A stretch of 64,000 bases of DNA from contig JAHITT010000006.1 in the NCBI GenBank assembly GCA_018817715.1, forward strand, positions 75,147-139,146, read 5' to 3'. How positions within the stretch are numbered: the first letter of the stretch is position 1; each line of letters opens with the position of its first letter. The DNA comes from Patescibacteria group bacterium. Its GTDB lineage: Bacteria; Patescibacteriota; Patescibacteriia; Veblenbacterales; UBA10138. This document shows, piece after piece, positions 1 through 64,000 of this stretch. The position numbers were made by a program, and so were the translations under genes. The notes below the pieces were generated by a model. It was given only the letters and a program-made list of their open reading frames with translations. It had not been told where the DNA came from and ran no database searches.

Positions 1-41
1 CCGTTGTATAGAATTGGAGTATGATAAAGTAAATAAATATT

Positions 42-728
42 ATGAATAAAACCAAACATCTTATAATTTATTCCCATGGCTTTGGCGTACAAAAAGATGA
101 ACGGGGAATGTTTACAGAACTAGCCCAAGTTTTGCCTGAAGCGGAACATATAATGTTTGATTATAATCTGGTAAACAAAGCCCAAAATACGCTTACCTTA
201 AGCCCTTTGGATAAACAGGTAGAAATACTAGCCAAGACCCTAAAACAAGCCCTAAACAGCCATTTAGGGGCTAATATAAGCCTGATAGCGCATTCCCAAG
301 GCTGTTTAGTGGCGGCTATGCTTAAACCTATGGGTCTAAGCCAGGCTATTTTTTTAAATCCACCTTTTACTCTGGATGATCAAAGAACTATTAGTAATTT
401 TAAAAACCGCCCGGGCTGTGTAATTGATATGGAAGGTGTATCTAAATTTCCCAGGCTAGACGGTACCACTACTTTGGTACCTAAGGAGTATTGGCAAAGT
501 CGGCAGGGTATAAACCCGGTTAATTTGTATAATGACTTTGTCAAACTAACGGACTTAGCAATTATTACCGCTAAAGATGATAAACCTGCTTCGGCCGTGC
601 CGCCCAAAGAACTGGATTCAAAAATAAAAGTGCTAACTCTGCCCGGCGGGCATAATTTTGACGGGGAGTACCGAGCTGAACTGTTAAAGACTGTTAAAAG
701 TATATTTCTTTCTCATAATGAAAAATAA
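42..728 (+). CDS. alpha/beta-fold serine hydrolase
   Basis: 228 aa. Nucleophile-elbow motif IAHSQGC (GXSXG-like) and a C-terminal GGHNFDG histidine region. Confidence 0.55.
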   Translation: MNKTKHLIIYSHGFGVQKDERGMFTELAQVLPEAEHIMFDYNLVNKAQNTLTLSPLDKQVEILAKTLKQALNSHLGANISLIAHSQGCLVAAMLKPMGLSQAIFLNPPFTLDDQRTISNFKNRPGCVIDMEGVSKFPRLDGTTTLVPKEYWQSRQGINPVNLYNDFVKLTDLAIITAKDDKPASAVPPKELDSKIKVLTLPGGHNFDGEYRAELLKTVKSIFLSHNEK

Positions 729-733
729 ATCCT

Positions 734-1282
734 ATGAAAAATTTATTAAAAGATATTATAATAGTGGATTTTGAAACTACCGGTTTTAATTTAGAAAAAG
801 ACGAAGCTGTGCAAATTGGTTTTATTGTTTTAGATAAAAATAATTTATCAGAAAAAGCCAGTTTTGTTTCCTGGATAAAACCCCAACAACCAATTAATCC
901 AGATATGCCGGGTTTTAAATGGGCAACATTAAGCCGAAACGATTTAGAAGAAATAAACAAGGCGCCTAGCCTTAAAGAAGTTGCTCAACAAATAACTAAA
1001 ATAATACCGGACAAATATACTCTATGCGCCTGGAATGCTAATTTTGATTGGCATTTTTGGAAAAACTTACTTAAAACCGTCAACATAGATATTAAACCAG
1101 GGGGCTTGCTAGATTTATGGGGTTCAGCTTATTTAAAATTATTAAACGATCCAAATTATCAAGGCGACTATAAATCGGAATCTGTTTTTCAATACTTTGG
1201 AGCTAAGCCCAGATTAAAACACGACGCTTTAGAAGACTGTCGTTTAGAAGCCATGGTTTTACAAAAACTATTAGACAAATAG
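734..1282 (+). CDS. DEDDh 3'-5' exonuclease (DnaQ/epsilon-like domain)
   Basis: VDFETTG Exo I motif and a C-terminal H-x4-D (HDALEDC) Exo III motif. Confidence 0.7.
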   Translation: MKNLLKDIIIVDFETTGFNLEKDEAVQIGFIVLDKNNLSEKASFVSWIKPQQPINPDMPGFKWATLSRNDLEEINKAPSLKEVAQQITKIIPDKYTLCAWNANFDWHFWKNLLKTVNIDIKPGGLLDLWGSAYLKLLNDPNYQGDYKSESVFQYFGAKPRLKHDALEDCRLEAMVLQKLLDK

Positions 1283-1286
1283 AGTT

Positions 1287-1547
1287 ATGCTTAAAAAAAT
1301 TATTGGTCTTAATGTAATTGTTTTACTGTCAGCTATTGGTTATTATTTTTGGCATTTAAAAGAACTAACCAAATGGACTGGCATATTTTCTAAAACCGGC
1401 GGCGGGCCAGCTGAAGTGCAAGGTTTAAGTCTTCTGCTATACCAATATGAAGATGTTATAATAGCTGTACCAAATTTTATTATTTATTTTTTGGTAGTCG
1501 GACTTATTGTAAATATAATTATGTTAATTAAACTAAAGTATGAATAA
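1287..1547 (+). CDS. small hydrophobic hypothetical protein
   Basis: 86 aa with two predicted TM segments. No recognisable motif. Confidence 0.3.
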   Translation: MLKKIIGLNVIVLLSAIGYYFWHLKELTKWTGIFSKTGGGPAEVQGLSLLLYQYEDVIIAVPNFIIYFLVVGLIVNIIMLIKLKYE

Positions 1548-1941
1548 ATTTTCTGCCGGCATACACGTTTTAGTTAATTGTAAAAATAAATATTTATTAC
1601 TAAAAAGAGGAAAAAAGGCCCGAGACGAACAAGGTTGTTGGGATTTTCCCGGCGGTGGAATTGAATTTGGTGAACAACCCTTAAAAACAGCTACCAGAGA
1701 AACCAAAGAAGAAACCGGTTTAAAAATAACCAACTTAAAACTAATAAATGTTTGGGCGGCTAAATGGCCGGGTAACTACTGGTCAGTTGAACTTTTAGCC
1801 AGCGCTAAAACTCACAGTCAAAAAGTCCGACTAAGCCCAGAACATAGTGAATTTAAATGGCTAACTATCTCTGAGTTAAAAAAAATCAACCCTCGTAGCG
1901 CCCATTTATTAAACTTTATTAAATATTTAAAAAGTAAATAA
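1540..1941 (+). CDS. NUDIX hydrolase
   Basis: Nudix box GGGIEFGEQPLKTATRETKEETGL. Confidence 0.75.
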   Translation: MNKFSAGIHVLVNCKNKYLLLKRGKKARDEQGCWDFPGGGIEFGEQPLKTATRETKEETGLKITNLKLINVWAAKWPGNYWSVELLASAKTHSQKVRLSPEHSEFKWLTISELKKINPRSAHLLNFIKYLKSK

Positions 1942-2532
1942 ATGTTACAAGCAGTTATTTTTGATTTAAACGGTGTTTTTATAATTAGCCCTAAGTTAAG
2001 CGATCGGGTACATAAAGATTTTGGCCTGACTACTCAAGAATTTTTACCAGCCTTATTCAGCATAATGGACCAAGTACGTAAACCTAAGGCTGGTCCGGCT
2101 TTTACCTATTGGCAACCTTATTTACAAAAATGGGGGATTAATTTAAACGAACCAGAGTTTTGGGATTACTGGTTTAAGGGTGAAGTACCTAACCAAGCTA
2201 TGATTAATCTGGCCAAAAAATTTAGGCAGCAAGGTCTAAAAATTATTATTTTATCCAATAATTTTAAAGAACGGGCTGAATTTTACCAATCTTACCCTTG
2301 GCTTAATGAAATAGCGGACAAAATTTATTTTTCCTGGCAAACTGGTTTAGTAAAGCCAGATATAAAAGCTTGGCAACTGGTTTTAACCGATAATAATCTT
2401 AAAGCCGAAAACTGCCTGTATTTTGACGACCAGGCTAAAAACTTAGCTGCGGCTGAGTCTTTAAATATACCTAATTTTGCTTTTACTAACGCCACCAATA
2501 CCAATAGCCTTATCCAGCAGTATTTAAAATAA
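1942..2532 (+). CDS. HAD-superfamily hydrolase
   Basis: N-terminal FDLNGV (DxD-type motif I) and C-terminal YFDDQ motif IV. Confidence 0.55.
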   Translation: MLQAVIFDLNGVFIISPKLSDRVHKDFGLTTQEFLPALFSIMDQVRKPKAGPAFTYWQPYLQKWGINLNEPEFWDYWFKGEVPNQAMINLAKKFRQQGLKIIILSNNFKERAEFYQSYPWLNEIADKIYFSWQTGLVKPDIKAWQLVLTDNNLKAENCLYFDDQAKNLAAAESLNIPNFAFTNATNTNSLIQQYLK

Positions 2533-2577
2533 ATGCTATAATAAAAAGGTTAATAAACTAAAACTTAGTAAATAATC

Positions 2578-3168
2578 ATGTCTAAATTGTTTAACATTAC
2601 CAACATCATAATTCTTTTAGTAGTTTTAGGTGGGGGCTATGGGTTGTTTAAAGCTCTTACTTATACATCTATTAACGAGATTCAAACAGCTACTCTAGAC
2701 TTATCTAAACCTAGTGAGCCAGAAGCAACTGTAGAAGTAATGCCCGAATTCAACAATCCGTCAGACACGGCAACCATACAACCTCAACCGCAACAAACTC
2801 CGCCACCTATACCGCAAATCGGCGCTGACCAGCAACCAGCTAATCAACCACCAATAGATAATAAAGCTCCCACTAATACCGGGTCTTTAATAAGCCGGTG
2901 GCAAAACAACAGTGATGATAAATATCAAATTAATTACCGAGCTGATAACACAGTAGAAGAATTTTATAATAATGAGTCAAAAGGTACTGGCACTTGGGAA
3001 TATGTTAAACCCGAAGCAGGCCAAGCCGGGCCCAGTACGCAAATTCTGCGAGTAACTTTAAATGGCCAAATTTCTGATTATCAAATTATCAACCTATCTG
3101 CCAGCAACCTTTCCTATGTTAACAGCGCTAAAGGAGAAATTGTAAGCTTTAAACGCCTGCCAGAATAG
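2578..3168 (+). CDS. membrane-anchored hypothetical protein with Pro/Gln-rich linker
   Basis: N-terminal TM helix followed by a low-complexity PQPQQTPPPIPQ stretch. Confidence 0.4.
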   Translation: MSKLFNITNIIILLVVLGGGYGLFKALTYTSINEIQTATLDLSKPSEPEATVEVMPEFNNPSDTATIQPQPQQTPPPIPQIGADQQPANQPPIDNKAPTNTGSLISRWQNNSDDKYQINYRADNTVEEFYNNESKGTGTWEYVKPEAGQAGPSTQILRVTLNGQISDYQIINLSASNLSYVNSAKGEIVSFKRLPE

Positions 3169-3280
3169 AATTAATAAATCTTAAATTCTAAATCCTAAAT
3201 CTCAAATAATACCCAAATCGCAATTGTTTTAAATTTTTAGGATTTAAGTTTTAGGATTTGAAAATTTATTTTACTAATCT

Positions 3281-4039
3281 ATGTCCAAATATTACAACCC
3301 TAACCGCTCCAGTAAATACTGTTATAACCCTAAATCAGGCGAACCCTTTCGCTTAAGCCGCAGTAAGATTGATTTATTTTTAAATTGCCCGAGGTGCTTT
3401 TATTTAGACAGGCGCTTAGGCGTGGCTCAACCGCCTGGTTATCCCTTTGCTTTAAACTCGGCTGTGGATACTTTATTAAAAAAAGAATTCGACACTCACC
3501 GCCAAGCCCAAACTCCACATCCTTTAATGGTAGAAAACGGTATTAAAGCTGTACCATTTAACCACCCACAAATTGATACCTGGCGCGATAGTCTGCGCAG
3601 CGGCATAACTTTTTTACACCCGCCAACCAATTTACTAGTAACTGGCGGAGTAGACGATGTTTGGCTTAACGAGCAAGAAGAATTAATCATTGTAGATTAT
3701 AAAAGTACCAGCAAAGAACAAGAAGTAACCTTAGAAGCTGATTGGCAAATTGGTTACAAACGACAAATGGAAATATATCAATGGCTTTTTAGGCAAAACA
3801 ATTTTAAGGTAAACCCCACTGGCTATTTTGTTTATTGTAATGGCTTAACTGACCGCCCAGGTTTTAATGCCCGCCTGGATTTTGACATTAAAGTTTTGCC
3901 TTACCAGGGCGACGATTCTTGGGTAGAACAGGCTATTATCGATGCACACGAATGTTTAAATGCTAACAATCTGCCAGGTGCAGCCTTTGATTGTGATTAT
4001 TGCCGCTACCGGGAAGCAGTTGGGCCTCACGAAGTTTAA
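3281..4039 (+). CDS. Cas4/RecB-family PD-(D/E)XK nuclease with predicted 4-Cys Fe-S cluster
   Basis: GGVDD...E...IVDYKS PD-(D/E)XK core. QMEIY (QxxxY) motif. N-terminal CPRC plus C-terminal C-x14-C-x2-C cysteines. Confidence 0.6.
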   Translation: MSKYYNPNRSSKYCYNPKSGEPFRLSRSKIDLFLNCPRCFYLDRRLGVAQPPGYPFALNSAVDTLLKKEFDTHRQAQTPHPLMVENGIKAVPFNHPQIDTWRDSLRSGITFLHPPTNLLVTGGVDDVWLNEQEELIIVDYKSTSKEQEVTLEADWQIGYKRQMEIYQWLFRQNNFKVNPTGYFVYCNGLTDRPGFNARLDFDIKVLPYQGDDSWVEQAIIDAHECLNANNLPGAAFDCDYCRYREAVGPHEV

Positions 4040-4041
4040 TT

Positions 4042-4593
4042 ATGGCCAACAATATTATTTTTGTACCCGGAACTTTAACCCAAGGCCATTTATACGGCCC
4101 TTGGCCAGCAGTGGATATTTGGCTTAAACACAACCAAGCCACTTTAACCAACCCGCCTGACATAGTAATTGCTTACAGTTTAGGCGCCACTTGGGCAGTA
4201 ACCAATCTTAAAATCACTCCGGCTACCAAATTTATTTTAATTAATCCTTTATTAATAAAAAAACCTTGGCCTATTATTTTATTTAATTGGTTTAAGTATT
4301 TAAATCAAGAAGGTTTTAAAGAAAGTCAGTTTATTAAACAAGAGCATTGGTGGTCTAGTTTAAAGTTAGTTTTTAAATTAATTAAAATAGATTTATTACC
4401 CGAACTTATAAAAATTCCTAAAAGTAATTTACTTATTATAAAAGGGGAGGACGACAGCTTTTTTTGCGACCAAACAGTTAAAACTCTAGCTGAACGTTAT
4501 AATTTACCCCTTAAACTGGTTAAGGCTGGCCATAATTGGAATGCTAATATTTTTGAACAAGTGCAGGCGGCTATAAACAAACCATTTAACTAA
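4042..4593 (+). CDS. small alpha/beta hydrolase (Ser-Asp-His triad)
   Basis: YSLGA nucleophile elbow, GEDDSF Asp and AGHNW His in canonical order. Start placed at the internal MANNII codon rather than the overlapping 4000 start. Confidence 0.5.
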   Translation: MANNIIFVPGTLTQGHLYGPWPAVDIWLKHNQATLTNPPDIVIAYSLGATWAVTNLKITPATKFILINPLLIKKPWPIILFNWFKYLNQEGFKESQFIKQEHWWSSLKLVFKLIKIDLLPELIKIPKSNLLIIKGEDDSFFCDQTVKTLAERYNLPLKLVKAGHNWNANIFEQVQAAINKPFN

Positions 4594-4630
4594 TTTTCTA
4601 CCACCACAATTCAATAACCACCAATTAATT

Positions 4631-4670
4631 AAACCTTCTAACATTCTCAAGAATGTTAGAAGGTTTATAA
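4631..4670 (+). terminator. intrinsic terminator hairpin
   Basis: Perfect 17-bp stem AAACCTTCTAACATTCT/AGAATGTTAGAAGGTTT followed by TTTATAA, after the 4593 stop. Confidence 0.5.
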
Positions 4671-4765
4671 GGATGAATTAGATTATTATTTATCTTTGAC
4701 GTTTAAGTTTAAAAATAGTAAGTTTAATTACCAGACTATTAATTTTTTGCAATTATTTTAGAGCT

Positions 4766-5296
4766 ATGACCAAAATAAAATATAAATTCTGTCCCGTGTG
4801 TGGCGGTTTATTTAAAAATATTTTAATACCTAAAGAAAATCGTAAAAGATTAACCTGCCAACAATGCAATTTTGTTTTTTATCAAAACCCTAAAACCACC
4901 GCTGGTGTAATTATTGTTAAAAACGGCCGAGTCCTGCTGGGTAAAAAAGCCAGTGGCCCTAAAAAAGGCCTTTGGAATATACCGGGTGGTTTTTTGGAAG
5001 CTGGGGAGCATCCTCTGCAAGGTGCTAAACGGGAAATTAAAGAAGAAACTAACCTTAATATTAGAATTATCAAACTGTTAGGTATTTTTAAAAGCCGTTA
5101 TTTTACTGGTGATCATTGTGTGAATATTTTTTATTTAGCCGAAATTATAAGTGGTCCAGCCAAAGCTGGCGATGATTTAAGCCAACTTAAATGGTTTAAA
5201 CCCAGTGAACTACCTAAAAAAATGGCTTTTAAGGATAATGTACAAGCGCTTCAGGCTTGGCTTAAGGAGGCCAAAAACCACCTGGCACTTAATTAA
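4766..5296 (+). CDS. NUDIX hydrolase with N-terminal zinc ribbon
   Basis: CPVCG...CQQC zinc ribbon. Nudix box GGFLEAGEHPLQGAKREIKEETNL. Confidence 0.7.
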   Translation: MTKIKYKFCPVCGGLFKNILIPKENRKRLTCQQCNFVFYQNPKTTAGVIIVKNGRVLLGKKASGPKKGLWNIPGGFLEAGEHPLQGAKREIKEETNLNIRIIKLLGIFKSRYFTGDHCVNIFYLAEIISGPAKAGDDLSQLKWFKPSELPKKMAFKDNVQALQAWLKEAKNHLALN

Positions 5297-5424
5297 GGCT
5301 AAGTACAGCTAATTAATTTTAGTCTAACTAAAATTTTTTTGTATTATCTTTGATAATTTAATATAATTAAATAAAGGTCTGCAATTTTAACCAAGTACCA
5401 CTTATTATTAATTTAAAAAAACAT

Positions 5425-5826
5425 ATGAACGGCTACATTTCTAACATAGAAAAAATAACCAAAGAAAATAAAAACTTTAGGCAGGTGCTTTACACGGGTA
5501 AACACAGCCAATTAGTGGTTATGCGGCTTAAACCCGGGGAAGATATAGGAGAAGAAATTCACACCCTAGACCAATTTATTAGAATAGAACAGGGTAGTGG
5601 ACAAGTTATCTTAAACGGCGTGGAATCGGAAATAAAAGAAGATTACGCTATTGTTATACCGGCCGGCGTTAAGCATAACGTGGTTAACAGCTCTTTAAGC
5701 GATGATATGAAGCTATACACGGTTTATTCGCCGCCAGAACATAAAGACGGCATTGTTCACCTAACCAAAAACCAGGCTCTAAACGATCTGGATGATCATT
5801 TTGACGGCAAAACCACAGAAAAATAA
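5425..5826 (+). CDS. cupin-domain protein
   Basis: Cupin motifs G(X)5HxH-like (EEIHTLDQFIRIEQG) and VIPAGVKHN. Confidence 0.5.
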   Translation: MNGYISNIEKITKENKNFRQVLYTGKHSQLVVMRLKPGEDIGEEIHTLDQFIRIEQGSGQVILNGVESEIKEDYAIVIPAGVKHNVVNSSLSDDMKLYTVYSPPEHKDGIVHLTKNQALNDLDDHFDGKTTEK

Positions 5827-6233
5827 TGAAAATAAACCATAGTTTAAAGCTAGCTACAATTTCATTAATAGGCGCAGCTTTAATACTTTTAAGCTTCTGC
5901 TCTGTTTTAATAGAGCCCAAAGAATCTGCAACGACTGGATTTATTAATTTGTCCAATAATTCAGAAAAATGTTGCGGAATATTGACGCAAACTCATTTTT
6001 TGCACGAACAAAACAGAGACTTAATTTTACCAATTGTTAAAAATAACAAGGCTTGGTTATTGCTGCAATTTTTATTAGCCGGTAGTTTAATATTTTTATT
6101 AAAATCTTTTTGGTTAAAAGACAAAAATTATAAATGCTCTCTGTTTTTAAAAAGGTATTATTCAGATTTGCCTTTTTATTGTTACTTAAAAATATTTCTT
6201 TCTCGGGGTTTATTGCATCCTAAAATTTTTTAA
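5826..6233 (+). CDS. doubtful hydrophobic ORF
   Basis: AT-rich region with odd composition. It may be non-coding. Confidence 0.15.
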   Translation: MKINHSLKLATISLIGAALILLSFCSVLIEPKESATTGFINLSNNSEKCCGILTQTHFLHEQNRDLILPIVKNNKAWLLLQFLLAGSLIFLLKSFWLKDKNYKCSLFLKRYYSDLPFYCYLKIFLSRGLLHPKIF

Positions 6234-6306
6234 CTTAAAATATTTTAAAAAATTCCCTAGATAAAAATAGGGCGTCTTTTAATTTTATTATTTTATTTTT
6301 TAAAAC

Positions 6307-7083
6307 ATGCATTTATTAAAAACTACCGAACAAACTAAAAATAATTTGTTCGAAAACATGCCACCTAAACTAAGTTTTATTTTCGGCTTAGTTAGTGGTT
6401 TAGCTGTTGTAGGTCTGCTGGGTTTATTATTAACCACCACCTATTTATTGACTAATAAAAACAAAACCGAAAAAATTACCAACTCTCCCAACCAACCAAC
6501 TGCTAATAATACCGATACCGTTGGTTTAAACCCGCCCCTACAACCAGTTAATATCACTGCTAAAGATACCGACTATATTCGAGGAAATAAAAATGCGGCT
6601 ATTACATTAATAGAATATTCAGATTTAGAATGCCCTTTTTGCCAACGGTTTCACCCTTCTATGCTCCAATTGTTACAAGAATACCCCGAACAAGTCCGTT
6701 GGATTTATCGACACTTTCCTTTATCTTTCCACGCCAATGCCCAAAAAGAAGCTGAGGCAGTTGAATGCGCGGGCAAACTTGGTGGCAATGACAAATTTTG
6801 GCTTTACCTTGATACCATATTCAACAGAACAACCTCCAACGGTACTGGTTTTGCTTTAGATAAACTCACCCCCTTAGCCGTAGAAATAGGCTTACCTAAA
6901 GACAAGTTTGAAACTTGTTTGGAAAGCGGAGAATTTGCTGGTAAAGTCCAAAACGATTTGCAAGAAGGCTCTAGTTTTGGCGTTTCTGGTACACCCACTA
7001 CTTTTGTTAATGGACAACCAGTGGAAGGGGCTGTTCCTTATGCTCAATTAAAACAAATAGTAGATTCTTTACTAGAACAATAA
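6307..7083 (+). CDS. DsbA-family thiol:disulfide oxidoreductase (membrane-anchored)
   Basis: N-terminal TM helix. CPFC active site in a thioredoxin fold. Confidence 0.7.
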   Translation: MHLLKTTEQTKNNLFENMPPKLSFIFGLVSGLAVVGLLGLLLTTTYLLTNKNKTEKITNSPNQPTANNTDTVGLNPPLQPVNITAKDTDYIRGNKNAAITLIEYSDLECPFCQRFHPSMLQLLQEYPEQVRWIYRHFPLSFHANAQKEAEAVECAGKLGGNDKFWLYLDTIFNRTTSNGTGFALDKLTPLAVEIGLPKDKFETCLESGEFAGKVQNDLQEGSSFGVSGTPTTFVNGQPVEGAVPYAQLKQIVDSLLEQ

Positions 7084-7596
7084 ATGACTAAATATAATTC
7101 AACTAAACAACTTAATCAAAAAATAAAAAATAGAAAAAAATTCGTCAAAAAAATTTCATTTCTTATTTTGTTTTTGTTGATAACCGGATTTATAACCTGG
7201 TTAATTCTACGATCATCGTACAATAAACCAAAAATTGATAATGGTTTAATATCTAAAAATGGACTTCATTGGCACGCTCAGTTAAGCATTAAAATAAACG
7301 GCCAGTTAGAAAAAATTCCGGCAGATGTGGGTTTAAAAACAATACATTTACCTATTCATACTCACGAAACCGACGGCACCATTCATCTGGAATTTTCCGG
7401 CTTAACAACTAAACAAGACACTCAATTGGGACAATTCTTTAACAATTGGGGAAAAGTTTTTAATAGCAACTGTATTTTTGATTATTGTACTGACAACAAC
7501 AAAAAACTCAGTCTATATGTTAACGGGCAACCTAATTGGGAATTTGACAAATATGAAATGAAAGACAATGATACACTAGAGATAGTGTTTGAATAA
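7084..7596 (+). CDS. membrane-anchored hypothetical protein
   Basis: N-terminal TM helix. No clear motif. Confidence 0.35.
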   Translation: MTKYNSTKQLNQKIKNRKKFVKKISFLILFLLITGFITWLILRSSYNKPKIDNGLISKNGLHWHAQLSIKINGQLEKIPADVGLKTIHLPIHTHETDGTIHLEFSGLTTKQDTQLGQFFNNWGKVFNSNCIFDYCTDNNKKLSLYVNGQPNWEFDKYEMKDNDTLEIVFE

Positions 7597-7624
7597 TTAA
7601 TTCTTTATCTACTAATAAAATTTT

Positions 7625-7861
7625 ATGTGGAATTCCTATTGTGGTAATATTTTTGGCTGGGGGATGGCTGGTCCGGTTATTATGATAGTTTTTTGGCTGG
7701 CAGCTATTTTACTGTTTATTTGGCTGGTTAAACACTTTACCAAAAGTAACCACCAAGACAACAGTTCTACTAAAGCTGCGGCTATCTTAAAAGAGCGTTA
7801 TGCCAAGGGCGAAATAAGCCAGCAAGAATTTGAAGAAAAATTAAAAAACTTACAATCCTAA
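7625..7861 (+). CDS. SHOCT-domain membrane protein
   Basis: TM helix followed by ILKERYAKGEISQQEFEEKL (SHOCT-like). Confidence 0.5.
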   Translation: MWNSYCGNIFGWGMAGPVIMIVFWLAAILLFIWLVKHFTKSNHQDNSSTKAAAILKERYAKGEISQQEFEEKLKNLQS

Positions 7862-7881
7862 ATTAATAAATAATCAAACTT

Positions 7882-8133
7882 ATGAAATTATCAATTAAAA
7901 AATCTACAAAAAATAAAATTAAATCAAATACTAACAAAGTTAAAGATGAAATTACCGAAGAGCTTCGCAAACTTGGCGATAAAATTATGATTATGACCAA
8001 AGAGGCCAAAGTTAAGTATGATCAGTCCGACGAGCAGACTAAGAAAAAAATTCTAACCGGCGTAATCGGCGCGGCTACTATTCTTTCCGGTATTATTGGT
8101 TATAAAGTAATTAAGGGCAAAAAAAGTAAATAA
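7882..8133 (+). CDS. small hypothetical protein
   Basis: Lys-rich with a C-terminal TM segment. Confidence 0.3.
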   Translation: MKLSIKKSTKNKIKSNTNKVKDEITEELRKLGDKIMIMTKEAKVKYDQSDEQTKKKILTGVIGAATILSGIIGYKVIKGKKSK

Positions 8134-8220
8134 TTATAAGCTTTACTTATTAAATAGATTTGCTATATTCACTAATACTATGTTGGCCAAGTGTTTAAAT
8201 AACGACAATAACGATAATAA

Positions 8221-8295
8221 CCAGCCCTAAGGACTTGGCCTGTTAGCTTGTATTCAAAAAAAACGCCAGTCCTTACCCAGGGCTGGTGGTTTTTT
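8221..8295 (+). terminator. long GC-rich hairpin plus T-run (terminator or structured RNA)
   Basis: CCAGCCCTAAGGACTTGGC ... GCCAGTCCTTACCCAGGGCTGG stem followed by TGGTTTTTT. Confidence 0.4.
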
Positions 8296-8313
8296 ATAAC
8301 TTAATAATATTAT

Positions 8314-8388
8314 TCTGGGGTAGTTCAAAGGTAGAACGCTGCGCTGTTAACGCAGATGTTGAAGGTTCGAGTCCTTCCCCCAGAGCCA
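8314..8388 (+). tRNA. tRNA-Asn (anticodon GTT)
   Basis: Hand-folded cloverleaf. Acceptor TCTGGGG/CCCCAGA, D stem GTTC/GAAC, anticodon stem CTGCG/CGCAG with loop CTGTTAA, T arm GAAGG-TTCGAGT-CCTTC, and an encoded CCA. Confidence 0.85.
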
Positions 8389-8496
8389 CGCTCAGCGTGG
8401 CTATACCCGCGCTTAGCGCGGGAGCCATATAGATACGTTGAGCAAAAAAAATCACCCGGTGTACGCTAGGTGATTTTTTTATGCTAAAATTAATTT

Positions 8497-8766
8497 ATGT
8501 ATTACACTTATGTTCTCCATTCTATCAAAGATGGACAACTATATACAGGCTATACTCCCAATCTAAAAAGTCGGATTAAATCCCACCAAGATGGCTATGT
8601 CACAGCAACAAAAAGTCGGCGTCCTCTAATATTAATATATTATGAATCATTTATAGTCGAATCTGACGCTAAACGAAGAGAACTTTTTCTAAAAGGTGGC
8701 AATGGTAAAAAAGAATTAGAAAAAATCTTAAAAGATTATTTCAAAAATAATCTCTGGCATAAATAA
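8497..8766 (+). CDS. GIY-YIG nuclease-domain protein
   Basis: YTYVL...LYTGYT...R...H pattern of the GIY-YIG fold. 89 aa. Confidence 0.7.
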   Translation: MYYTYVLHSIKDGQLYTGYTPNLKSRIKSHQDGYVTATKSRRPLILIYYESFIVESDAKRRELFLKGGNGKKELEKILKDYFKNNLWHK

Positions 8767-9019
8767 AATGAACATCCCAAAAACAAAACCTTAAAAACTA
8801 TCTTATTTAATTTTTAACTAATATCTATATCTATTTACGGAAAAAAACACGGTGACGGCATTGTCGGCGGCATATACGGCCTAGGGCTAATTGGTGCAGC
8901 AGTTTATTATATCCAGCAGGCTGACAGCTTTGTTGTAGGCCTTTTAGGCGTACTTAAGGCTATTATTTGGCCAGCCATGCTAATTTACAAATTAATGCAC
9001 TTTTTAGGCATGTAATTTT

Positions 9020-9059
9020 ATAGGCTTATTCGTACGAATAAGCCTATGATATCCACAGG
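9020..9059 (-). repeat. 40-bp repeat copy A containing a 28-bp dif-like palindrome (opposite orientation to copies B and C)
   Basis: ATAGGCTTATT-CGTACG-AATAAGCCTAT followed by GATATCCACAGG. It differs from B and C by paired compensatory changes that keep the palindrome perfect. Confidence 0.6.
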
Positions 9060-9070
9060 GTATATAAATT

Positions 9071-9292
9071 ATGTTTTTTCAAAAAAAGTTATCCTTATCT
9101 TATTTAAGCAAAAATTTGTCTGTAGTGGTGGGTTTGGTTTTGGTCTGGCGGGGGATTTGGTACATACTGGACTGGTTGGACTATGAATTATGGGGTGGTT
9201 ACCACGGCTGGACAGCTTTGGGCGGAGTGGTGCTGGGTTTGTTGATTTTATATCTACCCGACAAAGACTTAAAAGAGATCCAAAAACTCTAA
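9071..9292 (+). CDS. small membrane protein
   Basis: 73 aa with two TM segments. Confidence 0.35.
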   Translation: MFFQKKLSLSYLSKNLSVVVGLVLVWRGIWYILDWLDYELWGGYHGWTALGGVVLGLLILYLPDKDLKEIQKL

Positions 9293-9471
9293 TTTAGACA
9301 TCAATTATAGATTTATTAAAAACACCTCCTTAATTATAACTAGGGAGGTGTTGTGTTAGGCAATTAAAAGGCTAAATTAACTATCAGTCAAAAAATTTTA
9401 ACACCCTAAAAAACAATAAATAAACCATAATTCTTTGATAAATTTCACACAATATTGTATTTTTATACTGT

Positions 9472-10722
9472 ATGTCAAAAACAATTTCTGCTATTTTTCT
9501 TTTTTTAGCTTTAAGTTTGTTGCCTAATTTAGCCCAGGCCCAAACTAATCAAAACTGTTCCCAGGTAAAAGCTTATTTTTTCTGGCAAGAGGGTTGCCCT
9601 CATTGTACTAAGGCCAAGCCCTTTTTACTATCTCTACAAAAGCAGTACCCCCAACTAATAGTCGATAGTCACGAAATCAGCAAAAACTTTGATAATTACC
9701 GCCTAATGAAACGCCTAACCGATAATTTGGCTATAGAAGTTAATGGCGTACCTTTTACAGTAATTGGCCAAAATTATTTAATCGGTTGGTATGATGAATC
9801 TTCTAGCGGCGGACAATTAGACTGGTTTGTTAAATCAGCTTTAAATAAACCATGCTTTGATGCCGCTTTAACTTCGGTTAATCAACAACCGACTGATGCT
9901 AAAACTAAAGACCAATTTTTTGAACAAAAAACAGTAAGCAACACCGAGGTCTTGCCAAATGATGATAACAAATCTTTTAATATCAACTTGCCACTACTAG
10001 GTGTAACTAACTTAGCCAAATTTTCTTTACCAGTTTTAACTGTTATTATAGGCGCCTTGGATGGTTTTAATCCCTGCGCTATGTGGGTGTTAGTATTTTT
10101 AATCGGCCTACTACTTAATATGCCTAACCATAAAAGAATGTGGTTATTAGGCAGCACTTTTATTGTTTCTTCAGCTGCGGTTTATTTTATTTTTATGGCC
10201 GCTTGGCTTAATTTATTATTATTTGTCGGTTTTCTATTTTGGGTGCGTTTTATAATCGGCTTAATCGCCTTGGGCGGGGGAGCTTATAACCTAAAAGAAT
10301 ACTTTTCTAACAAAGAAGGTGCTTGCAAAGTAGTTGGTACAGAAAAAAGAAATAAATATTTTACCAGACTAAAAAATATTACCCAGCAAAGTAGTTTATT
10401 GTGGGCCCTAGCGGGCATAATAATTTTAGCCGCTTCAGTTAATTTGGTAGAACTTGTTTGTTCAGCCGGACTACCGGCTGTTTACAGCCAAATATTAGCA
10501 CTTAGTCATTTGGCAACCTGGCAATATTATTTATATTTGCTTCTTTATGTTTTTGTTTTTATGTTGGACGATTTGTTAATTTTTATAATTGCCATGATAA
10601 CTCTCAGATTAACCGGCTTAACTACCAAATATACACGTTGGTCACATTTAATCGGCGGGGTATTAATGCTAATTATCGGCTTATTATTAATCTTCAAACC
10701 AGCCTGGCTGATGTTTGGTTAA
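9472..10722 (+). CDS. thioredoxin-CcdA/DsbD-family fusion (disulfide reductant transporter)
   Basis: Signal peptide and a CPHC thioredoxin-like domain. Multi-TM CcdA-like domain with Cys in ALDGFNPCAMW. Confidence 0.6.
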   Translation: MSKTISAIFLFLALSLLPNLAQAQTNQNCSQVKAYFFWQEGCPHCTKAKPFLLSLQKQYPQLIVDSHEISKNFDNYRLMKRLTDNLAIEVNGVPFTVIGQNYLIGWYDESSSGGQLDWFVKSALNKPCFDAALTSVNQQPTDAKTKDQFFEQKTVSNTEVLPNDDNKSFNINLPLLGVTNLAKFSLPVLTVIIGALDGFNPCAMWVLVFLIGLLLNMPNHKRMWLLGSTFIVSSAAVYFIFMAAWLNLLLFVGFLFWVRFIIGLIALGGGAYNLKEYFSNKEGACKVVGTEKRNKYFTRLKNITQQSSLLWALAGIIILAASVNLVELVCSAGLPAVYSQILALSHLATWQYYLYLLLYVFVFMLDDLLIFIIAMITLRLTGLTTKYTRWSHLIGGVLMLIIGLLLIFKPAWLMFG

Positions 10723-10784
10723 TCTTGTAAAAAATAAATTACCCAGCTTAACCACTCTTTTTTATTTTCTAGATAAAAAAACTT

Positions 10785-11636
10785 ATGACAAAAATTATAG
10801 AATTTTACAATACTTATCTTTTTTCCTGGCTAATAAACCATGGCTTTAAAATAATAATTATTTTATTAGTCGCCTGGCTAATAAATAAATTTAGCCGACA
10901 AATTATAAAACGTTTGGTAACGACCGCTGTTCGTGAAAATAAATATCCCAATAAAAAGGAGGAAAAACAAAGGGAGGAAACTTTAATAGGCCTACTAACT
11001 AGCACCAGTCGAATTGCTGTAATTACTTTAACTGGATTAATGGTTTTATCTGAAGCTGGACTGGCTATTGCGCCTTTACTAGCGGCCGCTGGTATAGCTG
11101 GTCTGTCCTTTGGTTTTGGTGGACAATATTTAATTCGGGACGTTATTACCGGCTTATTCTTAATTTTAGAAAATCAGTACCGGGTGGGGGATGTAATTTG
11201 TTTAGGTGACAAATGTGGCCTAGTGGAAAATATGTCCTTAAGAATTACGGTTATGCGCGATTTAGACGGCACGGTCCACCACGTACCTCACGGCGAAATA
11301 AAAATCGTCTCTAATCTTTCTAAAAGCTATGCTCGAATAAATTTAAATATAGCCGTCTCTTATGAGACCGATCTAGATGTAGCAGAAAAAATAATCAACC
11401 AAGTAGGCCAAGATTTGGCTAAAGATCCAATTTGGCAAGATAAAATAATAACCGCCCCGGCTTTTGTTAGATTGGATGATTTTGCCGATTCGGCCATGAT
11501 TATAAAAGTACTAGGCGACACTAAACCACTGGAACAATGGTCAGTTACCGGCGAATTTAGAAAAAGATTAAAAAAATCCTTTGATCAAGCGGGTATTATT
11601 ATACCCTTCCCCCAAATGGTCATAAGGAAGGGCTAA
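10785..11636 (+). CDS. MscS-family mechanosensitive channel
   Basis: TM3-like GLSFGFGGQ followed by a beta-domain GDVICLGDKCGLVENMSLRITVMRDLDGTVHHVPHGEI. Confidence 0.7.
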   Translation: MTKIIEFYNTYLFSWLINHGFKIIIILLVAWLINKFSRQIIKRLVTTAVRENKYPNKKEEKQREETLIGLLTSTSRIAVITLTGLMVLSEAGLAIAPLLAAAGIAGLSFGFGGQYLIRDVITGLFLILENQYRVGDVICLGDKCGLVENMSLRITVMRDLDGTVHHVPHGEIKIVSNLSKSYARINLNIAVSYETDLDVAEKIINQVGQDLAKDPIWQDKIITAPAFVRLDDFADSAMIIKVLGDTKPLEQWSVTGEFRKRLKKSFDQAGIIIPFPQMVIRKG

Positions 11637-11676
11637 AACTCTTGTCCATAATTATTATTAACTGTATAATTTACCT

Positions 11677-12372
11677 GTGACTAACGGAAATAATTTAAAA
11701 AAAGGAGAGAATATACTCCAAGTAACTAAAGCTGAGCAATATCGCACGGTAGCTGAATTGTTTCAAAAAAGCCAACCGGATTCAGTTTTTTATACCTTGC
11801 TGACTTTGGCTGTTATTATTGTGTCTTCTGGTTTATTAATAAATAACAGCTTTATTGTAATTGGCGGTATGTTAGTAGCCCCAGTCTTAACTCCAGTCAT
11901 GCTGGCGGCTTTAGGCTTGGCTGTCGGACAAACCAAACCAGTTAAAGATGGTGCTTTACTTATTATCAGATCATCTTTGTTAATTGTCGTTGGCGGGCTG
12001 GTTATGTCCTTTGTCTTTGGCTCCAATCAGCATAATTTATTTTTTGAAAACACCATGCGCACGGCTATTCTTTACTTTATTGTGGCCATTGCTTCAGGTG
12101 TAGCCGCTACTTTAGCCTGGACCCGGAAAGAAATAATTGACGCTGTAACTGGTACAGCCATTGCTTTATCTTTGGTGCCACCACTGGTTTTAATAGGTAT
12201 ACGTTTAGGCAATTTAGATTTTGAATTAGCCCGTTATTATTTTTTGGTCTTTCTTTTTAACTTATTAGGCACTTTGGTTGGTAGTTTGGTAACTTTTACC
12301 ATGTTAAAATTCTATAAAAGCGAACAAAAAGTGGTTCAAGAGGTAAAAGAGCATACTAACCAAGCTGAATAA
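11677..12372 (+). CDS. integral membrane protein (DUF389-like)
   Basis: GTG start. Multiple TM helices. Family assignment is tentative. Confidence 0.35.
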   Translation: MTNGNNLKKGENILQVTKAEQYRTVAELFQKSQPDSVFYTLLTLAVIIVSSGLLINNSFIVIGGMLVAPVLTPVMLAALGLAVGQTKPVKDGALLIIRSSLLIVVGGLVMSFVFGSNQHNLFFENTMRTAILYFIVAIASGVAATLAWTRKEIIDAVTGTAIALSLVPPLVLIGIRLGNLDFELARYYFLVFLFNLLGTLVGSLVTFTMLKFYKSEQKVVQEVKEHTNQAE

Positions 12373-12380
12373 ATCTTTAA

Positions 12381-12412
12381 AAAAACCTCCTTGCTTTAAG
12401 GAGGTTTTTTTA
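12381..12412 (+). terminator. intrinsic terminator
   Basis: AAAAAAACCTCCTTGCTTTAAGGAGGTTTTTTT. Confidence 0.6.
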
Positions 12413-12442
12413 ATATATAACCAACTATGATAAACTTTAACT

Positions 12443-13858
12443 ATGCAAGTTACTTTTTATGGTGCCGCTCAAGAAGTCACCGGCTCTAAACATTTACTAT
12501 CTGTCGGTCAATATAAAATCTTATTAGATTGCGGTTCTTTTCAAGGACGCCGCCAAGAAACTTATCTCTTAAACAAAACCTTACCTTTTGATGCCAAACA
12601 GATAAATGCGGTTATTTTATCCCATGGTCATTTGGATCACAGTGGTTTATTGCCTTTACTAATTAAAAAAGGTTTTAAGGGTAAAATTTACGCTACCTCG
12701 GCAACCATTGATATCGTACGTTGGTTATTATTAGATTCAGCCAAAATTCAAGAGCAAGATGCCAAATACATGGGCCGACATAAAATTAAAGGCGCCAAAA
12801 GAGCTCAACCTCTTTACAATAAAACCGACGTAGATAAAACAATGAAACGTTTTATTATTGTGCCTTTTGTTTCGGCTACAGAACAATCTTGGCAAGAAAT
12901 TCTACCCGGCCTAAAAATAAAAATGTATCAAGCCGGACACATTTTAGGTTCAGCCGTTACAGTCATTCAAAGCCAACTAGCGGGCCAAACAACAACTCTA
13001 GCTTATAGCGGCGATTTAGGACGAGCTAATACACCTTTAATCGACGACCCTGAATATATTAAAGAATCAGTGGACGCCTTAATTTTAGAAAGCACCTATG
13101 GTAACCGCCGGCACGATCCTTTTAGTTTAGCTGTGGAAAAAATTAAAGAGGTTATCAACAGCACAGCCGCTAAACAAGGAAAAATAATCATACCGGCTTT
13201 TGCTTTGGGCCGCACCCAAGAAATAATCTACTTAATCCATAAATTAATGGACCAAGGCCAAGTACCTAATTTACCTATTTATGTAGATAGTCCTTTAGCT
13301 ACTCATTTAACTGAGGTTTTTAAAACTCACCGCGAACTTTATGATACTGAAGCTTGGCAGGATTTTTTACAAAGCGGTCGTTATCCTTTAGCTTTTAAAA
13401 ACCTAACCTACGTCAGTAAAGCAGAGGACTCTAAAAAACTTAATACTAAAAAAGGCAGTTTTATAGTAATTGCCGGCTCAGGCATGTGTGAAGCTGGCCG
13501 CGTCTTACATCATTTAATAAACGGCTTAGGGGATAATAATAATACTGTTTTAATAACGGGCTTTCAGGCGGCTAATACTTTAGGACGGCGTCTAGTAGAA
13601 GGCGCCAATAAAGCCAAATTATTTGGCCATGACTATCCGGTACGAGCCCGTATAGAAGTTTTGAACGAACTAAGCGCCCACGCTGACAGTCAAGATTTAG
13701 TTGATTATGCTACCAATACTCCAAACCTTAAAAAAATTTTCTTGGTTCATGGTGAATTTAATCAAGCTCAATCTTTACAAAATAAATTACGTTTAACTAA
13801 ACATAATTGGCAAGTTACTATACCGGCTCGCGGCGATACTTTTAAAATAAACTCTTAA
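12443..13858 (+). CDS. beta-CASP metallo-beta-lactamase-fold RNase (RNase J/CPSF-like)
   Basis: HGHLDHSG MBL motif, N-terminal FYGAAQEVTGSKHLL, and a beta-CASP region. Confidence 0.7.
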   Translation: MQVTFYGAAQEVTGSKHLLSVGQYKILLDCGSFQGRRQETYLLNKTLPFDAKQINAVILSHGHLDHSGLLPLLIKKGFKGKIYATSATIDIVRWLLLDSAKIQEQDAKYMGRHKIKGAKRAQPLYNKTDVDKTMKRFIIVPFVSATEQSWQEILPGLKIKMYQAGHILGSAVTVIQSQLAGQTTTLAYSGDLGRANTPLIDDPEYIKESVDALILESTYGNRRHDPFSLAVEKIKEVINSTAAKQGKIIIPAFALGRTQEIIYLIHKLMDQGQVPNLPIYVDSPLATHLTEVFKTHRELYDTEAWQDFLQSGRYPLAFKNLTYVSKAEDSKKLNTKKGSFIVIAGSGMCEAGRVLHHLINGLGDNNNTVLITGFQAANTLGRRLVEGANKAKLFGHDYPVRARIEVLNELSAHADSQDLVDYATNTPNLKKIFLVHGEFNQAQSLQNKLRLTKHNWQVTIPARGDTFKINS

Positions 13859-13905
13859 CTTCGTACAGTGGGCAGAAAAAATTCGATATGTTATAATAAC
13901 AAAAG

Positions 13906-15162
13906 ATGAAAAAAAATAACTATCGTTTATTTGGTTGGGGATTAACCATAGCTCTACTATTGCAACCATCCATCAGCTTGGCCCAAAACCTCCCTCCAAA
14001 CGAAACAAATGATAATTCACCAGCGCCAGTTTTAACTAACCTAAGCAACAATCAATCATTAATTAAATCATCAACCGCCGTAACCGACGGCTCTTTAATG
14101 TTGTCTAACTTACGAACAGCCCGACAAGAATTGCAAGATAGATTAATTAAAAATAATAAACAACCCACCAAACCAACTTTTGTTACCAGTTATTCAGCAC
14201 CAGTGGAAATTACCTTAGCCTTGTGGCAAGAGGAAAATAATCAATTAATTTATTTATCAGCTTATAAAGCTGGCAATAAAATACAATTAAAAGAAAAATC
14301 CGATTATCAACTGGAAGTTACTTATAATAACGGAGTAAATTCTCAATACCGCGTTACCGGCCAGCCAACAGCTTATGTTTTAGCTGTTATTCATCCAATT
14401 TATCATTCTCAGGGCACAACCCAACGACCGTTTTACCGGTTGGAAAATGTAGTGTATGCGCCCTTTCACGATTATTTACTTAAACCAGCTTTAATAACGG
14501 CTGGCCAAGAATATTTTGCCAATAAAATAGCAGCCGTTTATGAAGAGTTAAGAGTTACTGGCGTTAGGTCTTATGCTTATCCTAAAGAATTACTAGCTGA
14601 TGTTTTAGATCCAGCTTTAGTTAAAGTAATTATTGCTATTGAACATGTTAGTGCCCATCAACTTTTAAATAACAATCATTATGATTATTTAAGCCAATTT
14701 TACGTAACTTTAGCTGGTAATGAACAGGCGGCTTATGCCTATGCTAAAAGTTCAGCTTCGGCCCGTGGTTTAGTCCAATTTATACCAACAACTTATCAAA
14801 GTTTAAGAAAATTGCAACCAGGCTTAACCTTACCAACTGACTTTGTACAGGGGATGACCGATCCTTATAATGCTATTAAAGCAGCCATTGGCTTAATGGA
14901 TTATAATTTAATTTTTATCCCAAGCAACCTTAGAACCAAAGAAAAATTAAAGGAAAAAAATATCGGCGCTCTTTTAGCCGCCATTTATAATGGGGGACCT
15001 AGCCGTTTAAGAAAGGCCTTGGCTGTCTGGGGAGAAAATTGGGACAAACTTCATTCCAAAAACAGTTTAAAATTGGAAACCGTAAACTACGTGGCTAAAT
15101 ATGAACTGGTCTACGACCATTTTGCTAGCGGTGAACAAATGTTCTTAGCCTTAAAACCTTAG
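13906..15162 (+). CDS. secreted protein, possible lytic transglycosylase (SLT-like)
   Basis: Signal peptide. An E...S...ARGLVQFIPTTY segment resembles the SLT catalytic region. Confidence 0.35.
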   Translation: MKKNNYRLFGWGLTIALLLQPSISLAQNLPPNETNDNSPAPVLTNLSNNQSLIKSSTAVTDGSLMLSNLRTARQELQDRLIKNNKQPTKPTFVTSYSAPVEITLALWQEENNQLIYLSAYKAGNKIQLKEKSDYQLEVTYNNGVNSQYRVTGQPTAYVLAVIHPIYHSQGTTQRPFYRLENVVYAPFHDYLLKPALITAGQEYFANKIAAVYEELRVTGVRSYAYPKELLADVLDPALVKVIIAIEHVSAHQLLNNNHYDYLSQFYVTLAGNEQAAYAYAKSSASARGLVQFIPTTYQSLRKLQPGLTLPTDFVQGMTDPYNAIKAAIGLMDYNLIFIPSNLRTKEKLKEKNIGALLAAIYNGGPSRLRKALAVWGENWDKLHSKNSLKLETVNYVAKYELVYDHFASGEQMFLALKP

Positions 15163-15289
15163 TCCTAAACAATTTAAATACTAACCAAGCCTTGCCTTAG
15201 GCTTAAAAAAAGAGTACAATCCTGTCGTACTTTTTTTAATAACCTAATTTGATATTTTAGCTAATCTTAGGCAAATATATTAACCGGCT

Positions 15290-16891
15290 ATGTCCTATAC
15301 ACCCCTAACTCCCCTGAGCAGTGAACTAATACAACGATTAAGCGAATCTACTCCAACTGAAACAAACGATCAGCCAAAAATCCATGTTTCCGAAATTGCC
15401 AGTTTGCCAATTTTTATATATGAAAAAATAAGAAATTTCATTGATTATAAAGATGAATATTTGCTCCGCAAGAACGCTGTTAAAAGATTTTTAAGACGTT
15501 CTTTCTTATTGCCTAATTTTAAGAATTATAAATCAGAACAACTGGCTTTATCTTTAATTCGCGAATTAATCTTATCGCGTTATTTAAAAAATGATTCAGT
15601 ACTACAATCAAAGATAAAAGAGCTTTCGCCAGTTTTAGAAAAATATTATCTTTTATTACAACAAACCGACAATAATCAAGTTAAATATCCTAAATGGCGA
15701 GAAGCTGTCTTAGGATTAGCAGCTGTAGAATGTGATTCTTATTTAGTCTCGCCCCAAAAACGACATGCCTACATAGCCTTTGCTTTTAACCAGATAAAAG
15801 ACTTAATAAAATTACCAGCTGGTGAAGCAGATACTGAAACTATTAATGTTCAAATACTCTTAAACACCCAAAGAATATTAGAAAGAGCTGATCAGGATAT
15901 TTTGGGTTATTATCTGTTAGTACATTATTATCCTAATTGGTTTAACTTAAAAACTACTGAAGCCGCCAACTGGTTGTCACCACAGCTTAACAGTGTTTTA
16001 CACAATCTAAAATTTATAAGTGAACAATCCTTGGGTAAAAGAGTAATGCCAACAGTGCGTAAATTACTAATACCCATAGTCGTTCTGCAACAAATGCTCC
16101 ACGAAACCGACAAACCCTTAAGAGATTTATTGAGTGATCCCACTAAACTCAACGAACAAATTAAAAAAACTTATCACGACTTTTGGAATAAAACAAGAAA
16201 AAAAATACGCAACAAAGGTTTCCATGCTATCTTTTACATATTTATAACTAAAATGGTTCTAGCGCTTTTGGTAGAATTCCCTTATGAAAAAATTTTTTTA
16301 GGACAAGTTCATTATTTATCCCTAGGCATAAATTTACTTTTTCCTCCTTTATTAATGGGGTTAATTACCATTTTAATAAAATCACCAGGTAAACAAAATG
16401 AAACCAGGGTAGCCGAAGCGGTTAGTGAGCTTATCTACGGTCGTGATACCGGTTTTTACAAGATTAAAGAACTTAAACCACTCAAAAATAATTTCTGGGG
16501 TAAATTCTTTTACGCCTTACTTTATTTAATTACTATAATCAGCTCCTTTGGCTTGGTCATAACTTTCTTAATTAACCTAAATTTTAATATATTATCTGGT
16601 GGATTTTTTATATTATTCATAAGCCTTGTTAGTTTTTTTGGTTTATCTTTGCGCCAACAAGCAAGGCAGTTACGTTTGATTAACGAAAAAGATACTATGT
16701 TGGCTTTTGCTTTGGACTTTTTTAGTCTACCAGTGGTAACTTTTGGTAAATGGCTATCCACAACTTTCGATAAATTAAATGTTTTCGTCTTTATTCTTGA
16801 TTTTTTATTTGAACTACCGTTCAAAACTCTGCTAAAATTAATTGAGCAATGGTTCCAATTTTTACGAGAAAAAAGAGATCAAATGTATTAA
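15290..16891 (+). CDS. hypothetical protein with C-terminal multi-TM domain
   Basis: Soluble N-terminal domain of about 300 aa followed by at least 5 TM helices. No recognisable motif. Confidence 0.4.
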   Translation: MSYTPLTPLSSELIQRLSESTPTETNDQPKIHVSEIASLPIFIYEKIRNFIDYKDEYLLRKNAVKRFLRRSFLLPNFKNYKSEQLALSLIRELILSRYLKNDSVLQSKIKELSPVLEKYYLLLQQTDNNQVKYPKWREAVLGLAAVECDSYLVSPQKRHAYIAFAFNQIKDLIKLPAGEADTETINVQILLNTQRILERADQDILGYYLLVHYYPNWFNLKTTEAANWLSPQLNSVLHNLKFISEQSLGKRVMPTVRKLLIPIVVLQQMLHETDKPLRDLLSDPTKLNEQIKKTYHDFWNKTRKKIRNKGFHAIFYIFITKMVLALLVEFPYEKIFLGQVHYLSLGINLLFPPLLMGLITILIKSPGKQNETRVAEAVSELIYGRDTGFYKIKELKPLKNNFWGKFFYALLYLITIISSFGLVITFLINLNFNILSGGFFILFISLVSFFGLSLRQQARQLRLINEKDTMLAFALDFFSLPVVTFGKWLSTTFDKLNVFVFILDFLFELPFKTLLKLIEQWFQFLREKRDQMY

Positions 16892-16898
16892 TTCAAAA

Positions 16899-17558
16899 AT
16901 GAAAAAACTTACTTTATTTTATTTTTTATTTATCGGTTTAATTTTAGCTGGCTGTTCTCTTAAAGGGCCAGACTGGCAAGCTAATAAACAAGACTATCAA
17001 CAAGTCGGACTAACTAATCCCAATAACTATCCAACTAGTAACGCTACTAATATGACTAAACCTCAAACTCCACCTGACCTAAACTATACCTCGGCCACCT
17101 TAGTTACCAATTTAGGGGAGATGACTATTACTTTTTATCCTGAACCTAAGCAAACAGTGGCTAATTTTCTAAAATTAGCGGCGGAGGGGTTTTACGACGG
17201 GGTTAAATTCCATCGTGTTATAAAAGACTTCATGGCCCAAACAGGGGACCCTAATTCTAAAGACGATGATTGGTCTAACGATGGGCGGGGCGGACCAGGT
17301 TATACCTTTGCTGACGAAATAAATGAACACCCTTTAGTACGCGGTTCCGTAGCTATGGCTAATGCTGGGCCCAACACTAACGGCAGTCAATTTTTTATTG
17401 TAACTGCCGAAGCCACGCCCTGGCTAGACGGCAAACACACTAATTTTGGCTATATTAGCGAAGGTTATGCCCTTTTAAATAAGATTGAAGATATACCCAG
17501 AAATGCTGACGATCATCCCTTAACCGATATTACTATAAAGAGCATAAAACTTAAATAA
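16899..17558 (+). CDS. cyclophilin-type peptidyl-prolyl isomerase lipoprotein
   Basis: LAGC lipobox. FHRVIKDFMAQTGDP and GSQFFIVT cyclophilin motifs. Start placed at the internal MKKLT codon. Confidence 0.8.
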   Translation: MKKLTLFYFLFIGLILAGCSLKGPDWQANKQDYQQVGLTNPNNYPTSNATNMTKPQTPPDLNYTSATLVTNLGEMTITFYPEPKQTVANFLKLAAEGFYDGVKFHRVIKDFMAQTGDPNSKDDDWSNDGRGGPGYTFADEINEHPLVRGSVAMANAGPNTNGSQFFIVTAEATPWLDGKHTNFGYISEGYALLNKIEDIPRNADDHPLTDITIKSIKLK

Positions 17559-17578
17559 TATATCTGGAATTCAATAAT

Positions 17579-18019
17579 ATGAACAAAATTTTAAAAAGTA
17601 TTTCTTGTTTATCCTGCTTGGGCACTTTATTCGCTTTAACCGTTACTCTTAGGCAATATATTGCACCAGCTAATGAACCAGGTATATTTTCTTGTGTGGG
17701 TTTAAAGATATTCGGTTTATCTCCTTGCCCTTTTGGTTTAGGTTTTTTTGCTTTGCTACTTTTAAGTAGTTTGCTGGCCTTACGCCAAAAATCTAATTGG
17801 TTCAGTTCTCCTAAAACGATTAGATTTTTTGCTTGGGCAGGCACTTTATTTTCTGGTTGGGTAGCTTGGCGAGAAATTGGCCTACCAATTTTAATCAGGG
17901 GTTTGTCGAATTACTGGCAAACTTTTTCCCTAGCCCAAGTGCCAGCTTGCGTTTGGGGGTTCTTTGTCTTTTTGGCGGTCGCCATTCTTAGTCTTTATTA
18001 TAAAAACGAAAAAAAATAA
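17579..18019 (+). CDS. CXXC-containing membrane protein (possible VKOR/DsbB-like)
   Basis: Four TM segments with CLSC and SPCPFG cysteines. The assignment is speculative. Confidence 0.3.
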   Translation: MNKILKSISCLSCLGTLFALTVTLRQYIAPANEPGIFSCVGLKIFGLSPCPFGLGFFALLLLSSLLALRQKSNWFSSPKTIRFFAWAGTLFSGWVAWREIGLPILIRGLSNYWQTFSLAQVPACVWGFFVFLAVAILSLYYKNEKK

Positions 18020-18022
18020 TTC

Positions 18023-19531
18023 ATGTTGGCTTGGCTGCTTAATAAATTTAAAAAAGAAACAGTTTACCGGATATTTGAAATAATACCCGGCCTATTAGTC
18101 TGGTCTACTTTAATCGGAGCAGTTATTTTGTCTTTTATAAAACCGCTGTGGGCCATTTATATAATTATTGTTTTTGACCTTTATTGGTTACTGCGAGTAG
18201 CTTATTTGTTAATTTACATGATTGGTTCCTGGAAAACTTATAAACAAACTGTTAGTCAAAATTGGCGACTAAAACTAACTGCTTTACCGGCTAGCCAAAA
18301 TATTCATCACTTAATCTTTTTACCAACCTATCAAGAATCTTTAGAAGTTTTACGAGCTTCTTTAACATCGTTAGTTAATGTGGACTATCCTTTAGATAAA
18401 TTTATTGTCGTTTTAGCTGGTGAAGCTAGAGATAAAGATAATTTTTTAGAATCAGCCAATTTAATAAAACAAGAATACGGTCACCGTTTTGGACATTTTT
18501 TGATAACTCTTCATCCTAGTGACATAGTGGGGGAAATAGCCGGTAAGGGTTCTAATATTCACTGGGCTGGTCACCAAGCTAAAAAATTAATCGACCAATT
18601 AGGGCTAGATTATCCTAATATAATAGTGTCCACTTTTGATATTGATTCTTGCGCCCACCCGCAATATTTTTCTTATTTAACTTATGTTTATTTAACTCAC
18701 CCCGATCCTTTACATTCCAGCTACCAGCCAGTAGCCATTTATAACAACAATATCTGGCAATCACCGGCTGTTAGCCGAATTGTAGCTAATTCCACAACTT
18801 TTTGGTTATTAACCGATTTGGCCAGACCAGAACGTTTGTTTACTTTTTCTTCGCATTCCATGCCTTTTAAGGCTTTGGTAGATGTTGGTTTTTGGCAAAA
18901 TGACATAGTTACCGAAGATTCTAGAATATTCTTACAATGTTTTGTCCGTTACAATGGCAACTATCAAGTAACGCCCTTGTATATGCCTATTTCTATGGAT
19001 ACGGTCTATGCCGGTTCCTTGTGGCGTAGTTTGGTTAATCAATATAAACAACAAAGACGTTGGGCCTATGGTGTAGAAAATTTTCCTTATATGGCTTGGC
19101 ATTTTTGGCGCTCCAAAACAATCCCTTTTAACAAAAAAACTCGTTATTTATGGAATCAATTAGAGGGAGTTTATTCTTGGGCCACCGCTCCTTTAATTAT
19201 TTTTATACTTGGCCGCTTACCTTTAATGATGGCTGATAATGAAGTTAAAACCACTATTTTAGCTCATAACGCCCCAGTAGTCCTAGGTTGGCTAATGACT
19301 TTAGCTATGATTGGTTTAATATTCAGTGCCGCTTTATCCACCATGCTTTTACCAGCCCGACCCAAGGATAAATCCATCTTCATGTACATACCAATGATTT
19401 TGCAATGGATACTCTTTCCAATTATTATGATTATTTTTGGCGCTATACCAGCCACCGACGCTCAAACCAGATTAATGCTGGGTAAATATTTAGGTTTTTG
19501 GGTAACAGAAAAAAAACGAGCCACAACTTAA
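18023..19531 (+). CDS. processive family-2 glycosyltransferase (membrane synthase, QxxRW)
   Basis: DIDS (DxD) motif and QQRRWAYG (QxxRW). Multi-TM C-terminus. Confidence 0.65.
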   Translation: MLAWLLNKFKKETVYRIFEIIPGLLVWSTLIGAVILSFIKPLWAIYIIIVFDLYWLLRVAYLLIYMIGSWKTYKQTVSQNWRLKLTALPASQNIHHLIFLPTYQESLEVLRASLTSLVNVDYPLDKFIVVLAGEARDKDNFLESANLIKQEYGHRFGHFLITLHPSDIVGEIAGKGSNIHWAGHQAKKLIDQLGLDYPNIIVSTFDIDSCAHPQYFSYLTYVYLTHPDPLHSSYQPVAIYNNNIWQSPAVSRIVANSTTFWLLTDLARPERLFTFSSHSMPFKALVDVGFWQNDIVTEDSRIFLQCFVRYNGNYQVTPLYMPISMDTVYAGSLWRSLVNQYKQQRRWAYGVENFPYMAWHFWRSKTIPFNKKTRYLWNQLEGVYSWATAPLIIFILGRLPLMMADNEVKTTILAHNAPVVLGWLMTLAMIGLIFSAALSTMLLPARPKDKSIFMYIPMILQWILFPIIMIIFGAIPATDAQTRLMLGKYLGFWVTEKKRATT

Positions 19532-19541
19532 CCAATTTAAA

Positions 19542-20633
19542 TTAATTAACGGGCATATTAATAATTTCCACAGCCCCGTTTAATTTAGGTATAGCATAGT
19601 CTTCTATAAGAATAGGGTATTCTTCAAATTTAACAAAAGCGAACTTTACTTGACCGTTCGGCTCTTCTTTTTTTTGAGCTGTTATTCTAACAACTAAACC
19701 CTGTTTGGTTGGTTGACTCCACATTTGATCAAAAATAAAATTACCCAAAGAATAATAAATCATTTTTTTCTTGTAAATTTCTCTAGGCTGCACCCAATGA
19801 GGATGATGCCCAATCACTAAATCAGCACCTTGATCAATGGCTGTATGGGCAAATTTTATCTGACTCAAGGAAGCTTTATCTGTATATTCCACTCCACCAT
19901 GCATACTAACCACAATTAAATCAACTTGCTGTCTAAGATTATCAATTGAGGCGCTTAATTTTTTCCAATCATCCCACCTGGCTATGTAAGGACTGCTAGC
20001 TACGCCATTATCATTAAAAGAACTATAAGAAACGGCCAAAAAACCTATTTTAATGCCTTTGTTTTCTAAAATAGCCGGTTGCCAAGCTTCTGCACTATCT
20101 TGCCCAACACCGGTAACCTGTAGCCCTTGGTTTAACAACAAAGAACGACTATGCTTTATGGCCTTAAGACCATAATCTAAAGCATGATTATTGGCTAGGC
20201 TTAAGACTTTAAAATTATTTTCTACTAAACCTAAAAGACTGTCCGGCCAGGCATTAAACAATAAACTATTAACCGGTGGTATAAAATTAGAACCAGTAAA
20301 AAGTGATTCCAAATTGGCAAAATTAAAATCATTACTTTTAAGCCATTCGCCCATACCAATAAAAGGCAACAGGGGATTATTATGTTTTTTCATTTGATCA
20401 GCTACCTGACGGGACAGCATTATATCTCCCACCACCCCAAAAACTACGTATTGGTCTTTTGGTTGATCTTTTTTTAATTGACTAACCGCCTGGTCAGAAA
20501 AATTTAGGGATTCCTTAGACGTGGTACTTTTGGTGATTACTCCGTACTTAAAATAAAAAAAAGCCGCGAAGAACGCGGCCATAATTAACAAAGCTGAAAC
20601 AACAAAAGAAAAATATTTATCAATTTTATTCAT
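19542..20633 (-). CDS. CapA/PGA_cap-family metallophosphatase-like capsule synthesis protein
   Basis: N-terminal TM helix. SMHGGVEY ... GHHPHW ... SLGNF motifs. Confidence 0.6.
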   Translation of the reverse strand: MNKIDKYFSFVVSALLIMAAFFAAFFYFKYGVITKSTTSKESLNFSDQAVSQLKKDQPKDQYVVFGVVGDIMLSRQVADQMKKHNNPLLPFIGMGEWLKSNDFNFANLESLFTGSNFIPPVNSLLFNAWPDSLLGLVENNFKVLSLANNHALDYGLKAIKHSRSLLLNQGLQVTGVGQDSAEAWQPAILENKGIKIGFLAVSYSSFNDNGVASSPYIARWDDWKKLSASIDNLRQQVDLIVVSMHGGVEYTDKASLSQIKFAHTAIDQGADLVIGHHPHWVQPREIYKKKMIYYSLGNFIFDQMWSQPTKQGLVVRITAQKKEEPNGQVKFAFVKFEEYPILIEDYAIPKLNGAVEIINMPVN

Positions 20634-20635
20634 AT

Positions 20636-21568
20636 TTACTGTAAAACAGTTCCCACAAAAGAAGCCTGGCCACGAATAAAATCTCCAGCCAGCATTGGTT
20701 TTCTTCCTGCTAACTGAATTTCTTTAACTAATATACTGCCAGACTGACAATCAATAGATAACCCTTGGTTTTGATATTCTTTAACCAAACCTGGTTTGGT
20801 TAATTCAACATCTAAAACCTCTGTTTGTAATAATTTAACAACTTGACCTCGCCAAGTAGTCCACAAACCAGGCCAAGGGTAAAAAGCCCGCCTTAAATTA
20901 TTTAACTGCTCAGCAGTTAAATTAAAATTAGCTCGCCCATCCGAACGGCTAATTAACTTAGTATAAGTAGCCAAAGAATGGTCTTGGGCAACTGGTTTAA
21001 TCTTACCTGATAGATAATCAATTAAAACATTGGGTAATATTTCGCCGGCTAAACCAGCCAAAGCTTGGCTTAAAGTTAAGGCATTGTCTTTTTCTTTAAT
21101 AAGGTACTCAACCTGCTTTAATAATGGTCCGTGATCCATCAGATCATCCAAAAGCATTAAACTAACCCCAGTTTTAAACTGACCAGCCAATAAGGCACTA
21201 GCGATAGGAGAGGCCCCTCGATACAAAGGCAACAAAGAAGGATGCACATTAACTATACCTTTAGGGTATAAAACCAAAACTGAAGCTGGCACAATCTGTC
21301 CAAAAGCCGCTAAAACAGCAAAATCTGTTTTAAATTTAGCTAATTGTTTCTTGATATCTACATTTTTTAAACTAGGGGATTCTAATAATTCTAACTGATT
21401 AGCTACAGCTCTTAGACCAACTGGCGAAGAAGTTTTTTTAAGTCCCCGGCCTTTAGCCTGCGGTAAGGTAGTCACCACCAAAACCGGCCTTAAACCAGCT
21501 TTAAGCAAACCGGTTAAAATAATATCGGCAAAATCAGAAGTCCCAAAATAAACAAATGACTTATTCAT
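20636..21568 (-). CDS. fmt: methionyl-tRNA formyltransferase
   Basis: N-terminal formyltransferase domain (NVHPSLLPLYRG) plus a C-terminal domain. Adjacent to def. Confidence 0.85.
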   Translation of the reverse strand: MNKSFVYFGTSDFADIILTGLLKAGLRPVLVVTTLPQAKGRGLKKTSSPVGLRAVANQLELLESPSLKNVDIKKQLAKFKTDFAVLAAFGQIVPASVLVLYPKGIVNVHPSLLPLYRGASPIASALLAGQFKTGVSLMLLDDLMDHGPLLKQVEYLIKEKDNALTLSQALAGLAGEILPNVLIDYLSGKIKPVAQDHSLATYTKLISRSDGRANFNLTAEQLNNLRRAFYPWPGLWTTWRGQVVKLLQTEVLDVELTKPGLVKEYQNQGLSIDCQSGSILVKEIQLAGRKPMLAGDFIRGQASFVGTVLQ

Positions 21569-22043
21569 TTTTATATTTAGCCAACAATTCCTGACCAGCG
21601 ATTATTTCCTTAGTTAAATCTATAAACAAAATACCATTTAAATGATCAACCTCATGCTGATAAACTCTAGCTGTCAAACCGTCTAACCATTCTTGGTGTT
21701 TGAGACCATCACTACCCAAATAATTAGCTAATACTCGAATTGGCCTCTTAACTAACCCATAAACCCCAGGCAAAGATAAACAACCTTCTTCCATAACAAC
21801 TTTGCGCCAAGAAGATTTTACTATCTCCGGATTAAAATAAGCTTGCGGTTTCTCTCCAGTGCTAATAACTATTAATCGGCGGGAAAAATTAACCTGTGGA
21901 GCAGCCAAACCAATACCATTATAATGAACCACGGCCGCTTCCATGGCTTGAGCCAATAATAAATCTGACTTGCTTAAGGGTAGGGGTAAGCTTTCAGCTT
22001 TGGCTCTTAAAATATCCTGGGGAGCGATAATTAAAGGTAACAT
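21561..22043 (-). CDS. def: peptide deformylase
   Basis: GIGLAAPQ, EGCLS and HEVDHLNG motifs. Confidence 0.85.
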   Translation of the reverse strand: MLPLIIAPQDILRAKAESLPLPLSKSDLLLAQAMEAAVVHYNGIGLAAPQVNFSRRLIVISTGEKPQAYFNPEIVKSSWRKVVMEEGCLSLPGVYGLVKRPIRVLANYLGSDGLKHQEWLDGLTARVYQHEVDHLNGILFIDLTKEIIAGQELLAKYKNE

Positions 22044-22057
22044 ATTATAAAAAGTAT

Positions 22058-23908
22058 TTAACTTAAAATATTTTCCGGATCTATATCAATAATAACATCA
22101 TCACCAACTAATGGCCAAATTAAACGGCCAACTGAACTAGTGGTAAATTTAACAAGTAAATGAAAACGATATTTGCCCCTAAGCTGGTGATAATAGTCAG
22201 CATAAGGACCAATTATTACTTCTTGATTCAGTAAATTGGTTTGTAGTTTCTTTTTTAAAACTCTACAACTAGCCAAAGCAGCTGCCTGGCTAGTTAAAGC
22301 AACTGTTAAGCGGAGTAAATTACTAACAGGTGGATAACCGTATTTAATTCTTTCTTTAAGTTCAGTTTCATAAAAATAGGTTAGACCTTCTTTCTTAATA
22401 AAAGATTGCCAAACATAATGTTCTGGCTGATAAGTCTGAATTAATACCCGCGTAGCACCGCTAGATAAAAATCCAGCCACCCGGTGTCTTAATCTTTCAG
22501 TAGCGCGAAATTCTGGCACCGACATTTCATTATCGGGATTAACTAAAATAATCAAACCAAATTTAGTTTTTTGATTATTTAACCAAGCCGTTTGACCACC
22601 CACCAACACAACAGGTCCCACTGGCGCCTTGTCAGATAGACTATCTTTAAAAACAATACTGGCCGGGTATAACTTCTTAACAAATTGATAAAGTCTATCT
22701 AAACCAACTCCCCGCATTGCCACATTATTACCAGAACAATCGGGACAAGGTAGGGGATAAACTTCCTCTAAGGAACAATGATAACAATAAAGATTGTTTT
22801 TGTCTGACCGGCTGACTAAAGTTCTTTGGCATTTAGAACACTTAGCAACATAACCACAATCGGTACAAACCGCCGAAGTAGCTTCACCTAAACGATTAAG
22901 ATAAACAAAAACAGACTGCCCAGTCTTAAGACTTTTTTCTAAGAGTTTTAAAGAAGTCAAAGATAATAAATTTTTATTACCAGCCTGATGTTCAGCTATC
23001 ATATCAATTAAAGTCAATTCCGCTGGCTGACCCTTTAAATCCAACCATTTTTCTTGACCAGCCTGAGCTTTATACCATCTTTCTAAACGAGGAGCAGTTG
23101 ATAAAAGCAAACAAGAAACCGACAAATTCTTGGCCAATTCAATAGCTAAACTCACTGGATCATAACGTGGGTTTTGATCACTTTGCTTATAGTAGTCACT
23201 AGCTGATTCATCAACCACCAGGCCACCCAAATTTAAAAATGGTAAAAACAAAGCCAATCTAGTGCCGACCACAACCACTTTATCTCCCCGCCGTAATTTT
23301 AACCAAACCGCCCGACGATCGGCTAAACTAATTTCCGAAGAAAAAACAACCAAAGAAAATTTATCTTTTAGCTTTTCTTGCCAAAATTCTAAACGACTGT
23401 TAGTTGGGACCAAAAACAATACCTGTTCTTGCCGAAGCATAATCCGATTAAGCAAATTAAAAACAACTTCATCTAATTTGCTAGGAGAAGAATATACCAA
23501 GTTAGTTAAAAAAGAATTCGTTTTCTTAATAAGTGGCCGAGTGCGCTTAGTGCTTATGGGCTCAATTTTAAAATTACGATTAGGTTGCAATAAAATAAAC
23601 AACTTAATAGCCGCCGACATGGTTAAGCCATAATTATGAGATAACCACTTAACCAAATGCAGCTGCCAAGAAAAAAGATAATTAGCAACCACTAAGTCCT
23701 TAACCTCTTTGAGAGTTTTGTTTTTAGGTAACGAAGATTTGATTATTTTTTTTACTACTACCGCCTTTATCAGGCTAGATCGAAAAGGTAAGTTAACTAA
23801 ATCTCCAGGATTCAACTGTAAAGGACCGGCGCTATAATCAAAAACCGTTAATCGGCGCGGCAATCTTTTTAAAGGTACCACTTGAACAATCGGAAACAAG
23901 TTAACCAT
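22058..23908 (-). CDS. priA: primosomal protein N' (PriA helicase)
   Basis: Cys-rich zinc-binding insert CTDCGY...CSKCQ...CYHC...CPDC within a helicase fold. Confidence 0.7.
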   Translation of the reverse strand: MVNLFPIVQVVPLKRLPRRLTVFDYSAGPLQLNPGDLVNLPFRSSLIKAVVVKKIIKSSLPKNKTLKEVKDLVVANYLFSWQLHLVKWLSHNYGLTMSAAIKLFILLQPNRNFKIEPISTKRTRPLIKKTNSFLTNLVYSSPSKLDEVVFNLLNRIMLRQEQVLFLVPTNSRLEFWQEKLKDKFSLVVFSSEISLADRRAVWLKLRRGDKVVVVGTRLALFLPFLNLGGLVVDESASDYYKQSDQNPRYDPVSLAIELAKNLSVSCLLLSTAPRLERWYKAQAGQEKWLDLKGQPAELTLIDMIAEHQAGNKNLLSLTSLKLLEKSLKTGQSVFVYLNRLGEATSAVCTDCGYVAKCSKCQRTLVSRSDKNNLYCYHCSLEEVYPLPCPDCSGNNVAMRGVGLDRLYQFVKKLYPASIVFKDSLSDKAPVGPVVLVGGQTAWLNNQKTKFGLIILVNPDNEMSVPEFRATERLRHRVAGFLSSGATRVLIQTYQPEHYVWQSFIKKEGLTYFYETELKERIKYGYPPVSNLLRLTVALTSQAAALASCRVLKKKLQTNLLNQEVIIGPYADYYHQLRGKYRFHLLVKFTTSSVGRLIWPLVGDDVIIDIDPENILS

Positions 23909-23914
23909 AAATAT

Positions 23915-24700
23915 CTAATAAATAAATTCCGCCGTCAGCCAACCCGCCTCATAAGGCGCTTCGAAAGATATCAAATTTAAATTAATTTTTTTATTAGCTA
24001 AAAAAGATTTAAGCAAAACCGCTGGCGACCAAATTGATTGACCGCTTAACTCCAACAACTCCGTTGGAAAATTATAAATAGACGACCAATCATCTTGGCG
24101 ACTAAAATTTACGAATTGTTGATTAAAAAGTTTAGCTTCCACCTGGTTAGTACCAATAACTCGCCCTAATTCACCAGCGGCCAAAATAACCACCCGTTCT
24201 GAGCTTGATTGCAATTGTTCATATAAGTGCTGACTTACTAAATTTAAATTTTCTAAATCTATTTTCTGCGGAACCTGTAAATATACTAACGGTTTATCAA
24301 CCAAAGACTGGCCAAAAATTAAAAGTGGTACTCCAGCCGTATATGGTAAATTACTTACACTAACCAAAGGAATGGGGAATAAAGATTCCAAAGTTTCTTT
24401 TAAACGATGGGTAAAACCAACGGCCATCTTTATTGATTGCTGGCTTATAAAATCTCCCAAAAATGAATAATCCAAAGTAACTGACTGGTTTTGTAAAAAA
24501 GCCCAATCAGATTTAGTAAGTTTGGTGTCTGAACTAACACTAGATATTACAAAAATAATATCAGGAGAACGTAAAGATAATTCCGAGCCAAGTTGGTTTA
24601 AAGCGGTAGTAGTTTTAACAACAGCCTTTCGCACCTGGCTTTTTAAGCCAGGTAATAAAAGAGGGGAATTGGGTACTAAAGCCGCGCCGACAATAGGCAT
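23915..24700 (-). CDS. hypothetical protein (possible LigB/MEMO-like fold)
   Basis: N-terminal GAALVPNSP resembles GA(I/L)VPH of class III extradiol dioxygenase/MEMO, but with Asn in place of His. Confidence 0.25.
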   Translation of the reverse strand: MPIVGAALVPNSPLLLPGLKSQVRKAVVKTTTALNQLGSELSLRSPDIIFVISSVSSDTKLTKSDWAFLQNQSVTLDYSFLGDFISQQSIKMAVGFTHRLKETLESLFPIPLVSVSNLPYTAGVPLLIFGQSLVDKPLVYLQVPQKIDLENLNLVSQHLYEQLQSSSERVVILAAGELGRVIGTNQVEAKLFNQQFVNFSRQDDWSSIYNFPTELLELSGQSIWSPAVLLKSFLANKKINLNLISFEAPYEAGWLTAEFIY

Positions 24701-24724
24701 AAAAATTAATATTGTTTAATTAAT

Positions 24725-26098
24725 TTAAAAACTAACACCAATAGGGTCACCTAAAACGTGTATACTGATAGCTTCGTCACTAGTGGCAATAACTTTAGAA
24801 AAATCAAAACCTAAATCCAAAAAGGCTTCAGCTGATAAAAAGGGGCGCCTAGTCTGATTAGAAATTAAGTAAACGGTCGCTTGCGACCAAGATCGCACCA
24901 ATTGACCATCACGAAAAACTATCGGCAAACCAGTTAAATATTGTTCCAATTGTTTGGTAGTGGCTCGACTTATTTTACGATTTTTAAAATTATTCTGCAG
25001 TATCTCTCGCGACCAAATAGGATGTTTAACTCCTTCCTGCACCCAAAAAATTCCTCCTGATTTTGTATCCTGTAACAAAACCCCCAAAGGATAAATTGAT
25101 TTATCGGTTATCGGTTCACCCTCACCGTAAGAAATAATATCTTCACTACTGACATTAACTATTTCTTCAGGATTTATTCCTAAACGACGTAAAACTTCAG
25201 CCGAAGCTATACCTCGCAACATATCATCAGCTAACAAATAAACCGTACCTTTAGGAATACGTAAAAAACTGTAATTAGAAAATTTTATCGGACTGCCTTC
25301 AAGATATTTTGATAATTCGGTTTTATTAACCGTTAAAACAGAAGAAAAATCATCATAATACGATAAAAAAACTGAACGATTAGCAAATTGCCTCCTTAAA
25401 CCATTTTGAATATAATAAACCTCTGTTTGACCATCAACATTAAGTAGGGTGCCATCGGGGTAATAACGACTAAAATATCTATTCCAAACAGTCCATAATA
25501 ATCGATTACCAGCTAAATGGGGAGTATAAGTATAAGCTATAGCCGTGGCTTTATTGGCTGGTATGACTACCTGACCATCAACTAATTTGGGTAAACCGGG
25601 CCCAAACCCAGAAATAGTACGGTTTTGACTGTCTAAATCCACTAAATAACTTAAACGAATTCTTTTGGCGGCGCTATAAATTTGATTATAAAAACCTTTA
25701 AATTTTTGTAACAAAGGATCATCTAAACTACAACTGTCGCAAACGGCATAACCCATGGCCCAATCAAAATTTTTATTACTCGGCCTCGGATTTTCTATTA
25801 AACTTTGTTCTTTTTGTAAAAGAGCTAACAAAAATTTCGGGCTTATTTTAAATTCTTGAGCCGATAAATAAATAATCTGACTAGCTGCTAAAGAAGTTAT
25901 TGGATCAACATAATTAGCCAAAGCACTGCCTTTATCTTTTAAAAAAGAATTTATTTGTACCAAATCCATGGAAACATAATCAAACATATCATCGTCCGAT
26001 AATATGTAATTATAGTCGAAATTTTCTTGAGCTAGTCCAACCTTAGGACTAAACAAAAAAAATGCAATAAAAAACCAAGCTACCAGTCGTAATTTCAT
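24725..26098 (-). CDS. secreted hypothetical protein
   Basis: Signal peptide. 457 aa with no recognisable catalytic motif. Confidence 0.4.
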   Translation of the reverse strand: MKLRLVAWFFIAFFLFSPKVGLAQENFDYNYILSDDDMFDYVSMDLVQINSFLKDKGSALANYVDPITSLAASQIIYLSAQEFKISPKFLLALLQKEQSLIENPRPSNKNFDWAMGYAVCDSCSLDDPLLQKFKGFYNQIYSAAKRIRLSYLVDLDSQNRTISGFGPGLPKLVDGQVVIPANKATAIAYTYTPHLAGNRLLWTVWNRYFSRYYPDGTLLNVDGQTEVYYIQNGLRRQFANRSVFLSYYDDFSSVLTVNKTELSKYLEGSPIKFSNYSFLRIPKGTVYLLADDMLRGIASAEVLRRLGINPEEIVNVSSEDIISYGEGEPITDKSIYPLGVLLQDTKSGGIFWVQEGVKHPIWSREILQNNFKNRKISRATTKQLEQYLTGLPIVFRDGQLVRSWSQATVYLISNQTRRPFLSAEAFLDLGFDFSKVIATSDEAISIHVLGDPIGVSF

Positions 26099-26198
26099 GT
26101 TATATATTATAACAAATATTGACCCTTATTTCAATTATTAAACTCTGCTTAACCAACTGTTTTTTATAAACTAAAAATGCTATAATTAAACTATAAAT

Positions 26199-27203
26199 AT
26201 GAAGTTATGGTTGTCTTTAAATTTGGACCAAAATACTTGGCGCCAAACAGGCTCCTATTTGTCTTGTTTAAAAAATCAATTAAAACACAACGATCTTAAA
26301 AGTTATTTAACTCCTGTAAAAAAAGATCAACTAACTACCACTTTTCTAAATGAAGTAACTTTAGCCAAACTACCAGCTTTAACCCTTAAACTTAAAAAAA
26401 TAGCGGACCAAACAACTGTTTTTGATTTAAAATTCAGTTCCTCGGCCTGGCTTAAACAAAATCAGCCAGAAATTTTGCTTAAAACTACTACCAATTCTGC
26501 TTATCGTTTGTTACAAAAAACTATTGCTTTAGAATTAAAAGAAATAGAATTAACAACTAGTAGTTACCAACCAGGTTTAATTATAGCCAAACTAAACAAA
26601 ACAAAAGGCGTCCTACCCAAAATAAACTGTCCACCCTTTACTGTCCAACCTAATGGTCTTAATTTAATAACCAGCCAATTAACTCCCCAGGGACTAATTC
26701 ATAAAAAACTTAATACCTGGCTGTTTAAAACAGAAAAATTTCGACGTAATGTGGTAATTTGTTTACTTAATGCTAATGATGAAATATTACTTACTCAACA
26801 CCAAGATCGGCCACTCAGCTGGCAACTACCCCAAGGTGGAGTAGAATCAACAGAAAATTTAACCCAAGCGGCCCTAAGAGAAATTAAAGAAGAAGTGGGT
26901 GTTTCTCAAACCCGTTGTTTATTGGTTAAGCCAGACCTACACCGTTATCGCTGGCCTAAATATCTTTTATTACACGGTCAAGATCCAGAAAAAAAACAAT
27001 ATGTCGGCCAATTACAAAGTCTAGTTGTATTACGAATAGCCAAACAAACAGTTAATTTAACTTTAGATAAAAGGGAAGCCGCTTTAGCCCTATGGATAAA
27101 ACCAGCTGATTTAATAAAGCAATTGCCTCGTTCCAGAAAACCAATTGGCCGTTTAATAATTAAGGAACTTAAAATAAACAAATTAATCAGTCCTATAACT
27201 TGA
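26199..27203 (+). CDS. NUDIX hydrolase with long N-terminal extension
   Basis: C-terminal Nudix box GGVESTENLTQAALREIKEEVGV. Confidence 0.55.
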   Translation: MKLWLSLNLDQNTWRQTGSYLSCLKNQLKHNDLKSYLTPVKKDQLTTTFLNEVTLAKLPALTLKLKKIADQTTVFDLKFSSSAWLKQNQPEILLKTTTNSAYRLLQKTIALELKEIELTTSSYQPGLIIAKLNKTKGVLPKINCPPFTVQPNGLNLITSQLTPQGLIHKKLNTWLFKTEKFRRNVVICLLNANDEILLTQHQDRPLSWQLPQGGVESTENLTQAALREIKEEVGVSQTRCLLVKPDLHRYRWPKYLLLHGQDPEKKQYVGQLQSLVVLRIAKQTVNLTLDKREAALALWIKPADLIKQLPRSRKPIGRLIIKELKINKLISPIT

Positions 27204-27236
27204 TTTTGCCGGCTTGATAGGGTAATTTAAAATTCT

Positions 27237-28682
27237 ATGGTTAGAGTACGTTTTGCTCCTTCGCCAACTGGCGAACTTCATATCGGCGGCGCCCGCACTG
27301 CTTTATATAATTATCTTTACGCCCTTAAACAAAAAGGGAATTTTATAATCAGAATAGAAGATACTGACCGAGAAAGACTAGTTCCTGGCAGCTTAAACAG
27401 ATTGCTACAAGGTCTTAAGTGGTTGGGTTTAAATTGGCAGGAAGGTCCGGATATCGGCGGACCATATGGACCTTATATTCAATCGGAACGTCTACCAATC
27501 TATAAAGAGCAGGCCCAACAGCTACTTAATAATAATCAAGCTTATTATTGTTTTTGTTCTAGCCAAAGGCTAAGCGAACTTAGACAAACACAATTAGAAC
27601 AAAAATTACCCAGCCGTTATGACCGGACTTGTTTAAAATTAACCAAAGAAATAGTTCAAGATAATTTAAACAATAAACTACCTTTTACTATTCGTTTAAA
27701 AGTACCGACTGGCACAACGACTCTTTATGACTTAATCCGCGGCACAGTGGTCTTTAATAACAAAGAAATAGACGATCAGGTTCTGCTTAAATCAGATGGT
27801 TATCCAACTTATCACTTAGCCAACGTAGTCGACGATCATTTAATGGCTATTAGCCATGTTATCAGGGGAGAGGAGTGGTTACCTTCGGCACCCAAACATT
27901 TATTGCTTTATCAGGCTTTTGCTTGGCAACCGCCGGCCTTTGCCCACCTACCCAATGTTTTAAACAAACAAAAAGCCAAACTGTCCAAAAGAAAAGATGG
28001 TGCGACTGTGTGGTTAGAAACCTACCAGACCCAAGGCTATTTACCAGCCGCCCTGGTTAATTTTTTAACTCTATTAGGTTGGCATCCAACAAACGATCAA
28101 GAAATATTTAACCTTAAGGAATTAAGTCAGCTTTTTTCTTTAGACCGCGTACAAAAAGGCGGAGCTATTTTTGATTTAGATAAACTAAACTGGTTTAATC
28201 ATCTATATTTACAAAAATTATCTTCTAGTGAACTAGATGAAAAACTACAAACTCATTACCAAACTCTTAAACAATCCGGCCGGCCAATCACCAGCACTTT
28301 AAGACTTACAGAAATAATCAAAGACAGGCTAGTTAAATTAAACGATGTTCAATCAACCAATTGGTTTTTTAGTAATGATCTATCAAGCGCTTTACCAATT
28401 ATTGTCCCAAATAAAAGCACCCCTGCCACAACCAAAAAATCGTTACAGTTAGCCCAATTATCCTTAAATCAAACAATAGCTTGGACCATTGAAGCAATTA
28501 AAACAGCTTGCCAAAAAAATCAAGAGGCTAATAAATTATCCAATATGGAATTTTTATGGCCAGCTCGAGTAGCTGTTACTGGACTTAATAAATCACCGGA
28601 TTTTTACACAGCTGCTTGGGCCCTAGGTAAAGAAGAGGCTCTTAAAAGACTGGCTTGGGTAGAAGCAAACATGTTATTATAG
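27237..28682 (+). CDS. gltX: glutamyl-tRNA synthetase
   Basis: Class I HIGH (ELHIGG) and KLSKR (KMSKS-type) motifs. Confidence 0.9.
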   Translation: MVRVRFAPSPTGELHIGGARTALYNYLYALKQKGNFIIRIEDTDRERLVPGSLNRLLQGLKWLGLNWQEGPDIGGPYGPYIQSERLPIYKEQAQQLLNNNQAYYCFCSSQRLSELRQTQLEQKLPSRYDRTCLKLTKEIVQDNLNNKLPFTIRLKVPTGTTTLYDLIRGTVVFNNKEIDDQVLLKSDGYPTYHLANVVDDHLMAISHVIRGEEWLPSAPKHLLLYQAFAWQPPAFAHLPNVLNKQKAKLSKRKDGATVWLETYQTQGYLPAALVNFLTLLGWHPTNDQEIFNLKELSQLFSLDRVQKGGAIFDLDKLNWFNHLYLQKLSSSELDEKLQTHYQTLKQSGRPITSTLRLTEIIKDRLVKLNDVQSTNWFFSNDLSSALPIIVPNKSTPATTKKSLQLAQLSLNQTIAWTIEAIKTACQKNQEANKLSNMEFLWPARVAVTGLNKSPDFYTAAWALGKEEALKRLAWVEANMLL

Positions 28683-29896
28683 ATGGAATGAATAGATTTA
28701 TAAAATCATTATTGATTACTGGCGCTTTAATCTTAAGTTTAGCGCCTTTTTTGCCTAAAACCCAAGTAGCCGCCGTGGATGACTTAAACGAGCAAATAAA
28801 AAACAAACAAAGTCAATTAACCGAATTAAAAAAACAAATTGATACTTACCGTAATGCTATCGCCGATAAACAAGCCCAATCTTCCTCTTTAAAAAAACAA
28901 TTAACCGTTCTGGATGACAAAGTTGCCCAAGCTGAACTTAATATTAAAGGAAAAGAATTGGCTTTAGCAACAGTCACCCTACAAATCCAAGCGGTTACTT
29001 TAGATGTTGGCCGGCACGAACAATCAATTGCCGACAAAAGTTCTAAAATAGCTGAAATACTACGACAACTTTATCAAAATAACCAAAAAAGTCTGTTGGA
29101 AATAATCGCTCTAAATACTTCTTTTGGAAAATATTTTGATCAACTTAGCTATTTAGAAGAATTGGAACGCAATCTGCAACAACAAACCAACCAACTACAA
29201 ACATCTAAAACAGAATTAGAACACCAACAACAAAACTTAGCTCTATATAAAATTGATTTAACTAAGACTAAAAACGACCTGGAAGAATCCAAGGGTCAAT
29301 TAAGTAGCGAATTAAATACTAAACAATACATCCTAAAGCAAACCAGAGAATCAGAAAGCCGTTATCAAAATCTTTTAACCCAAGCTATTCAGGAACAACA
29401 AAAGGCCAATGCCGACATAAATAACTTGGAACAAGAAGTTAGACGGCGTTTAAAAAATCAAGGTATTCAAAGTCTAAACCAACTGGATACTAATTTTATT
29501 TGGCCGGTCAAACCTTATAAAGGCCTATCCACTTATTTTAACGACCCTACTTATATTTTTAGAAAATATTTTGAACATGGGGCCATTGATATTCCCAATC
29601 CGCAAGGAACAGCCATTAAAGCGGCGGCGGCCGGCTACGTGGCCCGAGCCAAAGACGCCGGCTTGGGTTACAGTTATATAATGATAGTCCATAACAACGG
29701 CCTGGCCACGGTTTATGGGCACACCAGCCGAATTGACGTGGAAGAAAACAGCTTTGTTACCAAAGGACAGGTTATTGGCGCTGTTGGTGGCCTGCCAGGC
29801 ACTAGGGGAGCCGGCAGTTTAACCACTGGCCCGCATTTACACTTTGAAATTAGACTTAATGGTATACCAGTTGATCCCTTAAATTATTTACCCTAA
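28655..29896 (+). CDS. coiled-coil M23 peptidase (EnvC-like murein hydrolase/activator)
   Basis: Signal/TM segment, a long coiled coil, and a C-terminal M23 HLHFEIR motif. Confidence 0.75.
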   Translation: MGRSKHVIIDGMNRFIKSLLITGALILSLAPFLPKTQVAAVDDLNEQIKNKQSQLTELKKQIDTYRNAIADKQAQSSSLKKQLTVLDDKVAQAELNIKGKELALATVTLQIQAVTLDVGRHEQSIADKSSKIAEILRQLYQNNQKSLLEIIALNTSFGKYFDQLSYLEELERNLQQQTNQLQTSKTELEHQQQNLALYKIDLTKTKNDLEESKGQLSSELNTKQYILKQTRESESRYQNLLTQAIQEQQKANADINNLEQEVRRRLKNQGIQSLNQLDTNFIWPVKPYKGLSTYFNDPTYIFRKYFEHGAIDIPNPQGTAIKAAAAGYVARAKDAGLGYSYIMIVHNNGLATVYGHTSRIDVEENSFVTKGQVIGAVGGLPGTRGAGSLTTGPHLHFEIRLNGIPVDPLNYLP

Positions 29897-29912
29897 AATT
29901 TTTATATAAATT

Positions 29913-29946
29913 TAAGCAGGCTATTTTGTAGCCTGCTTTTTTTAAT
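29913..29946. terminator. bidirectional terminator between convergent genes
   Basis: AAGCAGGC-TATTTTGTA-GCCTGCTT followed by T-runs. Confidence 0.5.
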
Positions 29947-29948
29947 TT

Positions 29949-30482
29949 TTAAATTATTTCCAGAGTTTTATAACAAAATTCCTGTAAATCGCCCCAAAAA
30001 ATTTCTACGCCATAATCCGCCTTTAAATCAAAATCCACATACCTAGCACCAGAAAACCCATGTTCCATACCCATAATTACCTTACCTGGCCACTCTTGCG
30101 GATTTTCATTTAAACGAGTAAACCATTTACCAACTTCATAACGAGTGGATTGCGCGTATGACCCGTTATAATTAGGCCTCTCTTGGCACTCCATAGGCGG
30201 ACACCAAAACATTATAACCCCCTTAGCATACCCGCCAGTTAAATCCATATGATACTTTATCCAAGCACACTCCTTATACCATTCAGTCATATGAAATCCG
30301 GATAAAACCAATTTTTTAGGTGAAATAATTATCACCTCTGGATCAATATCATGAATAATTTTAATGGCCCGGCTGTGCCAATCTGGAGCGTGTTTAACTG
30401 GACCAGCCAAATAAACCACCTTACAATCAACAGGCAGATTTTTAATTTTTTTAGGATAATGTACTACTTTTGATTTTTTCAT
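29949..30482 (-). CDS. nucleoside 2-deoxyribosyltransferase-like protein
   Basis: VVYLAGP N-terminal motif and STRYEVG, similar to the YLAGP / GTA(F/W)E(I/L)G motifs of the NDT/Rcl family. Confidence 0.4.
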   Translation of the reverse strand: MKKSKVVHYPKKIKNLPVDCKVVYLAGPVKHAPDWHSRAIKIIHDIDPEVIIISPKKLVLSGFHMTEWYKECAWIKYHMDLTGGYAKGVIMFWCPPMECQERPNYNGSYAQSTRYEVGKWFTRLNENPQEWPGKVIMGMEHGFSGARYVDFDLKADYGVEIFWGDLQEFCYKTLEII

Positions 30483-30543
30483 TTTAATATCCTTGCTTTT
30501 GTTATTTTTGGCTTATCTTAAACAAAAAACAAAGATATGTCAA

Positions 30544-31527
30544 TTATTTATTTAAAGGATGAAATTTACGGTGTGTAGTTTCCGCATATTTATCCGAAGC
30601 ATGAACATAGCGAGTAGTAGTATCAAGTGATTCATGGCCCAGCAATACTTGTATAGCGGCCGGATTAGCCCCGCTTTCCGCCAAATAAGTGGCAAAACCA
30701 TGCCTTAGAGAGTGGGCTGAAGTTGGCACATTAATGTGCAACTGTTCCCGATACTGTTTTATTTTCATTTGCAAATAATTAGTCGACAGTCTTTTAGTAG
30801 TTTTGCCAGAATTTTCACCCCGATAAGGAATAAACAAGGCTGGCCAACTATCGTGGCGCAAAGCTAAATAATAATTTATATGCTTTAAGGCCCGATCAGT
30901 TAAATAAACAAAACGCTGTTTGCGACCCTTACCAGTCACAAAAATACGTCCACTTAAATCTATCTGCGATTTGTTTAAACTAATCAACTCAGAAATACGT
31001 AAACCAGTGGCAAATAATACCTCCAACATAGCCCGATTACGAGTGGCCACTTGTTTATTTTTTTCTAGTAAAGAAGGTGACTCAATTAATTTCACCAGCT
31101 CATTAAGTTCTGCCACTTGCGGATGTTTCTTTTCGGTTTTAACCAGTTTAACAGATTCGGGCGACAAAGGTGTTTGGTAATCCAAATCTATTAAATATCT
31201 TAAATAAGCACGTAAACTGGATAACATACGATTTAAAGAATAACTGCGCAAACGTAAGCTTGGTTTATTTTTTTCAGCTGTTAATCGGTCTACTGAGTTT
31301 AAATAAGCCTTATAGCGGTCAATAATTCTTTTGTCTACCTTAAGAAAGGGGATTTTATTATCCAACAAGAACTTATCAAAGACTTTAAGATCTCTTTCGT
31401 AATTATAAATTGTTTCTGGGGAATAATTATTAGTCTGCAAAGACAATAAAAAATCATCCAAATAATCCAAACTCAAAGAAGCTGTTTTAGTTTTGGGGGA
31501 CAGGTGTTTTTTTGCTGCTGTAATCAT
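30544..31527 (-). CDS. Xer-like tyrosine site-specific recombinase
   Basis: ATGLRISEL (Arg I), HSLRHGFAT (H-x-x-R) and LLGHESLDTTTRYVH (H...Y). This is the RHRY catalytic signature. Confidence 0.8.
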   Translation of the reverse strand: MITAAKKHLSPKTKTASLSLDYLDDFLLSLQTNNYSPETIYNYERDLKVFDKFLLDNKIPFLKVDKRIIDRYKAYLNSVDRLTAEKNKPSLRLRSYSLNRMLSSLRAYLRYLIDLDYQTPLSPESVKLVKTEKKHPQVAELNELVKLIESPSLLEKNKQVATRNRAMLEVLFATGLRISELISLNKSQIDLSGRIFVTGKGRKQRFVYLTDRALKHINYYLALRHDSWPALFIPYRGENSGKTTKRLSTNYLQMKIKQYREQLHINVPTSAHSLRHGFATYLAESGANPAAIQVLLGHESLDTTTRYVHASDKYAETTHRKFHPLNK

Positions 31528-31929
31528 AATATTAATAATTAAGGTTTTAACTGAGTGTAAGAGATATTATACTCAGTTTAGCATAAGCCTTTTATTAAGG
31601 CAAACTACTAAAGCTTACTGCTTATTAAGCAGTATTAGCCTATAAATTACGTCCTTAGCCTAGGATTATCAGTCTAAATACTCCTACTCAGCTAATTTAG
31701 ATGCCTTATTAACTGTTAAATTCGCTTTAAACTAATTAGCCACCAACCAAACTAAGTTGTTAACATTAAAATGGTCTTAAATTAAGGTTTGAATTTAATA
31801 AATCCTTAAGGTAGTTAGCTTTAAAATTAATTTAGGTTTACTTTGGAAATGACTGTCCCACTAATAAGTTTTTTTAATACAGTCTTAGTGCTAAAGATAA
31901 TCGCCTAACTTGAATAATTATTAACTTAT

Positions 31930-32598
31930 TTAAGTGTCGCAAAATATATAATGTTGCAATGCTTTATCAGCTAAACTACTAACCACTATGTCAGCCTGGC
32001 TAAAATCTTGACCTAAGGTGTACTGATTAGGTACAGCAACTACCAAACAGCCGGCGGCTTTAGCCGCCTTAACCCCATTTACCGAATCTTCCAATACCAA
32101 ACAACTTGCCGGGCTTAAATTTAAAGCTTGGACGGCTTTTTGGTATATGGCAGGATGGGGTTTGCCAAATTTTACATCCTCACTAGTGATAACTGTTGGA
32201 AAATAACTAGCTAAATCAAATTTATTAAAAATCAATTCCACCCATTTTTTTTCTGAAGCTGTCGCCAAGACTAAATTAATTCGTTGACCCTTGGCTCTAG
32301 ATAACAAATCAAGTAACCCTGGCAACGGCTGCAACAAATTATCAGTCAGTAAATATTTTTCATAAGCCTGCCTAGCTTCTTTAACCAATACCGGCACTTC
32401 ATCAGGCAAATTGTAATATTTCTTTATATAAGCCCAAACCTCAGGCAAACGCAAACCCATTATTTGACGTTTCAAATCCAAGGTAAAATTTTTACCCCTG
32501 GCCTCTAATACTAATTGACCGGCTTTGGAATAAATTGTTTCCGTGTCAAACATTAAACCATCCATATCAAAAAGCAAAGCAGAAAATCTATTGGCCAT
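31930..32598 (-). CDS. HAD-IA hydrolase (beta-phosphoglucomutase-like)
   Basis: LLFDMDGLMFDTE motif I and DSVNGVKAAKAAG motif IV. Confidence 0.65.
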   Translation of the reverse strand: MANRFSALLFDMDGLMFDTETIYSKAGQLVLEARGKNFTLDLKRQIMGLRLPEVWAYIKKYYNLPDEVPVLVKEARQAYEKYLLTDNLLQPLPGLLDLLSRAKGQRINLVLATASEKKWVELIFNKFDLASYFPTVITSEDVKFGKPHPAIYQKAVQALNLSPASCLVLEDSVNGVKAAKAAGCLVVAVPNQYTLGQDFSQADIVVSSLADKALQHYIFCDT

Positions 32599-32601
32599 AA
32601 G

Positions 32602-33492
32602 CTACTTTAATTTATAGAATAAACGAGCACCAAAACGAACATCCACGTACAGCAAACGGTTAATGTCTCCTTTTATTTTTTCCGCTAATAAACGCTTTAA
32701 AGAATTTATTTGCCCTAACGGATCTTCACGTACTGAAAGATAAACATACCAACCATCTGCAGTATAAGCCTGAACAGTTGGCAAACCAGCCAAATCCAAT
32801 AAAACATAATCCAACTTGATTTTTGAAAGATTCTCTTGCCAAAATTTGTTAAAACTATCCACAAAAGCAATAGCCTGCTCATCAATCACCTGATCACCTA
32901 AATTATAGCCCTTATCCCCCACTTCCCTAATTAAAACTAAATTAGTACTTAAAACTGCTTGATCTTTTAATTCTTGAACAATTATCCCCCTTTGGTCAAC
33001 GGCATATACTTTATTTTTAGTTTGCCAACGAGCGATCATTAAACTTTCCCGAAAATTCAATTTTAAAACATTCGGCCAATGTCTTTTAAAAAATAAATCC
33101 TGACTGTAAAATTCCTGACCAACCAACTTGCGAGCCTTAGAAGTATCAAAAAAAATAATATTAGACTGAGGCCACAATAACCAACGTCGTCCAGCTATTT
33201 CCTGGTTTAAAATCAATCTTATTTTGTTTCTGGCTTCTTGCGAAGGTACACCATTAATAATAATATTCTTTATGGAAAAAATTGGTAAATGAATAATCAC
33301 TGCAACTAAAACAATAAATAATCCAGGTAAAATATAATAGAGTCTCTTTCGCCAAGTCGGTTTAGCCTGAGTTTGATAAGCTTTAAACAACCGACGATTA
33401 ACGTCGGGAATTTCATGTTTAGCTCGAGCATAATCATGCCCGCGCCTTTTTTTTACAGTTGAACGTGCTTTAAATTGCTTTACTGATACCAT
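32602..33492 (-). CDS. ftsQ: cell division protein FtsQ/DivIB-like
   Basis: Cytoplasmic N-terminus, single TM helix and a POTRA-like region. Conserved position immediately downstream of ddl. Confidence 0.5.
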   Translation of the reverse strand: MVSVKQFKARSTVKKRRGHDYARAKHEIPDVNRRLFKAYQTQAKPTWRKRLYYILPGLFIVLVAVIIHLPIFSIKNIIINGVPSQEARNKIRLILNQEIAGRRWLLWPQSNIIFFDTSKARKLVGQEFYSQDLFFKRHWPNVLKLNFRESLMIARWQTKNKVYAVDQRGIIVQELKDQAVLSTNLVLIREVGDKGYNLGDQVIDEQAIAFVDSFNKFWQENLSKIKLDYVLLDLAGLPTVQAYTADGWYVYLSVREDPLGQINSLKRLLAEKIKGDINRLLYVDVRFGARLFYKLK

Positions 33493-34604
33493 TGTTTAGT
33501 GGGTTTATAAGAAGTCTGTAATTGTTTTTTGTCCTGATAATTAGCCAAAGCCAAAGAGATTAAACGATCTAATAATTCAGAATATCCTAATCCGGAGTGC
33601 CCCCATAATTTAGGATACATACTAATACTGGTAAAACCCGGCATAGTATTTGGTTCATTTAAATAAATTTTTCTTGACTTTTGGGACACCAAAAAATCTA
33701 TCCTGGCTAAACCTTTTAAATCTAAAACTTTAAAACAAGCCACGGCTAAATTTTTTATTTTCCGACTGACAGTTTTAGATAAAGGGGCTGGAATTATCAA
33801 ATTAGATTTACCATCAACATATTTAGCGTCGTAATCATAAAATTCATTGCTAGGTATAACCTGACCTAAAACAGAAACTTGGGGCTCATTATTACCCAAA
33901 ACCGAACACTCAATCTCTAAAGGTTGTTTGACCGCTTGCTCAACCAAAATACGCCTGTCATATTTAAAAGCTAAATTAATAGCAATTTTAAGCTGCAACA
34001 AATTATTAACCTTACTAATACCCACCGAAGATCCTAAATTAGCTGGTTTAACAAACATAGGATATTTTAAAACTTGGCAATTTTTTATAAAAACCGCTGA
34101 ACTTTTTTTATAATCAAACTTATTAGTATAAACAAAAGGTAACACTGGTAAACCAGCCTGCTGACAAATTAATTTTTGAATAATTTTATCCATAGCTACG
34201 GCCGAACCCAATACTCCAGCGCCCACATAAGGCAAATCTGTCAATTCTAAAAAACCTTGAATAATTCCATCCTCCCCAAAGGTACCATGTAAAACCGGCC
34301 AAATAACATCAACAGTTCCTTGTATTTTTTTTATATCAGTTCTTTTATAAAAGCGTCCACCATTCGGTTCGGGTAATAAAACAATTTCTTTTTTAAAGAA
34401 ACTTGTTTGGGGATTTTTTAAGAATTTTAAAACAGTTGAACCACCCAACCAAATACCCTCTTTAGATAAACCAATTGGCACGACTTGATATTTTTTTTTG
34501 TCTAAATGTTTAATTACCGAAGCAGCTGAAACTAAAGAAACTTCATGCTCCGCCGAACGACCACCAAACAAAACACCAATTCGTAATTTATTTTTTTTAA
34601 CCAT
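33480..34604 (-). CDS. ddl: D-alanine--D-alanine ligase
   Basis: [16 protein letters not shown]-terminus and an ATP-grasp region. Confidence 0.85.
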
Positions 34605-34609
34605 AAAAA

Positions 34610-35767
34610 TTATTTAACCAATACTCTAGGTAATAATGGATTAATAGCCGTTATTACCTCATAATTTATAGTACCAGATTTAATGCCTATTTGCTCGGCC
34701 GTTATCTGCTTTTTACCTTGGCAGCCCAATAAAACAACTTCGTCATTAACCCTAACCTTAGCTAATTTAGTTACATCTACCATGGTTATATTCATACAAA
34801 CACGACCAATAACCGGGCAAAGCTGACCTTGGATAATAACCTCCCCTTTGTTAGATAAAGACCGACGATAACCATCCCAATAACCTACTGGCAAAACCGC
34901 CATAGTAATGGCTTGTTTGGTAGTATAGGTGCGTCCATAACCAACTGTTGCACCTTTAGGCAATTTTTGCAGTTCAATAATAAAAGTTTTCCAAGTTAAA
35001 GCCGGCTGAAGACGAATTTTGGGCTTAAATTTATTAACAACTAATTTATTTTCTGCTGACGGCCACAAACCGTAATAACCTATACCCAAACGTCCCAAAT
35101 CATAATGAGAGTTTTTAAAACTATTCAAAGCGGCTGTACAAGCTATATGACGATAATATTTATCCGGCAACCAAGCTTGACCTTTTTCCAAAAAAGCTGA
35201 AAAATTTCCCAACTGTTCTAATAAAAATCCAGACTGTTTTGATTCGGCAGTAGCCAAATGAGAAGCCACACCTTCCAATTTTAACCAAAGAGAATTCCTT
35301 ATTTGTTTAAGAAAATCATAAGCTTGTTTATCGCGTAATCCCAAACGAGCCATTCCAGTGTCTATTTTTAAATGAACACGAGCGGGCTTTTTAACTTGCT
35401 GCCCCGCTTTACTTAAAGCTAATAAAGCCGACTGCTCGTAAACCACAAAAGAAATTTTTTGTTTAATAGCTTTTTGTAAATCAAATTGACGTAACGGCTG
35501 GTAATAACTTAAAACTAAAATTGGCAAATTAATTTTAGCCGCCCGTAAAGAAAAAGCTTCGGCTAAAGAAGCTACACCTAACCAATCTATTTTACCCGAA
35601 GACTCCCCGACCTTGGCGGCCAAAACCAAACCATGTCCATAAGCATTACTTTTTACTACTGCCATTAATTTAGCTTGGCCACCTAAAAAAGACCTATGAA
35701 CACTTATATTGTTCAGTAAGGCTTTACGACTTACTTCTAGCCAAGAATAATTAGGATAATCTTTCAT
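34610..35767 (-). CDS. alr: alanine racemase
   Basis: PLP-binding motif [11 protein letters not shown]. Confidence 0.85.
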
Positions 35768-35779
35768 GTTTTTAGCCTG

Positions 35780-37015
35780 CTAACCTATTTTAGCTAGGCC
35801 TCCCATATAAGGCTGCAAAACCTTAGGGATAATAATACTGCCGTCAGCCTGCTGATAGTTTTCTAAAATAGCTATCAAAGTACGACCAATGGCAAAAACT
35901 GTTCCGTTAAGCATATGAACAAAATCCATTTTACCCTCGGCTGTTTTATAGCGAATATTCAAACGCCTAGCCTGAAAATCCGTGGTAGTTGAACAAGAAT
36001 GAGTTTCTCGATATTTACTCTCCGAAGGAATCCAAGTTTCGATATCATACTTACGAGCAGCTGGATCTCCTAAATCCGCTGTACACATCTTAATAACTTG
36101 ATAAGGTAATTTTAAACCTTGCATCAATTCTTCTTCTATAACCAAGAGTTTATCGTGCTCCTTATCCGAATCCTCTGGTTTAGTAAATACTACCATTTCC
36201 AATTTATCAAACTGATGAACGCGTAAAATACCTTTGGTATCCTTACCATAACTACCGGCCTCACTTCTAAAGCAAGAAGAAAAACCAGCATATCTTTTAG
36301 GTAAATCTGTAAGTTCTAAAACTTCATCCATATGCATAGGCCCGATTGATTGTTCAGAAGTACCTACTAAATAAAGCTGTTGTTCTTTTAAATGATAAGT
36401 TTCTTCTTCCCCACCATTTTCCAAATAACCCATAGCTTGCATGGCTTTTTCACTAATTAAAACCGGCGGCACTACTGGCACAAAACCATTTTTAAGAACC
36501 ACTGATAAACCATACTGGACTAAAGCAAATTCCAATAAAACCGCTTCATTTTTTAAATAACCAAACCTAGAACCTGACACTTTGGCGGCCCGGGCCATAT
36601 CTATTAAATCGTGCTGCTCCGCCAAAGTTAGATAATCTTTAACTGTAAAATTAAAATCCGGCTTACTACCTACCTGCCTTAAAACCTCATTATCATTTTC
36701 TGTTTTACCAACTTTAACATCGGGCCGAGCCGGATTAGGCAGGCTAAGCAAAATATCATTTAACTGGTCAGTTAACTGTTTTAATTCTTGCTCTTTAGTT
36801 TTAAGAACTTCCTTTTTAGCCTTGGCTTCAGCTCGATCCGCCTCGCTTACCAACTTATCCCCTCGACCTTGACGTAAACCATCCACTTCCGCTTGCAAAG
36901 CCCTTCTTTGATTATCCAAATCCAAAATAACCTTAATATCTATAGTCCGATTTTTAGCCTGGCTAGCCTTAACTACTAAATCCGGATTGTCTCTTAAATA
37001 TTTTATATCAATCAT
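35780..37015 (-). CDS. serS: seryl-tRNA synthetase
   Basis: N-terminal coiled-coil arm and class II motifs. Confidence 0.9.
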   Translation of the reverse strand: MIDIKYLRDNPDLVVKASQAKNRTIDIKVILDLDNQRRALQAEVDGLRQGRGDKLVSEADRAEAKAKKEVLKTKEQELKQLTDQLNDILLSLPNPARPDVKVGKTENDNEVLRQVGSKPDFNFTVKDYLTLAEQHDLIDMARAAKVSGSRFGYLKNEAVLLEFALVQYGLSVVLKNGFVPVVPPVLISEKAMQAMGYLENGGEEETYHLKEQQLYLVGTSEQSIGPMHMDEVLELTDLPKRYAGFSSCFRSEAGSYGKDTKGILRVHQFDKLEMVVFTKPEDSDKEHDKLLVIEEELMQGLKLPYQVIKMCTADLGDPAARKYDIETWIPSESKYRETHSCSTTTDFQARRLNIRYKTAEGKMDFVHMLNGTVFAIGRTLIAILENYQQADGSIIIPKVLQPYMGGLAKIG

Positions 37016-37626
37016 ATTTGGGAAAGATAAGAATCTAATTGCTTAATAATTTCCGGCCGATGACGAAAACCCGCTTCTGCTAATTCTTGATAAGATAATT
37101 CCGCTGACATTTTATTGTATTTTGACACAAAAAACAAAGAACGGAAAGGGTAACCCACTATCCTTTTAGAACAGGTTGCTTCGGCAATATAACCAGTCAT
37201 CCCTTGAGCAACAGCTATGTGCACTTGATTGGCTTTTATAACTAAAGCGGTAGCTATAGCAAAATGACAAGTTCTTTTATTCCAAGATACTCCCTGTAAA
37301 CGACGTAAGGTTTCACTTATTAATTCATCATCCGTAGCTTCTTTGTTTGAATTTTCAAAAATCCGACGCGAAGATACGCCCGGCCAACCACCTAAAACAT
37401 CTATTTCTAAACCGCTATCATCGGCTAAAGTTGGCAAACCAGACAACTGATAATAAAACTTAGCTTTGCTAAGTGCGTTAGCCTCAAACGTTTTACTATC
37501 TTCCGGCGCTTTATCAGTTATAGCCATATCTTTAAGAGAAACTAAATCAAAAGAATAATCTTTTAATAATTCAGCAAACTCGTTAAATTTAGCTGGGTTA
37601 TGAGTGGCAATTAACAGTTTGGGCAT
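37012..37626 (-). CDS. non-canonical purine NTP pyrophosphatase (RdgB/Ham1 family)
   Basis: IATHNPAKFNEF N-terminal motif. Confidence 0.6.
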   Translation of the reverse strand: MPKLLIATHNPAKFNEFAELLKDYSFDLVSLKDMAITDKAPEDSKTFEANALSKAKFYYQLSGLPTLADDSGLEIDVLGGWPGVSSRRIFENSNKEATDDELISETLRRLQGVSWNKRTCHFAIATALVIKANQVHIAVAQGMTGYIAEATCSKRIVGYPFRSLFFVSKYNKMSAELSYQELAEAGFRHRPEIIKQLDSYLSQI

Positions 37627-37628
37627 AA

Positions 37629-38114
37629 TTATTTTTTTCTAGGACCAGACGGCGATGTTAAATCATCAAACTTTAAACCTAAATTTAATAATTTTTCTGC
37701 CTGTTTAATTTCCTCGGCCACGCCCACGTGGTCTAATTCCTTCAAATCTTCCAAACTTACCCATTTATAATCCACAAAATCATGGGCATCAAAATTAACT
37801 GCTTGACCATCATCAGCCAAACGACACAAATAAGTAAACACCCTAACTGCTTGGCCATCCGACCTAATAAAAGCCGTATCACGCAATAAAATCTTGCCGG
37901 GCAACACATTTAAACCTGCCTCTTCTTTTACCTCTCGCTGTAAAACTGATTCTATATCTTCCAATCCTTCAGTTTTACCCCCAGGAAAACACCATTTGTT
38001 AGGATAAGCAATTTCCCGTGGATGGCGCTTTAATAACAAATAGCGGCCGTCTTTATTCCTAATTACGGCCGTGACAGTGACAATATACAATTTATTCTGC
38101 TTGTCGTAGGGCAT
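37629..38114 (-). CDS. NUDIX hydrolase
   Basis: GGKTEGLEDIESVLQREVKEEAGL Nudix box. Confidence 0.7.
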   Translation of the reverse strand: MPYDKQNKLYIVTVTAVIRNKDGRYLLLKRHPREIAYPNKWCFPGGKTEGLEDIESVLQREVKEEAGLNVLPGKILLRDTAFIRSDGQAVRVFTYLCRLADDGQAVNFDAHDFVDYKWVSLEDLKELDHVGVAEEIKQAEKLLNLGLKFDDLTSPSGPRKK

Positions 38115-38120
38115 AAATAT

Positions 38121-38813
38121 TTAATGAGAGAAAATCACCTGATTAACCCTATCCCCTAAATGCTTATGCTTAATTGAGCCGCTAAAAGTCAGCCCTTTTA
38201 TAAAATCTTTATCTTGATGAATATTAATTACTGATTTATAATTTTCCGTTGACTCGTTCAAGGCTTTATAAAATTCTTCTGAAGCATAATCATTAACCAC
38301 ACACCCCACTTCCGGATTTTCTTTAATTTGTATCAGTTGATCAATGCTTTCAAAAACAGTTTTTTCCATTAAAGGTTGGACAACTTGACCCAACCCCTTA
38401 CTAAAATTAACTAATTTTAATCTCAAACTAATGCCTGATTCTGACATATAATACAAAGAATCTAAAACTGATTTGTTTAATGGTTCTTCTGTGCCACCAC
38501 CACTTAAAGAGTCTGTAGAAAACTTATATTTCCAAATATTTTGATTGTCTAAAAATTTTTCTATAGAAACTATATACTGTTGACAAAGACTTTCTTTTTG
38601 AATGCCCGAGCCAGTTAATTTAGCGTTGTGATTATAGTCTTTTATTAAATTGTTTAAAGAATCTTGAATGTCTTTTAACTTTTTTAAATCATCAACCGAA
38701 ATTACCTCATTTTTAAAAGGGTATTTACTTATTTCAGAAAATTCTTGTTCTTGTTTATTTTTAAATTGACCAAACGCCTGAGCAAACCCTGAATCTGGCG
38801 CAAAACTGTTCAT
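38121..38813 (-). CDS. hypothetical protein
   Basis: 230 aa with no recognised motif. Confidence 0.35.
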   Translation of the reverse strand: MNSFAPDSGFAQAFGQFKNKQEQEFSEISKYPFKNEVISVDDLKKLKDIQDSLNNLIKDYNHNAKLTGSGIQKESLCQQYIVSIEKFLDNQNIWKYKFSTDSLSGGGTEEPLNKSVLDSLYYMSESGISLRLKLVNFSKGLGQVVQPLMEKTVFESIDQLIQIKENPEVGCVVNDYASEEFYKALNESTENYKSVINIHQDKDFIKGLTFSGSIKHKHLGDRVNQVIFSH

Positions 38814-38827
38814 AAAATTAAACTTTA

Positions 38828-40312
38828 TTAATTATCTCTCATTGGCGGGAACAAGACAGTTTCTCGTATTGGTTTATCAACAATAAAACTAAAGAGTCTT
38901 TCTGAAAAACCAAAGCCAGCCGCCGGTGGCATACCATACTCTAAAGCTTCAATGAAATCATTATCCAACATCATTGCTTCATTATCGCCACCCTCTCTTA
39001 ATTTCATTTGCTCGGCAAACCTTTGTCTTTGTTCTTTAGGATCATTAAGTTCGCTAAAACCATTACCTAACTCAGAACCAGCCACAATTATTTGCAATCT
39101 TTCCACCCGATCAGGCATAGTCCGATGTGCTTTAGCCAAAGGTGAAACCTCCAACGGATGATTTATCAAAAATAACGGGCCCACTACTTTAGGGCGAACT
39201 AATTTTTTCCAAAATAAATCAATCAAACGCCCAGCACCCATACTATCTTCATAGCGAATTTTGTTTTTTTCTAATAATTTACGCAAATCTTCCACCTTGG
39301 TTACCCCAGCTAAATCCTCCCCTGTATACTCTTTAATAATTTCAAAATAATCTTTTTTCGGCCAATCGCCAGACCAATCTATTTCTCGGCCATCATAAGT
39401 AGTGATTAAACCACCACTAACGGCCTGAACAATAGCCTGATACATTTTTTGCGTAAAAACCAACAAATCCTCATAATCCGCATAAGCCCAATAAAATTCA
39501 CACATGGTATAATCCTGTAAATGTTCGGTATCTATGCCTTCGTTGCGAAAAACTTTACCAATTTCAAAAACCTTACCAAAACCACCGACCAATAAACGTT
39601 TTAGTGGTAATTCCAAAGAAATGCGCAAATAAAAATCTCGATCTAAAGCATCGTGATGAGTAATAAAAGGACTGGCGTCGGCTCCACCGGCAATAGTTTC
39701 CAAAGCTGGCGTATCCACCTCCATAAAGTCAGCCGCTTGCAACCAAGTCCGGGCTGTTTGCCAAAATAAAGACTTTTTTTTAAAAATTTCTCTTGTCTCC
39801 TCTGACATCATTAAATCTAAATAACGCCGCCTTAATCTTTGTTCTACATCTTTTAAGCCATGCCATTTTTCCGGCAAAATCTGTAAACCTTTAGCCAGAG
39901 GAATTAATTCACTAACTAAAACAGTCAATTCACCACGTCGGCTTTTTACTAAAACACCCACGACACCAATTATATCTCCCCGATCTAAATTCTCGGCTAA
40001 TTGCCAAAATTTTTGATTAACTATTTTTTCCACCAAAGCAATTTGCAAACTACCGGTTTCGTCCTGCAAAGTAGCAAACCACAATGAACCATGCGATCGC
40101 AAGGTCATTAAACGACCAGCTGTTGTAAAAATTTGACCCCTAACTGCTTCGCCAGTTAATAAAGGTATTTCCTGTTCAAAAGCTTGGCTACGAATATCGG
40201 CTATGGTCTGTTGTCTTTTAAAATCACTAGGATATTGCTTAAAACCCAAATCCTGCCAAGTTTTTAGCTTGGCCTGACGACTTTTTAATTCTTGATCTTG
40301 GCGTATAGACAT
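38828..40312 (-). CDS. lysS: lysyl-tRNA synthetase (class II)
   Basis: N-terminal OB anticodon-binding domain plus a class II catalytic core. Confidence 0.9.
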   Translation of the reverse strand: MSIRQDQELKSRQAKLKTWQDLGFKQYPSDFKRQQTIADIRSQAFEQEIPLLTGEAVRGQIFTTAGRLMTLRSHGSLWFATLQDETGSLQIALVEKIVNQKFWQLAENLDRGDIIGVVGVLVKSRRGELTVLVSELIPLAKGLQILPEKWHGLKDVEQRLRRRYLDLMMSEETREIFKKKSLFWQTARTWLQAADFMEVDTPALETIAGGADASPFITHHDALDRDFYLRISLELPLKRLLVGGFGKVFEIGKVFRNEGIDTEHLQDYTMCEFYWAYADYEDLLVFTQKMYQAIVQAVSGGLITTYDGREIDWSGDWPKKDYFEIIKEYTGEDLAGVTKVEDLRKLLEKNKIRYEDSMGAGRLIDLFWKKLVRPKVVGPLFLINHPLEVSPLAKAHRTMPDRVERLQIIVAGSELGNGFSELNDPKEQRQRFAEQMKLREGGDNEAMMLDNDFIEALEYGMPPAAGFGFSERLFSFIVDKPIRETVLFPPMRDN

Positions 40313-40415
40313 AAGTTAAAGATATGGCTAATTTTACCCTTTATTTAGCGGCTTGGCAAACTAAAACAAGCCATCTTAAAAAACTAAAGATGATTAAAAA
40401 AATATTCAACAATTA

Positions 40416-40886
40416 TTAACTTATTTTAGTAATTTTATAAATCACTCGACCAACTGGCAAACTAACCTCTACTTTATCTCCCACCTTGCGCCCTAAAAAA
40501 GCCTGGCCCAAAGGTGATTCATTGGAAATTAAACCCATTACTGGGTTAGCCTCATTGGAACCCACAATAGTGTATTCTTTATCACCCTGAGGAGAAGTAA
40601 AAGCCACTTTGGAACCAACCTGCACCTCATCACCGCCGGTTGAATCTGGTATAACCTCAACATTTTTTAAAATATTCTCCAACTCAATTATTTTACCCTC
40701 AATAAAGCCTTGTTCAGTCTTAGCTTCCACGTACTCGGCATTTTCCGACAAATCTCCTAATTCTTTAGCCTCTTGAATGCGCCAAGCAATTTCCTTACGC
40801 TTAATTGTTTTAAGCTCCTTTAATTCAATTTTAATTTTCTGCAAACCGTCTTTAGTGACGTAATTTTGTCCATTATTATTTGTCAT
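40416..40886 (-). CDS. greA: transcription elongation factor GreA
   Basis: N-terminal coiled coil with acidic tip and an FKBP-like C-terminal domain. Confidence 0.85.
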   Translation of the reverse strand: MTNNNGQNYVTKDGLQKIKIELKELKTIKRKEIAWRIQEAKELGDLSENAEYVEAKTEQGFIEGKIIELENILKNVEVIPDSTGGDEVQVGSKVAFTSPQGDKEYTIVGSNEANPVMGLISNESPLGQAFLGRKVGDKVEVSLPVGRVIYKITKIS

Positions 40887-41008
40887 AATATATACAATCT
40901 AAAAACCGGCTCTAAATTTATACTACTTAAAAATGGCCGGTCATTAAGAATAGCTAAAAGATACTGGTCGACACTTATTTTGTCAAGATTTAATAAATAC
41001 CAAGATGC

Positions 41009-42961
41009 TTAAATTTCTGAATCTAAAAAATCAGAGCCAGTAGGTGCATTAGAAAAATATTCGGCCATCATTTTACGCACAATTGGCACAGCTACACTAG
41101 AACCTTCTCCACCTTGCTCCACCATAGCCACCACTAATAAAGTTGGCTTATCATAAGGCGCATAACCCATAAACCAAGCATGGGTTAAGGTCTGACTACC
41201 GGTTTGAGCCGTACCGGTTTTACCAGCCGCTTTAACCGGCAAACTATTCAAATACCTAGCACTACCATCGGTAACGGTTTGCCTCATACCTTTTTGAACA
41301 ATTTGTAGAATTTCATCACTTAAACCAAAATCTTCCATTTCTGTAACAGGTGTTTGTTGTGTCCGACGGTCCGGCCAAACTATTTCTTTTAGTAAATGAG
41401 GTTTTTTAATTCGACCATTAGTAACCAAGGCTGAATAATTAACAGCTAACTGCAAAGGGGTAACCAATAAATCACCTTGACCAATAGAAATATTATAAGT
41501 ATCACCTTTATACCAACGCTCATTTAATTTATCTAACTTCCATAAAGGGGTTGGAATAAAACCCAACCTTTCACCAGGTAAATCTATGTTTCTTGGTTGC
41601 GAAAAACCAAATTTTTCCAAATAAGCGGTCAAACGACTTATACCTAAACCGCTGTCTGCTTCACCACCGCCACCCAACAAATAAAAAAAAGTATTAACAG
41701 ATTCAGCAATCGCCTTATAGACATTAACTAAACCATGCCCACCGGCTTTCCAATCAGCAAAATATTGATCTCCCAGACGAACCCCTCCACTACTAAAAAA
41801 AGTAGTTTGCTCGGTTATAACACCTTCCTTTAAACCAGCGGCTGCCCAAAAAGGTTTAATAGTGGAACCAGGCGGATACTCGCCAGCCAAAACTCTATTA
41901 AATAAAGGTTTGGTTTGATCTTTAAGCAAATCCCTAATTTTATTATTATCACGATTAATAGTAAAAATATTAGGATTATAACTAGGATAACTAACCAGGG
42001 CTAAAATTTCACCGGTTTGCGGATTTAAAGCTACCACACTGCCACCTTTTTTAGCTGGACTAGCCGCCTCTTTTAAAGACTCATAAGCAACTTTTTGTAA
42101 GCCGGCCTCTACTGTTAAAACCAATTTAGCGCCCGGCACAGAAGCTTGGGCGGCATAAATTTTTCTTTCTTTCCCAAAAGCATCCACTTCCACTTGTTTT
42201 TTCCCAGGCTGACCGCGTAAAGCCTCTTCATATTGCATTTCTAAACCAGCTTGACCTATATAATCATTTATTTGATAACCTTGATTTTTTAAATCAGTAT
42301 ATTGTTGAGCAGAAATTTTTCCTACATAACCCAATAAATGAGCAAAAGATTCACCAGACAAATAATCTCGAATATTGCTAGGCTCAACTCTTAAGCCTTG
42401 GTAATCACGGCTAACCACCATAAGTTTTAAAGCCAAATCATGAGGAATATTTTGGGCAATAATAACCGGTAAATAAGAAAAAGTAGACAAATCAACTAAT
42501 TCATCTTTATCAATGTATTCAGCTGGCACCGAAGCCAAAATCTCGTTTAAAAATTGCTGACGAACAGTTTCATCGCGTGGCATATCAGCTGGAATAGCCA
42601 CCACGCTAAAAGTAGAATTATTCCGTATTAAAGGTTGGCCCTGCCGATCGGTAATCAAGCCTCGTTGAGCGCTAATTATTTCTAACCTAATACGGTTACC
42701 CTCAGCCACGCTACGCCACCTTTGGCCTTGCCAACCTTGTAAATAAAAAAGTTTTATAAAAAATATAAACAAAACTAAAGCCACAGCCACAGCCAAAACC
42801 ATAGGCACGGCCTGACTAATAACTCGTCGCAAAGTACCAACACCGCTTTCTCCCAAAGTAGTACCCTCTAATCTGCGCCAACTAAAACCAGTCACCTTAC
42901 GGTCCTTTATGTTACCGCCATATTCTTTTATAACAAAGGGATCACGACGCCAATTAGACAT
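41009..42961 (-). CDS. mrdA: penicillin-binding protein 2 (transpeptidase)
   Basis: STIK (SxxK), SxN and KTG motifs. Lies downstream of mreBCD. Confidence 0.8.
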   Translation of the reverse strand: MSNWRRDPFVIKEYGGNIKDRKVTGFSWRRLEGTTLGESGVGTLRRVISQAVPMVLAVAVALVLFIFFIKLFYLQGWQGQRWRSVAEGNRIRLEIISAQRGLITDRQGQPLIRNNSTFSVVAIPADMPRDETVRQQFLNEILASVPAEYIDKDELVDLSTFSYLPVIIAQNIPHDLALKLMVVSRDYQGLRVEPSNIRDYLSGESFAHLLGYVGKISAQQYTDLKNQGYQINDYIGQAGLEMQYEEALRGQPGKKQVEVDAFGKERKIYAAQASVPGAKLVLTVEAGLQKVAYESLKEAASPAKKGGSVVALNPQTGEILALVSYPSYNPNIFTINRDNNKIRDLLKDQTKPLFNRVLAGEYPPGSTIKPFWAAAGLKEGVITEQTTFFSSGGVRLGDQYFADWKAGGHGLVNVYKAIAESVNTFFYLLGGGGEADSGLGISRLTAYLEKFGFSQPRNIDLPGERLGFIPTPLWKLDKLNERWYKGDTYNISIGQGDLLVTPLQLAVNYSALVTNGRIKKPHLLKEIVWPDRRTQQTPVTEMEDFGLSDEILQIVQKGMRQTVTDGSARYLNSLPVKAAGKTGTAQTGSQTLTHAWFMGYAPYDKPTLLVVAMVEQGGEGSSVAVPIVRKMMAEYFSNAPTGSDFLDSEI

Positions 42962-43460
42962 AATTAAAAGTTTTTTTAAATTTAACTTTATACCAACCTA
43001 TTATACTCAAAATTATTAAAACTCCGGCAATATAGCCCAACCAACTTAACCAAGATAACCAACTAAAAGACACTGGCAAAAAATAATCAAAACCCAAACG
43101 CCAACCTAACCACATCACACCCCAACGAATCAGCCGCCAACTAATAACCCAAGCAAACATATTAAGTGCCCGACCTAAATTAGAAGATTCGGCTAAAAAA
43201 TCTTCAATAAATTGACGATAAATTATGCCGGATAAAAAAGCGGCTATAGTATAAACCGGCCAATTAGAAAAAGTTATAACATCTATTAAAAAACTGGCTA
43301 CTAATAAAGCCGTCCAAGGTTTTAAAAAACCCATTTGCCAAACTAAATAAATTGGCCAAGCTAACAATACAGCATCAGCCAACAGCGGATTAAAAGTGGC
43401 TAAAGCTTGGCGCACTAACCATAAAACAATCCCGAATATAATATTAAACCACCAAGACAT
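42954..43460 (-). CDS. mreD: rod shape-determining protein MreD
   Basis: Multi-TM protein of about 168 aa immediately downstream of mreC. Positional inference. Confidence 0.5.
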   Translation of the reverse strand: MSWWFNIIFGIVLWLVRQALATFNPLLADAVLLAWPIYLVWQMGFLKPWTALLVASFLIDVITFSNWPVYTIAAFLSGIIYRQFIEDFLAESSNLGRALNMFAWVISWRLIRWGVMWLGWRLGFDYFLPVSFSWLSWLSWLGYIAGVLIILSIIGWYKVKFKKTFNYV

Positions 43461-43466
43461 AATAGC

Positions 43467-44279
43467 TTATGGTTTTTTTAAAACGTAAAGATATTTAAAA
43501 CGGTCTAATTTAACTGGCGGAGTTACCACAGCCGATTTAAAAAAGGATCCTTCGTTAGCCTCAATAGCCGAAACCACTCCCAACAAAAGACCGCTCGGTA
43601 ATTGCGGATCAGTATTACTAGTCACAGCTAACTCTCCTACCTCCACCGACTGATCCTGAGGTAAATAACGAATACGTAAAGCTAAATTATATTCACCCAC
43701 TGCTAAACCCTGAGTACGACTATCATTTAAGACTTGGGAAACTAAACGACTATTAGGGCTAGTAGTTAAAATAAAACCAGCTGTTTTTTCATTAACACTT
43801 TTTATAGTACCTACTAATAATCCACCGTAAGAACCTTCATTAGTTTTAAGTCCAGCGACCACAGCCAAACCAGGCTGTAAATTCTGTTGCTGACCAGCGT
43901 TTATTAAATATAATGTCCCACTATCATCGCTTTGTCGCCCAAGCACTTCAACAGCTTGAGCTTGCCAATCTAAAGGTTTAGATAAATTCAGTAAAGATTT
44001 TAATTCAACGTTATCTTTTTTTAATTGTTCTTTGTCCGCCTCTAAAAAAGATAACCCAGCTACCTGATCTATTAATTCGTTATTCTGTTTTTTTAGTTCT
44101 TGAGCTTTTAAAAATACCCCAAACCAATCAACCGTCCGGCTCCAAGTGGTAACCACTGGAACAGTAACATATTGAAATGTACCAACTATAAAACCCCAAA
44201 CATAAGGATTGGCTAAAAGAAAAATAATCAGTAAAGCCGCTCCTATTTTACCTAAGCGGCGCCCTAAACTAACTGGCAT
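43467..44279 (-). CDS. mreC: rod shape-determining protein MreC
   Basis: N-terminal TM helix, coiled coil and beta-rich C-terminus. Adjacent to mreB. Confidence 0.65.
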   Translation of the reverse strand: MPVSLGRRLGKIGAALLIIFLLANPYVWGFIVGTFQYVTVPVVTTWSRTVDWFGVFLKAQELKKQNNELIDQVAGLSFLEADKEQLKKDNVELKSLLNLSKPLDWQAQAVEVLGRQSDDSGTLYLINAGQQQNLQPGLAVVAGLKTNEGSYGGLLVGTIKSVNEKTAGFILTTSPNSRLVSQVLNDSRTQGLAVGEYNLALRIRYLPQDQSVEVGELAVTSNTDPQLPSGLLLGVVSAIEANEGSFFKSAVVTPPVKLDRFKYLYVLKKP

Positions 44280-44294
44280 AATTTTTATTGTCCA

Positions 44295-45332
44295 TTATTT
44301 AGTGGAAGGCAATAATAAATCCCTAGTATGTTCAATATCATCCAAAATAACTCCAGCCCCGCGCACCACAGCGGTTAAAGGATCGTCGATTACTTGAATC
44401 GGTATAGCCAATTCACCAGCCAACAATTTGTCCAAACCTTTAAGTAAAGAACCCCCGCCAGTCATAACGATACCTCTTTCATAAATATCAGCTACTAATT
44501 CAGGCGGGGTGTTTTCAATAGTCGATTTAACATTTTCCACCATAGCCCGAAAAATCTTTTGTAATGATTCACGAACTTGCGTATCATTAATAACCACTTC
44601 CCTGGGTAAACCAGTCATTAAATCGCGTCCCCTAATTCGCATTTCTATTGGTTCGTCTAGGGCTACAGCACTGCCTATTTTCATTTTTATTTCTTCAGCT
44701 GTCCTATCGCCCAACAATAAATTAAAATGATCACGAACAAATTGAACTATATTGTCCGTCATTTCATCACCAGCAATACGCAAAGAGCGTGACATTACCA
44801 CGCCACCCAAAGAAATAACAGCAATCTCGGTAGTGCCGCCGCCAATGTCAATAATCAACTGACCGGTAGCATCCCTGACTGGCAAACGCGCGCCCAAAGC
44901 CGCCGCCATTGGTTCTTCTATTAACAAAACTTCCCTGGCTCCGGCCGACTGTGCAGCATCTTCCACTGCTTTGCGTTCCACTTCAGTAACATCCAAAGGA
45001 ATGCCTATGACTACGCGGGGCCGGGGGGAAATGGCATAACTTTCTTTATGCACGCGATCAATAAAATACTTAAGCATTTTTTCGGTAACTTCAAAATCCG
45101 AAATTACCCCGCCAACCAATGGCCTGGTGGCCACAATATGCGGTGGAGTTTTGCCTATCATTTTTTTGGCATCATGACCAACGGCCACAATTTGATCGGT
45201 TCTGGTGTTTATAGCCACCACCGAAGGTTCGTTTACGACTATCCCTTTATCCTTAACATAAACCAAGGTATTAGCCGTACCCAAATCAATTGCTATATCG
45301 CGGGAAAATCTACCCAAGAAAGACTTAAACAT
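44295..45332 (-). CDS. mreB: rod shape-determining protein MreB
   Basis: Actin-fold motifs DLGTANTLVY and GGGTTE. Confidence 0.9.
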   Translation of the reverse strand: MFKSFLGRFSRDIAIDLGTANTLVYVKDKGIVVNEPSVVAINTRTDQIVAVGHDAKKMIGKTPPHIVATRPLVGGVISDFEVTEKMLKYFIDRVHKESYAISPRPRVVIGIPLDVTEVERKAVEDAAQSAGAREVLLIEEPMAAALGARLPVRDATGQLIIDIGGGTTEIAVISLGGVVMSRSLRIAGDEMTDNIVQFVRDHFNLLLGDRTAEEIKMKIGSAVALDEPIEMRIRGRDLMTGLPREVVINDTQVRESLQKIFRAMVENVKSTIENTPPELVADIYERGIVMTGGGSLLKGLDKLLAGELAIPIQVIDDPLTAVVRGAGVILDDIEHTRDLLLPSTK

Positions 45333-45371
45333 ACAGCCTAATTCTATCTGATGCTAAGCCTTATGTCCAGA

Positions 45372-46619
45372 CTAAGATTGAACACTAAATTTATTCAGTA
45401 CTTCCGACACTGTCAGCAAAATACTTTCCTGAGAATTTCTAGCTTTTAATTCTACTTTGGGCAAGTTTTTTTGCCCAACTATAACTCGCCAAGGCATACC
45501 CAACAAATCAGCATCTTTAAATTTAACCCCGGCTGATTCATCCCGATCATCATATAATACCTCCACTCCGGCCTTACTTAGTAAAGTATATAATTCTTGG
45601 GCTGATTGACTAACACCAGCCTCTTTACCCAAATTAAGCAAATGAATTTTAAAAGGCGCCACTGCTTCCGGCCACATAATTCCCGCCTCGTCATTAAAAA
45701 CTTCTACAATCGTACCCATTACCCGCCCGGGCCCAATACCATAAGAAGCCATAATAACCGGTTTTAACTCGCCGGCTTCATCGCTGTAATAAAGTTTAAG
45801 GCTTTCGGAAAATTTAGTGCCTAATTTAAATATATTTCCAACTTCAACGCTCTTGCCTTTAAGCAACTTGGTTTGGTGGCAATTAACACACTCTTCACCT
45901 GCCTGGCCTTTGGCTACTTCTAAATTCTGAGCATAGCTACAATTTGGACAATAAATTACGTAATCCTCACCCGCTTCAGTTAAAACCTGAAATTCATGGG
46001 AATATTTTTTAGTAAAAGCCCCACCCGAAGCTTCCACCACTAAAGCCTTAAGTCCACAACGTTCAAAAACTTTTAAATAAGTTTGTTTAACTTTTTCATA
46101 ATAAGCATCCAAATCCTCTTCCGTAGTATGAAAACTGTATAGATCCTTCATAACAAATTCCCGGGTACGCATAATGCCCGATTTAGCCCTGGGCTCATTG
46201 CGGAATTTGGTCTGCAATTGATAAACGTATTTAGGCAAATCACGATAAGAACTGATAAAACGTTTGGCAATTTGCGTTATGGGCTCTTCATGAGTCCAAG
46301 CCAGCCCCACACTGGCACCTGATTTTTCTTCAAATTTATACATTATTTCTTCCGGCGTTACCCAACGATCAGTTGTTTGCCATAATTCTTTGGGTTGCAA
46401 AGAAGTCATAACCAATTCTTGGCCACCCACGGCATTCATTTCTTCCCTAATAATCTGGCAAATCTTATTAAAAACCCTTAAACCCAAAGGCAAATAACTA
46501 TAAGCGCCAGACATTTGCTTGTCTATGTAACCGGCCTGGGTTAATAAACGGGCATTAGTTGATTGTTCTTCACTGGCCACTTGCCGAGCGGTTTTACTGA
46601 ATAATTGTGATTGCAACAT
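45372..46619 (-). CDS. proS: prolyl-tRNA synthetase
   Basis: Class II catalytic core plus a C-terminal anticodon-binding domain. Confidence 0.85.
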   Translation of the reverse strand: MLQSQLFSKTARQVASEEQSTNARLLTQAGYIDKQMSGAYSYLPLGLRVFNKICQIIREEMNAVGGQELVMTSLQPKELWQTTDRWVTPEEIMYKFEEKSGASVGLAWTHEEPITQIAKRFISSYRDLPKYVYQLQTKFRNEPRAKSGIMRTREFVMKDLYSFHTTEEDLDAYYEKVKQTYLKVFERCGLKALVVEASGGAFTKKYSHEFQVLTEAGEDYVIYCPNCSYAQNLEVAKGQAGEECVNCHQTKLLKGKSVEVGNIFKLGTKFSESLKLYYSDEAGELKPVIMASYGIGPGRVMGTIVEVFNDEAGIMWPEAVAPFKIHLLNLGKEAGVSQSAQELYTLLSKAGVEVLYDDRDESAGVKFKDADLLGMPWRVIVGQKNLPKVELKARNSQESILLTVSEVLNKFSVQS

Positions 46620-46687
46620 ATTCTAAGGCTAGCAAACTAAACCACAAAAGACAACTTTTGTTAACTATAATCAACTTTATTTAAAAA

Positions 46688-46831
46688 TTAAAATTTTCCC
46701 CTTTTGTACCAGGCCATTAACAACAACACAACAGCCGCCAAAAGCAACCAAGAAGTAACTGTCCAATCTACAAAAGCCACAAATAACATTAAAACTATGG
46801 CGCTGGCGGTAAAAATTTGATCTTTAGGCAT
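46688..46831 (-). CDS. unlisted 47-aa hydrophobic small ORF
   Basis: ATG 4 nt after the stop of the upstream gene. MPKDQIFTASAIVLMLFVAFVDWTVTSWLLLAAVVLLLMAWYKRGKF has two TM-like segments. Translated by hand. Confidence 0.3.
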   Translation of the reverse strand: MPKDQIFTASAIVLMLFVAFVDWTVTSWLLLAAVVLLLMAWYKRGKF

Positions 46832-46835
46832 AAAA

Positions 46836-47201
46836 TTAATCAAAAATAATTTTTTCCAAAGCATTTAATTTTTCTTGAAACTCAATCATTATTTCCTCAG
46901 GTATTTTATCAACAAACCCGCTATATTTTTTAGCCCTATCTTCGACCCATTGACGCATTGTTTCTAATTGCATTTTAACTGTTTCATAAACATTCGGATC
47001 CAATTCCCCTTGAGCTGCTTGCAAATGTAAAAAAATAGCGTCAAAGCTAGTAATAAAACAATCCGCTAAATTATAAGCCGGTAAACCTTCTGGAGACTTT
47101 GGCCTATTATAAAATTCCATTTGGGCGGCGGCTGGAGTTTGTTTAAAAACATTACGCAACGCTTCTAATTTATTTTTTTCTGCTAAAGGTTCTTTTTCCA
47201 T
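46836..47201 (-). CDS. hypothetical protein
   Basis: 121 aa, helical, no motif. Confidence 0.35.
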   Translation of the reverse strand: MEKEPLAEKNKLEALRNVFKQTPAAAQMEFYNRPKSPEGLPAYNLADCFITSFDAIFLHLQAAQGELDPNVYETVKMQLETMRQWVEDRAKKYSGFVDKIPEEIMIEFQEKLNALEKIIFD

Positions 47202-47570
47202 AAATTAAAGCAACTATCAAGAATAAACTCTCTGCTACTGTAGTTTAATACCTAAACCGCTTGCTTGACAAACTAGTGTAGAACAATCTTATTAAACCTT
47301 ACTCTAAGCTTAAAAATAATTTACCTAATTTACCTGTTCCACAACCCTTGACTTTCTCACCTCTAATTATATATTTAACTGTTATTTAACAATCAAGTTT
47401 TGTGCTTAATAACTTGGAGGGGAGACAAAATTAATTGTGCTGGTCTGTTTAGCTGGTACTAACTAGCTCTAACCAGAGGTCAATTAATTCGAAACAGTGA
47501 TCTTTGGATCAAAACTGTTTCCTAAGTTCTCCTCCAGATTAATAAATTCAAACCATAAATATCCAGCTTA

Positions 47571-48068
47571 CTACAAGCTGGATATTTTATTCAATAATCT
47601 TTTCCGGTATTCCATTTCTATTAACCAAATAGCTAAACAATCAAAAATTATAAAACCAGCCAACCACCAAGTTGGCCTAATTAACCAATGATACGCTTGG
47701 TATGTTAATATAATAGCCAAAAATAATTCATACCAACGGTAAGACCAAAGCCAGCCACGATAAACAGCTGCCGATAGCACTATTTTAGCTGAGCCCTGTA
47801 ATAAAAAATATACAGCCAAAAAAAACTGCACTTTAAAAGAAATATGGCTGGAAAGATTGGTTAAATAATTGGCTATAAAATCTGATGGATCTTCAGCTAA
47901 TTCCCGCCAAAATAACCAACCCACTAAACCCACAATCGATCCGGTCGGGTTAAACCAAAGTATTAAGCCGGCAAATAATTCAGCCAAACCTTCCAAAGAT
48001 TTACTAATAATCGTAATATCAAACAAACCGTGTAAAACCTTATAAAGCCTGGCTTTTTTCTTAATCAT
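47571..48068 (-). CDS. membrane protein (DUF2127-like)
   Basis: Four TM segments. Confidence 0.4.
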   Translation of the reverse strand: MIKKKARLYKVLHGLFDITIISKSLEGLAELFAGLILWFNPTGSIVGLVGWLFWRELAEDPSDFIANYLTNLSSHISFKVQFFLAVYFLLQGSAKIVLSAAVYRGWLWSYRWYELFLAIILTYQAYHWLIRPTWWLAGFIIFDCLAIWLIEMEYRKRLLNKISSL

Positions 48069-48732
48069 AAACAGCCACTAATTTACTACCAAATTTTTTA
48101 ATTTTTTTTAACAAGACAAATAACAAATCCTTTTTTCTTTTTAATAAGCCACCAGCTAATATTAATATCTCCGGATTATATTTATTTGCTAGATCAGCTA
48201 TTTTTGGATGTAACCAACTAACAAAGTTATCTAATCCGTCAGATTTTTTAATTTTATACTCGCTTTCCCACGGTTCGCGCTGTTCCAACTTTTTTATTTT
48301 CTTAACCCGACCGTTCTCGGCCACAGCTCTCCCCACACCCGTACCTAAAGTTATAAGCAAAATTTTCTTAGTTTGCCAAAGTGGTTTAGTTTTTAAAATT
48401 TGCCGCAAACGCCATCTGGCATCATTATCTACTATTAATTTAACACCAACTGGCAGTAATGTTTTAAAATTAAAATTCTTTAAAAAAGGGATGTTACTGC
48501 AACTTATAACTTTAGTACCACTTACCCGCCCGGCCACGCCAATATCCACCACACTAATCTGCTGATCGCCTGATAATCGACTAAACAATTTGCTAAAATT
48601 TTTTTTAAAATCTACTAAATTAGCTAACTGTTTAATTTTAATGGTCTTAATTATTTTTTGTCCACTAACCAAGCTAGCTCGAACATAAGTACCGCCGATA
48701 TCAAACAAAATTTTAAAAATTCGTTGGCTCAT
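48061..48732 (-). CDS. ROK/BadF-type sugar kinase-like ATPase
   Basis: LFDIGGTYVRASL N-terminal phosphate-1 motif and LGTGVGRAV glycine-rich motif. Short at 223 aa. Confidence 0.4.
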   Translation of the reverse strand: MSQRIFKILFDIGGTYVRASLVSGQKIIKTIKIKQLANLVDFKKNFSKLFSRLSGDQQISVVDIGVAGRVSGTKVISCSNIPFLKNFNFKTLLPVGVKLIVDNDARWRLRQILKTKPLWQTKKILLITLGTGVGRAVAENGRVKKIKKLEQREPWESEYKIKKSDGLDNFVSWLHPKIADLANKYNPEILILAGGLLKRKKDLLFVLLKKIKKFGSKLVAVYD

Positions 48733-48735
48733 AAA

Positions 48736-49383
48736 TCAGTCTTTTATCAAGTGTCTATTATATCCTTCTTTTACTAAAAATTCATAAGCTGCCCAAACGT
48801 CATCAGGAATCTCTTGCGGTATTTGAAAACCTTTTTCTGGATATAATTTAATCCTTTGTAAATCTCCAACTATGATATTTATTAAATCGATTTCGGGTAT
48901 CTGCTCGTTAGGGTAATCTTCAAAAGATATTCTAGGTGAAGTAACTATTAAACTCTTTCCCGGCCATAATTTTTTAAAAGTTGCGTAAGCTCTTCTCTCC
49001 ATATAAGGCTTTTGTACCACCATAAAAGAATTAGGATTGACGTTCTTTTTCCTTAAAAGCTCTTTGGTAAACAAAATATTTTCTCCAGTGTTAGTGGATT
49101 TATTCTCGATAATAATTTTTTCCTTAGGTACTCCTTTGTTAACGGCAATTTCAGCAAAGATATCCGCTTCACTTTTTGACCAAATATCCTTAGTCAAATT
49201 ACCCAATCCACCGGAAAAAATAATCAAAGGGGCATAACCTTCCAAAAACAAATCAGCACCCATCTCGCCCACTCTGACGTCATGACTGCCTAAAACAAAT
49301 ATACAATCAGCTTTTTTCAACGATTGATTAAGCCGGTGGTAGTTCCACAATATTTTAGCCGCTTTATGTACCTCATTACCCAT
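48736..49383 (-). CDS. DUF218 (YdcF/SanA-like) protein
   Basis: DUF218-like core with conserved VVQKPYMERRA region. Confidence 0.5.
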   Translation of the reverse strand: MGNEVHKAAKILWNYHRLNQSLKKADCIFVLGSHDVRVGEMGADLFLEGYAPLIIFSGGLGNLTKDIWSKSEADIFAEIAVNKGVPKEKIIIENKSTNTGENILFTKELLRKKNVNPNSFMVVQKPYMERRAYATFKKLWPGKSLIVTSPRISFEDYPNEQIPEIDLINIIVGDLQRIKLYPEKGFQIPQEIPDDVWAAYEFLVKEGYNRHLIKD

Positions 49384-49401
49384 AAAACTAATTAACGTAA
49401 A

Positions 49402-50163
49402 CTAAGTAGCTAGCCAACCGCCGTCCACATGTAAAGTGGCGCCGGTTACATACCCAGCTTCCCCTGAAGCCAAAAACACAGCCGCGGCCGCCACTTCTTC
49501 GGGTAAACCCATTCTGTTAAGCGGTATGCGAGCCATAAGCCCTTGTAAAGCTTCTTTGGGTATATCAGAGGAAGAGGCCATAGGCGTATCTATAGCGCCG
49601 GGGGCTATAACATTAACTGTAATACCCAAAGGCGCCCATTCTATAGCCATAGTTTCGGACATACCAATAACCCCTCCCTTAGAAGAGGTGTAATGAACAC
49701 CCCCAGCAATACCCACACCTACCTGCCCCGAAGCTATAGAAGAAATATTTATAATGCGACCCCATTTATTCTTAGTCATCAACTTAGCGGCCGCCTGGGC
49801 GCAAAAAAACTGACCTTTTAAATTTATATCTATAGTTTTATCCCAATCGCCTTCTGTTAATTCAGTGGCGGCTTTAGGCAGATAAACTCCGGCATTGTTT
49901 ATTAAAATATCCAGCCGGCCATAGTGTTTTTCCACTTCAGCAAATACCTGATTAATTTCTTGTAAATCAGTTACATCCATTTTAAAAGCTATAGCCTGGC
50001 CACCAGCGCCAATTATTTCTTCGGCTACTTTTTGGCACTCTGCCAAATTTATATCTGTTACCACCACCTTAGCGCCCTGACTAGCTAAAGCTTTAGCATG
50101 CGCTAAACCCATGCCCTGCTTAGCTCCAGTAATAAGAGCGACCTTGCCTGTTAAATTAAACAT
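49402..50163 (-). CDS. SDR-family oxidoreductase (FabG-like)
   Basis: TGAKQGMG cofactor motif, NNAG, and YTSSK catalytic Tyr-Lys. Confidence 0.8.
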   Translation of the reverse strand: MFNLTGKVALITGAKQGMGLAHAKALASQGAKVVVTDINLAECQKVAEEIIGAGGQAIAFKMDVTDLQEINQVFAEVEKHYGRLDILINNAGVYLPKAATELTEGDWDKTIDINLKGQFFCAQAAAKLMTKNKWGRIINISSIASGQVGVGIAGGVHYTSSKGGVIGMSETMAIEWAPLGITVNVIAPGAIDTPMASSSDIPKEALQGLMARIPLNRMGLPEEVAAAAVFLASGEAGYVTGATLHVDGGWLAT

Positions 50164-50170
50164 AAATTTA

Positions 50171-50839
50171 TTAATTTAAATAATTAGCTAAAGATTTTAT
50201 CTTTTTTATCTGAATATCAGCTGCCGATAAATCCCCACTGACTTGCGAATACAAACCTACTGTTTTAAAACCGATTTTACTGGCCACAGGAAACATTTTC
50301 GGCATATCATCAACATAAATAATTTCTGTGGGTTGTAATTTAAAAAGTTTAATAGCTTTTAATAAGCCTTGCGGGTGCGGTTTGGGCTTAACAACGTCTT
50401 CCCCAGCCACAATAAAAGAAAAATAATCTTCTAAATCAAATTTTTGCAAACCATTTTTTACAATATCTTGCCCGGCCGCACTTAAAATTCCCATTTTTAT
50501 ATTATTTTTATTTAACTTTTGTAATAAACTTTTAACACCCGAATTTGCTTTAATGTATTTTTCGTATTTTTTATATCGACTGTTCATTAAATTATGAACT
50601 TTAGATAATTTATTTTTAGGTACGCCGTGCTCCAAATAAAACCCCTGCCAATCTTGGTGTATGTTTTTAAACCAATAAGCCATAGACAATCTTTTTCCGC
50701 CTAAATCGACTATCACATCACACTCGGCCCGACCACAAGCGCCTAAATCATCCACTATAACCCCGTTATAATCGAATAAAACAGCTTTTATTTTATTTTT
50801 TGTTTTAATTTTGCGAATCATAATAACTACTTTATCCAC
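50171..50839 (-). CDS. HAD-superfamily hydrolase
   Basis: LFDYNGVIVDD motif I. Confidence 0.5.
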   Translation of the reverse strand: MDKVVIMIRKIKTKNKIKAVLFDYNGVIVDDLGACGRAECDVIVDLGGKRLSMAYWFKNIHQDWQGFYLEHGVPKNKLSKVHNLMNSRYKKYEKYIKANSGVKSLLQKLNKNNIKMGILSAAGQDIVKNGLQKFDLEDYFSFIVAGEDVVKPKPHPQGLLKAIKLFKLQPTEIIYVDDMPKMFPVASKIGFKTVGLYSQVSGDLSAADIQIKKIKSLANYLN

Positions 50840-52191
50840 ACTGTTTTAATATTAGTAAAAGCCTTAATACCATAGGCACCCATTTCCCGGCCATAACCGG
50901 ATTTTTTTATGCCGCCAAAAGGCAACCGGGGGTCAGATTTAACCATAGAATTCACAAACACCGAACCGGCTTTTATTTGTGGCACTAATTCTTGTATTAA
51001 TTTTTCATCCTTAGTCCACAACGAAGCGCCCAAACCAAAACGGGTGTCGTTGGCTATAGTAATAGCTTCGGCTGAATTTTTTACTTTTATAACCGCCGCT
51101 ACCGGACCAAAAACTTCTTCCTCATAAGCCGGCATACCTGGTTTAACATCTGTTAAAATAGTTGGCTGATAAAAATAACCGGTTTTAGCCAAGCGCCGGC
51201 CACCGCACAAAATTTTGGCCCCTAATTTAACCGAAAGATCCACTTGTTTTTCCACTTCTAATAAAATTTGCTCTGTAGCCAAAGGGCCAACATTGGTTTC
51301 TTTATTTTCCGGATCGCCCACTATTAAATTTTGATAATGTTTTAACAACTGACTAACAAACTGATCATAAACTGGTTCTTCCACAATAAATCTTTTAGCC
51401 GAAATACAGGTTTGTCCGGCATTATTAAGCCTGGCTGTTACAGCCACCTGGCAACTTAAATCCACATCCGCCTCTTGTAAAACTATAAAAGGATCACTAC
51501 CGCCTAATTCCAAAACTGATTTTTTAATAGCTTGGCCGGCAATAGCGGCCACGCTTTGCCCGGCTGCTTCACTGCCGGTTAAACTAACTCCTTGTATTCT
51601 GTCATCCTTTATCACCTCGGCTACTCTGGTTGAGCCTATTAATAAATTTTGATAAATATTTTCCGGACAACCACTATCTTTAAAAACTTTAGCAATTAAT
51701 TCAGCTGATTGTGGCACATTGGAAGCATGTTTTACTACCACAGTATTACCAGCCATTAAAGTAGGCGCCACAAACCGAAAAACCTGCCAAAACGGAAAAT
51801 TCCAAGGCATTACTCCCAAAATAACGCCTAAGGGTTCAAAAACAACATAACTGGAACCAGCGTCGGTTTTTATGACTTCTTTATTTAATAAATCTTCTCC
51901 AGCTTCAGCGTAATACTCCAGCACCCAAGCACTTTTTTCTACCTCACTATTAGCGGCCGCCAGCGGCTTACCCATTTCTTTAGTAATAATAAACCCTAAA
52001 TCTTCTTTATGGCTTCTTAAATAAGCAGCTAATTCATTTAAATGTTCTGCTCGCTCCTTATAACTTAAAGCACTCCAAGCGGTAAAGGCCTGCGCCGCCA
52101 AAGCCAGCTTATTATCAAGTTCGCTTGAAGAAATTTCTTGATACTCAGCTTCGACTTTTAAAGTAAAAGGATTTTTGGAAATAAAAGGCAT
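50827..52191 (-). CDS. NAD(P)-dependent aldehyde dehydrogenase
   Basis: LELGGSDP and a catalytic Cys region GQTCISAKR. Confidence 0.85.
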   Translation of the reverse strand: MPFISKNPFTLKVEAEYQEISSSELDNKLALAAQAFTAWSALSYKERAEHLNELAAYLRSHKEDLGFIITKEMGKPLAAANSEVEKSAWVLEYYAEAGEDLLNKEVIKTDAGSSYVVFEPLGVILGVMPWNFPFWQVFRFVAPTLMAGNTVVVKHASNVPQSAELIAKVFKDSGCPENIYQNLLIGSTRVAEVIKDDRIQGVSLTGSEAAGQSVAAIAGQAIKKSVLELGGSDPFIVLQEADVDLSCQVAVTARLNNAGQTCISAKRFIVEEPVYDQFVSQLLKHYQNLIVGDPENKETNVGPLATEQILLEVEKQVDLSVKLGAKILCGGRRLAKTGYFYQPTILTDVKPGMPAYEEEVFGPVAAVIKVKNSAEAITIANDTRFGLGASLWTKDEKLIQELVPQIKAGSVFVNSMVKSDPRLPFGGIKKSGYGREMGAYGIKAFTNIKTVWIK

Positions 52192-52328
52192 AAAGTTTAA
52201 ATCCTAATTAATTGACACGTTAGATGTCATCCTGAGGCCTTAGCCGAAGGATCTCAACACCTAAAAATTTGCTAACAAAATTCTTCACCCTACGAACGAA
52301 GGGTTCAGAATGACCCTACTTTTGATTC

Positions 52329-53990
52329 TTACAGTTCACAGGTTTTTTGTTTTAGCTCTTCATCAAAAACTTTTTTATTTTCACTGTAATCTATAGGACA
52401 ATCTATTATTTGCACCCCGCCTAAAACCTTAGCTTTATCTAAAGCCTTGGTAAAACCTTCAGCCGATTCTACTTTTAAACCACCAGCGCCAAAACTTTTA
52501 GCTAAACTAACAAAGTCGGGGTTAGTAAAATCTAAACCAAAATCAGTAAAACCCATTTGCTGTTGTTTCCACTTTATCATACCCAGGCCTTTGTCATTTA
52601 AAACAACCACTACTAAATCCAAACTCAAACGAACAGCTGTTTCCAAGTCGCCTAAAGACATCATAAACCCGCCATCACCCACCACGGCCACCACCAATTT
52701 TTCCGGATTAAGTAATTTAGCCGCCATAGCCGAAGCTAAGCCGGCGCCCATAGTAGCTAAAGCGTTATCTAACAAAACTGTATTAGGTTCCCGAGCAGGA
52801 AAATTCCTAGCCAGCCACAATTTATACATACCATTATCCAAAGCCAAAATACTGTCTGCTGGCATAAAATCCCGCAAGTCTTTAGCTAATCGTTGCGGTT
52901 TTAAAGGCCAAGCTGAATCGTCAGCTTTTTCTAAAATATGTTCTTTTAATTTTTGGCTTAACTTTTTATAATAAGAAAAATCCCAAACAACACTAGGTTT
53001 AATTTTTTCGGCCAGCGCCCACAAAGAATGAGCAATATCGCCTACCACTTCCAAGGTTGGCGCATAAACATAATCCACATCCGCCTCGGAAAAATTTATA
53101 TGAATAACCTCTCTGTCACCCTGAGCCATAATTAACGGCGGTTTTTCCACTGTTTCATGACCAACAACAATTAATAAATCTGCTTTTTGCAAAGCGCAGT
53201 GAATATAATCTCCCTCGCTTAAAGCTGTATTGCCGATATAACATTCTTTGGTTTCGTCTAGCACGCCTTTACCCATTTGCGTGGTTATAAAAGGAATACC
53301 GGTTTTTTTTACAAACTCGCTTAAGTGCTTATGAATTCTTTTGCGATTGGCCCCAGCGCCAATTACTATTAACGGCCGTTGAGCTGACATTATTTTGTTA
53401 GCCGCCTCGGTAATAGCTTTGGGGTCGGGCCCGGGTCGTCTAACTTTTACTGGCAACAAAACTTGCTTGTCGGTTATATCTTCGGCTATATCCTCAGGCA
53501 GTTCTAAATGAACCGCGCCCGGCCGTTCGCTTTCGGCCACTTTAAAAGCTTCCCGCACCATAAAGGGCGCCCGATCAGCGCTAACTATAGTACTAGCCAG
53601 TTTAGTAACCGGCTCCATCATTCTAACCACATCTAATATTTGAAAATGACCTTGCCTAGATTTACGCAAAGCTTTTTGCCCAGTAATTATAATAAGTGGC
53701 ATACCACCTAAATTGGCATAAGCCGCGCCGGTTACCAAATTGGTAGCACCGGGGCCCAAGGTACTTAGCACCACGCCAGCTTTACCTGTTAAACGGCCAT
53801 AAGTAGCCGCCATAAAAGCGGCGGTTTGCTCGTGTCTGGTTAAAATAAACTTTATTTGCGTTGATTTACTTAAAGCTTGTAACAAAGACAAATTTTCCTC
53901 ACCAGGCAAGCCAAAAACATATTTTACGCCTTCTGTTTCCAAGGCTTCCACTATAATTTCCGCTGCTGTTTTAGGGTTTTTATTTAACAT
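52329..53990 (-). CDS. thiamine-pyrophosphate enzyme (acetolactate synthase large subunit-like)
   Basis: TPP-binding VVGDGGFMMSLGDLETA and an N-terminal Pyr domain. Confidence 0.8.
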   Translation of the reverse strand: MLNKNPKTAAEIIVEALETEGVKYVFGLPGEENLSLLQALSKSTQIKFILTRHEQTAAFMAATYGRLTGKAGVVLSTLGPGATNLVTGAAYANLGGMPLIIITGQKALRKSRQGHFQILDVVRMMEPVTKLASTIVSADRAPFMVREAFKVAESERPGAVHLELPEDIAEDITDKQVLLPVKVRRPGPDPKAITEAANKIMSAQRPLIVIGAGANRKRIHKHLSEFVKKTGIPFITTQMGKGVLDETKECYIGNTALSEGDYIHCALQKADLLIVVGHETVEKPPLIMAQGDREVIHINFSEADVDYVYAPTLEVVGDIAHSLWALAEKIKPSVVWDFSYYKKLSQKLKEHILEKADDSAWPLKPQRLAKDLRDFMPADSILALDNGMYKLWLARNFPAREPNTVLLDNALATMGAGLASAMAAKLLNPEKLVVAVVGDGGFMMSLGDLETAVRLSLDLVVVVLNDKGLGMIKWKQQQMGFTDFGLDFTNPDFVSLAKSFGAGGLKVESAEGFTKALDKAKVLGGVQIIDCPIDYSENKKVFDEELKQKTCEL

Positions 53991-54139
53991 AAACGTCCAT
54001 CTATTTTAGCAGACTACCGAGCTTGTATCAAAAAAACCCGCTAACCTTCTTAAATTCACAAAAACATAAGGAACTGACGAACACCTCAAAGTAAAAAACA
54101 CTGAGCCGTTCAGTGATTTTTTGGCTAAAATTAAATAAT

Positions 54140-54841
54140 TTAACCTGCCTTTTCCTTATCAAACAAATAATGTTTTAATAAAATAATCAGCACCCACGCG
54201 ACGCAAATAATTAAAACCCACTTTAAACCCATAATTTTAAGGGCCGATGGACCAAGTTTAAAAACCAATATACCCCAAAAAGTTTCCCAAAATACTATGC
54301 CAGCCAAAGAATAAGCGGCAAAACGACGCCAAGGAATTTGTAAAATTCCCGCGGCCGTAGCTGTCATGGCGGCTAGATTAGGATTCCAGTAAGTAAACAA
54401 AACCGCTGTGGATTCCTTACTAACTAGTTTTTGTTTAGCCAGTTCAATGGCTTTGCTAAAACCGAATTTCATAAATAGTTTGTACCAACCATACTTACCT
54501 AATAAATAACTGACTGAATAAGAAGCCACAAAAGCCAGCATAACAATAAGCACCATAGTAACGACTTTTAAAATATCCTGACCCGAAGATATTACTCCCA
54601 AAAAAATAATGACTCCACCCGGAAAATACTGGCCAACAATAAAAAACCCTTCTAAAAAGGCGCCCAGAAATACCACCCACAAACCTAATTCAGAAAACTT
54701 TTCCAAAATCATGTTAGCGACTGATTCATCCACTGGCAATCCCAATAGGCGCCAAATTACGTAAACAACCAAATAAGTGCTCAGCACTATAATGGGTAAA
54801 ATCAACAGACCGATTATTTCTTTAAATTTAGTCATACTCAA
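54140..54841 (-). CDS. DedA-family membrane protein
   Basis: DedA/SNARE-associated signature with multi-TM topology. Confidence 0.65.
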   Translation of the reverse strand: MSMTKFKEIIGLLILPIIVLSTYLVVYVIWRLLGLPVDESVANMILEKFSELGLWVVFLGAFLEGFFIVGQYFPGGVIIFLGVISSGQDILKVVTMVLIVMLAFVASYSVSYLLGKYGWYKLFMKFGFSKAIELAKQKLVSKESTAVLFTYWNPNLAAMTATAAGILQIPWRRFAAYSLAGIVFWETFWGILVFKLGPSALKIMGLKWVLIICVAWVLIILLKHYLFDKEKAG

Positions 54842-54963
54842 AATATAACATTAATTTAATAAATAATCACAGAAAAACTAATAAATTGACTTTTCTAAGT
54901 ATTGGCTTTAAGGTAAGGGCAAATAAATAAAGCATTATTAAAAACAACATATAAAGGTGCCAA

Positions 54964-55671
54964 ATGAATCTACAAAAATTAATGGAGCATTTTTTTAAAC
55001 TCTACGGCAAAAGAAATAGAATATTCCTGCAAAACTTATTGCAGCGCATAGTCTTTTTAAATCTGGCTATAGCCGATTTACAAGAAGCTATCAGAAAACA
55101 AGCCGACCCAGCTGATTTAAAAATAGCTTTAGCAAGAATAGTGTCTAGAATTTTCTGCGTAGCCGATTACTTTGCTAGCGACCAACTGGCGGTTGTTATG
55201 TCTCAAAAATACCCCAATAGCCATTGCAGTTACTGCCAAAAATTACCTTGTAAGTGTCCAGAAAAAAGACCTAGCAGTATATTAACAAATCCAAACCCTA
55301 CTCAACTGAACTGGACCTTAAAACAATGGTGCCGACATTTTAAAAAAATCTACGGCGCTAAAAATAAATCCAAGGGTCTTGAAAATATTCTTAACCGCTT
55401 GTTCAAGGAAATAAGCGAACTATTGATACTAGCTATGAAAACTCCCAGCACTTTTTCCGCCCATACAACCATAGACGACATAGAAATAGAATTTTCCAAA
55501 GAACTAGCTGATACTCTAGCCTGGACAATAGCTATAGCCAATTTATTGACAGTTGATTTAGAACAAGCTGTTTTGGAACGTTATGGTAATGGCTGCTGGA
55601 AGTGTCATAACACTACCTGTACCTGCACGGAATTCAATTATGACCAAGTGTTTTGGCCATCGGTAAAATAA
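54964..55671 (+). CDS. tandem MazG-like all-alpha NTP-pyrophosphohydrolase repeats, each ending in a Cys cluster
   Basis: Internal duplication. Repeat 1 ends KYPNSHCSYCQKLPCKCPE and repeat 2 ends RYGNGCWKCHNTTCTCTE. The helical EL..L motifs resemble MazG. Confidence 0.4.
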   Translation: MNLQKLMEHFFKLYGKRNRIFLQNLLQRIVFLNLAIADLQEAIRKQADPADLKIALARIVSRIFCVADYFASDQLAVVMSQKYPNSHCSYCQKLPCKCPEKRPSSILTNPNPTQLNWTLKQWCRHFKKIYGAKNKSKGLENILNRLFKEISELLILAMKTPSTFSAHTTIDDIEIEFSKELADTLAWTIAIANLLTVDLEQAVLERYGNGCWKCHNTTCTCTEFNYDQVFWPSVK

Positions 55672-55682
55672 TAATTATTATG

Positions 55683-55714
55683 ACCAAGTTGTTTAAAAAA
55701 CAACTTGGTTTTTT
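55683..55714 (+). terminator. intrinsic terminator
   Basis: ACCAAGTTGTTT-AAAAAA-CAACTTGGT followed by TTTTT. Confidence 0.6.
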
Positions 55715-55746
55715 AATATTAAAAACAACAAAATAACCTAAATTAA

Positions 55747-55786
55747 CCTGTGGATAACATAGGCTAATTCGTACGAATTAGCCTAT
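55747..55786 (+). repeat. 40-bp repeat copy B with 28-bp dif-like palindrome (left boundary of R-M island)
   Basis: CCTGTGGATAAC + ATAGGCTAATT-CGTACG-AATTAGCCTAT. Identical to copy C. Confidence 0.7.
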
Positions 55787-55793
55787 AAAGAAA

Positions 55794-56615
55794 TTATTTA
55801 AAGGGATGAGACTTTTTAAACTCTTCTAGGACTCCAGATTTTTTGGCTATGGACAACAATTTTTTATGCAAATGTTTGTTACTTAATAAAGCGCCTTTAA
55901 TAAACCCGTTATACTTTTGTTCCTTCCCCCATAAATCTGTTACCTTACCACCAGCTTCCTCCACCACTATTTTAGCCGCCGCAATGTCATGGGCTAATTT
56001 ACCATTAAATATACAACCATCAAACCCGCCAGTAGCTATTAAAGAAGCCGCTTCAGCTACCGAATAAACCTCGGGCGTGCGAGCGTTTTGTTTATGAAGT
56101 AAAACAGAAGCGGACGAACTTTTCCAACCGGTTTTTATTAAAGCGCCAGCCAAAATTTTTTTATTGCTTACTGATAACTTAAAATTCTTTTCCACCAAAT
56201 AAGCGCCCTTGCCTTTTTCGGCCAGTACTGTGCGCCTGGCTAAAGGATTACACAGCACTCCAGCCACTGGCCGACCATCTATAACAATAGCGGCCGAAAA
56301 AACAAACAACGGCGCGCCAATAATAAACATATGCGTGCCATCTATGGGGTCCACCACAAATAATTTACGACCAATTGTTTTAGAACTTATTTCTTCACCC
56401 AAGACATCAAAATCCGGGTAAGCCTTGGCCACCTCGCGCAGAACCATTTGGTTAACAGCAATGTCGGCCTTGGTTACGGCATCCAATCCCCAATCAGCCT
56501 TTTTATTTTTAATAGTATAACTTACCCCACAAGGATTGTAATACTTAAGCATTAGCCGACTAGCTTTGCTGGATAAGTTTAATAGGAATTTTGTTTGCTT
56601 GCTAAATTTTTTCAT
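55794..56615 (-). CDS. inositol monophosphatase-family protein
   Basis: VVDPIDGT motif and WDxAA-like GGFDGC region. Confidence 0.75.
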   Translation of the reverse strand: MKKFSKQTKFLLNLSSKASRLMLKYYNPCGVSYTIKNKKADWGLDAVTKADIAVNQMVLREVAKAYPDFDVLGEEISSKTIGRKLFVVDPIDGTHMFIIGAPLFVFSAAIVIDGRPVAGVLCNPLARRTVLAEKGKGAYLVEKNFKLSVSNKKILAGALIKTGWKSSSASVLLHKQNARTPEVYSVAEAASLIATGGFDGCIFNGKLAHDIAAAKIVVEEAGGKVTDLWGKEQKYNGFIKGALLSNKHLHKKLLSIAKKSGVLEEFKKSHPFK

Positions 56616-56687
56616 AAAGACAAATTAAGATTGCCATTCAAAACTATCTCCCAACCAACCGCTTTGGATAACAAGTTTGTAGTAAAA

Positions 56688-59429
56688 TTATTCTTTATCA
56701 AACAATGTTGGCTTCTGTCCGTTTGTAAATTCTTCGGTTGCCAATTCCTTGTGGCGTAATTCGTCATATCCCTCAAAATCGCTCACGCTCGCAATTTTAA
56801 CTGCCTTGAACCCTCTTTTTTCCATTGCCTTGTCCACGAGGAAAAAAGTTTGAACGCCGCCCTCTTTTTCTAAAAGTTTTAGGGCTTTCTTGCGGTCATC
56901 AATTTGTTTCGCTTCGGCAAGATGCTTGCCTTTAACATCAACGACTATCCACTTGCCTTCGATAAACGCAAGAAAGTCCGGATAAAATGGTGCTGGCTTT
57001 ACTTCAACGGGATACTCAAAAGGATCATTTCTAACCCAAAAACTTTTCTTTTTCTTGTCCAATGAACAAAGATGCTCCAAAGCGTCAGCGACCCATTTTT
57101 CGGGCGGCGAATCAAACTTTACAAACGGACGAGCAGAAAATTTATATCCTTCAACAATAATACCTTTCTGCTGTAAGTGCGAGGACATGGGTTGATGAGA
57201 AGGAATCAAGTTGAGAGTAAGTCCGTCTCGTTTTCTAACAGTAATTTTGCCATCCACAAAAATATCTTTTACATTTTTCTTTCGGAATATAAATTGTCTC
57301 TTGAACATCAATTCAAATGCGCCTTGTCCGTAAAATTCAATAATACTCTTTTTTAGAGCTTTCAAGGCGCGTTTATAGTCCACCGCGTAGGCGGTATCAA
57401 CCTGTATTCCGGCACCAATAATGTTTTCTATCAGCTTCTTTGCAGTATCAAATGAGTTATTTCCGATAAATGAGCCAGTTTGTTCTATAAAATCTAACGC
57501 CCAGCGCGCAATTTCGTTTTTAGGCAAAGCTATTGTTCTGCGGGTAGTCGCTGGCTTGTCAGTCTGCATGGCGATTTCATCAGTTGTAATTTCCGCATAG
57601 TCAATCATTGCCAAAACTTCTGGCTTTAGAACTTTGTCACCCTTGGAAAGCCCGCACACCTCATCAACAAACGCTTTAACGCTTAACGATTGATCTTTTA
57701 GCGCGTCTTCAAAACTTTTACCGGTTGCAGTTGGTTTGATCTGCAAAATTGGAATTTCGTAGTCATCAATAATTTTTCTGTTTACTTTATTCTCGCGGTC
57801 TTCTTCCTCGGTTGGAATTTCAACATTTGCCGGCGACAATGCTAATTTTTGCCGAATTTCTTCTACGATTTGATCAAAGCGGCGGCCCCTCTCGCAAATA
57901 ACATGTAAAATTTCGCTCTGCTCTTTTAGTTCATCGCCCAAAATATCAAACTCCCGTTTTTCTTTGTAAAGTCGGAGACCACGCCCGATAAGTTGGGCCG
58001 CCGCGAGACCAACTTTCTCAACAGTATCGCCCAAAACAACGATTGTATAAAAATTGTCGTAATCAACGCCCTCGGTGAATATACGGACTTGGTTTACAAC
58101 TTCGGCATTATTGTCGTCGAGCGATTGATAATCTGTCCAGACCTCTTCCTCGCTTTTATTTTCGCTATGAATGGTGAAAACAGATTTTGCCACTCGCGAC
58201 AATTTTTTTACTAATTCTGATTTGTTTTTTGGTATATTCGTACGAACAATTTTAGCAATATCGGTTCCTTCACGATTTACTTGTTCCAACACATCATCAA
58301 GCTCGCCCGCAACCGAATCAGGCCAATTTTTGAGATAATCATCAATCGCGTCCGCGTGTTTTATAGTTCTTGCTTTGGTAAGCAACATCGCTTTTTTCAC
58401 TGGCGCGTTAGCGGCGGCAAGCGACTCGGTTTTTAGCAAATGAATCAACATGCCCCAAACCAATTTCTGCTTATCACTATCGGTCACTTCGTCTGAAATT
58501 TTCTCGTCGCTTGTTCCGCAACCAACCGCAAAAATCCTCTTGCCATATCCCTCTCCAATATATCTTTGCATTGGATACTTGTATAAGTTGTCTTGTCCAA
58601 AACTCTCGCTACCACCTTTTTCAAGTGATGTTGCGGTAAATTCCAGCACAGCGCTCGGCAAGAGCTCAAAAATTGCTTCTGCGGTTTTCTTTTGCTGGTA
58701 GTGGTGTGCTTCATCAGAAATAATGACTGGCCGCTTTTCGCGTAAAAATTCCACAAACGATATGGTGTGTTGCCCGCTTTTATCACGCCACAATGATTCT
58801 TCAAGCGGCCGGCGAACATATGGTGTCCCTTTCATTGTATCTTCACCGTCTTTTTTGTTCGATGAAGCCGCTTTATCGTAAAACTTCTGCATGTTGAAAA
58901 CATAGAAAGAAACGTCGCGATCATCTTCGTAATTGCAGGTTTTATCACGATAAGAATTTCCCGTAACCAAGTTGTAGGTTAAATTCCAACCGTCGCCAAA
59001 AATGCTTTTTACTGCGCGCGGCGTAAAGTTTTCTATCGTCTTATCAAACAAAATTGTGTTCGGAGTGAGAATAAGAAAATCTCTAAAACCTCGGTGGTAT
59101 AAGTCCAAAATCGCCGCGCCCATCAAAAGGGTTTTGCCGGAACCGGTCGCCATTTCAAAACCGACCTTATTCCACCCAACAATCTTATCGTCATCGTCTT
59201 TTCCTTGTTGAAGTGTTTTCTGCTTTAAGCTCCGGCTGTCAAACTTGTCTTTCCAAAAAAGTTGAAATGCGCTCAATGCTTCTATTTGATACGGGCGCAA
59301 GGCAAATTTAAGCAAATGCTGTATCTTTTCGTAATTCTCAATCGTTTTTGGCGACGGCGAACCGACGGCAATTTTGTATTGCTGGTCTTGGCTCACTAAA
59401 TCGTAAAATGTTTGCGGTTTTGTTCTCAT
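56688..59429 (-). CDS. res: Type III restriction enzyme Res subunit (SF2 helicase + PD-(D/E)XK endonuclease)
   Basis: MATGSGKT Walker A, DEAHH motif II, and C-terminal YPDF...VVDVKGK nuclease motif. 4-nt ATGA overlap with upstream mod. Confidence 0.85.
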   Translation of the reverse strand: MRTKPQTFYDLVSQDQQYKIAVGSPSPKTIENYEKIQHLLKFALRPYQIEALSAFQLFWKDKFDSRSLKQKTLQQGKDDDDKIVGWNKVGFEMATGSGKTLLMGAAILDLYHRGFRDFLILTPNTILFDKTIENFTPRAVKSIFGDGWNLTYNLVTGNSYRDKTCNYEDDRDVSFYVFNMQKFYDKAASSNKKDGEDTMKGTPYVRRPLEESLWRDKSGQHTISFVEFLREKRPVIISDEAHHYQQKKTAEAIFELLPSAVLEFTATSLEKGGSESFGQDNLYKYPMQRYIGEGYGKRIFAVGCGTSDEKISDEVTDSDKQKLVWGMLIHLLKTESLAAANAPVKKAMLLTKARTIKHADAIDDYLKNWPDSVAGELDDVLEQVNREGTDIAKIVRTNIPKNKSELVKKLSRVAKSVFTIHSENKSEEEVWTDYQSLDDNNAEVVNQVRIFTEGVDYDNFYTIVVLGDTVEKVGLAAAQLIGRGLRLYKEKREFDILGDELKEQSEILHVICERGRRFDQIVEEIRQKLALSPANVEIPTEEEDRENKVNRKIIDDYEIPILQIKPTATGKSFEDALKDQSLSVKAFVDEVCGLSKGDKVLKPEVLAMIDYAEITTDEIAMQTDKPATTRRTIALPKNEIARWALDFIEQTGSFIGNNSFDTAKKLIENIIGAGIQVDTAYAVDYKRALKALKKSIIEFYGQGAFELMFKRQFIFRKKNVKDIFVDGKITVRKRDGLTLNLIPSHQPMSSHLQQKGIIVEGYKFSARPFVKFDSPPEKWVADALEHLCSLDKKKKSFWVRNDPFEYPVEVKPAPFYPDFLAFIEGKWIVVDVKGKHLAEAKQIDDRKKALKLLEKEGGVQTFFLVDKAMEKRGFKAVKIASVSDFEGYDELRHKELATEEFTNGQKPTLFDKE

Positions 59430-61149
59430 AGTAATTTATATTCTCTCAAAATTGCTGCCGGTATCTTTTTTACCATAACGCGATCGTCCAACGAATCTGG
59501 CGGCACGGAAACGGCGACATTGGTAAAAATTGTTAGGTGTTTGAATTTTTCTCTTTCCAATTCGGCAATAATTTTTTCATATAGATCAGCCGTTAGTGTT
59601 TTTACTTCTCTTGAAGCAAAAGAAATGGCGAAATGATAGCGTGCAGATTGGTGCTTGCCGAGATACATACCTTCCTTCTCCACCCACTTCGTCTCTATCG
59701 GTCTGTATTGGAAATGTAAAAATACTGCTTCGGCCATTTCTGCTGCTTTCAGCGACCAATTCATATCTTGTTCATGTATCACGCTCTCGCCTAGTTGGTA
59801 GTATTTGAACCCTCCGCCACCTTTCCAGTTCACATCCTTGCTTATCCCTGTTTGATCTTTCCCAGAGATGATTTTTTGTAGGCGTGGCATGATGAGTTCG
59901 TCAGCGTGACGTCCCATTTCTACCATAATCCAACGACGTTCCATTTTGTGCGCCACGGCTCCCGTGGTCCCAGAACCAGCAAAAGAGTCAAAAACCAAAT
60001 CATTTTTTCAGTCGAGATTGAGATAATACGCTGTATAAGTTTTTCAGGTTTTTTTGATTTGGGAAAGTCAACCCCTCCTTCGCCCGCAATTCCTTCCCAA
60101 GAAATATCGTCCCAAATATCTGTTATCGCCTCTACTGGCAATAGATTTCCATCCACTTCCTGTAATCTTTCTCTATAAAATAGGACTCTCTCGCCCCCAA
60201 TGAATAAATAGTCCATATCATCATTTGGATGTCTAACAATTTTATTCTTGAGTTTGCGCGACTTTTCAAGAGTCTTAATCCTCTTGAGACGAGCTCCACC
60301 AGTAACCGACGCCGTACGAAAGACTCTCTCGGCATTTTTAATTGCAAAAACTCCTCTTTCAGCATTAAATTCATCCTCTCTTAATTCTTTTTTTGCGTCC
60401 CTTGCATTTGAAAATCCAAGCTCTAGCGCCACAACTTCATCAATATTCTTCCATGACCATTTATCTTCTGGTTTTTTTATATCGTCAAAAACCCAACGAT
60501 ATGCTTGATCATATCCCTTTTCAATAAATGTCTTTTTGAATTTCAGTTGAGCAGAGTCTTTTGCGAAAATCAAAAGGTTATTTGCTGATTTGAAAAGCTG
60601 ATTTGAAGTGTGCTTAAAACCAAAAGGACTATTTGCTTTTATAGTCACAGTATTTAGATAATTCTGTCTGCCAAATGTCTCATCAAGCAAAACACGGCAA
60701 TACGCGACTTCTTTATCATCCAAATGTACGAAAAGAATCCCGTCCTTTCTCAAGAGTTTGCGTAGCAGAAACAACCTGTCGCGCATCATTGTTAGCCATT
60801 CAGAATGTTCAAGATTGTCGTCATAGTGTTTGAAGGCGTTCCCTGTATTAAATGGAGGGTCAATATAAATACATTTCACTTTTTCCTTATCCGGTCGGCC
60901 CTTAAACATCTCAACCAAACTTCGCAAAACTAACAAGTTATCGCCCTTGATAAGCATGTTATCGCCTGTCTTGTCGCCAAAGTCTTTGGCAAAGCGTAAA
61001 ATGCGCGGTTCGGCAACGCGAATATCATTTTTCGGCACCCAAACCGGCCGGACACCCTTGCCCTCCTTTTCGTCAATTTCGTAGTAAAGCGAAAGGTCTT
61101 TGTTTATCCAATCCAGCCGTAACGAGCCCTTGTAACTTCTTTTTTGCAT
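59426..61149 (-). pseudogene. mod: Type III Mod beta-class N6-adenine methyltransferase, split by frameshift at an A6 tract (phase-variable or pseudogene)
   Basis: The N-terminal ORF has IYIDPPFNTG (motif IV). The C-terminal ORF has FDSFAGSGTTG (motif I) but begins at TTG. Reading minus-strand GAAAAAATG, one extra A gives continuous ...STEKNDLVFDSF.... Confidence 0.8.
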
Positions 61150-61156
61150 AATTACT

Positions 61157-61284
61157 TTATTAAATCATCTAAGGTAACACTAAGAGCCTTAGCGATTTTC
61201 CGCCAGAGGAGGACAGATTTTAACTATCTCAATAGTCGGATTAGGGGTGGCGCCGGCTTTGATTTTGGCCATAGTTAGCATATT
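61157..61284 (-). pseudogene. remnant XRE-type HTH (controller-like) gene disrupted by a 22-nt insertion
   Basis: Frame A reads MNMLTMAKIKAGATPNPTIEIVKI.... Frame B ends ...IAKALSVTLDDLIK*. Removing TGTCCTCCTCTGGCGGAAAATC, flanked by an AAAATC direct repeat, fuses them. Confidence 0.35.
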
Positions 61285-61349
61285 CATATAGCTTTACTAT
61301 ACCAAAAATTACCAAACAAGATAACTAAGCTAAAATCAGCCAAAACCAG

Positions 61350-61389
61350 CCTGTGGATAACATAGGCTAATTCGTACGAATTAGCCTAT
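61350..61389 (+). repeat. 40-bp repeat copy C with 28-bp dif-like palindrome (right boundary of R-M island)
   Basis: Identical 40-mer to copy B. About 235 bp from tRNA-Gln. Confidence 0.7.
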
Positions 61390-61623
61390 GAGGAAAATTT
61401 AGGCCAAAATTCAAAAAATTATAAAATCCTATCAGATTGCTTCCTCCTTCGCTATCCTCCTTTATTAAAATTTCGGCAGGACTAGAAGCTACGGCGGACA
61501 AGTCGTCGCCGTGCTCCTCGCAATGACAAAGGAAATATCATCGCGCCCTTCGAATCCATTAACTTATCCCAAACAAAAAAACAGACTAATGTCTGTCATC
61601 TTATAAACCATTTATGTACAAAG

Positions 61624-61694
61624 CTGGGAGACATGGATTCGAACCATGATTACCAGGGCCAGAACCTGGCGTCCTACCATTAGACGATCTCCCA
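61624..61694 (-). tRNA. tRNA-Gln (anticodon CTG)
   Basis: Hand-folded on the minus strand. Acceptor TGGGAGA/TCTCCCA with a U1-A72 pair typical of bacterial tRNA-Gln. Anticodon stem CCAGG/CCTGG with loop TTCTGGC. T arm CATGG-TTCGAAT-CCATG. CCA is not encoded. Confidence 0.8.
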
Positions 61695-61765
61695 GCTTTA
61701 AACACAAATACCAAAAAAGCCAACGACCAATATTGTAATGTTTAACAATATAAAAATCAAGACTC

Positions 61766-63367
61766 TTAGACTAACTCACCGCCAAAAGTGCTTAAAACAT
61801 TACTAAGCAAATCCCCGCTTTTTCCCTTAGTAACTTCTTCCATTTCAGTCTTAACCAAAATAGTTCCGCCGATAACCTGGCTTAAAACATCTTCTACCTG
61901 CTGTCTTATTTTTTTATCTCGCACTCTTTCCTGATGCAATTTATATTGAAAACTAATAGTTAATTCATTACCAACCAATTTAAACGGTTTGGCAATACTA
62001 AGAATAAAAGATAATGAATGATTAAGGTCCCGTAATTTATTTATTACCTCGGCCCAGTCTTGGTTTATTTTTTCCAAGGTTAATTCAGCTGAAAGTGTTT
62101 TGGCCCCTAATTTAGGCTGTTGTGGCTCGGCTGGTTCCACTACTGGCGCCAGAATAGGTTTAACCGCTTCTAGAGGCTGGTTAGTCTTAGCCGCTGGCGG
62201 ATTAATCTTGCTAGATGGCTTGGTAATACTTTCTTCGTTCTGGCAAATATTTATAACTGCCAATTCCAAAGGAATTTGAAAAGACTGCGATTGTTTTCTT
62301 AAATTATCCACTTCCAGCCAAATAACCATCATCCTTTGCAAAGCATTTTGGCTTATCTTTAAAGCCCACTGAGCCAGTTCTTTTTCTTGCTCCTCTTTTA
62401 GTTGCAAGGAAGAATAATCTGTTAAATTGCCACCTAATTTATAAAGAAGTAATTTACGCAATAATTCCAAAACCTGGCTATAAAAATAACCTAAATCTCC
62501 GCCAGCTAATAAAAAATCATTTAATTCAGCAATAGCCTGAGCTGACGAATTATTGACTAAATGACCAATAAAGCCCAAAGCAATAGCCGCGTCGGCCCTG
62601 GGTAAAACCAAACCGGCTTGAGCATAAGTAATAGTGGCTTCGTTTAAGCTTAACAGTTTACCTAAATAACTTTCGGCATCCCGCGTAGAACCATTGGCTA
62701 AATGAGCCACTTCGCGCAAAACATCCTCGGCTATATCCACCTTTTCGGCAGCGGCTAATTTTTTTAAACGAATCATCAGGTTAGCCACGGCTAAACGATG
62801 AAAATCAAACCTTTGGCAACGGGATAAAATTGTTTCGGGTAATTTATGCGGCTCGGTGGTGGCCAAAATAAAAATAACGTGGGCTGGCGGTTCTTCCAAA
62901 GTTTTTAACAAAGCATTAAAAGCTTCGTTAGTTAACATATGCACCTCGTCAATTATAACCACTTTATATTTAGACCGGGCCGGACCATAAGGCACCTTAT
63001 CTCTAACTTCCCGAATGTCGTCTATACGCCTGTTAGAAGCCGCGTCAATCTCGATTAAATCCAAAGAACGCCCCTTATTTATTTCCAAACAAGACTGACA
63101 CTTATTGCAGGGCTCGGCCAGATTATTTTTTCTGGTTTCACAATTAATCGATTTAGCTAAAAGTCTGGCCATAGTGGTTTTGCCAACTCCCCTGGTACCA
63201 CAAAATAAATAAGCATGGGTTAGCTTATTATTAATAATTTCCTGTTCAATAATAGTTTTTACATGATCCTGCCCAATAACTTCGGCAAAGGTGCTGGGAC
63301 GATATTTACGGTAAATTGTTTCAGTCATAGCAAAACTTATTGTAACGCGTAACTGCCGCTTAAGCAA
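61766..63367 (-). CDS. dnaX: DNA polymerase III subunit gamma/tau
   Basis: AAA+ Walker A GTRGVGKTT, zinc module CETRKNNLAEPCNKCQSC, and DEVHML Walker B. Confidence 0.9.
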   Translation of the reverse strand: MLKRQLRVTISFAMTETIYRKYRPSTFAEVIGQDHVKTIIEQEIINNKLTHAYLFCGTRGVGKTTMARLLAKSINCETRKNNLAEPCNKCQSCLEINKGRSLDLIEIDAASNRRIDDIREVRDKVPYGPARSKYKVVIIDEVHMLTNEAFNALLKTLEEPPAHVIFILATTEPHKLPETILSRCQRFDFHRLAVANLMIRLKKLAAAEKVDIAEDVLREVAHLANGSTRDAESYLGKLLSLNEATITYAQAGLVLPRADAAIALGFIGHLVNNSSAQAIAELNDFLLAGGDLGYFYSQVLELLRKLLLYKLGGNLTDYSSLQLKEEQEKELAQWALKISQNALQRMMVIWLEVDNLRKQSQSFQIPLELAVINICQNEESITKPSSKINPPAAKTNQPLEAVKPILAPVVEPAEPQQPKLGAKTLSAELTLEKINQDWAEVINKLRDLNHSLSFILSIAKPFKLVGNELTISFQYKLHQERVRDKKIRQQVEDVLSQVIGGTILVKTEMEEVTKGKSGDLLSNVLSTFGGELV

Positions 63368-63452
63368 ACAATTAAAAAATTACCAAATAAAACACCCGCC
63401 TTTGTTTAAGTTTAACCAAGACGGGCGCTTAATTTACTAAAATAAGATAGGA

Positions 63453-63953
63453 TTAAATCTCTATTTTTTCCGCTTTCAGCTCGCCAACTTTAACCTTTAA
63501 ACCGTTTTTAACCGCTGTTTTAGTGGTTTTTTTAAGCGGGGCTTTAGAAGTTGTTTCTAAGGTGTCTGTTGAACTATTTTCCAAAATTGGCGCTTCTTGG
63601 CCAGCTTTAATAACATTTTCCACAGCCGCCCAAGTGGAAGTAGTATTCTTGGGCACCAGAATAACAATCTCATCGCCCAATTCACCTTTAAAATAAGTAA
63701 CACTGGCCAACAATAATTTATAATAACGACCCTGGCACAAAACTCTAAAATCTTCACTCTCTTCGTCTTTTACCAAAACACCCATTAATCTATCCCGATC
63801 CACCGGACCAATTTGTTTATAAATAAAAGAACCATTAGCGCTAATGGTTAACTTAAGCAAATCACCTTCAACTAATTTAGATTTAGAAGCATAGTTGGCT
63901 GGCACACTGTACATTTTTCCATCCGGACCGACCATATTTTGCCCGTCAAACAC
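63453..63953 (-). CDS. hypothetical protein
   Basis: 166 aa with no motif recognised. Confidence 0.3.
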   Translation of the reverse strand: MFDGQNMVGPDGKMYSVPANYASKSKLVEGDLLKLTISANGSFIYKQIGPVDRDRLMGVLVKDEESEDFRVLCQGRYYKLLLASVTYFKGELGDEIVILVPKNTTSTWAAVENVIKAGQEAPILENSSTDTLETTSKAPLKKTTKTAVKNGLKVKVGELKAEKIEI

Positions 63954-64000
63954 GCCTTCAATTATAACCGCACCCTGCTCGGTTCTTTGAATTCCGCCAC

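Follow-up and report, generated by a model that had tools for sequence, protein, structure and literature searches.

ArsR/SmtB repressors that have 12-2-12 inverted-repeat operators at the operon to which they belong (SmtB, CzrA, CadC, NolR and SdpR) share their fold and family with the small protein considered here. HlyU, a winged-helix protein of the ArsR family, recognises an inverted repeat together with a cruciform-forming palindrome in the exsBA spacer of Vibrio parahaemolyticus (PMC10325908). Other short palindromes are known as dispersed repeats, and the fusion of repeats in frame into genes is a behaviour that has been described (PMC3184786). For Rickettsia palindromic elements, in-frame gene repeats are attributed to Ogata et al. 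2000, as that work is cited in PMC3184786.

The palindrome described here occurs three times in the 64-kb stretch of DNA that was analysed (the window). Rather than a dif or integration site, it is probably the DNA target of a very small winged-helix protein of the ArsR type. To judge from sequence, it belongs to a family that recurs across CPR bacteria, and the ArsR-type protein-site pair appears to be undescribed; neither the motif nor such a pair turned up in literature searches. CPR bacteria (Patescibacteria) represent a large share of bacterial diversity, are mostly uncultured and have very few regulators, and to our knowledge almost nothing is known about their transcription control.

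Palindrome copies in the window

Each copy is a 40-mer composed of a 28-bp palindrome and a one-sided flank. The three copies, and the genes close to the first, are the following.

8314-8388: tRNA-Asn, 632 bp from the copy A 40-mer
8497-8766: GIY-YIG gene (Pfam, 4e-14)
8827..9015, plus strand: 62-aa membrane ORF, start-less, with ATA at the place of the relative's ATG, ending 4 bp before copy A
9020..9047, unstranded: copy A, 28-bp perfect palindrome ATAGGCTTATTCGTACGAATAAGCCTAT, with a GG-type half-site and T/A at the variable pair
9048..9059, plus strand: flank of copy A, one-sided GATATCCACAGG, a DnaA-box-like 9-mer with one mismatch, facing the start of the 73-aa ORF
9071..9292, plus strand: 73-aa membrane ORF, beginning 23 bp past palindrome A
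55747..55758, minus strand: flank of copy B, CCTGTGGATAAC on the plus strand and a perfect TTATCCACA on the minus strand
55759..55786, unstranded: copy B, ATAGGCTAATTCGTACGAATTAGCCTAT, 7 bp past the stop codon of an inositol monophosphatase (IMPase) gene, with convergent genes on either side
61350..61361, minus strand: flank of copy C, CCTGTGGATAAC on the plus strand
61362..61389, unstranded: copy C, palindrome identical to that of copy B

At 55747-55786 (copy B) and 61350-61389 (copy C) the 40-mers have one and the same sequence, in the orientation opposite to that of copy A (9020-9059). The initial annotation had picked out 9020-9059 as a third, inverted copy, and its reverse complement equals the string quoted there. 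The three changes relative to B and C that were listed for it are also exactly those we find: a symmetric A/T to T/A pair, which keeps the palindrome perfect, and one flank base (GATAAC to GATATC). All three cores are perfect 28-bp palindromes with the arrangement ATAGGCTAATT-CGTACG-AATTAGCCTAT, that is, 11-bp arms around a 6-bp centre. Segments of 28 bp with at least 13 of 14 dyad pairs occur only four times in the 64 kb, and three of these are copies A, B and C. None of 100 shuffles of the window yielded any 40-mer match at three or fewer mismatches. Folded as single-stranded DNA, the copies form hairpins at -10 to -12 kcal/mol (z from -6.8 to -9.5), with copy A at -10 kcal/mol (z -6.8). All three are intergenic, and a search of the window against Rfam matched two tRNAs only, leaving the palindrome unmatched.

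Copy A nearly fills a spacer of 55 bp, and the gene that it affects is likely the 73-aa membrane ORF. The neighbours reported for it earlier, namely tRNA-Asn 632 bp away, the GIY-YIG gene and the start-less membrane ORF, are all present. The GC-elevated patch reported alongside them also exists (0.42 at 8150-8600, over the tRNA and a GC-rich hairpin), but it is not at the 40-mer, whose GC of 0.36-0.37 is near the window average. The GIY-YIG gene adjoins copy A only, and does not recur among the neighbours of sites elsewhere. Copy C is situated 234 bp downstream of tRNA-Gln and dnaX (minus strand); a degraded HTH ORF and Type III R-M genes lie 75 bp downstream of it. Copies B and C flank this GC-richer Type III R-M island as direct repeats at a distance of 5603 bp. 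A role for site pairs as brackets of defence islands was ruled out, because the second pair in the closest relative brackets unrelated genes.

That relative (MAG JBMORS01) has at least five copies over four contigs. Positions 8807-9292 of the window correspond to 1146-1632 of one of its contigs (L100; JBMORS) at 80% identity, in an alignment that is uninterrupted through the copy A 40-mer, and the 62-aa ORF, palindrome A and the 73-aa ORF are conserved together within this block. Since the alignment runs through the 40-mer, copy A is internal to a conserved block and not a junction. Outside the block the genomes diverge: the relative has no tRNA-Asn or GIY-YIG gene upstream (the latter is missing from the orthologous block as well) and a different gene downstream. 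The 40-mer had been proposed as the edge of a second acquired segment, a proposal that fails, the differences lying upstream of 8807 and downstream of 9292.

The orthologous sites also show how the palindrome changes. In the relative's site orthologous to copy A, the window's T...A is A...T and the palindrome is otherwise unchanged, so the compensated change first noted between copies is real at the level of orthologous sites. Two 8-bp indels distinguish the spacers, and the 40-mers are alike except for this compensated pair and a single base of the flank. At copy B, the orthologous site (L077) has two uncompensated changes in its outer arms. Both copies are kept at orthologous positions in the relative despite indels in the surrounding spacer. 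The relative's contig stops within the IMPase gene.

Among the stretches scanned, the flank (CCTGTGGATAAC) is confined to the window and the closest relative (L052, L076, L077, L100 and L101). A metagenome search with the 40-mer including the flank returned no matches, and a viral contig collection contained no match to the palindrome. Because the flank includes a consensus DnaA box, perfect in B and C (TTATCCACA) and with one mismatch in A, the copies might be DnaA-controlled or origin-related elements. This reading is barely credible, as there are only three perfect boxes in the 64 kb, one per copy and unclustered, with no dnaA or dnaN in the window, and as the flank is absent from the family beyond the window's lineage.

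Association with an ArsR/SmtB-type protein

The core GCTNATTCGTACGAATNAGC, used as a scan pattern on one genome per species, was found in 101 genome stretches, nearly all of them from Patescibacteria. Many classes are represented, including Saccharibacteria, Paceibacterota, and Lipton-, Uhr-, Kerfeld-, Kaiser-, Sung-, Staskawicz- and Nomurabacteria. Loci were fetched as 8-kb blocks, and gene calls within them are crude longest-ORF calls. On long contigs there is approximately one exact-core site per ~100 kb, with at most five per MAG, compared with three in the 64 kb of the window. Isolate names indicate that the GC content of carriers ranges from 34 to 61%.

The half-site consensus is A-T-N-S-N-C-T-N-A-T-T-C-G, around a variable centre of 2-4 bp. 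The pair left free by the pattern is complementary in 101 of 111 sites (T/A in 48, A/T in 44, C/G in 7 and G/C in 2) and not complementary in 10. Further outward, complementarity over the four positions needed to complete the 28-mer is 90, 86, 95 and 88%; it then declines through 74, 63, 56 and 47% to a baseline of 25-30% from approximately position 10. Some copies are perfect palindromes of 46-52 bp, whose outer sequence varies from copy to copy.

Loci in which two copies are 320-385 bp apart all enclose an ORF of ~86 amino acids. This ORF makes up 30 of 200 flanking ORFs, far more than any other cluster of neighbours, and its profile matches 34 of 102 sources. The protein scores 63.1 and 73.1 bits against NCBIfam NF033788 (cut-off 55) and matches Pfam HTH_20 and HTH_5; its best PDB sequence matches are Lmo1102, HlyU, PagR, CzrA and NolR. 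A metagenome search seeded with the protein only, and thus independent of the DNA motif, gave 529 relatives; 80 loci were kept, 62 of them non-redundant. The palindrome is within 200 bp of the ArsR-like gene in 61 of these 62 loci, on both sides in 38, upstream only in 11 and downstream only in 12, and one locus has neither. Upstream sites are 11-111 bp before the start codon. The gene is usually co-directional with its neighbours, with spacers of ~130 and 113 bp. Its commonest upstream neighbour is dnaX, and the site follows dnaX (compare copy C), while serS is the commonest downstream neighbour in Saccharibacteria. The pairing of a site with an IMPase 3' end, as at copy B, recurs in the Saccharibacteria loci L005 and L012, and in L005 it is followed by the ArsR-like gene and a second site. 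An ArsR-like gene is missing from the window, whose three GG-type copies are therefore orphans.

The initial annotation called the 40-mer dif-like. If the palindromes were dif/Xer or attachment sites at the ends of acquired segments, then B and C would bracket the R-M island and A would mark a second island. The 11-6-11 geometry, the direct repeats around the island, the presence of a Xer-like gene in the window and the proximity of A and C to tRNA genes all agree with this proposal. However, three copies occur within 64 kb and the relative has five or more, and in 181 loci the linkage is to the ArsR-like gene and not to a recombinase; no recombinase or transposase recurs among the neighbours. 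The relative's alignment passes through copy A, and a site at the 3' end of the IMPase gene, as at copy B, is also found in distant lineages without the R-M island (L005 and L012). Skew and gene orientation in the window are ambiguous as to a terminus, where a dif site would be expected. The viral collection is without a match, and a site symmetric about its centre would give no directionality. We therefore consider such a function highly improbable. The dif-like label is not upheld: genomes have several copies, a recurrent recombinase is lacking, only the 11-6-11 geometry is alike, and the Xer-like gene (30544-31527) is 21-25 kb from the nearest copy. When the window site is compared by hand with the E. 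coli dif sequence, 8 of 28 positions are identical, which is the level of chance. A false call of a dif site and genomic island is thereby removed.

The recognition helix of the ArsR-like protein has the form SF[R/K]STS[R/K]HL, and its two variable residues track two bases of the half-site (arm positions 11-10). Among 94 distinct gene-site sets, RR helices go with GG sites in 29 of 30 cases, RK helices with CG sites in 17 of 25 and KK helices with CT sites in 5 of 8, and KR helices are mixed. None of 10000 permutations reaches the observed association. A simple code in which one residue specifies one base was ruled out by the mixed site types of the KR helix. The switch of helix and site is present in both the Saccharibacteria-type and the Parcubacteria-type subfamilies. 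When proteins with 55% or more identity outside the helix are compared, 60% of same-helix pairs and 16% of different-helix pairs agree in site type (odds ratio 8). Such pairs are not independent of one another and phylogenetic non-independence remains, so that the p-value can serve as an indication only. Co-inheritance of the gene with its flanking repeats could account for part of the correlation. The relative has one ArsR-like protein of the RR type (on L076, helix LSFRSTSRHL), with a ATAGGCTA site 47 bp past its stop codon, and the window's sites are of the GG type that goes with this helix.

Symmetry, position and spread of the sites

Covariation between arms, a check suggested by the initial annotation, was measured in 131 protein-linked sites, selected by an anchor that does not constrain the outer arms. 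Pairing is found in 77.9% of cells, versus 65.0% in shuffles, and the covariation score is 0.348, versus 0.149 in shuffles and 0.095-0.148 in slid controls; none of 500 shuffles reaches either observed value. Upstream and downstream sites of the same locus were also compared at positions 3-14, which holds the protein constant. Of 456 such position comparisons, 401 are identical, 35 are single changes, 15 are compensated and five are broken in both sites. The 15 compensated changes are far more than the roughly one expected for independent arms, an expectation that is a rough estimate and not formally computed. The dyad symmetry goes beyond what readout by the protein would account for, with compensated changes occurring within one genome.

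Non-compensated arm changes, which the initial annotation had set against its own reading, do occur, with two in the copy B ortholog and differences between the arms at positions 11-10 in 50 of the 131 sites, but symmetric states are still far in excess. Thirty of these 50 sites are hybrids of a G-type and a C-type half, and the G-type half is 5' relative to the gene in 27 of the 30, both upstream and downstream of the gene. A simple homodimer model does not predict such polar hybrid sites. The view that the dyad symmetry is not a product of neutral drift is well founded, and dimeric protein recognition is its best-supported cause, given the link to ArsR/SmtB genes and the half-sites that track the recognition helix.

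A conserved stem-loop in the transcript could also maintain pairing between arms, if it served at the 3' ends of genes as a terminator, as a processing site or as a stabiliser. Sites such as copy A, copy B and the one downstream of the ArsR-like gene are just past stop codons, the stem is strong, and some Saccharibacteria copies have A-run and T-run flanks. However, non-standard pairs on the sense strand are G-T in 10 cases and A-C in 10, and the lack of a G-T preference places the constraint on DNA or on both strands, and not on the sense transcript. No T-run follows the stem on either strand at A, B or C, and a terminator scan did not call the palindrome, whereas ordinary terminators are found nearby, for example at ~55680-55715, where the relative has compensation of the RNA type. 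There is no Rfam match, and an RNA element would leave the coupling to the recognition helix unexplained. We regard an RNA-level function as improbable. An intrinsic terminator in particular was ruled out as a candidate, the stem being without a T-run, without an excess of G-T over A-C pairs and not called by the scan.

The extra symmetry and the compensatory change in copy A would instead come from a process at the level of DNA. This process could be selection for the ability to form a hairpin or cruciform, or templated correction of one arm by the other. When replication switches template at a quasi-palindrome, one arm is copied onto the other, and this could be the source of the compensated states without selection.

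Exact-core sites away from an ArsR-like gene number 76, of which 36 could be classified by their neighbours. These comprise 21 between co-directional, 13 between convergent and 2 between divergent genes, with a background of 432, 80 and 70, respectively. Convergent spacers are enriched (13 of 36 versus 80 of 582, p=0.001; convergent versus divergent, p=0.014) and divergent spacers are depleted. Orphans occupy short spacers at gene 3' ends, several of which are only 40-57 bp in length. A further pattern is seen in 17 orphans that are within ORFs of at least 80 amino acids, although some of these ORFs are short and their coding status is doubtful. Inspection confirmed in-frame copies that encode NYSLIRTNKRIV or ANSYELA within miaA, tsaD, prmC, trmD, lysS, lepA and other genes. 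The tsaD copy is at amino acid 110 in one genome and at 242 in another, two genomes share the position of their prmC copy, with differences that are compensated, and LysS in L004 has an insertion of 17 amino acids relative to the window's own LysS. In-frame copies and the bias toward 3' ends show that the sites have dispersed like a selfish repeat, and sites within essential genes resemble selfish dispersal more than they resemble a regulon.

These observations make a selfish dispersed palindromic repeat, similar to REP or RPE sequences, the main rival explanation. The window copies would then be neutral relics in places where insertion is least harmful, and the ArsR-like protein would be the partner of the element, as RAYT is, and not a host regulator. 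Identical repeats occur at non-homologous places in one genome, in-frame copies are found in six named genes (in tsaD at two positions in two genomes), the LysS insertion fits a mobile repeat, orphans are enriched in convergent spacers, and two copies flank a gene, as REPs flank RAYT genes (PMC3184786). On the other hand, copy number is low, at ~1 exact-core site per ~100 kb and five or fewer per MAG. The flanked protein has a plain DNA-binding fold with no catalytic domain, transposases and recombinases do not recur nearby, and no target-site duplications were seen. Moreover, sites A and B and the prmC site have been kept at orthologous positions and are better conserved than the sequence around them. 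As a full account we find a selfish repeat unlikely, though worth keeping in view, and it is compatible with the explanation that we favour.

That explanation, which we hold to be reasonably likely on the sequence evidence, is that the 28-mer family is the cognate site of a small ArsR/SmtB winged-helix dimer, and that its orphan members are boundary or operator elements. Comparison between genomes gives good support to the identity of the site, while the mode of action is an inference. The ~86-aa protein would bind the double-stranded palindrome as a symmetric dimer, and would occupy sites in very short intergenic spacers. An occupied site might serve as an operator, roadblock or boundary that limits read-through into, or expression of, the next gene, and at its own gene the protein might act in autoregulation. 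At many orphan loci, site positions are at odds with a classical initiation operator. Tiny spacers inside transcription units or at unit ends, both sides of the regulator's gene, and the gaps between convergent genes do suit a protein-occupied boundary or roadblock. As perfect palindromes, the sites could extrude as cruciforms, and protein binding may also control this structure, by analogy with what is reported for HlyU. Over evolutionary time the family would have spread to new places, including in frame within genes, which is its REP/RPE-like side. Two further points run counter to this explanation. The recognition helix is nearly invariant, whereas the outer half-site varies widely, and the ArsR-like gene is missing from the 64-kb window; binding at any of the sites is putative.

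It is possible, though doubtful, that these elements constitute an undescribed two-part system of CPR bacteria, in which a minimal, non-catalytic ArsR-type protein acts with a cruciform-capable palindrome of 28-40 bp. Such a system might form protein-dependent transcription boundaries or terminators, or might structure the genome, with sites that behave like REP or RPE sequences without a transposase. The palindromes may then bracket the gene of their protein, mark gene boundaries (especially convergent ones), and be copied even into translation-related genes.

A protein-site pair that can be recognized by sequence across CPR classes would be the first phylum-wide cis-regulatory landmark in these organisms. 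It would offer a specificity code, pairing two helix residues with two bases, that can be put to the test, and a handle on how adjacent transcription units are kept separate in compact genomes. The in-frame copies in essential genes and the upkeep of palindromes at the DNA level also bear on how short palindromes spread and persist.

Comparison with known systems

The kinds of element represented here, an ArsR-type operator and a REP/RPE-like palindrome, are already known. What is unusual is that the palindrome is conserved across a superphylum, brackets the gene of its putative protein, is kept perfect at the DNA level, and has in-frame copies and polar hybrid sites.

The dif sites of XerCD, XerH, XerS and XerA resemble the CPR palindrome in their length of 28 bp, 11-bp arms and 6-bp centre. 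The CPR palindrome is unrelated to them in sequence, and differs in being perfectly symmetric, in having many copies and in being unlinked to a recombinase. The CIRCE element is, like the CPR palindrome, a perfect inverted repeat conserved in very distant lineages and cognate to a dedicated repressor, HrcA, but the sequences, protein families and positions differ, CIRCE being promoter-proximal.

REP sequences and their RAYT proteins (REPINs) offer a closer parallel. In both cases short palindromes are dispersed in spacers, often at 3' ends, a dedicated gene is situated between two copies, and the type of repeat goes with the type of protein. However, the flanked CPR gene encodes an 86-aa ArsR-type protein and not a HUH/Y1 transposase, and the copy number of exact-core sites is low. 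The CPR palindrome also lacks a GTAG/CGTC tag, and its conserved part is the centre of the palindrome. Rickettsia palindromic elements share with the CPR family the placement of a palindromic repeat in frame in conserved housekeeping genes, to which a short peptide is added. The Rickettsia elements are roughly 100-150 bp in length. Those of CPR bacteria are 28-51 bp, occur in a different phylum and are linked to a predicted binding protein.

HlyU is among the best PDB sequence matches of the CPR protein. Its palindrome is at a single locus and is unrelated in sequence, whereas the CPR sites are a dispersed family whose cruciform is predicted only from DNA folding. As with other ArsR/SmtB operators, the CPR site is a dimer-sized inverted repeat beside the gene of its own putative protein, and a helix residue covaries with operator bases. 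Compared with known ArsR/SmtB repressors, the CPR protein is minimal at 86 amino acids, and informal inspection noticed no Cys/His-rich motif. In contrast to known ArsR/SmtB operators, the CPR sites flank both sides of the gene, keep a nearly conserved sequence across a superphylum, extend to palindromes of 36-52 bp, and include orphans at gene 3' ends and within genes.

Sites with unlike arms and copies within genes

The two arms of the palindrome differ at positions 11-10 in 50 of the 131 protein-linked sites of alignment A4, and 30 of these 50 combine a G-type half with a C-type half. Relative to the gene for the ArsR-family protein, 27 of the 30 G/C-type hybrids have their G-type half on the 5' side, and this polarity holds whether the site is upstream or downstream of that gene. 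Sites with unlike arms include those in 8-kb blocks L121, L124, L131, L139 and L161-L166, among others.

The palindrome also occurs in frame within miaA, tsaD, prmC, trmD, lysS and lepA of other CPR genomes. Its host genes are mostly related to translation. The encoded peptide is NYSLIRTNKRIV or ANSYELA. In tsaD the palindrome occupies two different positions, in prmC its position is identical in two genomes, and in lysS it is carried by a 17-amino-acid insertion. Block positions of in-frame copies are as follows.

L001 2426
L030 7386
L082 2330
L011 338
L095 514
L031 2744
L004 289
L085 2176

Segments bracketed by two copies

Between copies B and C of the 40-mer are both a Type III restriction-modification island and an inositol monophosphatase gene. 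GC content is 0.41-0.43 in the island, versus ~0.35 elsewhere.

56688-61290, Type III restriction-modification island (Res, 913 amino acids)
59426-59998 and 59920-61149, overlapping frames that make up a split mod gene
61189-61287, degraded XRE-like HTH ORF

In a single contig of the closest relative, JBMORS010000096, two copies lie 8.5 kb apart (L101 1396 and L052 1864) with their flanks pointing inward. They bracket an unannotated 1154-amino-acid ORF and genes for a 23S-rRNA-IVP-family protein, a DUF5667 protein and an HTH_17 protein. The window lacks this 8.5-kb region.

Surroundings of copy A and other hairpins

The local rise in GC that the initial annotation had noted around copy A is due to tRNA-Asn and a GC-rich hairpin immediately 3' of it (8389-8432), in an otherwise AT-rich genome. 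The 62-amino-acid membrane ORF before copy A begins with ATA in the window (8827-9015) and with ATG in the relative (L100 1167-1355), reflecting either a non-canonical start or recent gene inactivation.

The one-sided flank of each copy can pair with the adjoining outer arm (CCTGT...ATAGG) in a second, smaller-scale hairpin overlapping with the palindrome; a terminator scan caught it on the minus strand at 9059-9043.

9043-9059, second hairpin, copy A
55747-55763, second hairpin, copy B
61350-61366, second hairpin, copy C

Besides copies A-C, the only near-perfect 28-bp dyad in the window is a perfect palindrome at 4630-4667, unrelated to the 40-mer family and enclosed by two plus-strand genes. 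It has a 17-bp stem (AAACCTTCTAACATTCTCAAGAATGTTAGAAGGTTT) and a DNA fold of -15.4 kcal/mol.

The Xer-like gene and a possible terminus

30544-31527, minus strand, Xer-like tyrosine recombinase gene

The ~400 bp directly upstream of this gene (31528-31929) contain no ORF and no Rfam match, and include a single half-site-like TATTAGCCTAT at 31633-31643. Should a genuine dif site exist, it might lie in this stretch. Across ~19500-30500, left-hand genes run mostly rightward and right-hand genes leftward, meeting near the Xer-like gene. Cumulative GC skew drops steadily from about 12 kb onward in the window, and ~19500-30500 may be a terminus region.

What the first reader, a model, noticed from the sequence alone, without database searches (positions are those of the whole stretch)
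59981..60012. mod gene split exactly at an A6 homopolymer; +1 A restores a full-length Type III Mod
Minus-strand sequence ACTGAAAAAATGATTTGGTTTTTGAC separates the N-terminal ORF from the C-terminal ORF. The N-terminal ORF carries DPPF motif IV and ends ...RIISISTEK-MIWFLT...*. The C-terminal ORF begins at TTG with VFDSFAGSGTTG (motif I). With A7 instead of A6 the reading frame runs ...STEKNDLVFDSFAGSGTTG..., which is the expected beta-class motif order, giving a Mod of about 595 aa. Type III mod genes are the classic phase-variable phasevarion switches that use simple repeats. Here the same pattern could equally be a homopolymer sequencing or assembly error, or early pseudogenisation of an acquired system. 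res, 913 aa, appears intact and is translationally coupled through an ATGA overlap. If mod really is inactive, res without Mod should be inactive too, because Type III Res requires Mod. The system would then be silenced.
Basis: seen in the sequence. Interest (0 to 1): 0.6.

Follow-up and report, generated by a model that had tools for sequence, protein, structure and literature searches.

The report
Young frameshift in Type III mod
A DNA-methylase gene of a restriction-modification defence system in an uncultured Patescibacteria (CPR) bacterium is broken by one missing base, which most likely silences an otherwise intact, horizontally acquired system; this looks like an ordinary recent gene inactivation, not a programmed on/off switch.

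Summary
On the minus strand, a Type III mod gene (59426-61149) is split after codon K382 at an A6 run (60003-60008). One extra base restores a 574-aa Mod (not ~595) with a single N6_N4_Mtase domain spanning the break. Res (913 aa) is intact and coupled to mod by an ATGA overlap.

The phase-variation reading is not supported:
- A6/A7 is below the 9-nt criterion used for phase-variable mod genes.
- The tract is not conserved. Relatives read GAA AAA GAA, GAG AAA AAT or GAA AAA GGA.
- 0 of 121 related loci are frameshifted, and mod-res contains no simple-sequence repeat.

Systematic homopolymer error is unlikely. Only this one of 289 A/T runs of 6 or more in the window splits a gene, and a second assembler gives identical sequence.

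No intact allele of this strain exists in a 15-billion-protein collection.

The lesion is young. The repaired Mod has no private change at 79 family-invariant columns, and Res has only 2 at about 350.

The module looks acquired: its GC is above every other part of the window, and no flanking genes are shared with relatives. A small HTH gene that abuts mod in many relatives survives here only as a broken remnant.

Best reading: a recent inactivating deletion that silences the system. Reads are needed to exclude an A7 minority.

The parts
60003..60008 (-). A6 run (T6 on the + strand) where the mod reading frame breaks, after codon K382. One base of codon 383 is missing.
   Evidence: tblastn of the repaired protein gives residues 1-382 in frame -2 and 382-574 in frame -1, abutting at 60004-60007.
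59920..61149 (-). mod N-terminal ORF, 409 aa: 382 native residues (N-terminal region, motif IV DPPF at 97-100, target-recognition domain, motif X KKPEKL at 366-371) plus 27 out-of-frame residues.
   Evidence: The exact ORF is present in JGI, ENA and Logan assemblies.
59426..60002 (-). mod C-terminal coding part (residues 383-574 of the repaired protein): motif I FAGSGTTG and the C-terminal region. The mechanical ORF runs from TTG at 59998; gene callers start it at MERRW (172 aa), which lacks motif I.
59426..59429 (-). ATGA overlap of the mod stop and the res start.
   Evidence...TTA CTA TGA / ATG AGA ACA....
56688..59429 (-). res, 913 aa, intact. It has Walker A GSGKT (96-100), DEAH (239-242) and C-terminal PD...D-x-K (YPDF 816-819, VDVKG 830-834), all in columns invariant across 21 homologues.
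   Evidence: The exact protein is NCBI MBU1039305.1, Patescibacteria group bacterium.
61152..61287 (-). Decayed remnant of a small HTH_3 (XRE-type) gene that abuts mod in many relatives. Only residues ~36-54 (61219-61287, one frame) and ~54-69 plus the stop (61152-61202, another frame) remain. The DNA-binding N-terminal half is absent.
61333..61396 (-). Copy B of a dispersed hairpin element (30-nt perfect palindrome plus TTATCCACAGG), immediately upstream of the truncated HTH remnant. It forms a direct repeat with copy A.
55730..55793 (-). Copy A of the same element, starting right after the inositol-monophosphatase stop. A and B (86% over 64 nt) bracket the HTH remnant, mod, res and IMPase.
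61623..61694 (-). tRNA-Gln(CTG) upstream of the module, followed by a terminator-like hairpin at 61580-61597. No sigma-70-like site was found between that hairpin and mod.

Best explanation
The locus is a horizontally acquired Type III restriction-modification module (HTH remnant, mod, res) in a Patescibacteria (CPR) genome. Its mod gene recently lost one base, most probably by replication slippage that shortened an A7 run (GAA AAA AAT) to A6.

The frameshift ends Mod after residue 382. This removes motif I (the AdoMet-binding FxGxG loop) and everything after it, so no active methyltransferase is made. Type III Res needs Mod to recognise DNA, so the intact res is inert and the whole system is silent. 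Losing mod first is harmless to the cell.

Shown here: the break, its exact position, the Type III identity, the integrity of res, the lack of any other damage, the absence of the lesion in relatives, and the signs of foreign origin.

Inferred: that the sequence reflects the real population majority, that the ancestor carried A7, that the truncated product is inactive, and that the state is effectively permanent. Reversion would occur only at the ordinary rate for a short homopolymer.
For: - Frame break and repair. A single MTase domain spans the break.
- Type III identity.
- Res is full-length with invariant helicase and nuclease motifs.
- The lesion is lineage-specific: 0 of 121 related loci are frameshifted, apart from two scaffold N-gaps. 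At the site, relatives show codon substitutions (TEKED, TEKND, TEKGD, TKKGD with an intact A7, TEKKD with an intact A8), not length variation.
- The lesion is young: 0 private substitutions at 79 invariant Mod columns, and 2 conservative ones at ~350 invariant Res columns. There is no excess dN downstream of the break.
- Not a systematic error: 289 A/T runs of 6 or more in the window, and only this one splits a gene. The Logan contig from a different assembler is 100% identical over 5.6 kb.
- Public assemblies contain the split ORFs (JGI, ENA, Logan) but neither repaired 574-aa allele.
- NCBI holds the exact Res protein but neither Mod piece, as expected if NCBI's annotation marks mod as a pseudogene (inference).
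- Acquired and decaying context: GC 0.413 against a maximum of 0.406 elsewhere; no shared flanks with relatives; Res at 90% identity or more in Bacteroidota-labelled and multi-Mb contigs; the upstream HTH gene is reduced to a two-frame remnant; a relative (L126) has its mod 5'-truncated by a different lesion.
Against: - No reads were available, so an A7 minority or a consensus error cannot be excluded.
- The three assemblies may all derive from the same read set.
- Synonymous sites are saturated against the closest relative (pS ~0.7), so relaxed selection cannot be measured. 'Young' rests only on the absence of other lesions, which is equally what an intact, functional gene with a sequencing error would show.
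- The HTH remnant is weak support, because the closest relatives with intact mod (L003-L006) also lack the HTH gene.
- The ancestor need not have been A7.
Confidence: 0.7

Rival explanations
1. Sequencing or assembly artefact: the true genome has one more base (A7 or equivalent) and an intact, working Type III system.
For: The gene has no other defect of any kind, which is exactly what an intact gene would show. Homopolymers are the classic site of indel errors. All assemblies carrying the ORF may come from one read set.
Against: Only 1 of 289 A/T runs of 6 or more, and none of the 98 runs of 7 or more, splits a gene in 64 kb, so there is no general homopolymer problem. Two different assemblers (a MEGAHIT-style k141 contig and Logan) give identical sequence across the tract. 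Indel errors at 6-7-nt runs are rare in short-read consensus sequence (my own knowledge). No assembly in the 15-billion-protein collection yields the intact protein.
Confidence: 0.1
2. Reversible contingency switch: the A6/A7 tract toggles Mod ON and OFF in the population, a phasevarion-like epigenetic switch in a CPR bacterium.
For: The break lies in a mononucleotide run, and one slippage event restores the frame. The family shows multiple target-recognition-domain alleles on a conserved Res, as phasevarion mod groups do. The survey authors say their 9-nt cut-off may miss short tracts (PMC5909438).
Against: The tract is 6-7 nt, against the 9-nt criterion. It is not conserved: the closest relatives interrupt it with G or encode other residues, and relatives with A7 or A8 are simply intact. 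0 of 121 relatives are in the OFF state. The tract lies at codon 382 of 574, not near the 5' end. mod-res has no true SSR. Equal or longer A runs are common in this genome (98 of 7 or more in 64 kb), so nothing marks this one as special. No ON allele exists in public assemblies.
Confidence: 0.08
3. Phenotypic rescue: the DNA really is A6, but RNA polymerase backward slippage (+1 A) or -1 ribosomal slippage of tRNA-Lys on A-AAA-A produces some full-length Mod, so the system stays partly active.
For: Either event would recreate exactly ...TEKNDLVF... (direct reading). Transcriptional +1 insertions concentrate in A/T runs (PMC5574713).
Against: Their frequency rises exponentially with run length, so a 6-nt run is near the bottom of the range. 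The frameshift is not conserved in any homologue. The RNA downstream has no unusual structure (z = +0.70). No Shine-Dalgarno-like stimulator is visible upstream (direct reading). At best this is adventitious leak, not an evolved mechanism.
Confidence: 0.05
4. Functional split enzyme: the N-fragment (catalytic motif IV, target-recognition domain, motif X) and the C-fragment (AdoMet-binding motifs) are made separately and assemble into an active Mod.
For: The break falls between motif X and motif I, a boundary between the two halves of the fold. Split or two-subunit DNA methyltransferases are known (my own knowledge). A TTG at 59998 precedes motif I.
Against: None of 121 homologous loci has this arrangement. 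The N-fragment carries 27 junk residues. No ribosome-binding sequence precedes the TTG (direct reading). Gene callers start the C-ORF at MERRW, downstream of motif I.
Confidence: 0.03

Closest known systems
EcoP15I / EcoP1I-type Type III restriction-modification systems (Mod2Res1; PDB 4ZCF)
   Same: mod-then-res operon. Mod is a beta-class N6-adenine methyltransferase (motif IV DPPF, then a central target-recognition domain, then motif X, then motif I). Res has SF2 helicase motifs and a C-terminal PD-(D/E)xK nuclease. The best PDB sequence match is EcoP15I Mod, and the PADLOC Type III profiles match.
   Different: The sequence relationship to EcoP15I is remote (E=4e-21, partial). Res has no PDB sequence match at all. 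The host is a Patescibacteria MAG. Many relatives carry a small HTH gene abutting mod. Here mod is frameshifted, so the system is probably inactive.
Phasevarion mod genes (modA of Haemophilus/Neisseria, modH of Helicobacter pylori; survey in PMC5909438)
   Same: A Type III mod whose frame depends on the length of a nucleotide run. The family shows a conserved N-terminus and C-terminus with a hypervariable central target-recognition domain (3-25% identity between alleles) on a conserved Res.
   Different: The tract is only 6-7 nt (criterion: 9 or more for mononucleotides), is poly-A rather than poly-G or a tetranucleotide, is not conserved among relatives, lies two-thirds of the way into the gene, shows no length polymorphism in public data, and sits in an environmental organism.
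Frameshift-inactivated restriction-modification genes in bacterial genomes generally (for example the many inactive R-M genes of Helicobacter pylori strains; my own knowledge)
   Same: A single-base indel at a short homopolymer in an acquired R-M gene, with the partner gene still intact. In a Type III system, loss of Mod is harmless to the host.
   Different: Nothing in principle. This is one more instance, in a CPR genome.
Poly(A)-tract frameshifts rescued by transcriptional slippage in AT-rich endosymbionts (Buchnera, Blochmannia; PMC5574713, PMC3017870)
   Same: An AT-rich reduced genome with a frameshift inside an A run. A +1 A in the mRNA would restore the frame.
   Different: Slippage frequency rises exponentially with run length, measured up to 11 nt in Buchnera, so a 6-nt run here should slip rarely. 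The arrangement is not conserved.

Membership tests
Type III restriction-modification system | Mod is a beta-class amino-methyltransferase: motif IV (DPPY/F), then the target-recognition domain, then motif X, then motif I (FxGxG) | tested here: met
   DPPF at 97-100, KKPEKL at 366-371, FAGSGTTG at 390-397 in the repaired protein. A single N6_N4_Mtase hit covers 91-418.
Type III restriction-modification system | Mod matches Type III methyltransferase profiles or structures better than other classes | tested here: met
   PADLOC MTase_III E=4.3e-115, against E=2e-36 for the best MTase_II. Top PDB hits are EcoP15I Mod (4zcf), a Mod (6k0w) and Mbo45V.
Type III restriction-modification system | An adjacent downstream res encodes an SF2 helicase-like ATPase with a C-terminal PD-(D/E)xK nuclease | tested here: met
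   Pfam ResIII E=2.5e-22; PADLOC REase_III E=7.9e-15; GSGKT, DEAH, YPDF and VDVKG are invariant in 21 homologues; ATGA overlap with mod.
Type III restriction-modification system | An intact mod ORF, required for both methylation and restriction | tested here: not met
   There is a frameshift after codon 382, and motif I is out of frame. By descent the locus is a Type III system, but as sequenced it is probably not a working one.
Type III restriction-modification system | Hemimethylation of an asymmetric site at N6-adenine, and ATP-dependent cleavage needing two inversely oriented sites | not testable with these tools
   Needs a methylome or biochemistry.
Phasevarion (phase-variable Type III mod) | A simple-sequence repeat long enough to phase-vary: 9 or more for mononucleotides, 5 or more units for dinucleotides, 3 or more units for longer repeats (PMC5909438) | tested here: not met
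   The tract is A6 (A7 if repaired). The longest A run in mod is 7. Tandem Repeats Finder finds no SSR in mod-res. The criterion is quoted.
Phasevarion (phase-variable Type III mod) | Tract-length polymorphism (ON and OFF alleles) among strains or within a population | tested here: inconclusive
   No intact allele of this strain exists among ~15 billion proteins, and the independent assemblies are identical. Relatives differ by codon substitutions, not by tract length. No reads were available.
Phasevarion (phase-variable Type III mod) | The repeat tract is conserved across the mod group | tested here: not met
   The site reads GAAAAAGAA, GAGAAAAAT, GAAAAAGGA, GAACAGGAT and so on in relatives.
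Phasevarion (phase-variable Type III mod) | Multiple allelic target-recognition domains within one mod group | tested here: met
   The central region is 3-25% identical to L014/L016/L017/L018, while the termini are 80-95% identical and Res is 86-90% identical. This feature is general to Type III families and is not specific to phasevarions.
Programmed frameshift / recoding site | The frameshift is conserved among homologues | tested here: not met
   0 of 121 related loci are split, apart from two N-gap artefacts.
Programmed frameshift / recoding site | Stimulatory elements: a downstream structure at 5-9 nt, or an upstream SD-like sequence | tested here: not met
   The 78 nt downstream fold no better than shuffles (z = +0.70). 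The only tidy hairpin lies ~30 nt downstream of the tract. No GGAGG is visible upstream.
R-M module with an upstream HTH (controller-like) gene | An intact small HTH gene immediately upstream of mod | tested here: not met
   Relatives have 65-75-aa HTH_3 (E~1e-16) or HTH_17 genes ending 2-7 nt before mod. The window keeps only residues ~36-69, in two frames. A regulatory role for this HTH is assumed by analogy and was not tested.

The most novel reading that the evidence does not exclude
The short A6/A7 run acts as a real, low-frequency reversible ON/OFF switch for Mod, possibly aided by +1 A transcriptional slippage. That would give a minimal-genome CPR episymbiont a phasevarion-like epigenetic or defence toggle with a tract far shorter than those currently accepted as phase-variable.
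Probability: 0.06. Interest if true: 0.55.

Novelty: new member of a known kind. Interest (0 to 1): 0.15.

Why it matters
As it stands, it matters little. This is one more acquired restriction-modification system caught at the first step of decay, and it should be annotated as a mod pseudogene with a stranded, intact res.

It has modest value in two ways. It is a clean example of the order of decay that is safe in Type III systems: mod can be lost first, because Res depends on Mod. It also warns against calling phase variation from a short homopolymer in an AT-rich genome.

If reads showed real A6/A7 heterogeneity, that would extend phasevarion-type switching to CPR bacteria and to much shorter tracts. 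That would interest people who study epigenetic regulation and phage defence in reduced genomes.

Tried and rejected
- dN/dS on either side of the break. Synonymous sites are saturated against even the closest relative (pS 0.68-0.87), so selection since the frameshift cannot be measured. I kept only the statement that there is no excess dN.
- Short junction-centred protein search for an A7 allele. It returned only proteins under 230 aa and not even the window's own ORFs, so it says nothing either way. I replaced it with an exact-sequence look-up.
- The 64-nt direct repeats as island att sites. A third, inverted copy at 9021-9059 and the element's absence from all related loci show it is a dispersed element of the host genome and not part of the R-M module. 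Whether recombination at it truncated the HTH gene is open.
- Frameshift stimulators: none found.
- A second Mod-like gene in the window that could partner Res: none found.
- Other homopolymer-split genes in the window: all six candidates are ordinary stop/ATG gene junctions.
- P0123 as a possible second split at the same tract. It is a different lesion: mod is 5'-truncated, with only residues 336-574 left, and the site reads TEKED.
- Rfam at gathering and permissive thresholds: only the two tRNAs.
- Synteny. dnaX, the inositol monophosphatase and orf235 are absent from the flanks of all relatives, so no empty-site comparison was possible.
- The window's genome is not among the GTDB species representatives.
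Full report
**1. Observation.** The minus strand at 59900-60100 reads ...ATC TCG ACT GAA AAA ATG ATT TGG TTT TTG ACT CTT.... The A6 run is at window 60003-60008.

The ORF list gives three genes on the minus strand:
- a 409-aa ORF at 59920-61149;
- a 190-aa ORF from TTG at 59426-59998, beginning VFDSFAGSGTTG;
- a 913-aa ORF at 56688-59429.

The N-ORF is therefore 382 native residues plus 27 out-of-frame residues. The mod stop and the res start overlap as ATGA. The description is confirmed.

**2. Identity.**
- The repaired protein gives one Pfam N6_N4_Mtase hit over residues 91-418, covering profile positions 1-217 of 221. One domain has therefore been cut in two.
- PADLOC calls it a Type III methyltransferase (E=4.3e-115) and calls the downstream gene a Type III restriction enzyme (E=7.9e-15).
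- The best solved-structure sequence match is EcoP15I Mod, 4zcf. Res has no PDB sequence match but matches Pfam ResIII.
- Res keeps GSGKT, DEAH, YPDF and VDVKG in columns invariant across 21 homologues. Mod has DPPF, KKPEKL and FAGSGTTG in the beta-class order.

**3. Is the sequence real?**
- The exact 409-aa ORF occurs on three contigs from JGI, ENA and Logan.
- The Logan contig L002 came from a different assembler and is 100% identical to the window over 5,623 nt, A6 included.
- The same strain, including the res 3' end, also appears in a second run, SRR10598177 (L125), but that contig does not reach the tract.
- The window holds 289 A/T runs of 6 or more and 98 of 7 or more. A scan for runs that join two long open frames found seven. 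Six are ordinary stop/ATG gene junctions, and only the mod tract splits a gene.

A general homopolymer error problem is therefore excluded. A single local consensus error is not excluded, because I had no reads and the assemblies may share one read set.

**4. Relatives.** A search of 5.8 billion protein clusters found intact homologues of 573-576 aa at up to 87% identity. I fetched 121 related loci from metagenomes and genomes.

At the homologous site the closest relatives read:
- ACA GAA AAA GAA GAT (TEKED, L003);
- ACT GAG AAA AAT GAT (TEKND, L004/L005);
- ACG GAA AAA GGA GAT (L006);
- ACA AAA AAA GGA (L007, an intact A7);
- ACT GAA AAA AAA GAT (L033, a more distant relative, an intact A8).

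The tract is thus an accident of Lys, Glu and Asn codons in an AT-rich gene and is not a conserved feature. None of the 121 loci is frameshifted; the only two apparent splits are runs of N. This rules out a conserved programmed frameshift and gives no support to a family-wide switch.

An exact-sequence look-up among ~15 billion proteins found the split ORFs but neither repaired allele, whether N383 or D383.

**5. Age of the lesion.** In a 29-sequence alignment, the repaired Mod has no private substitution at the 79 columns invariant in all the others. Res has two, both conservative (I to V, K to Q), at about 350 such columns, which is fewer than most intact relatives. Neither part has an internal stop.

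Nonsynonymous divergence downstream of the break is no higher than between intact relatives: dN is 0.084 against L003, and 0.098 between L003 and L006. Synonymous sites are saturated, so dN/dS cannot date the event. The single missing base is the only defect, so the lesion is either very recent or not real.

**6. What exactly was lost.** Codon 383 is one base short. Enumerating all single-base insertions that keep ST..DLVFD in frame shows four one-step ancestors compatible with residues seen in relatives (G, D, N, E or K at 383):
- GAA AAA AAT (A7, seven equivalent deletions);
- GAG AAA AAT (identical to L004/L005);
- GAA AAG AAT;
- GAA AAA GAT.

Contraction of an A7 is the most likely route, given the slippage bias and AT-rich codon usage, but 'split exactly at a homopolymer' is partly a consequence of the deletion itself.

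**7. Phase variation.** The REBASE survey of Type III mod genes counted a gene as phase-variable only with a mononucleotide tract of 9 or more, 5 or more dinucleotide units, or 3 or more units of longer repeats. It cites measured switching rates for 9-nt tracts (PMC5909438).

Here the tract is 6 nt (7 if repaired), the longest A run in mod is 7, and Tandem Repeats Finder finds no SSR in mod-res. The tract lies at codon 382 of 574, just after the target-recognition domain.

The family does show the allele structure familiar from phasevarion mods. Against L014, L016, L017 and L018, the termini are 80-95% identical while the central ~260 columns are 3-25% identical, and their Res proteins are 86-90% identical to the window's. 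That is a general property of Type III families.

**8. Recoding.** A +1 A in the mRNA, or a -1 slip of tRNA-Lys on A-AAA-A, would recreate TEKND. Transcriptional insertions do concentrate in A/T runs, but their frequency rises exponentially with run length (PMC5574713), so a 6-nt run should slip rarely. The 78 nt downstream fold no better than shuffles (z = +0.70), and no homologue conserves the arrangement. Any rescue would be adventitious leak.

**9. Context.**
- mod+res has GC 0.413. Other 2.7-kb windows average 0.362 +/- 0.017 with a maximum of 0.406. GC3 is 0.38-0.42 in mod-res, against 0.33-0.37 in the neighbouring genes.
- No relative shares the window's flanking genes.
- The 90%-identity Res cluster includes members labelled Bacteroidota and members on multi-megabase contigs. 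Together these indicate a mobile module.
- The exact Res is NCBI MBU1039305.1 from a 'Patescibacteria group bacterium'. The closest Mods come from Patescibacteria MAGs.
- Many relatives carry a 65-75-aa HTH_3 gene (E~1e-16), or in a few an HTH_17 gene, ending 2-7 nt before the mod ATG. The window keeps only residues ~36-54 and ~54-69 of it, in two frames, at 61152-61287. The stop is still 2 nt before mod, and the DNA-binding half is missing. This is a second and older lesion in the module. It is weak evidence, because the closest relatives with intact mod also lack the HTH gene.
- A terminator-like hairpin follows tRNA-Gln at 61580-61597, and no sigma-70-like site lies between it and mod. This is a weak hint that the operon may also lack a promoter.
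- A relative, L126, has lost the first ~335 codons of mod through a different rearrangement. Modules of this clade decay by various routes.

| Explanation | Confidence |
|---|---|
| Recent inactivating deletion (best explanation) | ~0.7 |
| Artefact | ~0.1 |
| Reversible switch | ~0.08 |
| Slippage rescue | ~0.05 |
| Functional split enzyme | ~0.03 |

Interest is low. It would rise only if reads showed real A6/A7 heterogeneity.

Noticed in passing
window 55730-55793, 61333-61396 and 9021-9059: A dispersed ~45-nt element: a perfect 30-nt palindrome (CATAGGCTAATTCGTACGAATTAGCCTATG) followed by TTATCCACAGG, which contains a perfect DnaA-box-like TTATCCACA. There are three copies in 64 kb, against 0 expected by chance. 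The third copy is inverted and carries compensatory changes in both palindrome arms. As RNA it folds into a 13-bp hairpin (z = -3.7 to -5.6). It matches no Rfam family and is absent from all 121 related loci. Two copies bracket the HTH remnant, mod, res and IMPase as 64-nt direct repeats (86%). Two copies lie a few hundred nt downstream of tRNA genes. Its function is unknown: protein-binding site, terminator, or REP/MITE-like repeat.
   Followed up: partly
window 61152-61287 (-): A decayed remnant of a small XRE-type HTH gene directly upstream of mod. Intact 65-75-aa versions abut mod in many relatives, which suggests a controller-like regulator is common in this Type III family.
   Followed up: yes
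related loci L013-L018 compared with window mod/res: Res is 86-90% identical to the window's, while Mod is only 56-60% identical because the central target-recognition region is 3-25% identical. This is clear allelic swapping of the target-recognition domain on a conserved Res backbone among Patescibacteria.
   Followed up: partly
Res cluster: The 90%-identity cluster of the window's Res includes proteins labelled Bacteroidota and members on contigs of 1.2-3.5 Mb, much larger than CPR genomes. This suggests recent cross-phylum transfer of the module, or mis-binning.
   Followed up: no
L126 4896-5615: A relative's module in which mod has lost its first ~335 codons and sits next to a type II/IV secretion-like gene cluster, with res following. 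It is an independent example of decay of this module.
   Followed up: yes
window 8314-9292: tRNA-Asn (8314-8388) is followed by an 89-aa stand-alone GIY-YIG nuclease-domain ORF (8497-8766, Pfam E=4e-14). Hairpin-element copy C then lies 12 nt upstream of a 73-aa ORF that looks like a small membrane protein.
   Followed up: partly
window 61400-61580 (-): A ~180-nt stretch between the tRNA-Gln terminator-like hairpin and hairpin-element copy B. It looks locally G+C-richer by eye (GGCGCGATG...GGCGACGACTTGTCCGCCG...GAAGGAGGAAG). It has no ORF over 44 aa and no Rfam match. Its origin is unknown.
   Followed up: no
window 54964-55671 (+): A 235-aa ORF with no Pfam hit, convergent with the IMPase gene. 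It contains two cysteine-rich motifs (CSYCQKLPCKC and CWKCHNTTCTC).
   Followed up: no
whole window: Cumulative GC skew falls monotonically from about 12 kb to 64 kb. In the 54-64 kb stretch examined, nearly all long ORFs are on the minus strand. No skew reversal, and so no origin or terminus, is visible in that part of the window despite the DnaA-box-like repeats.
   Followed up: no
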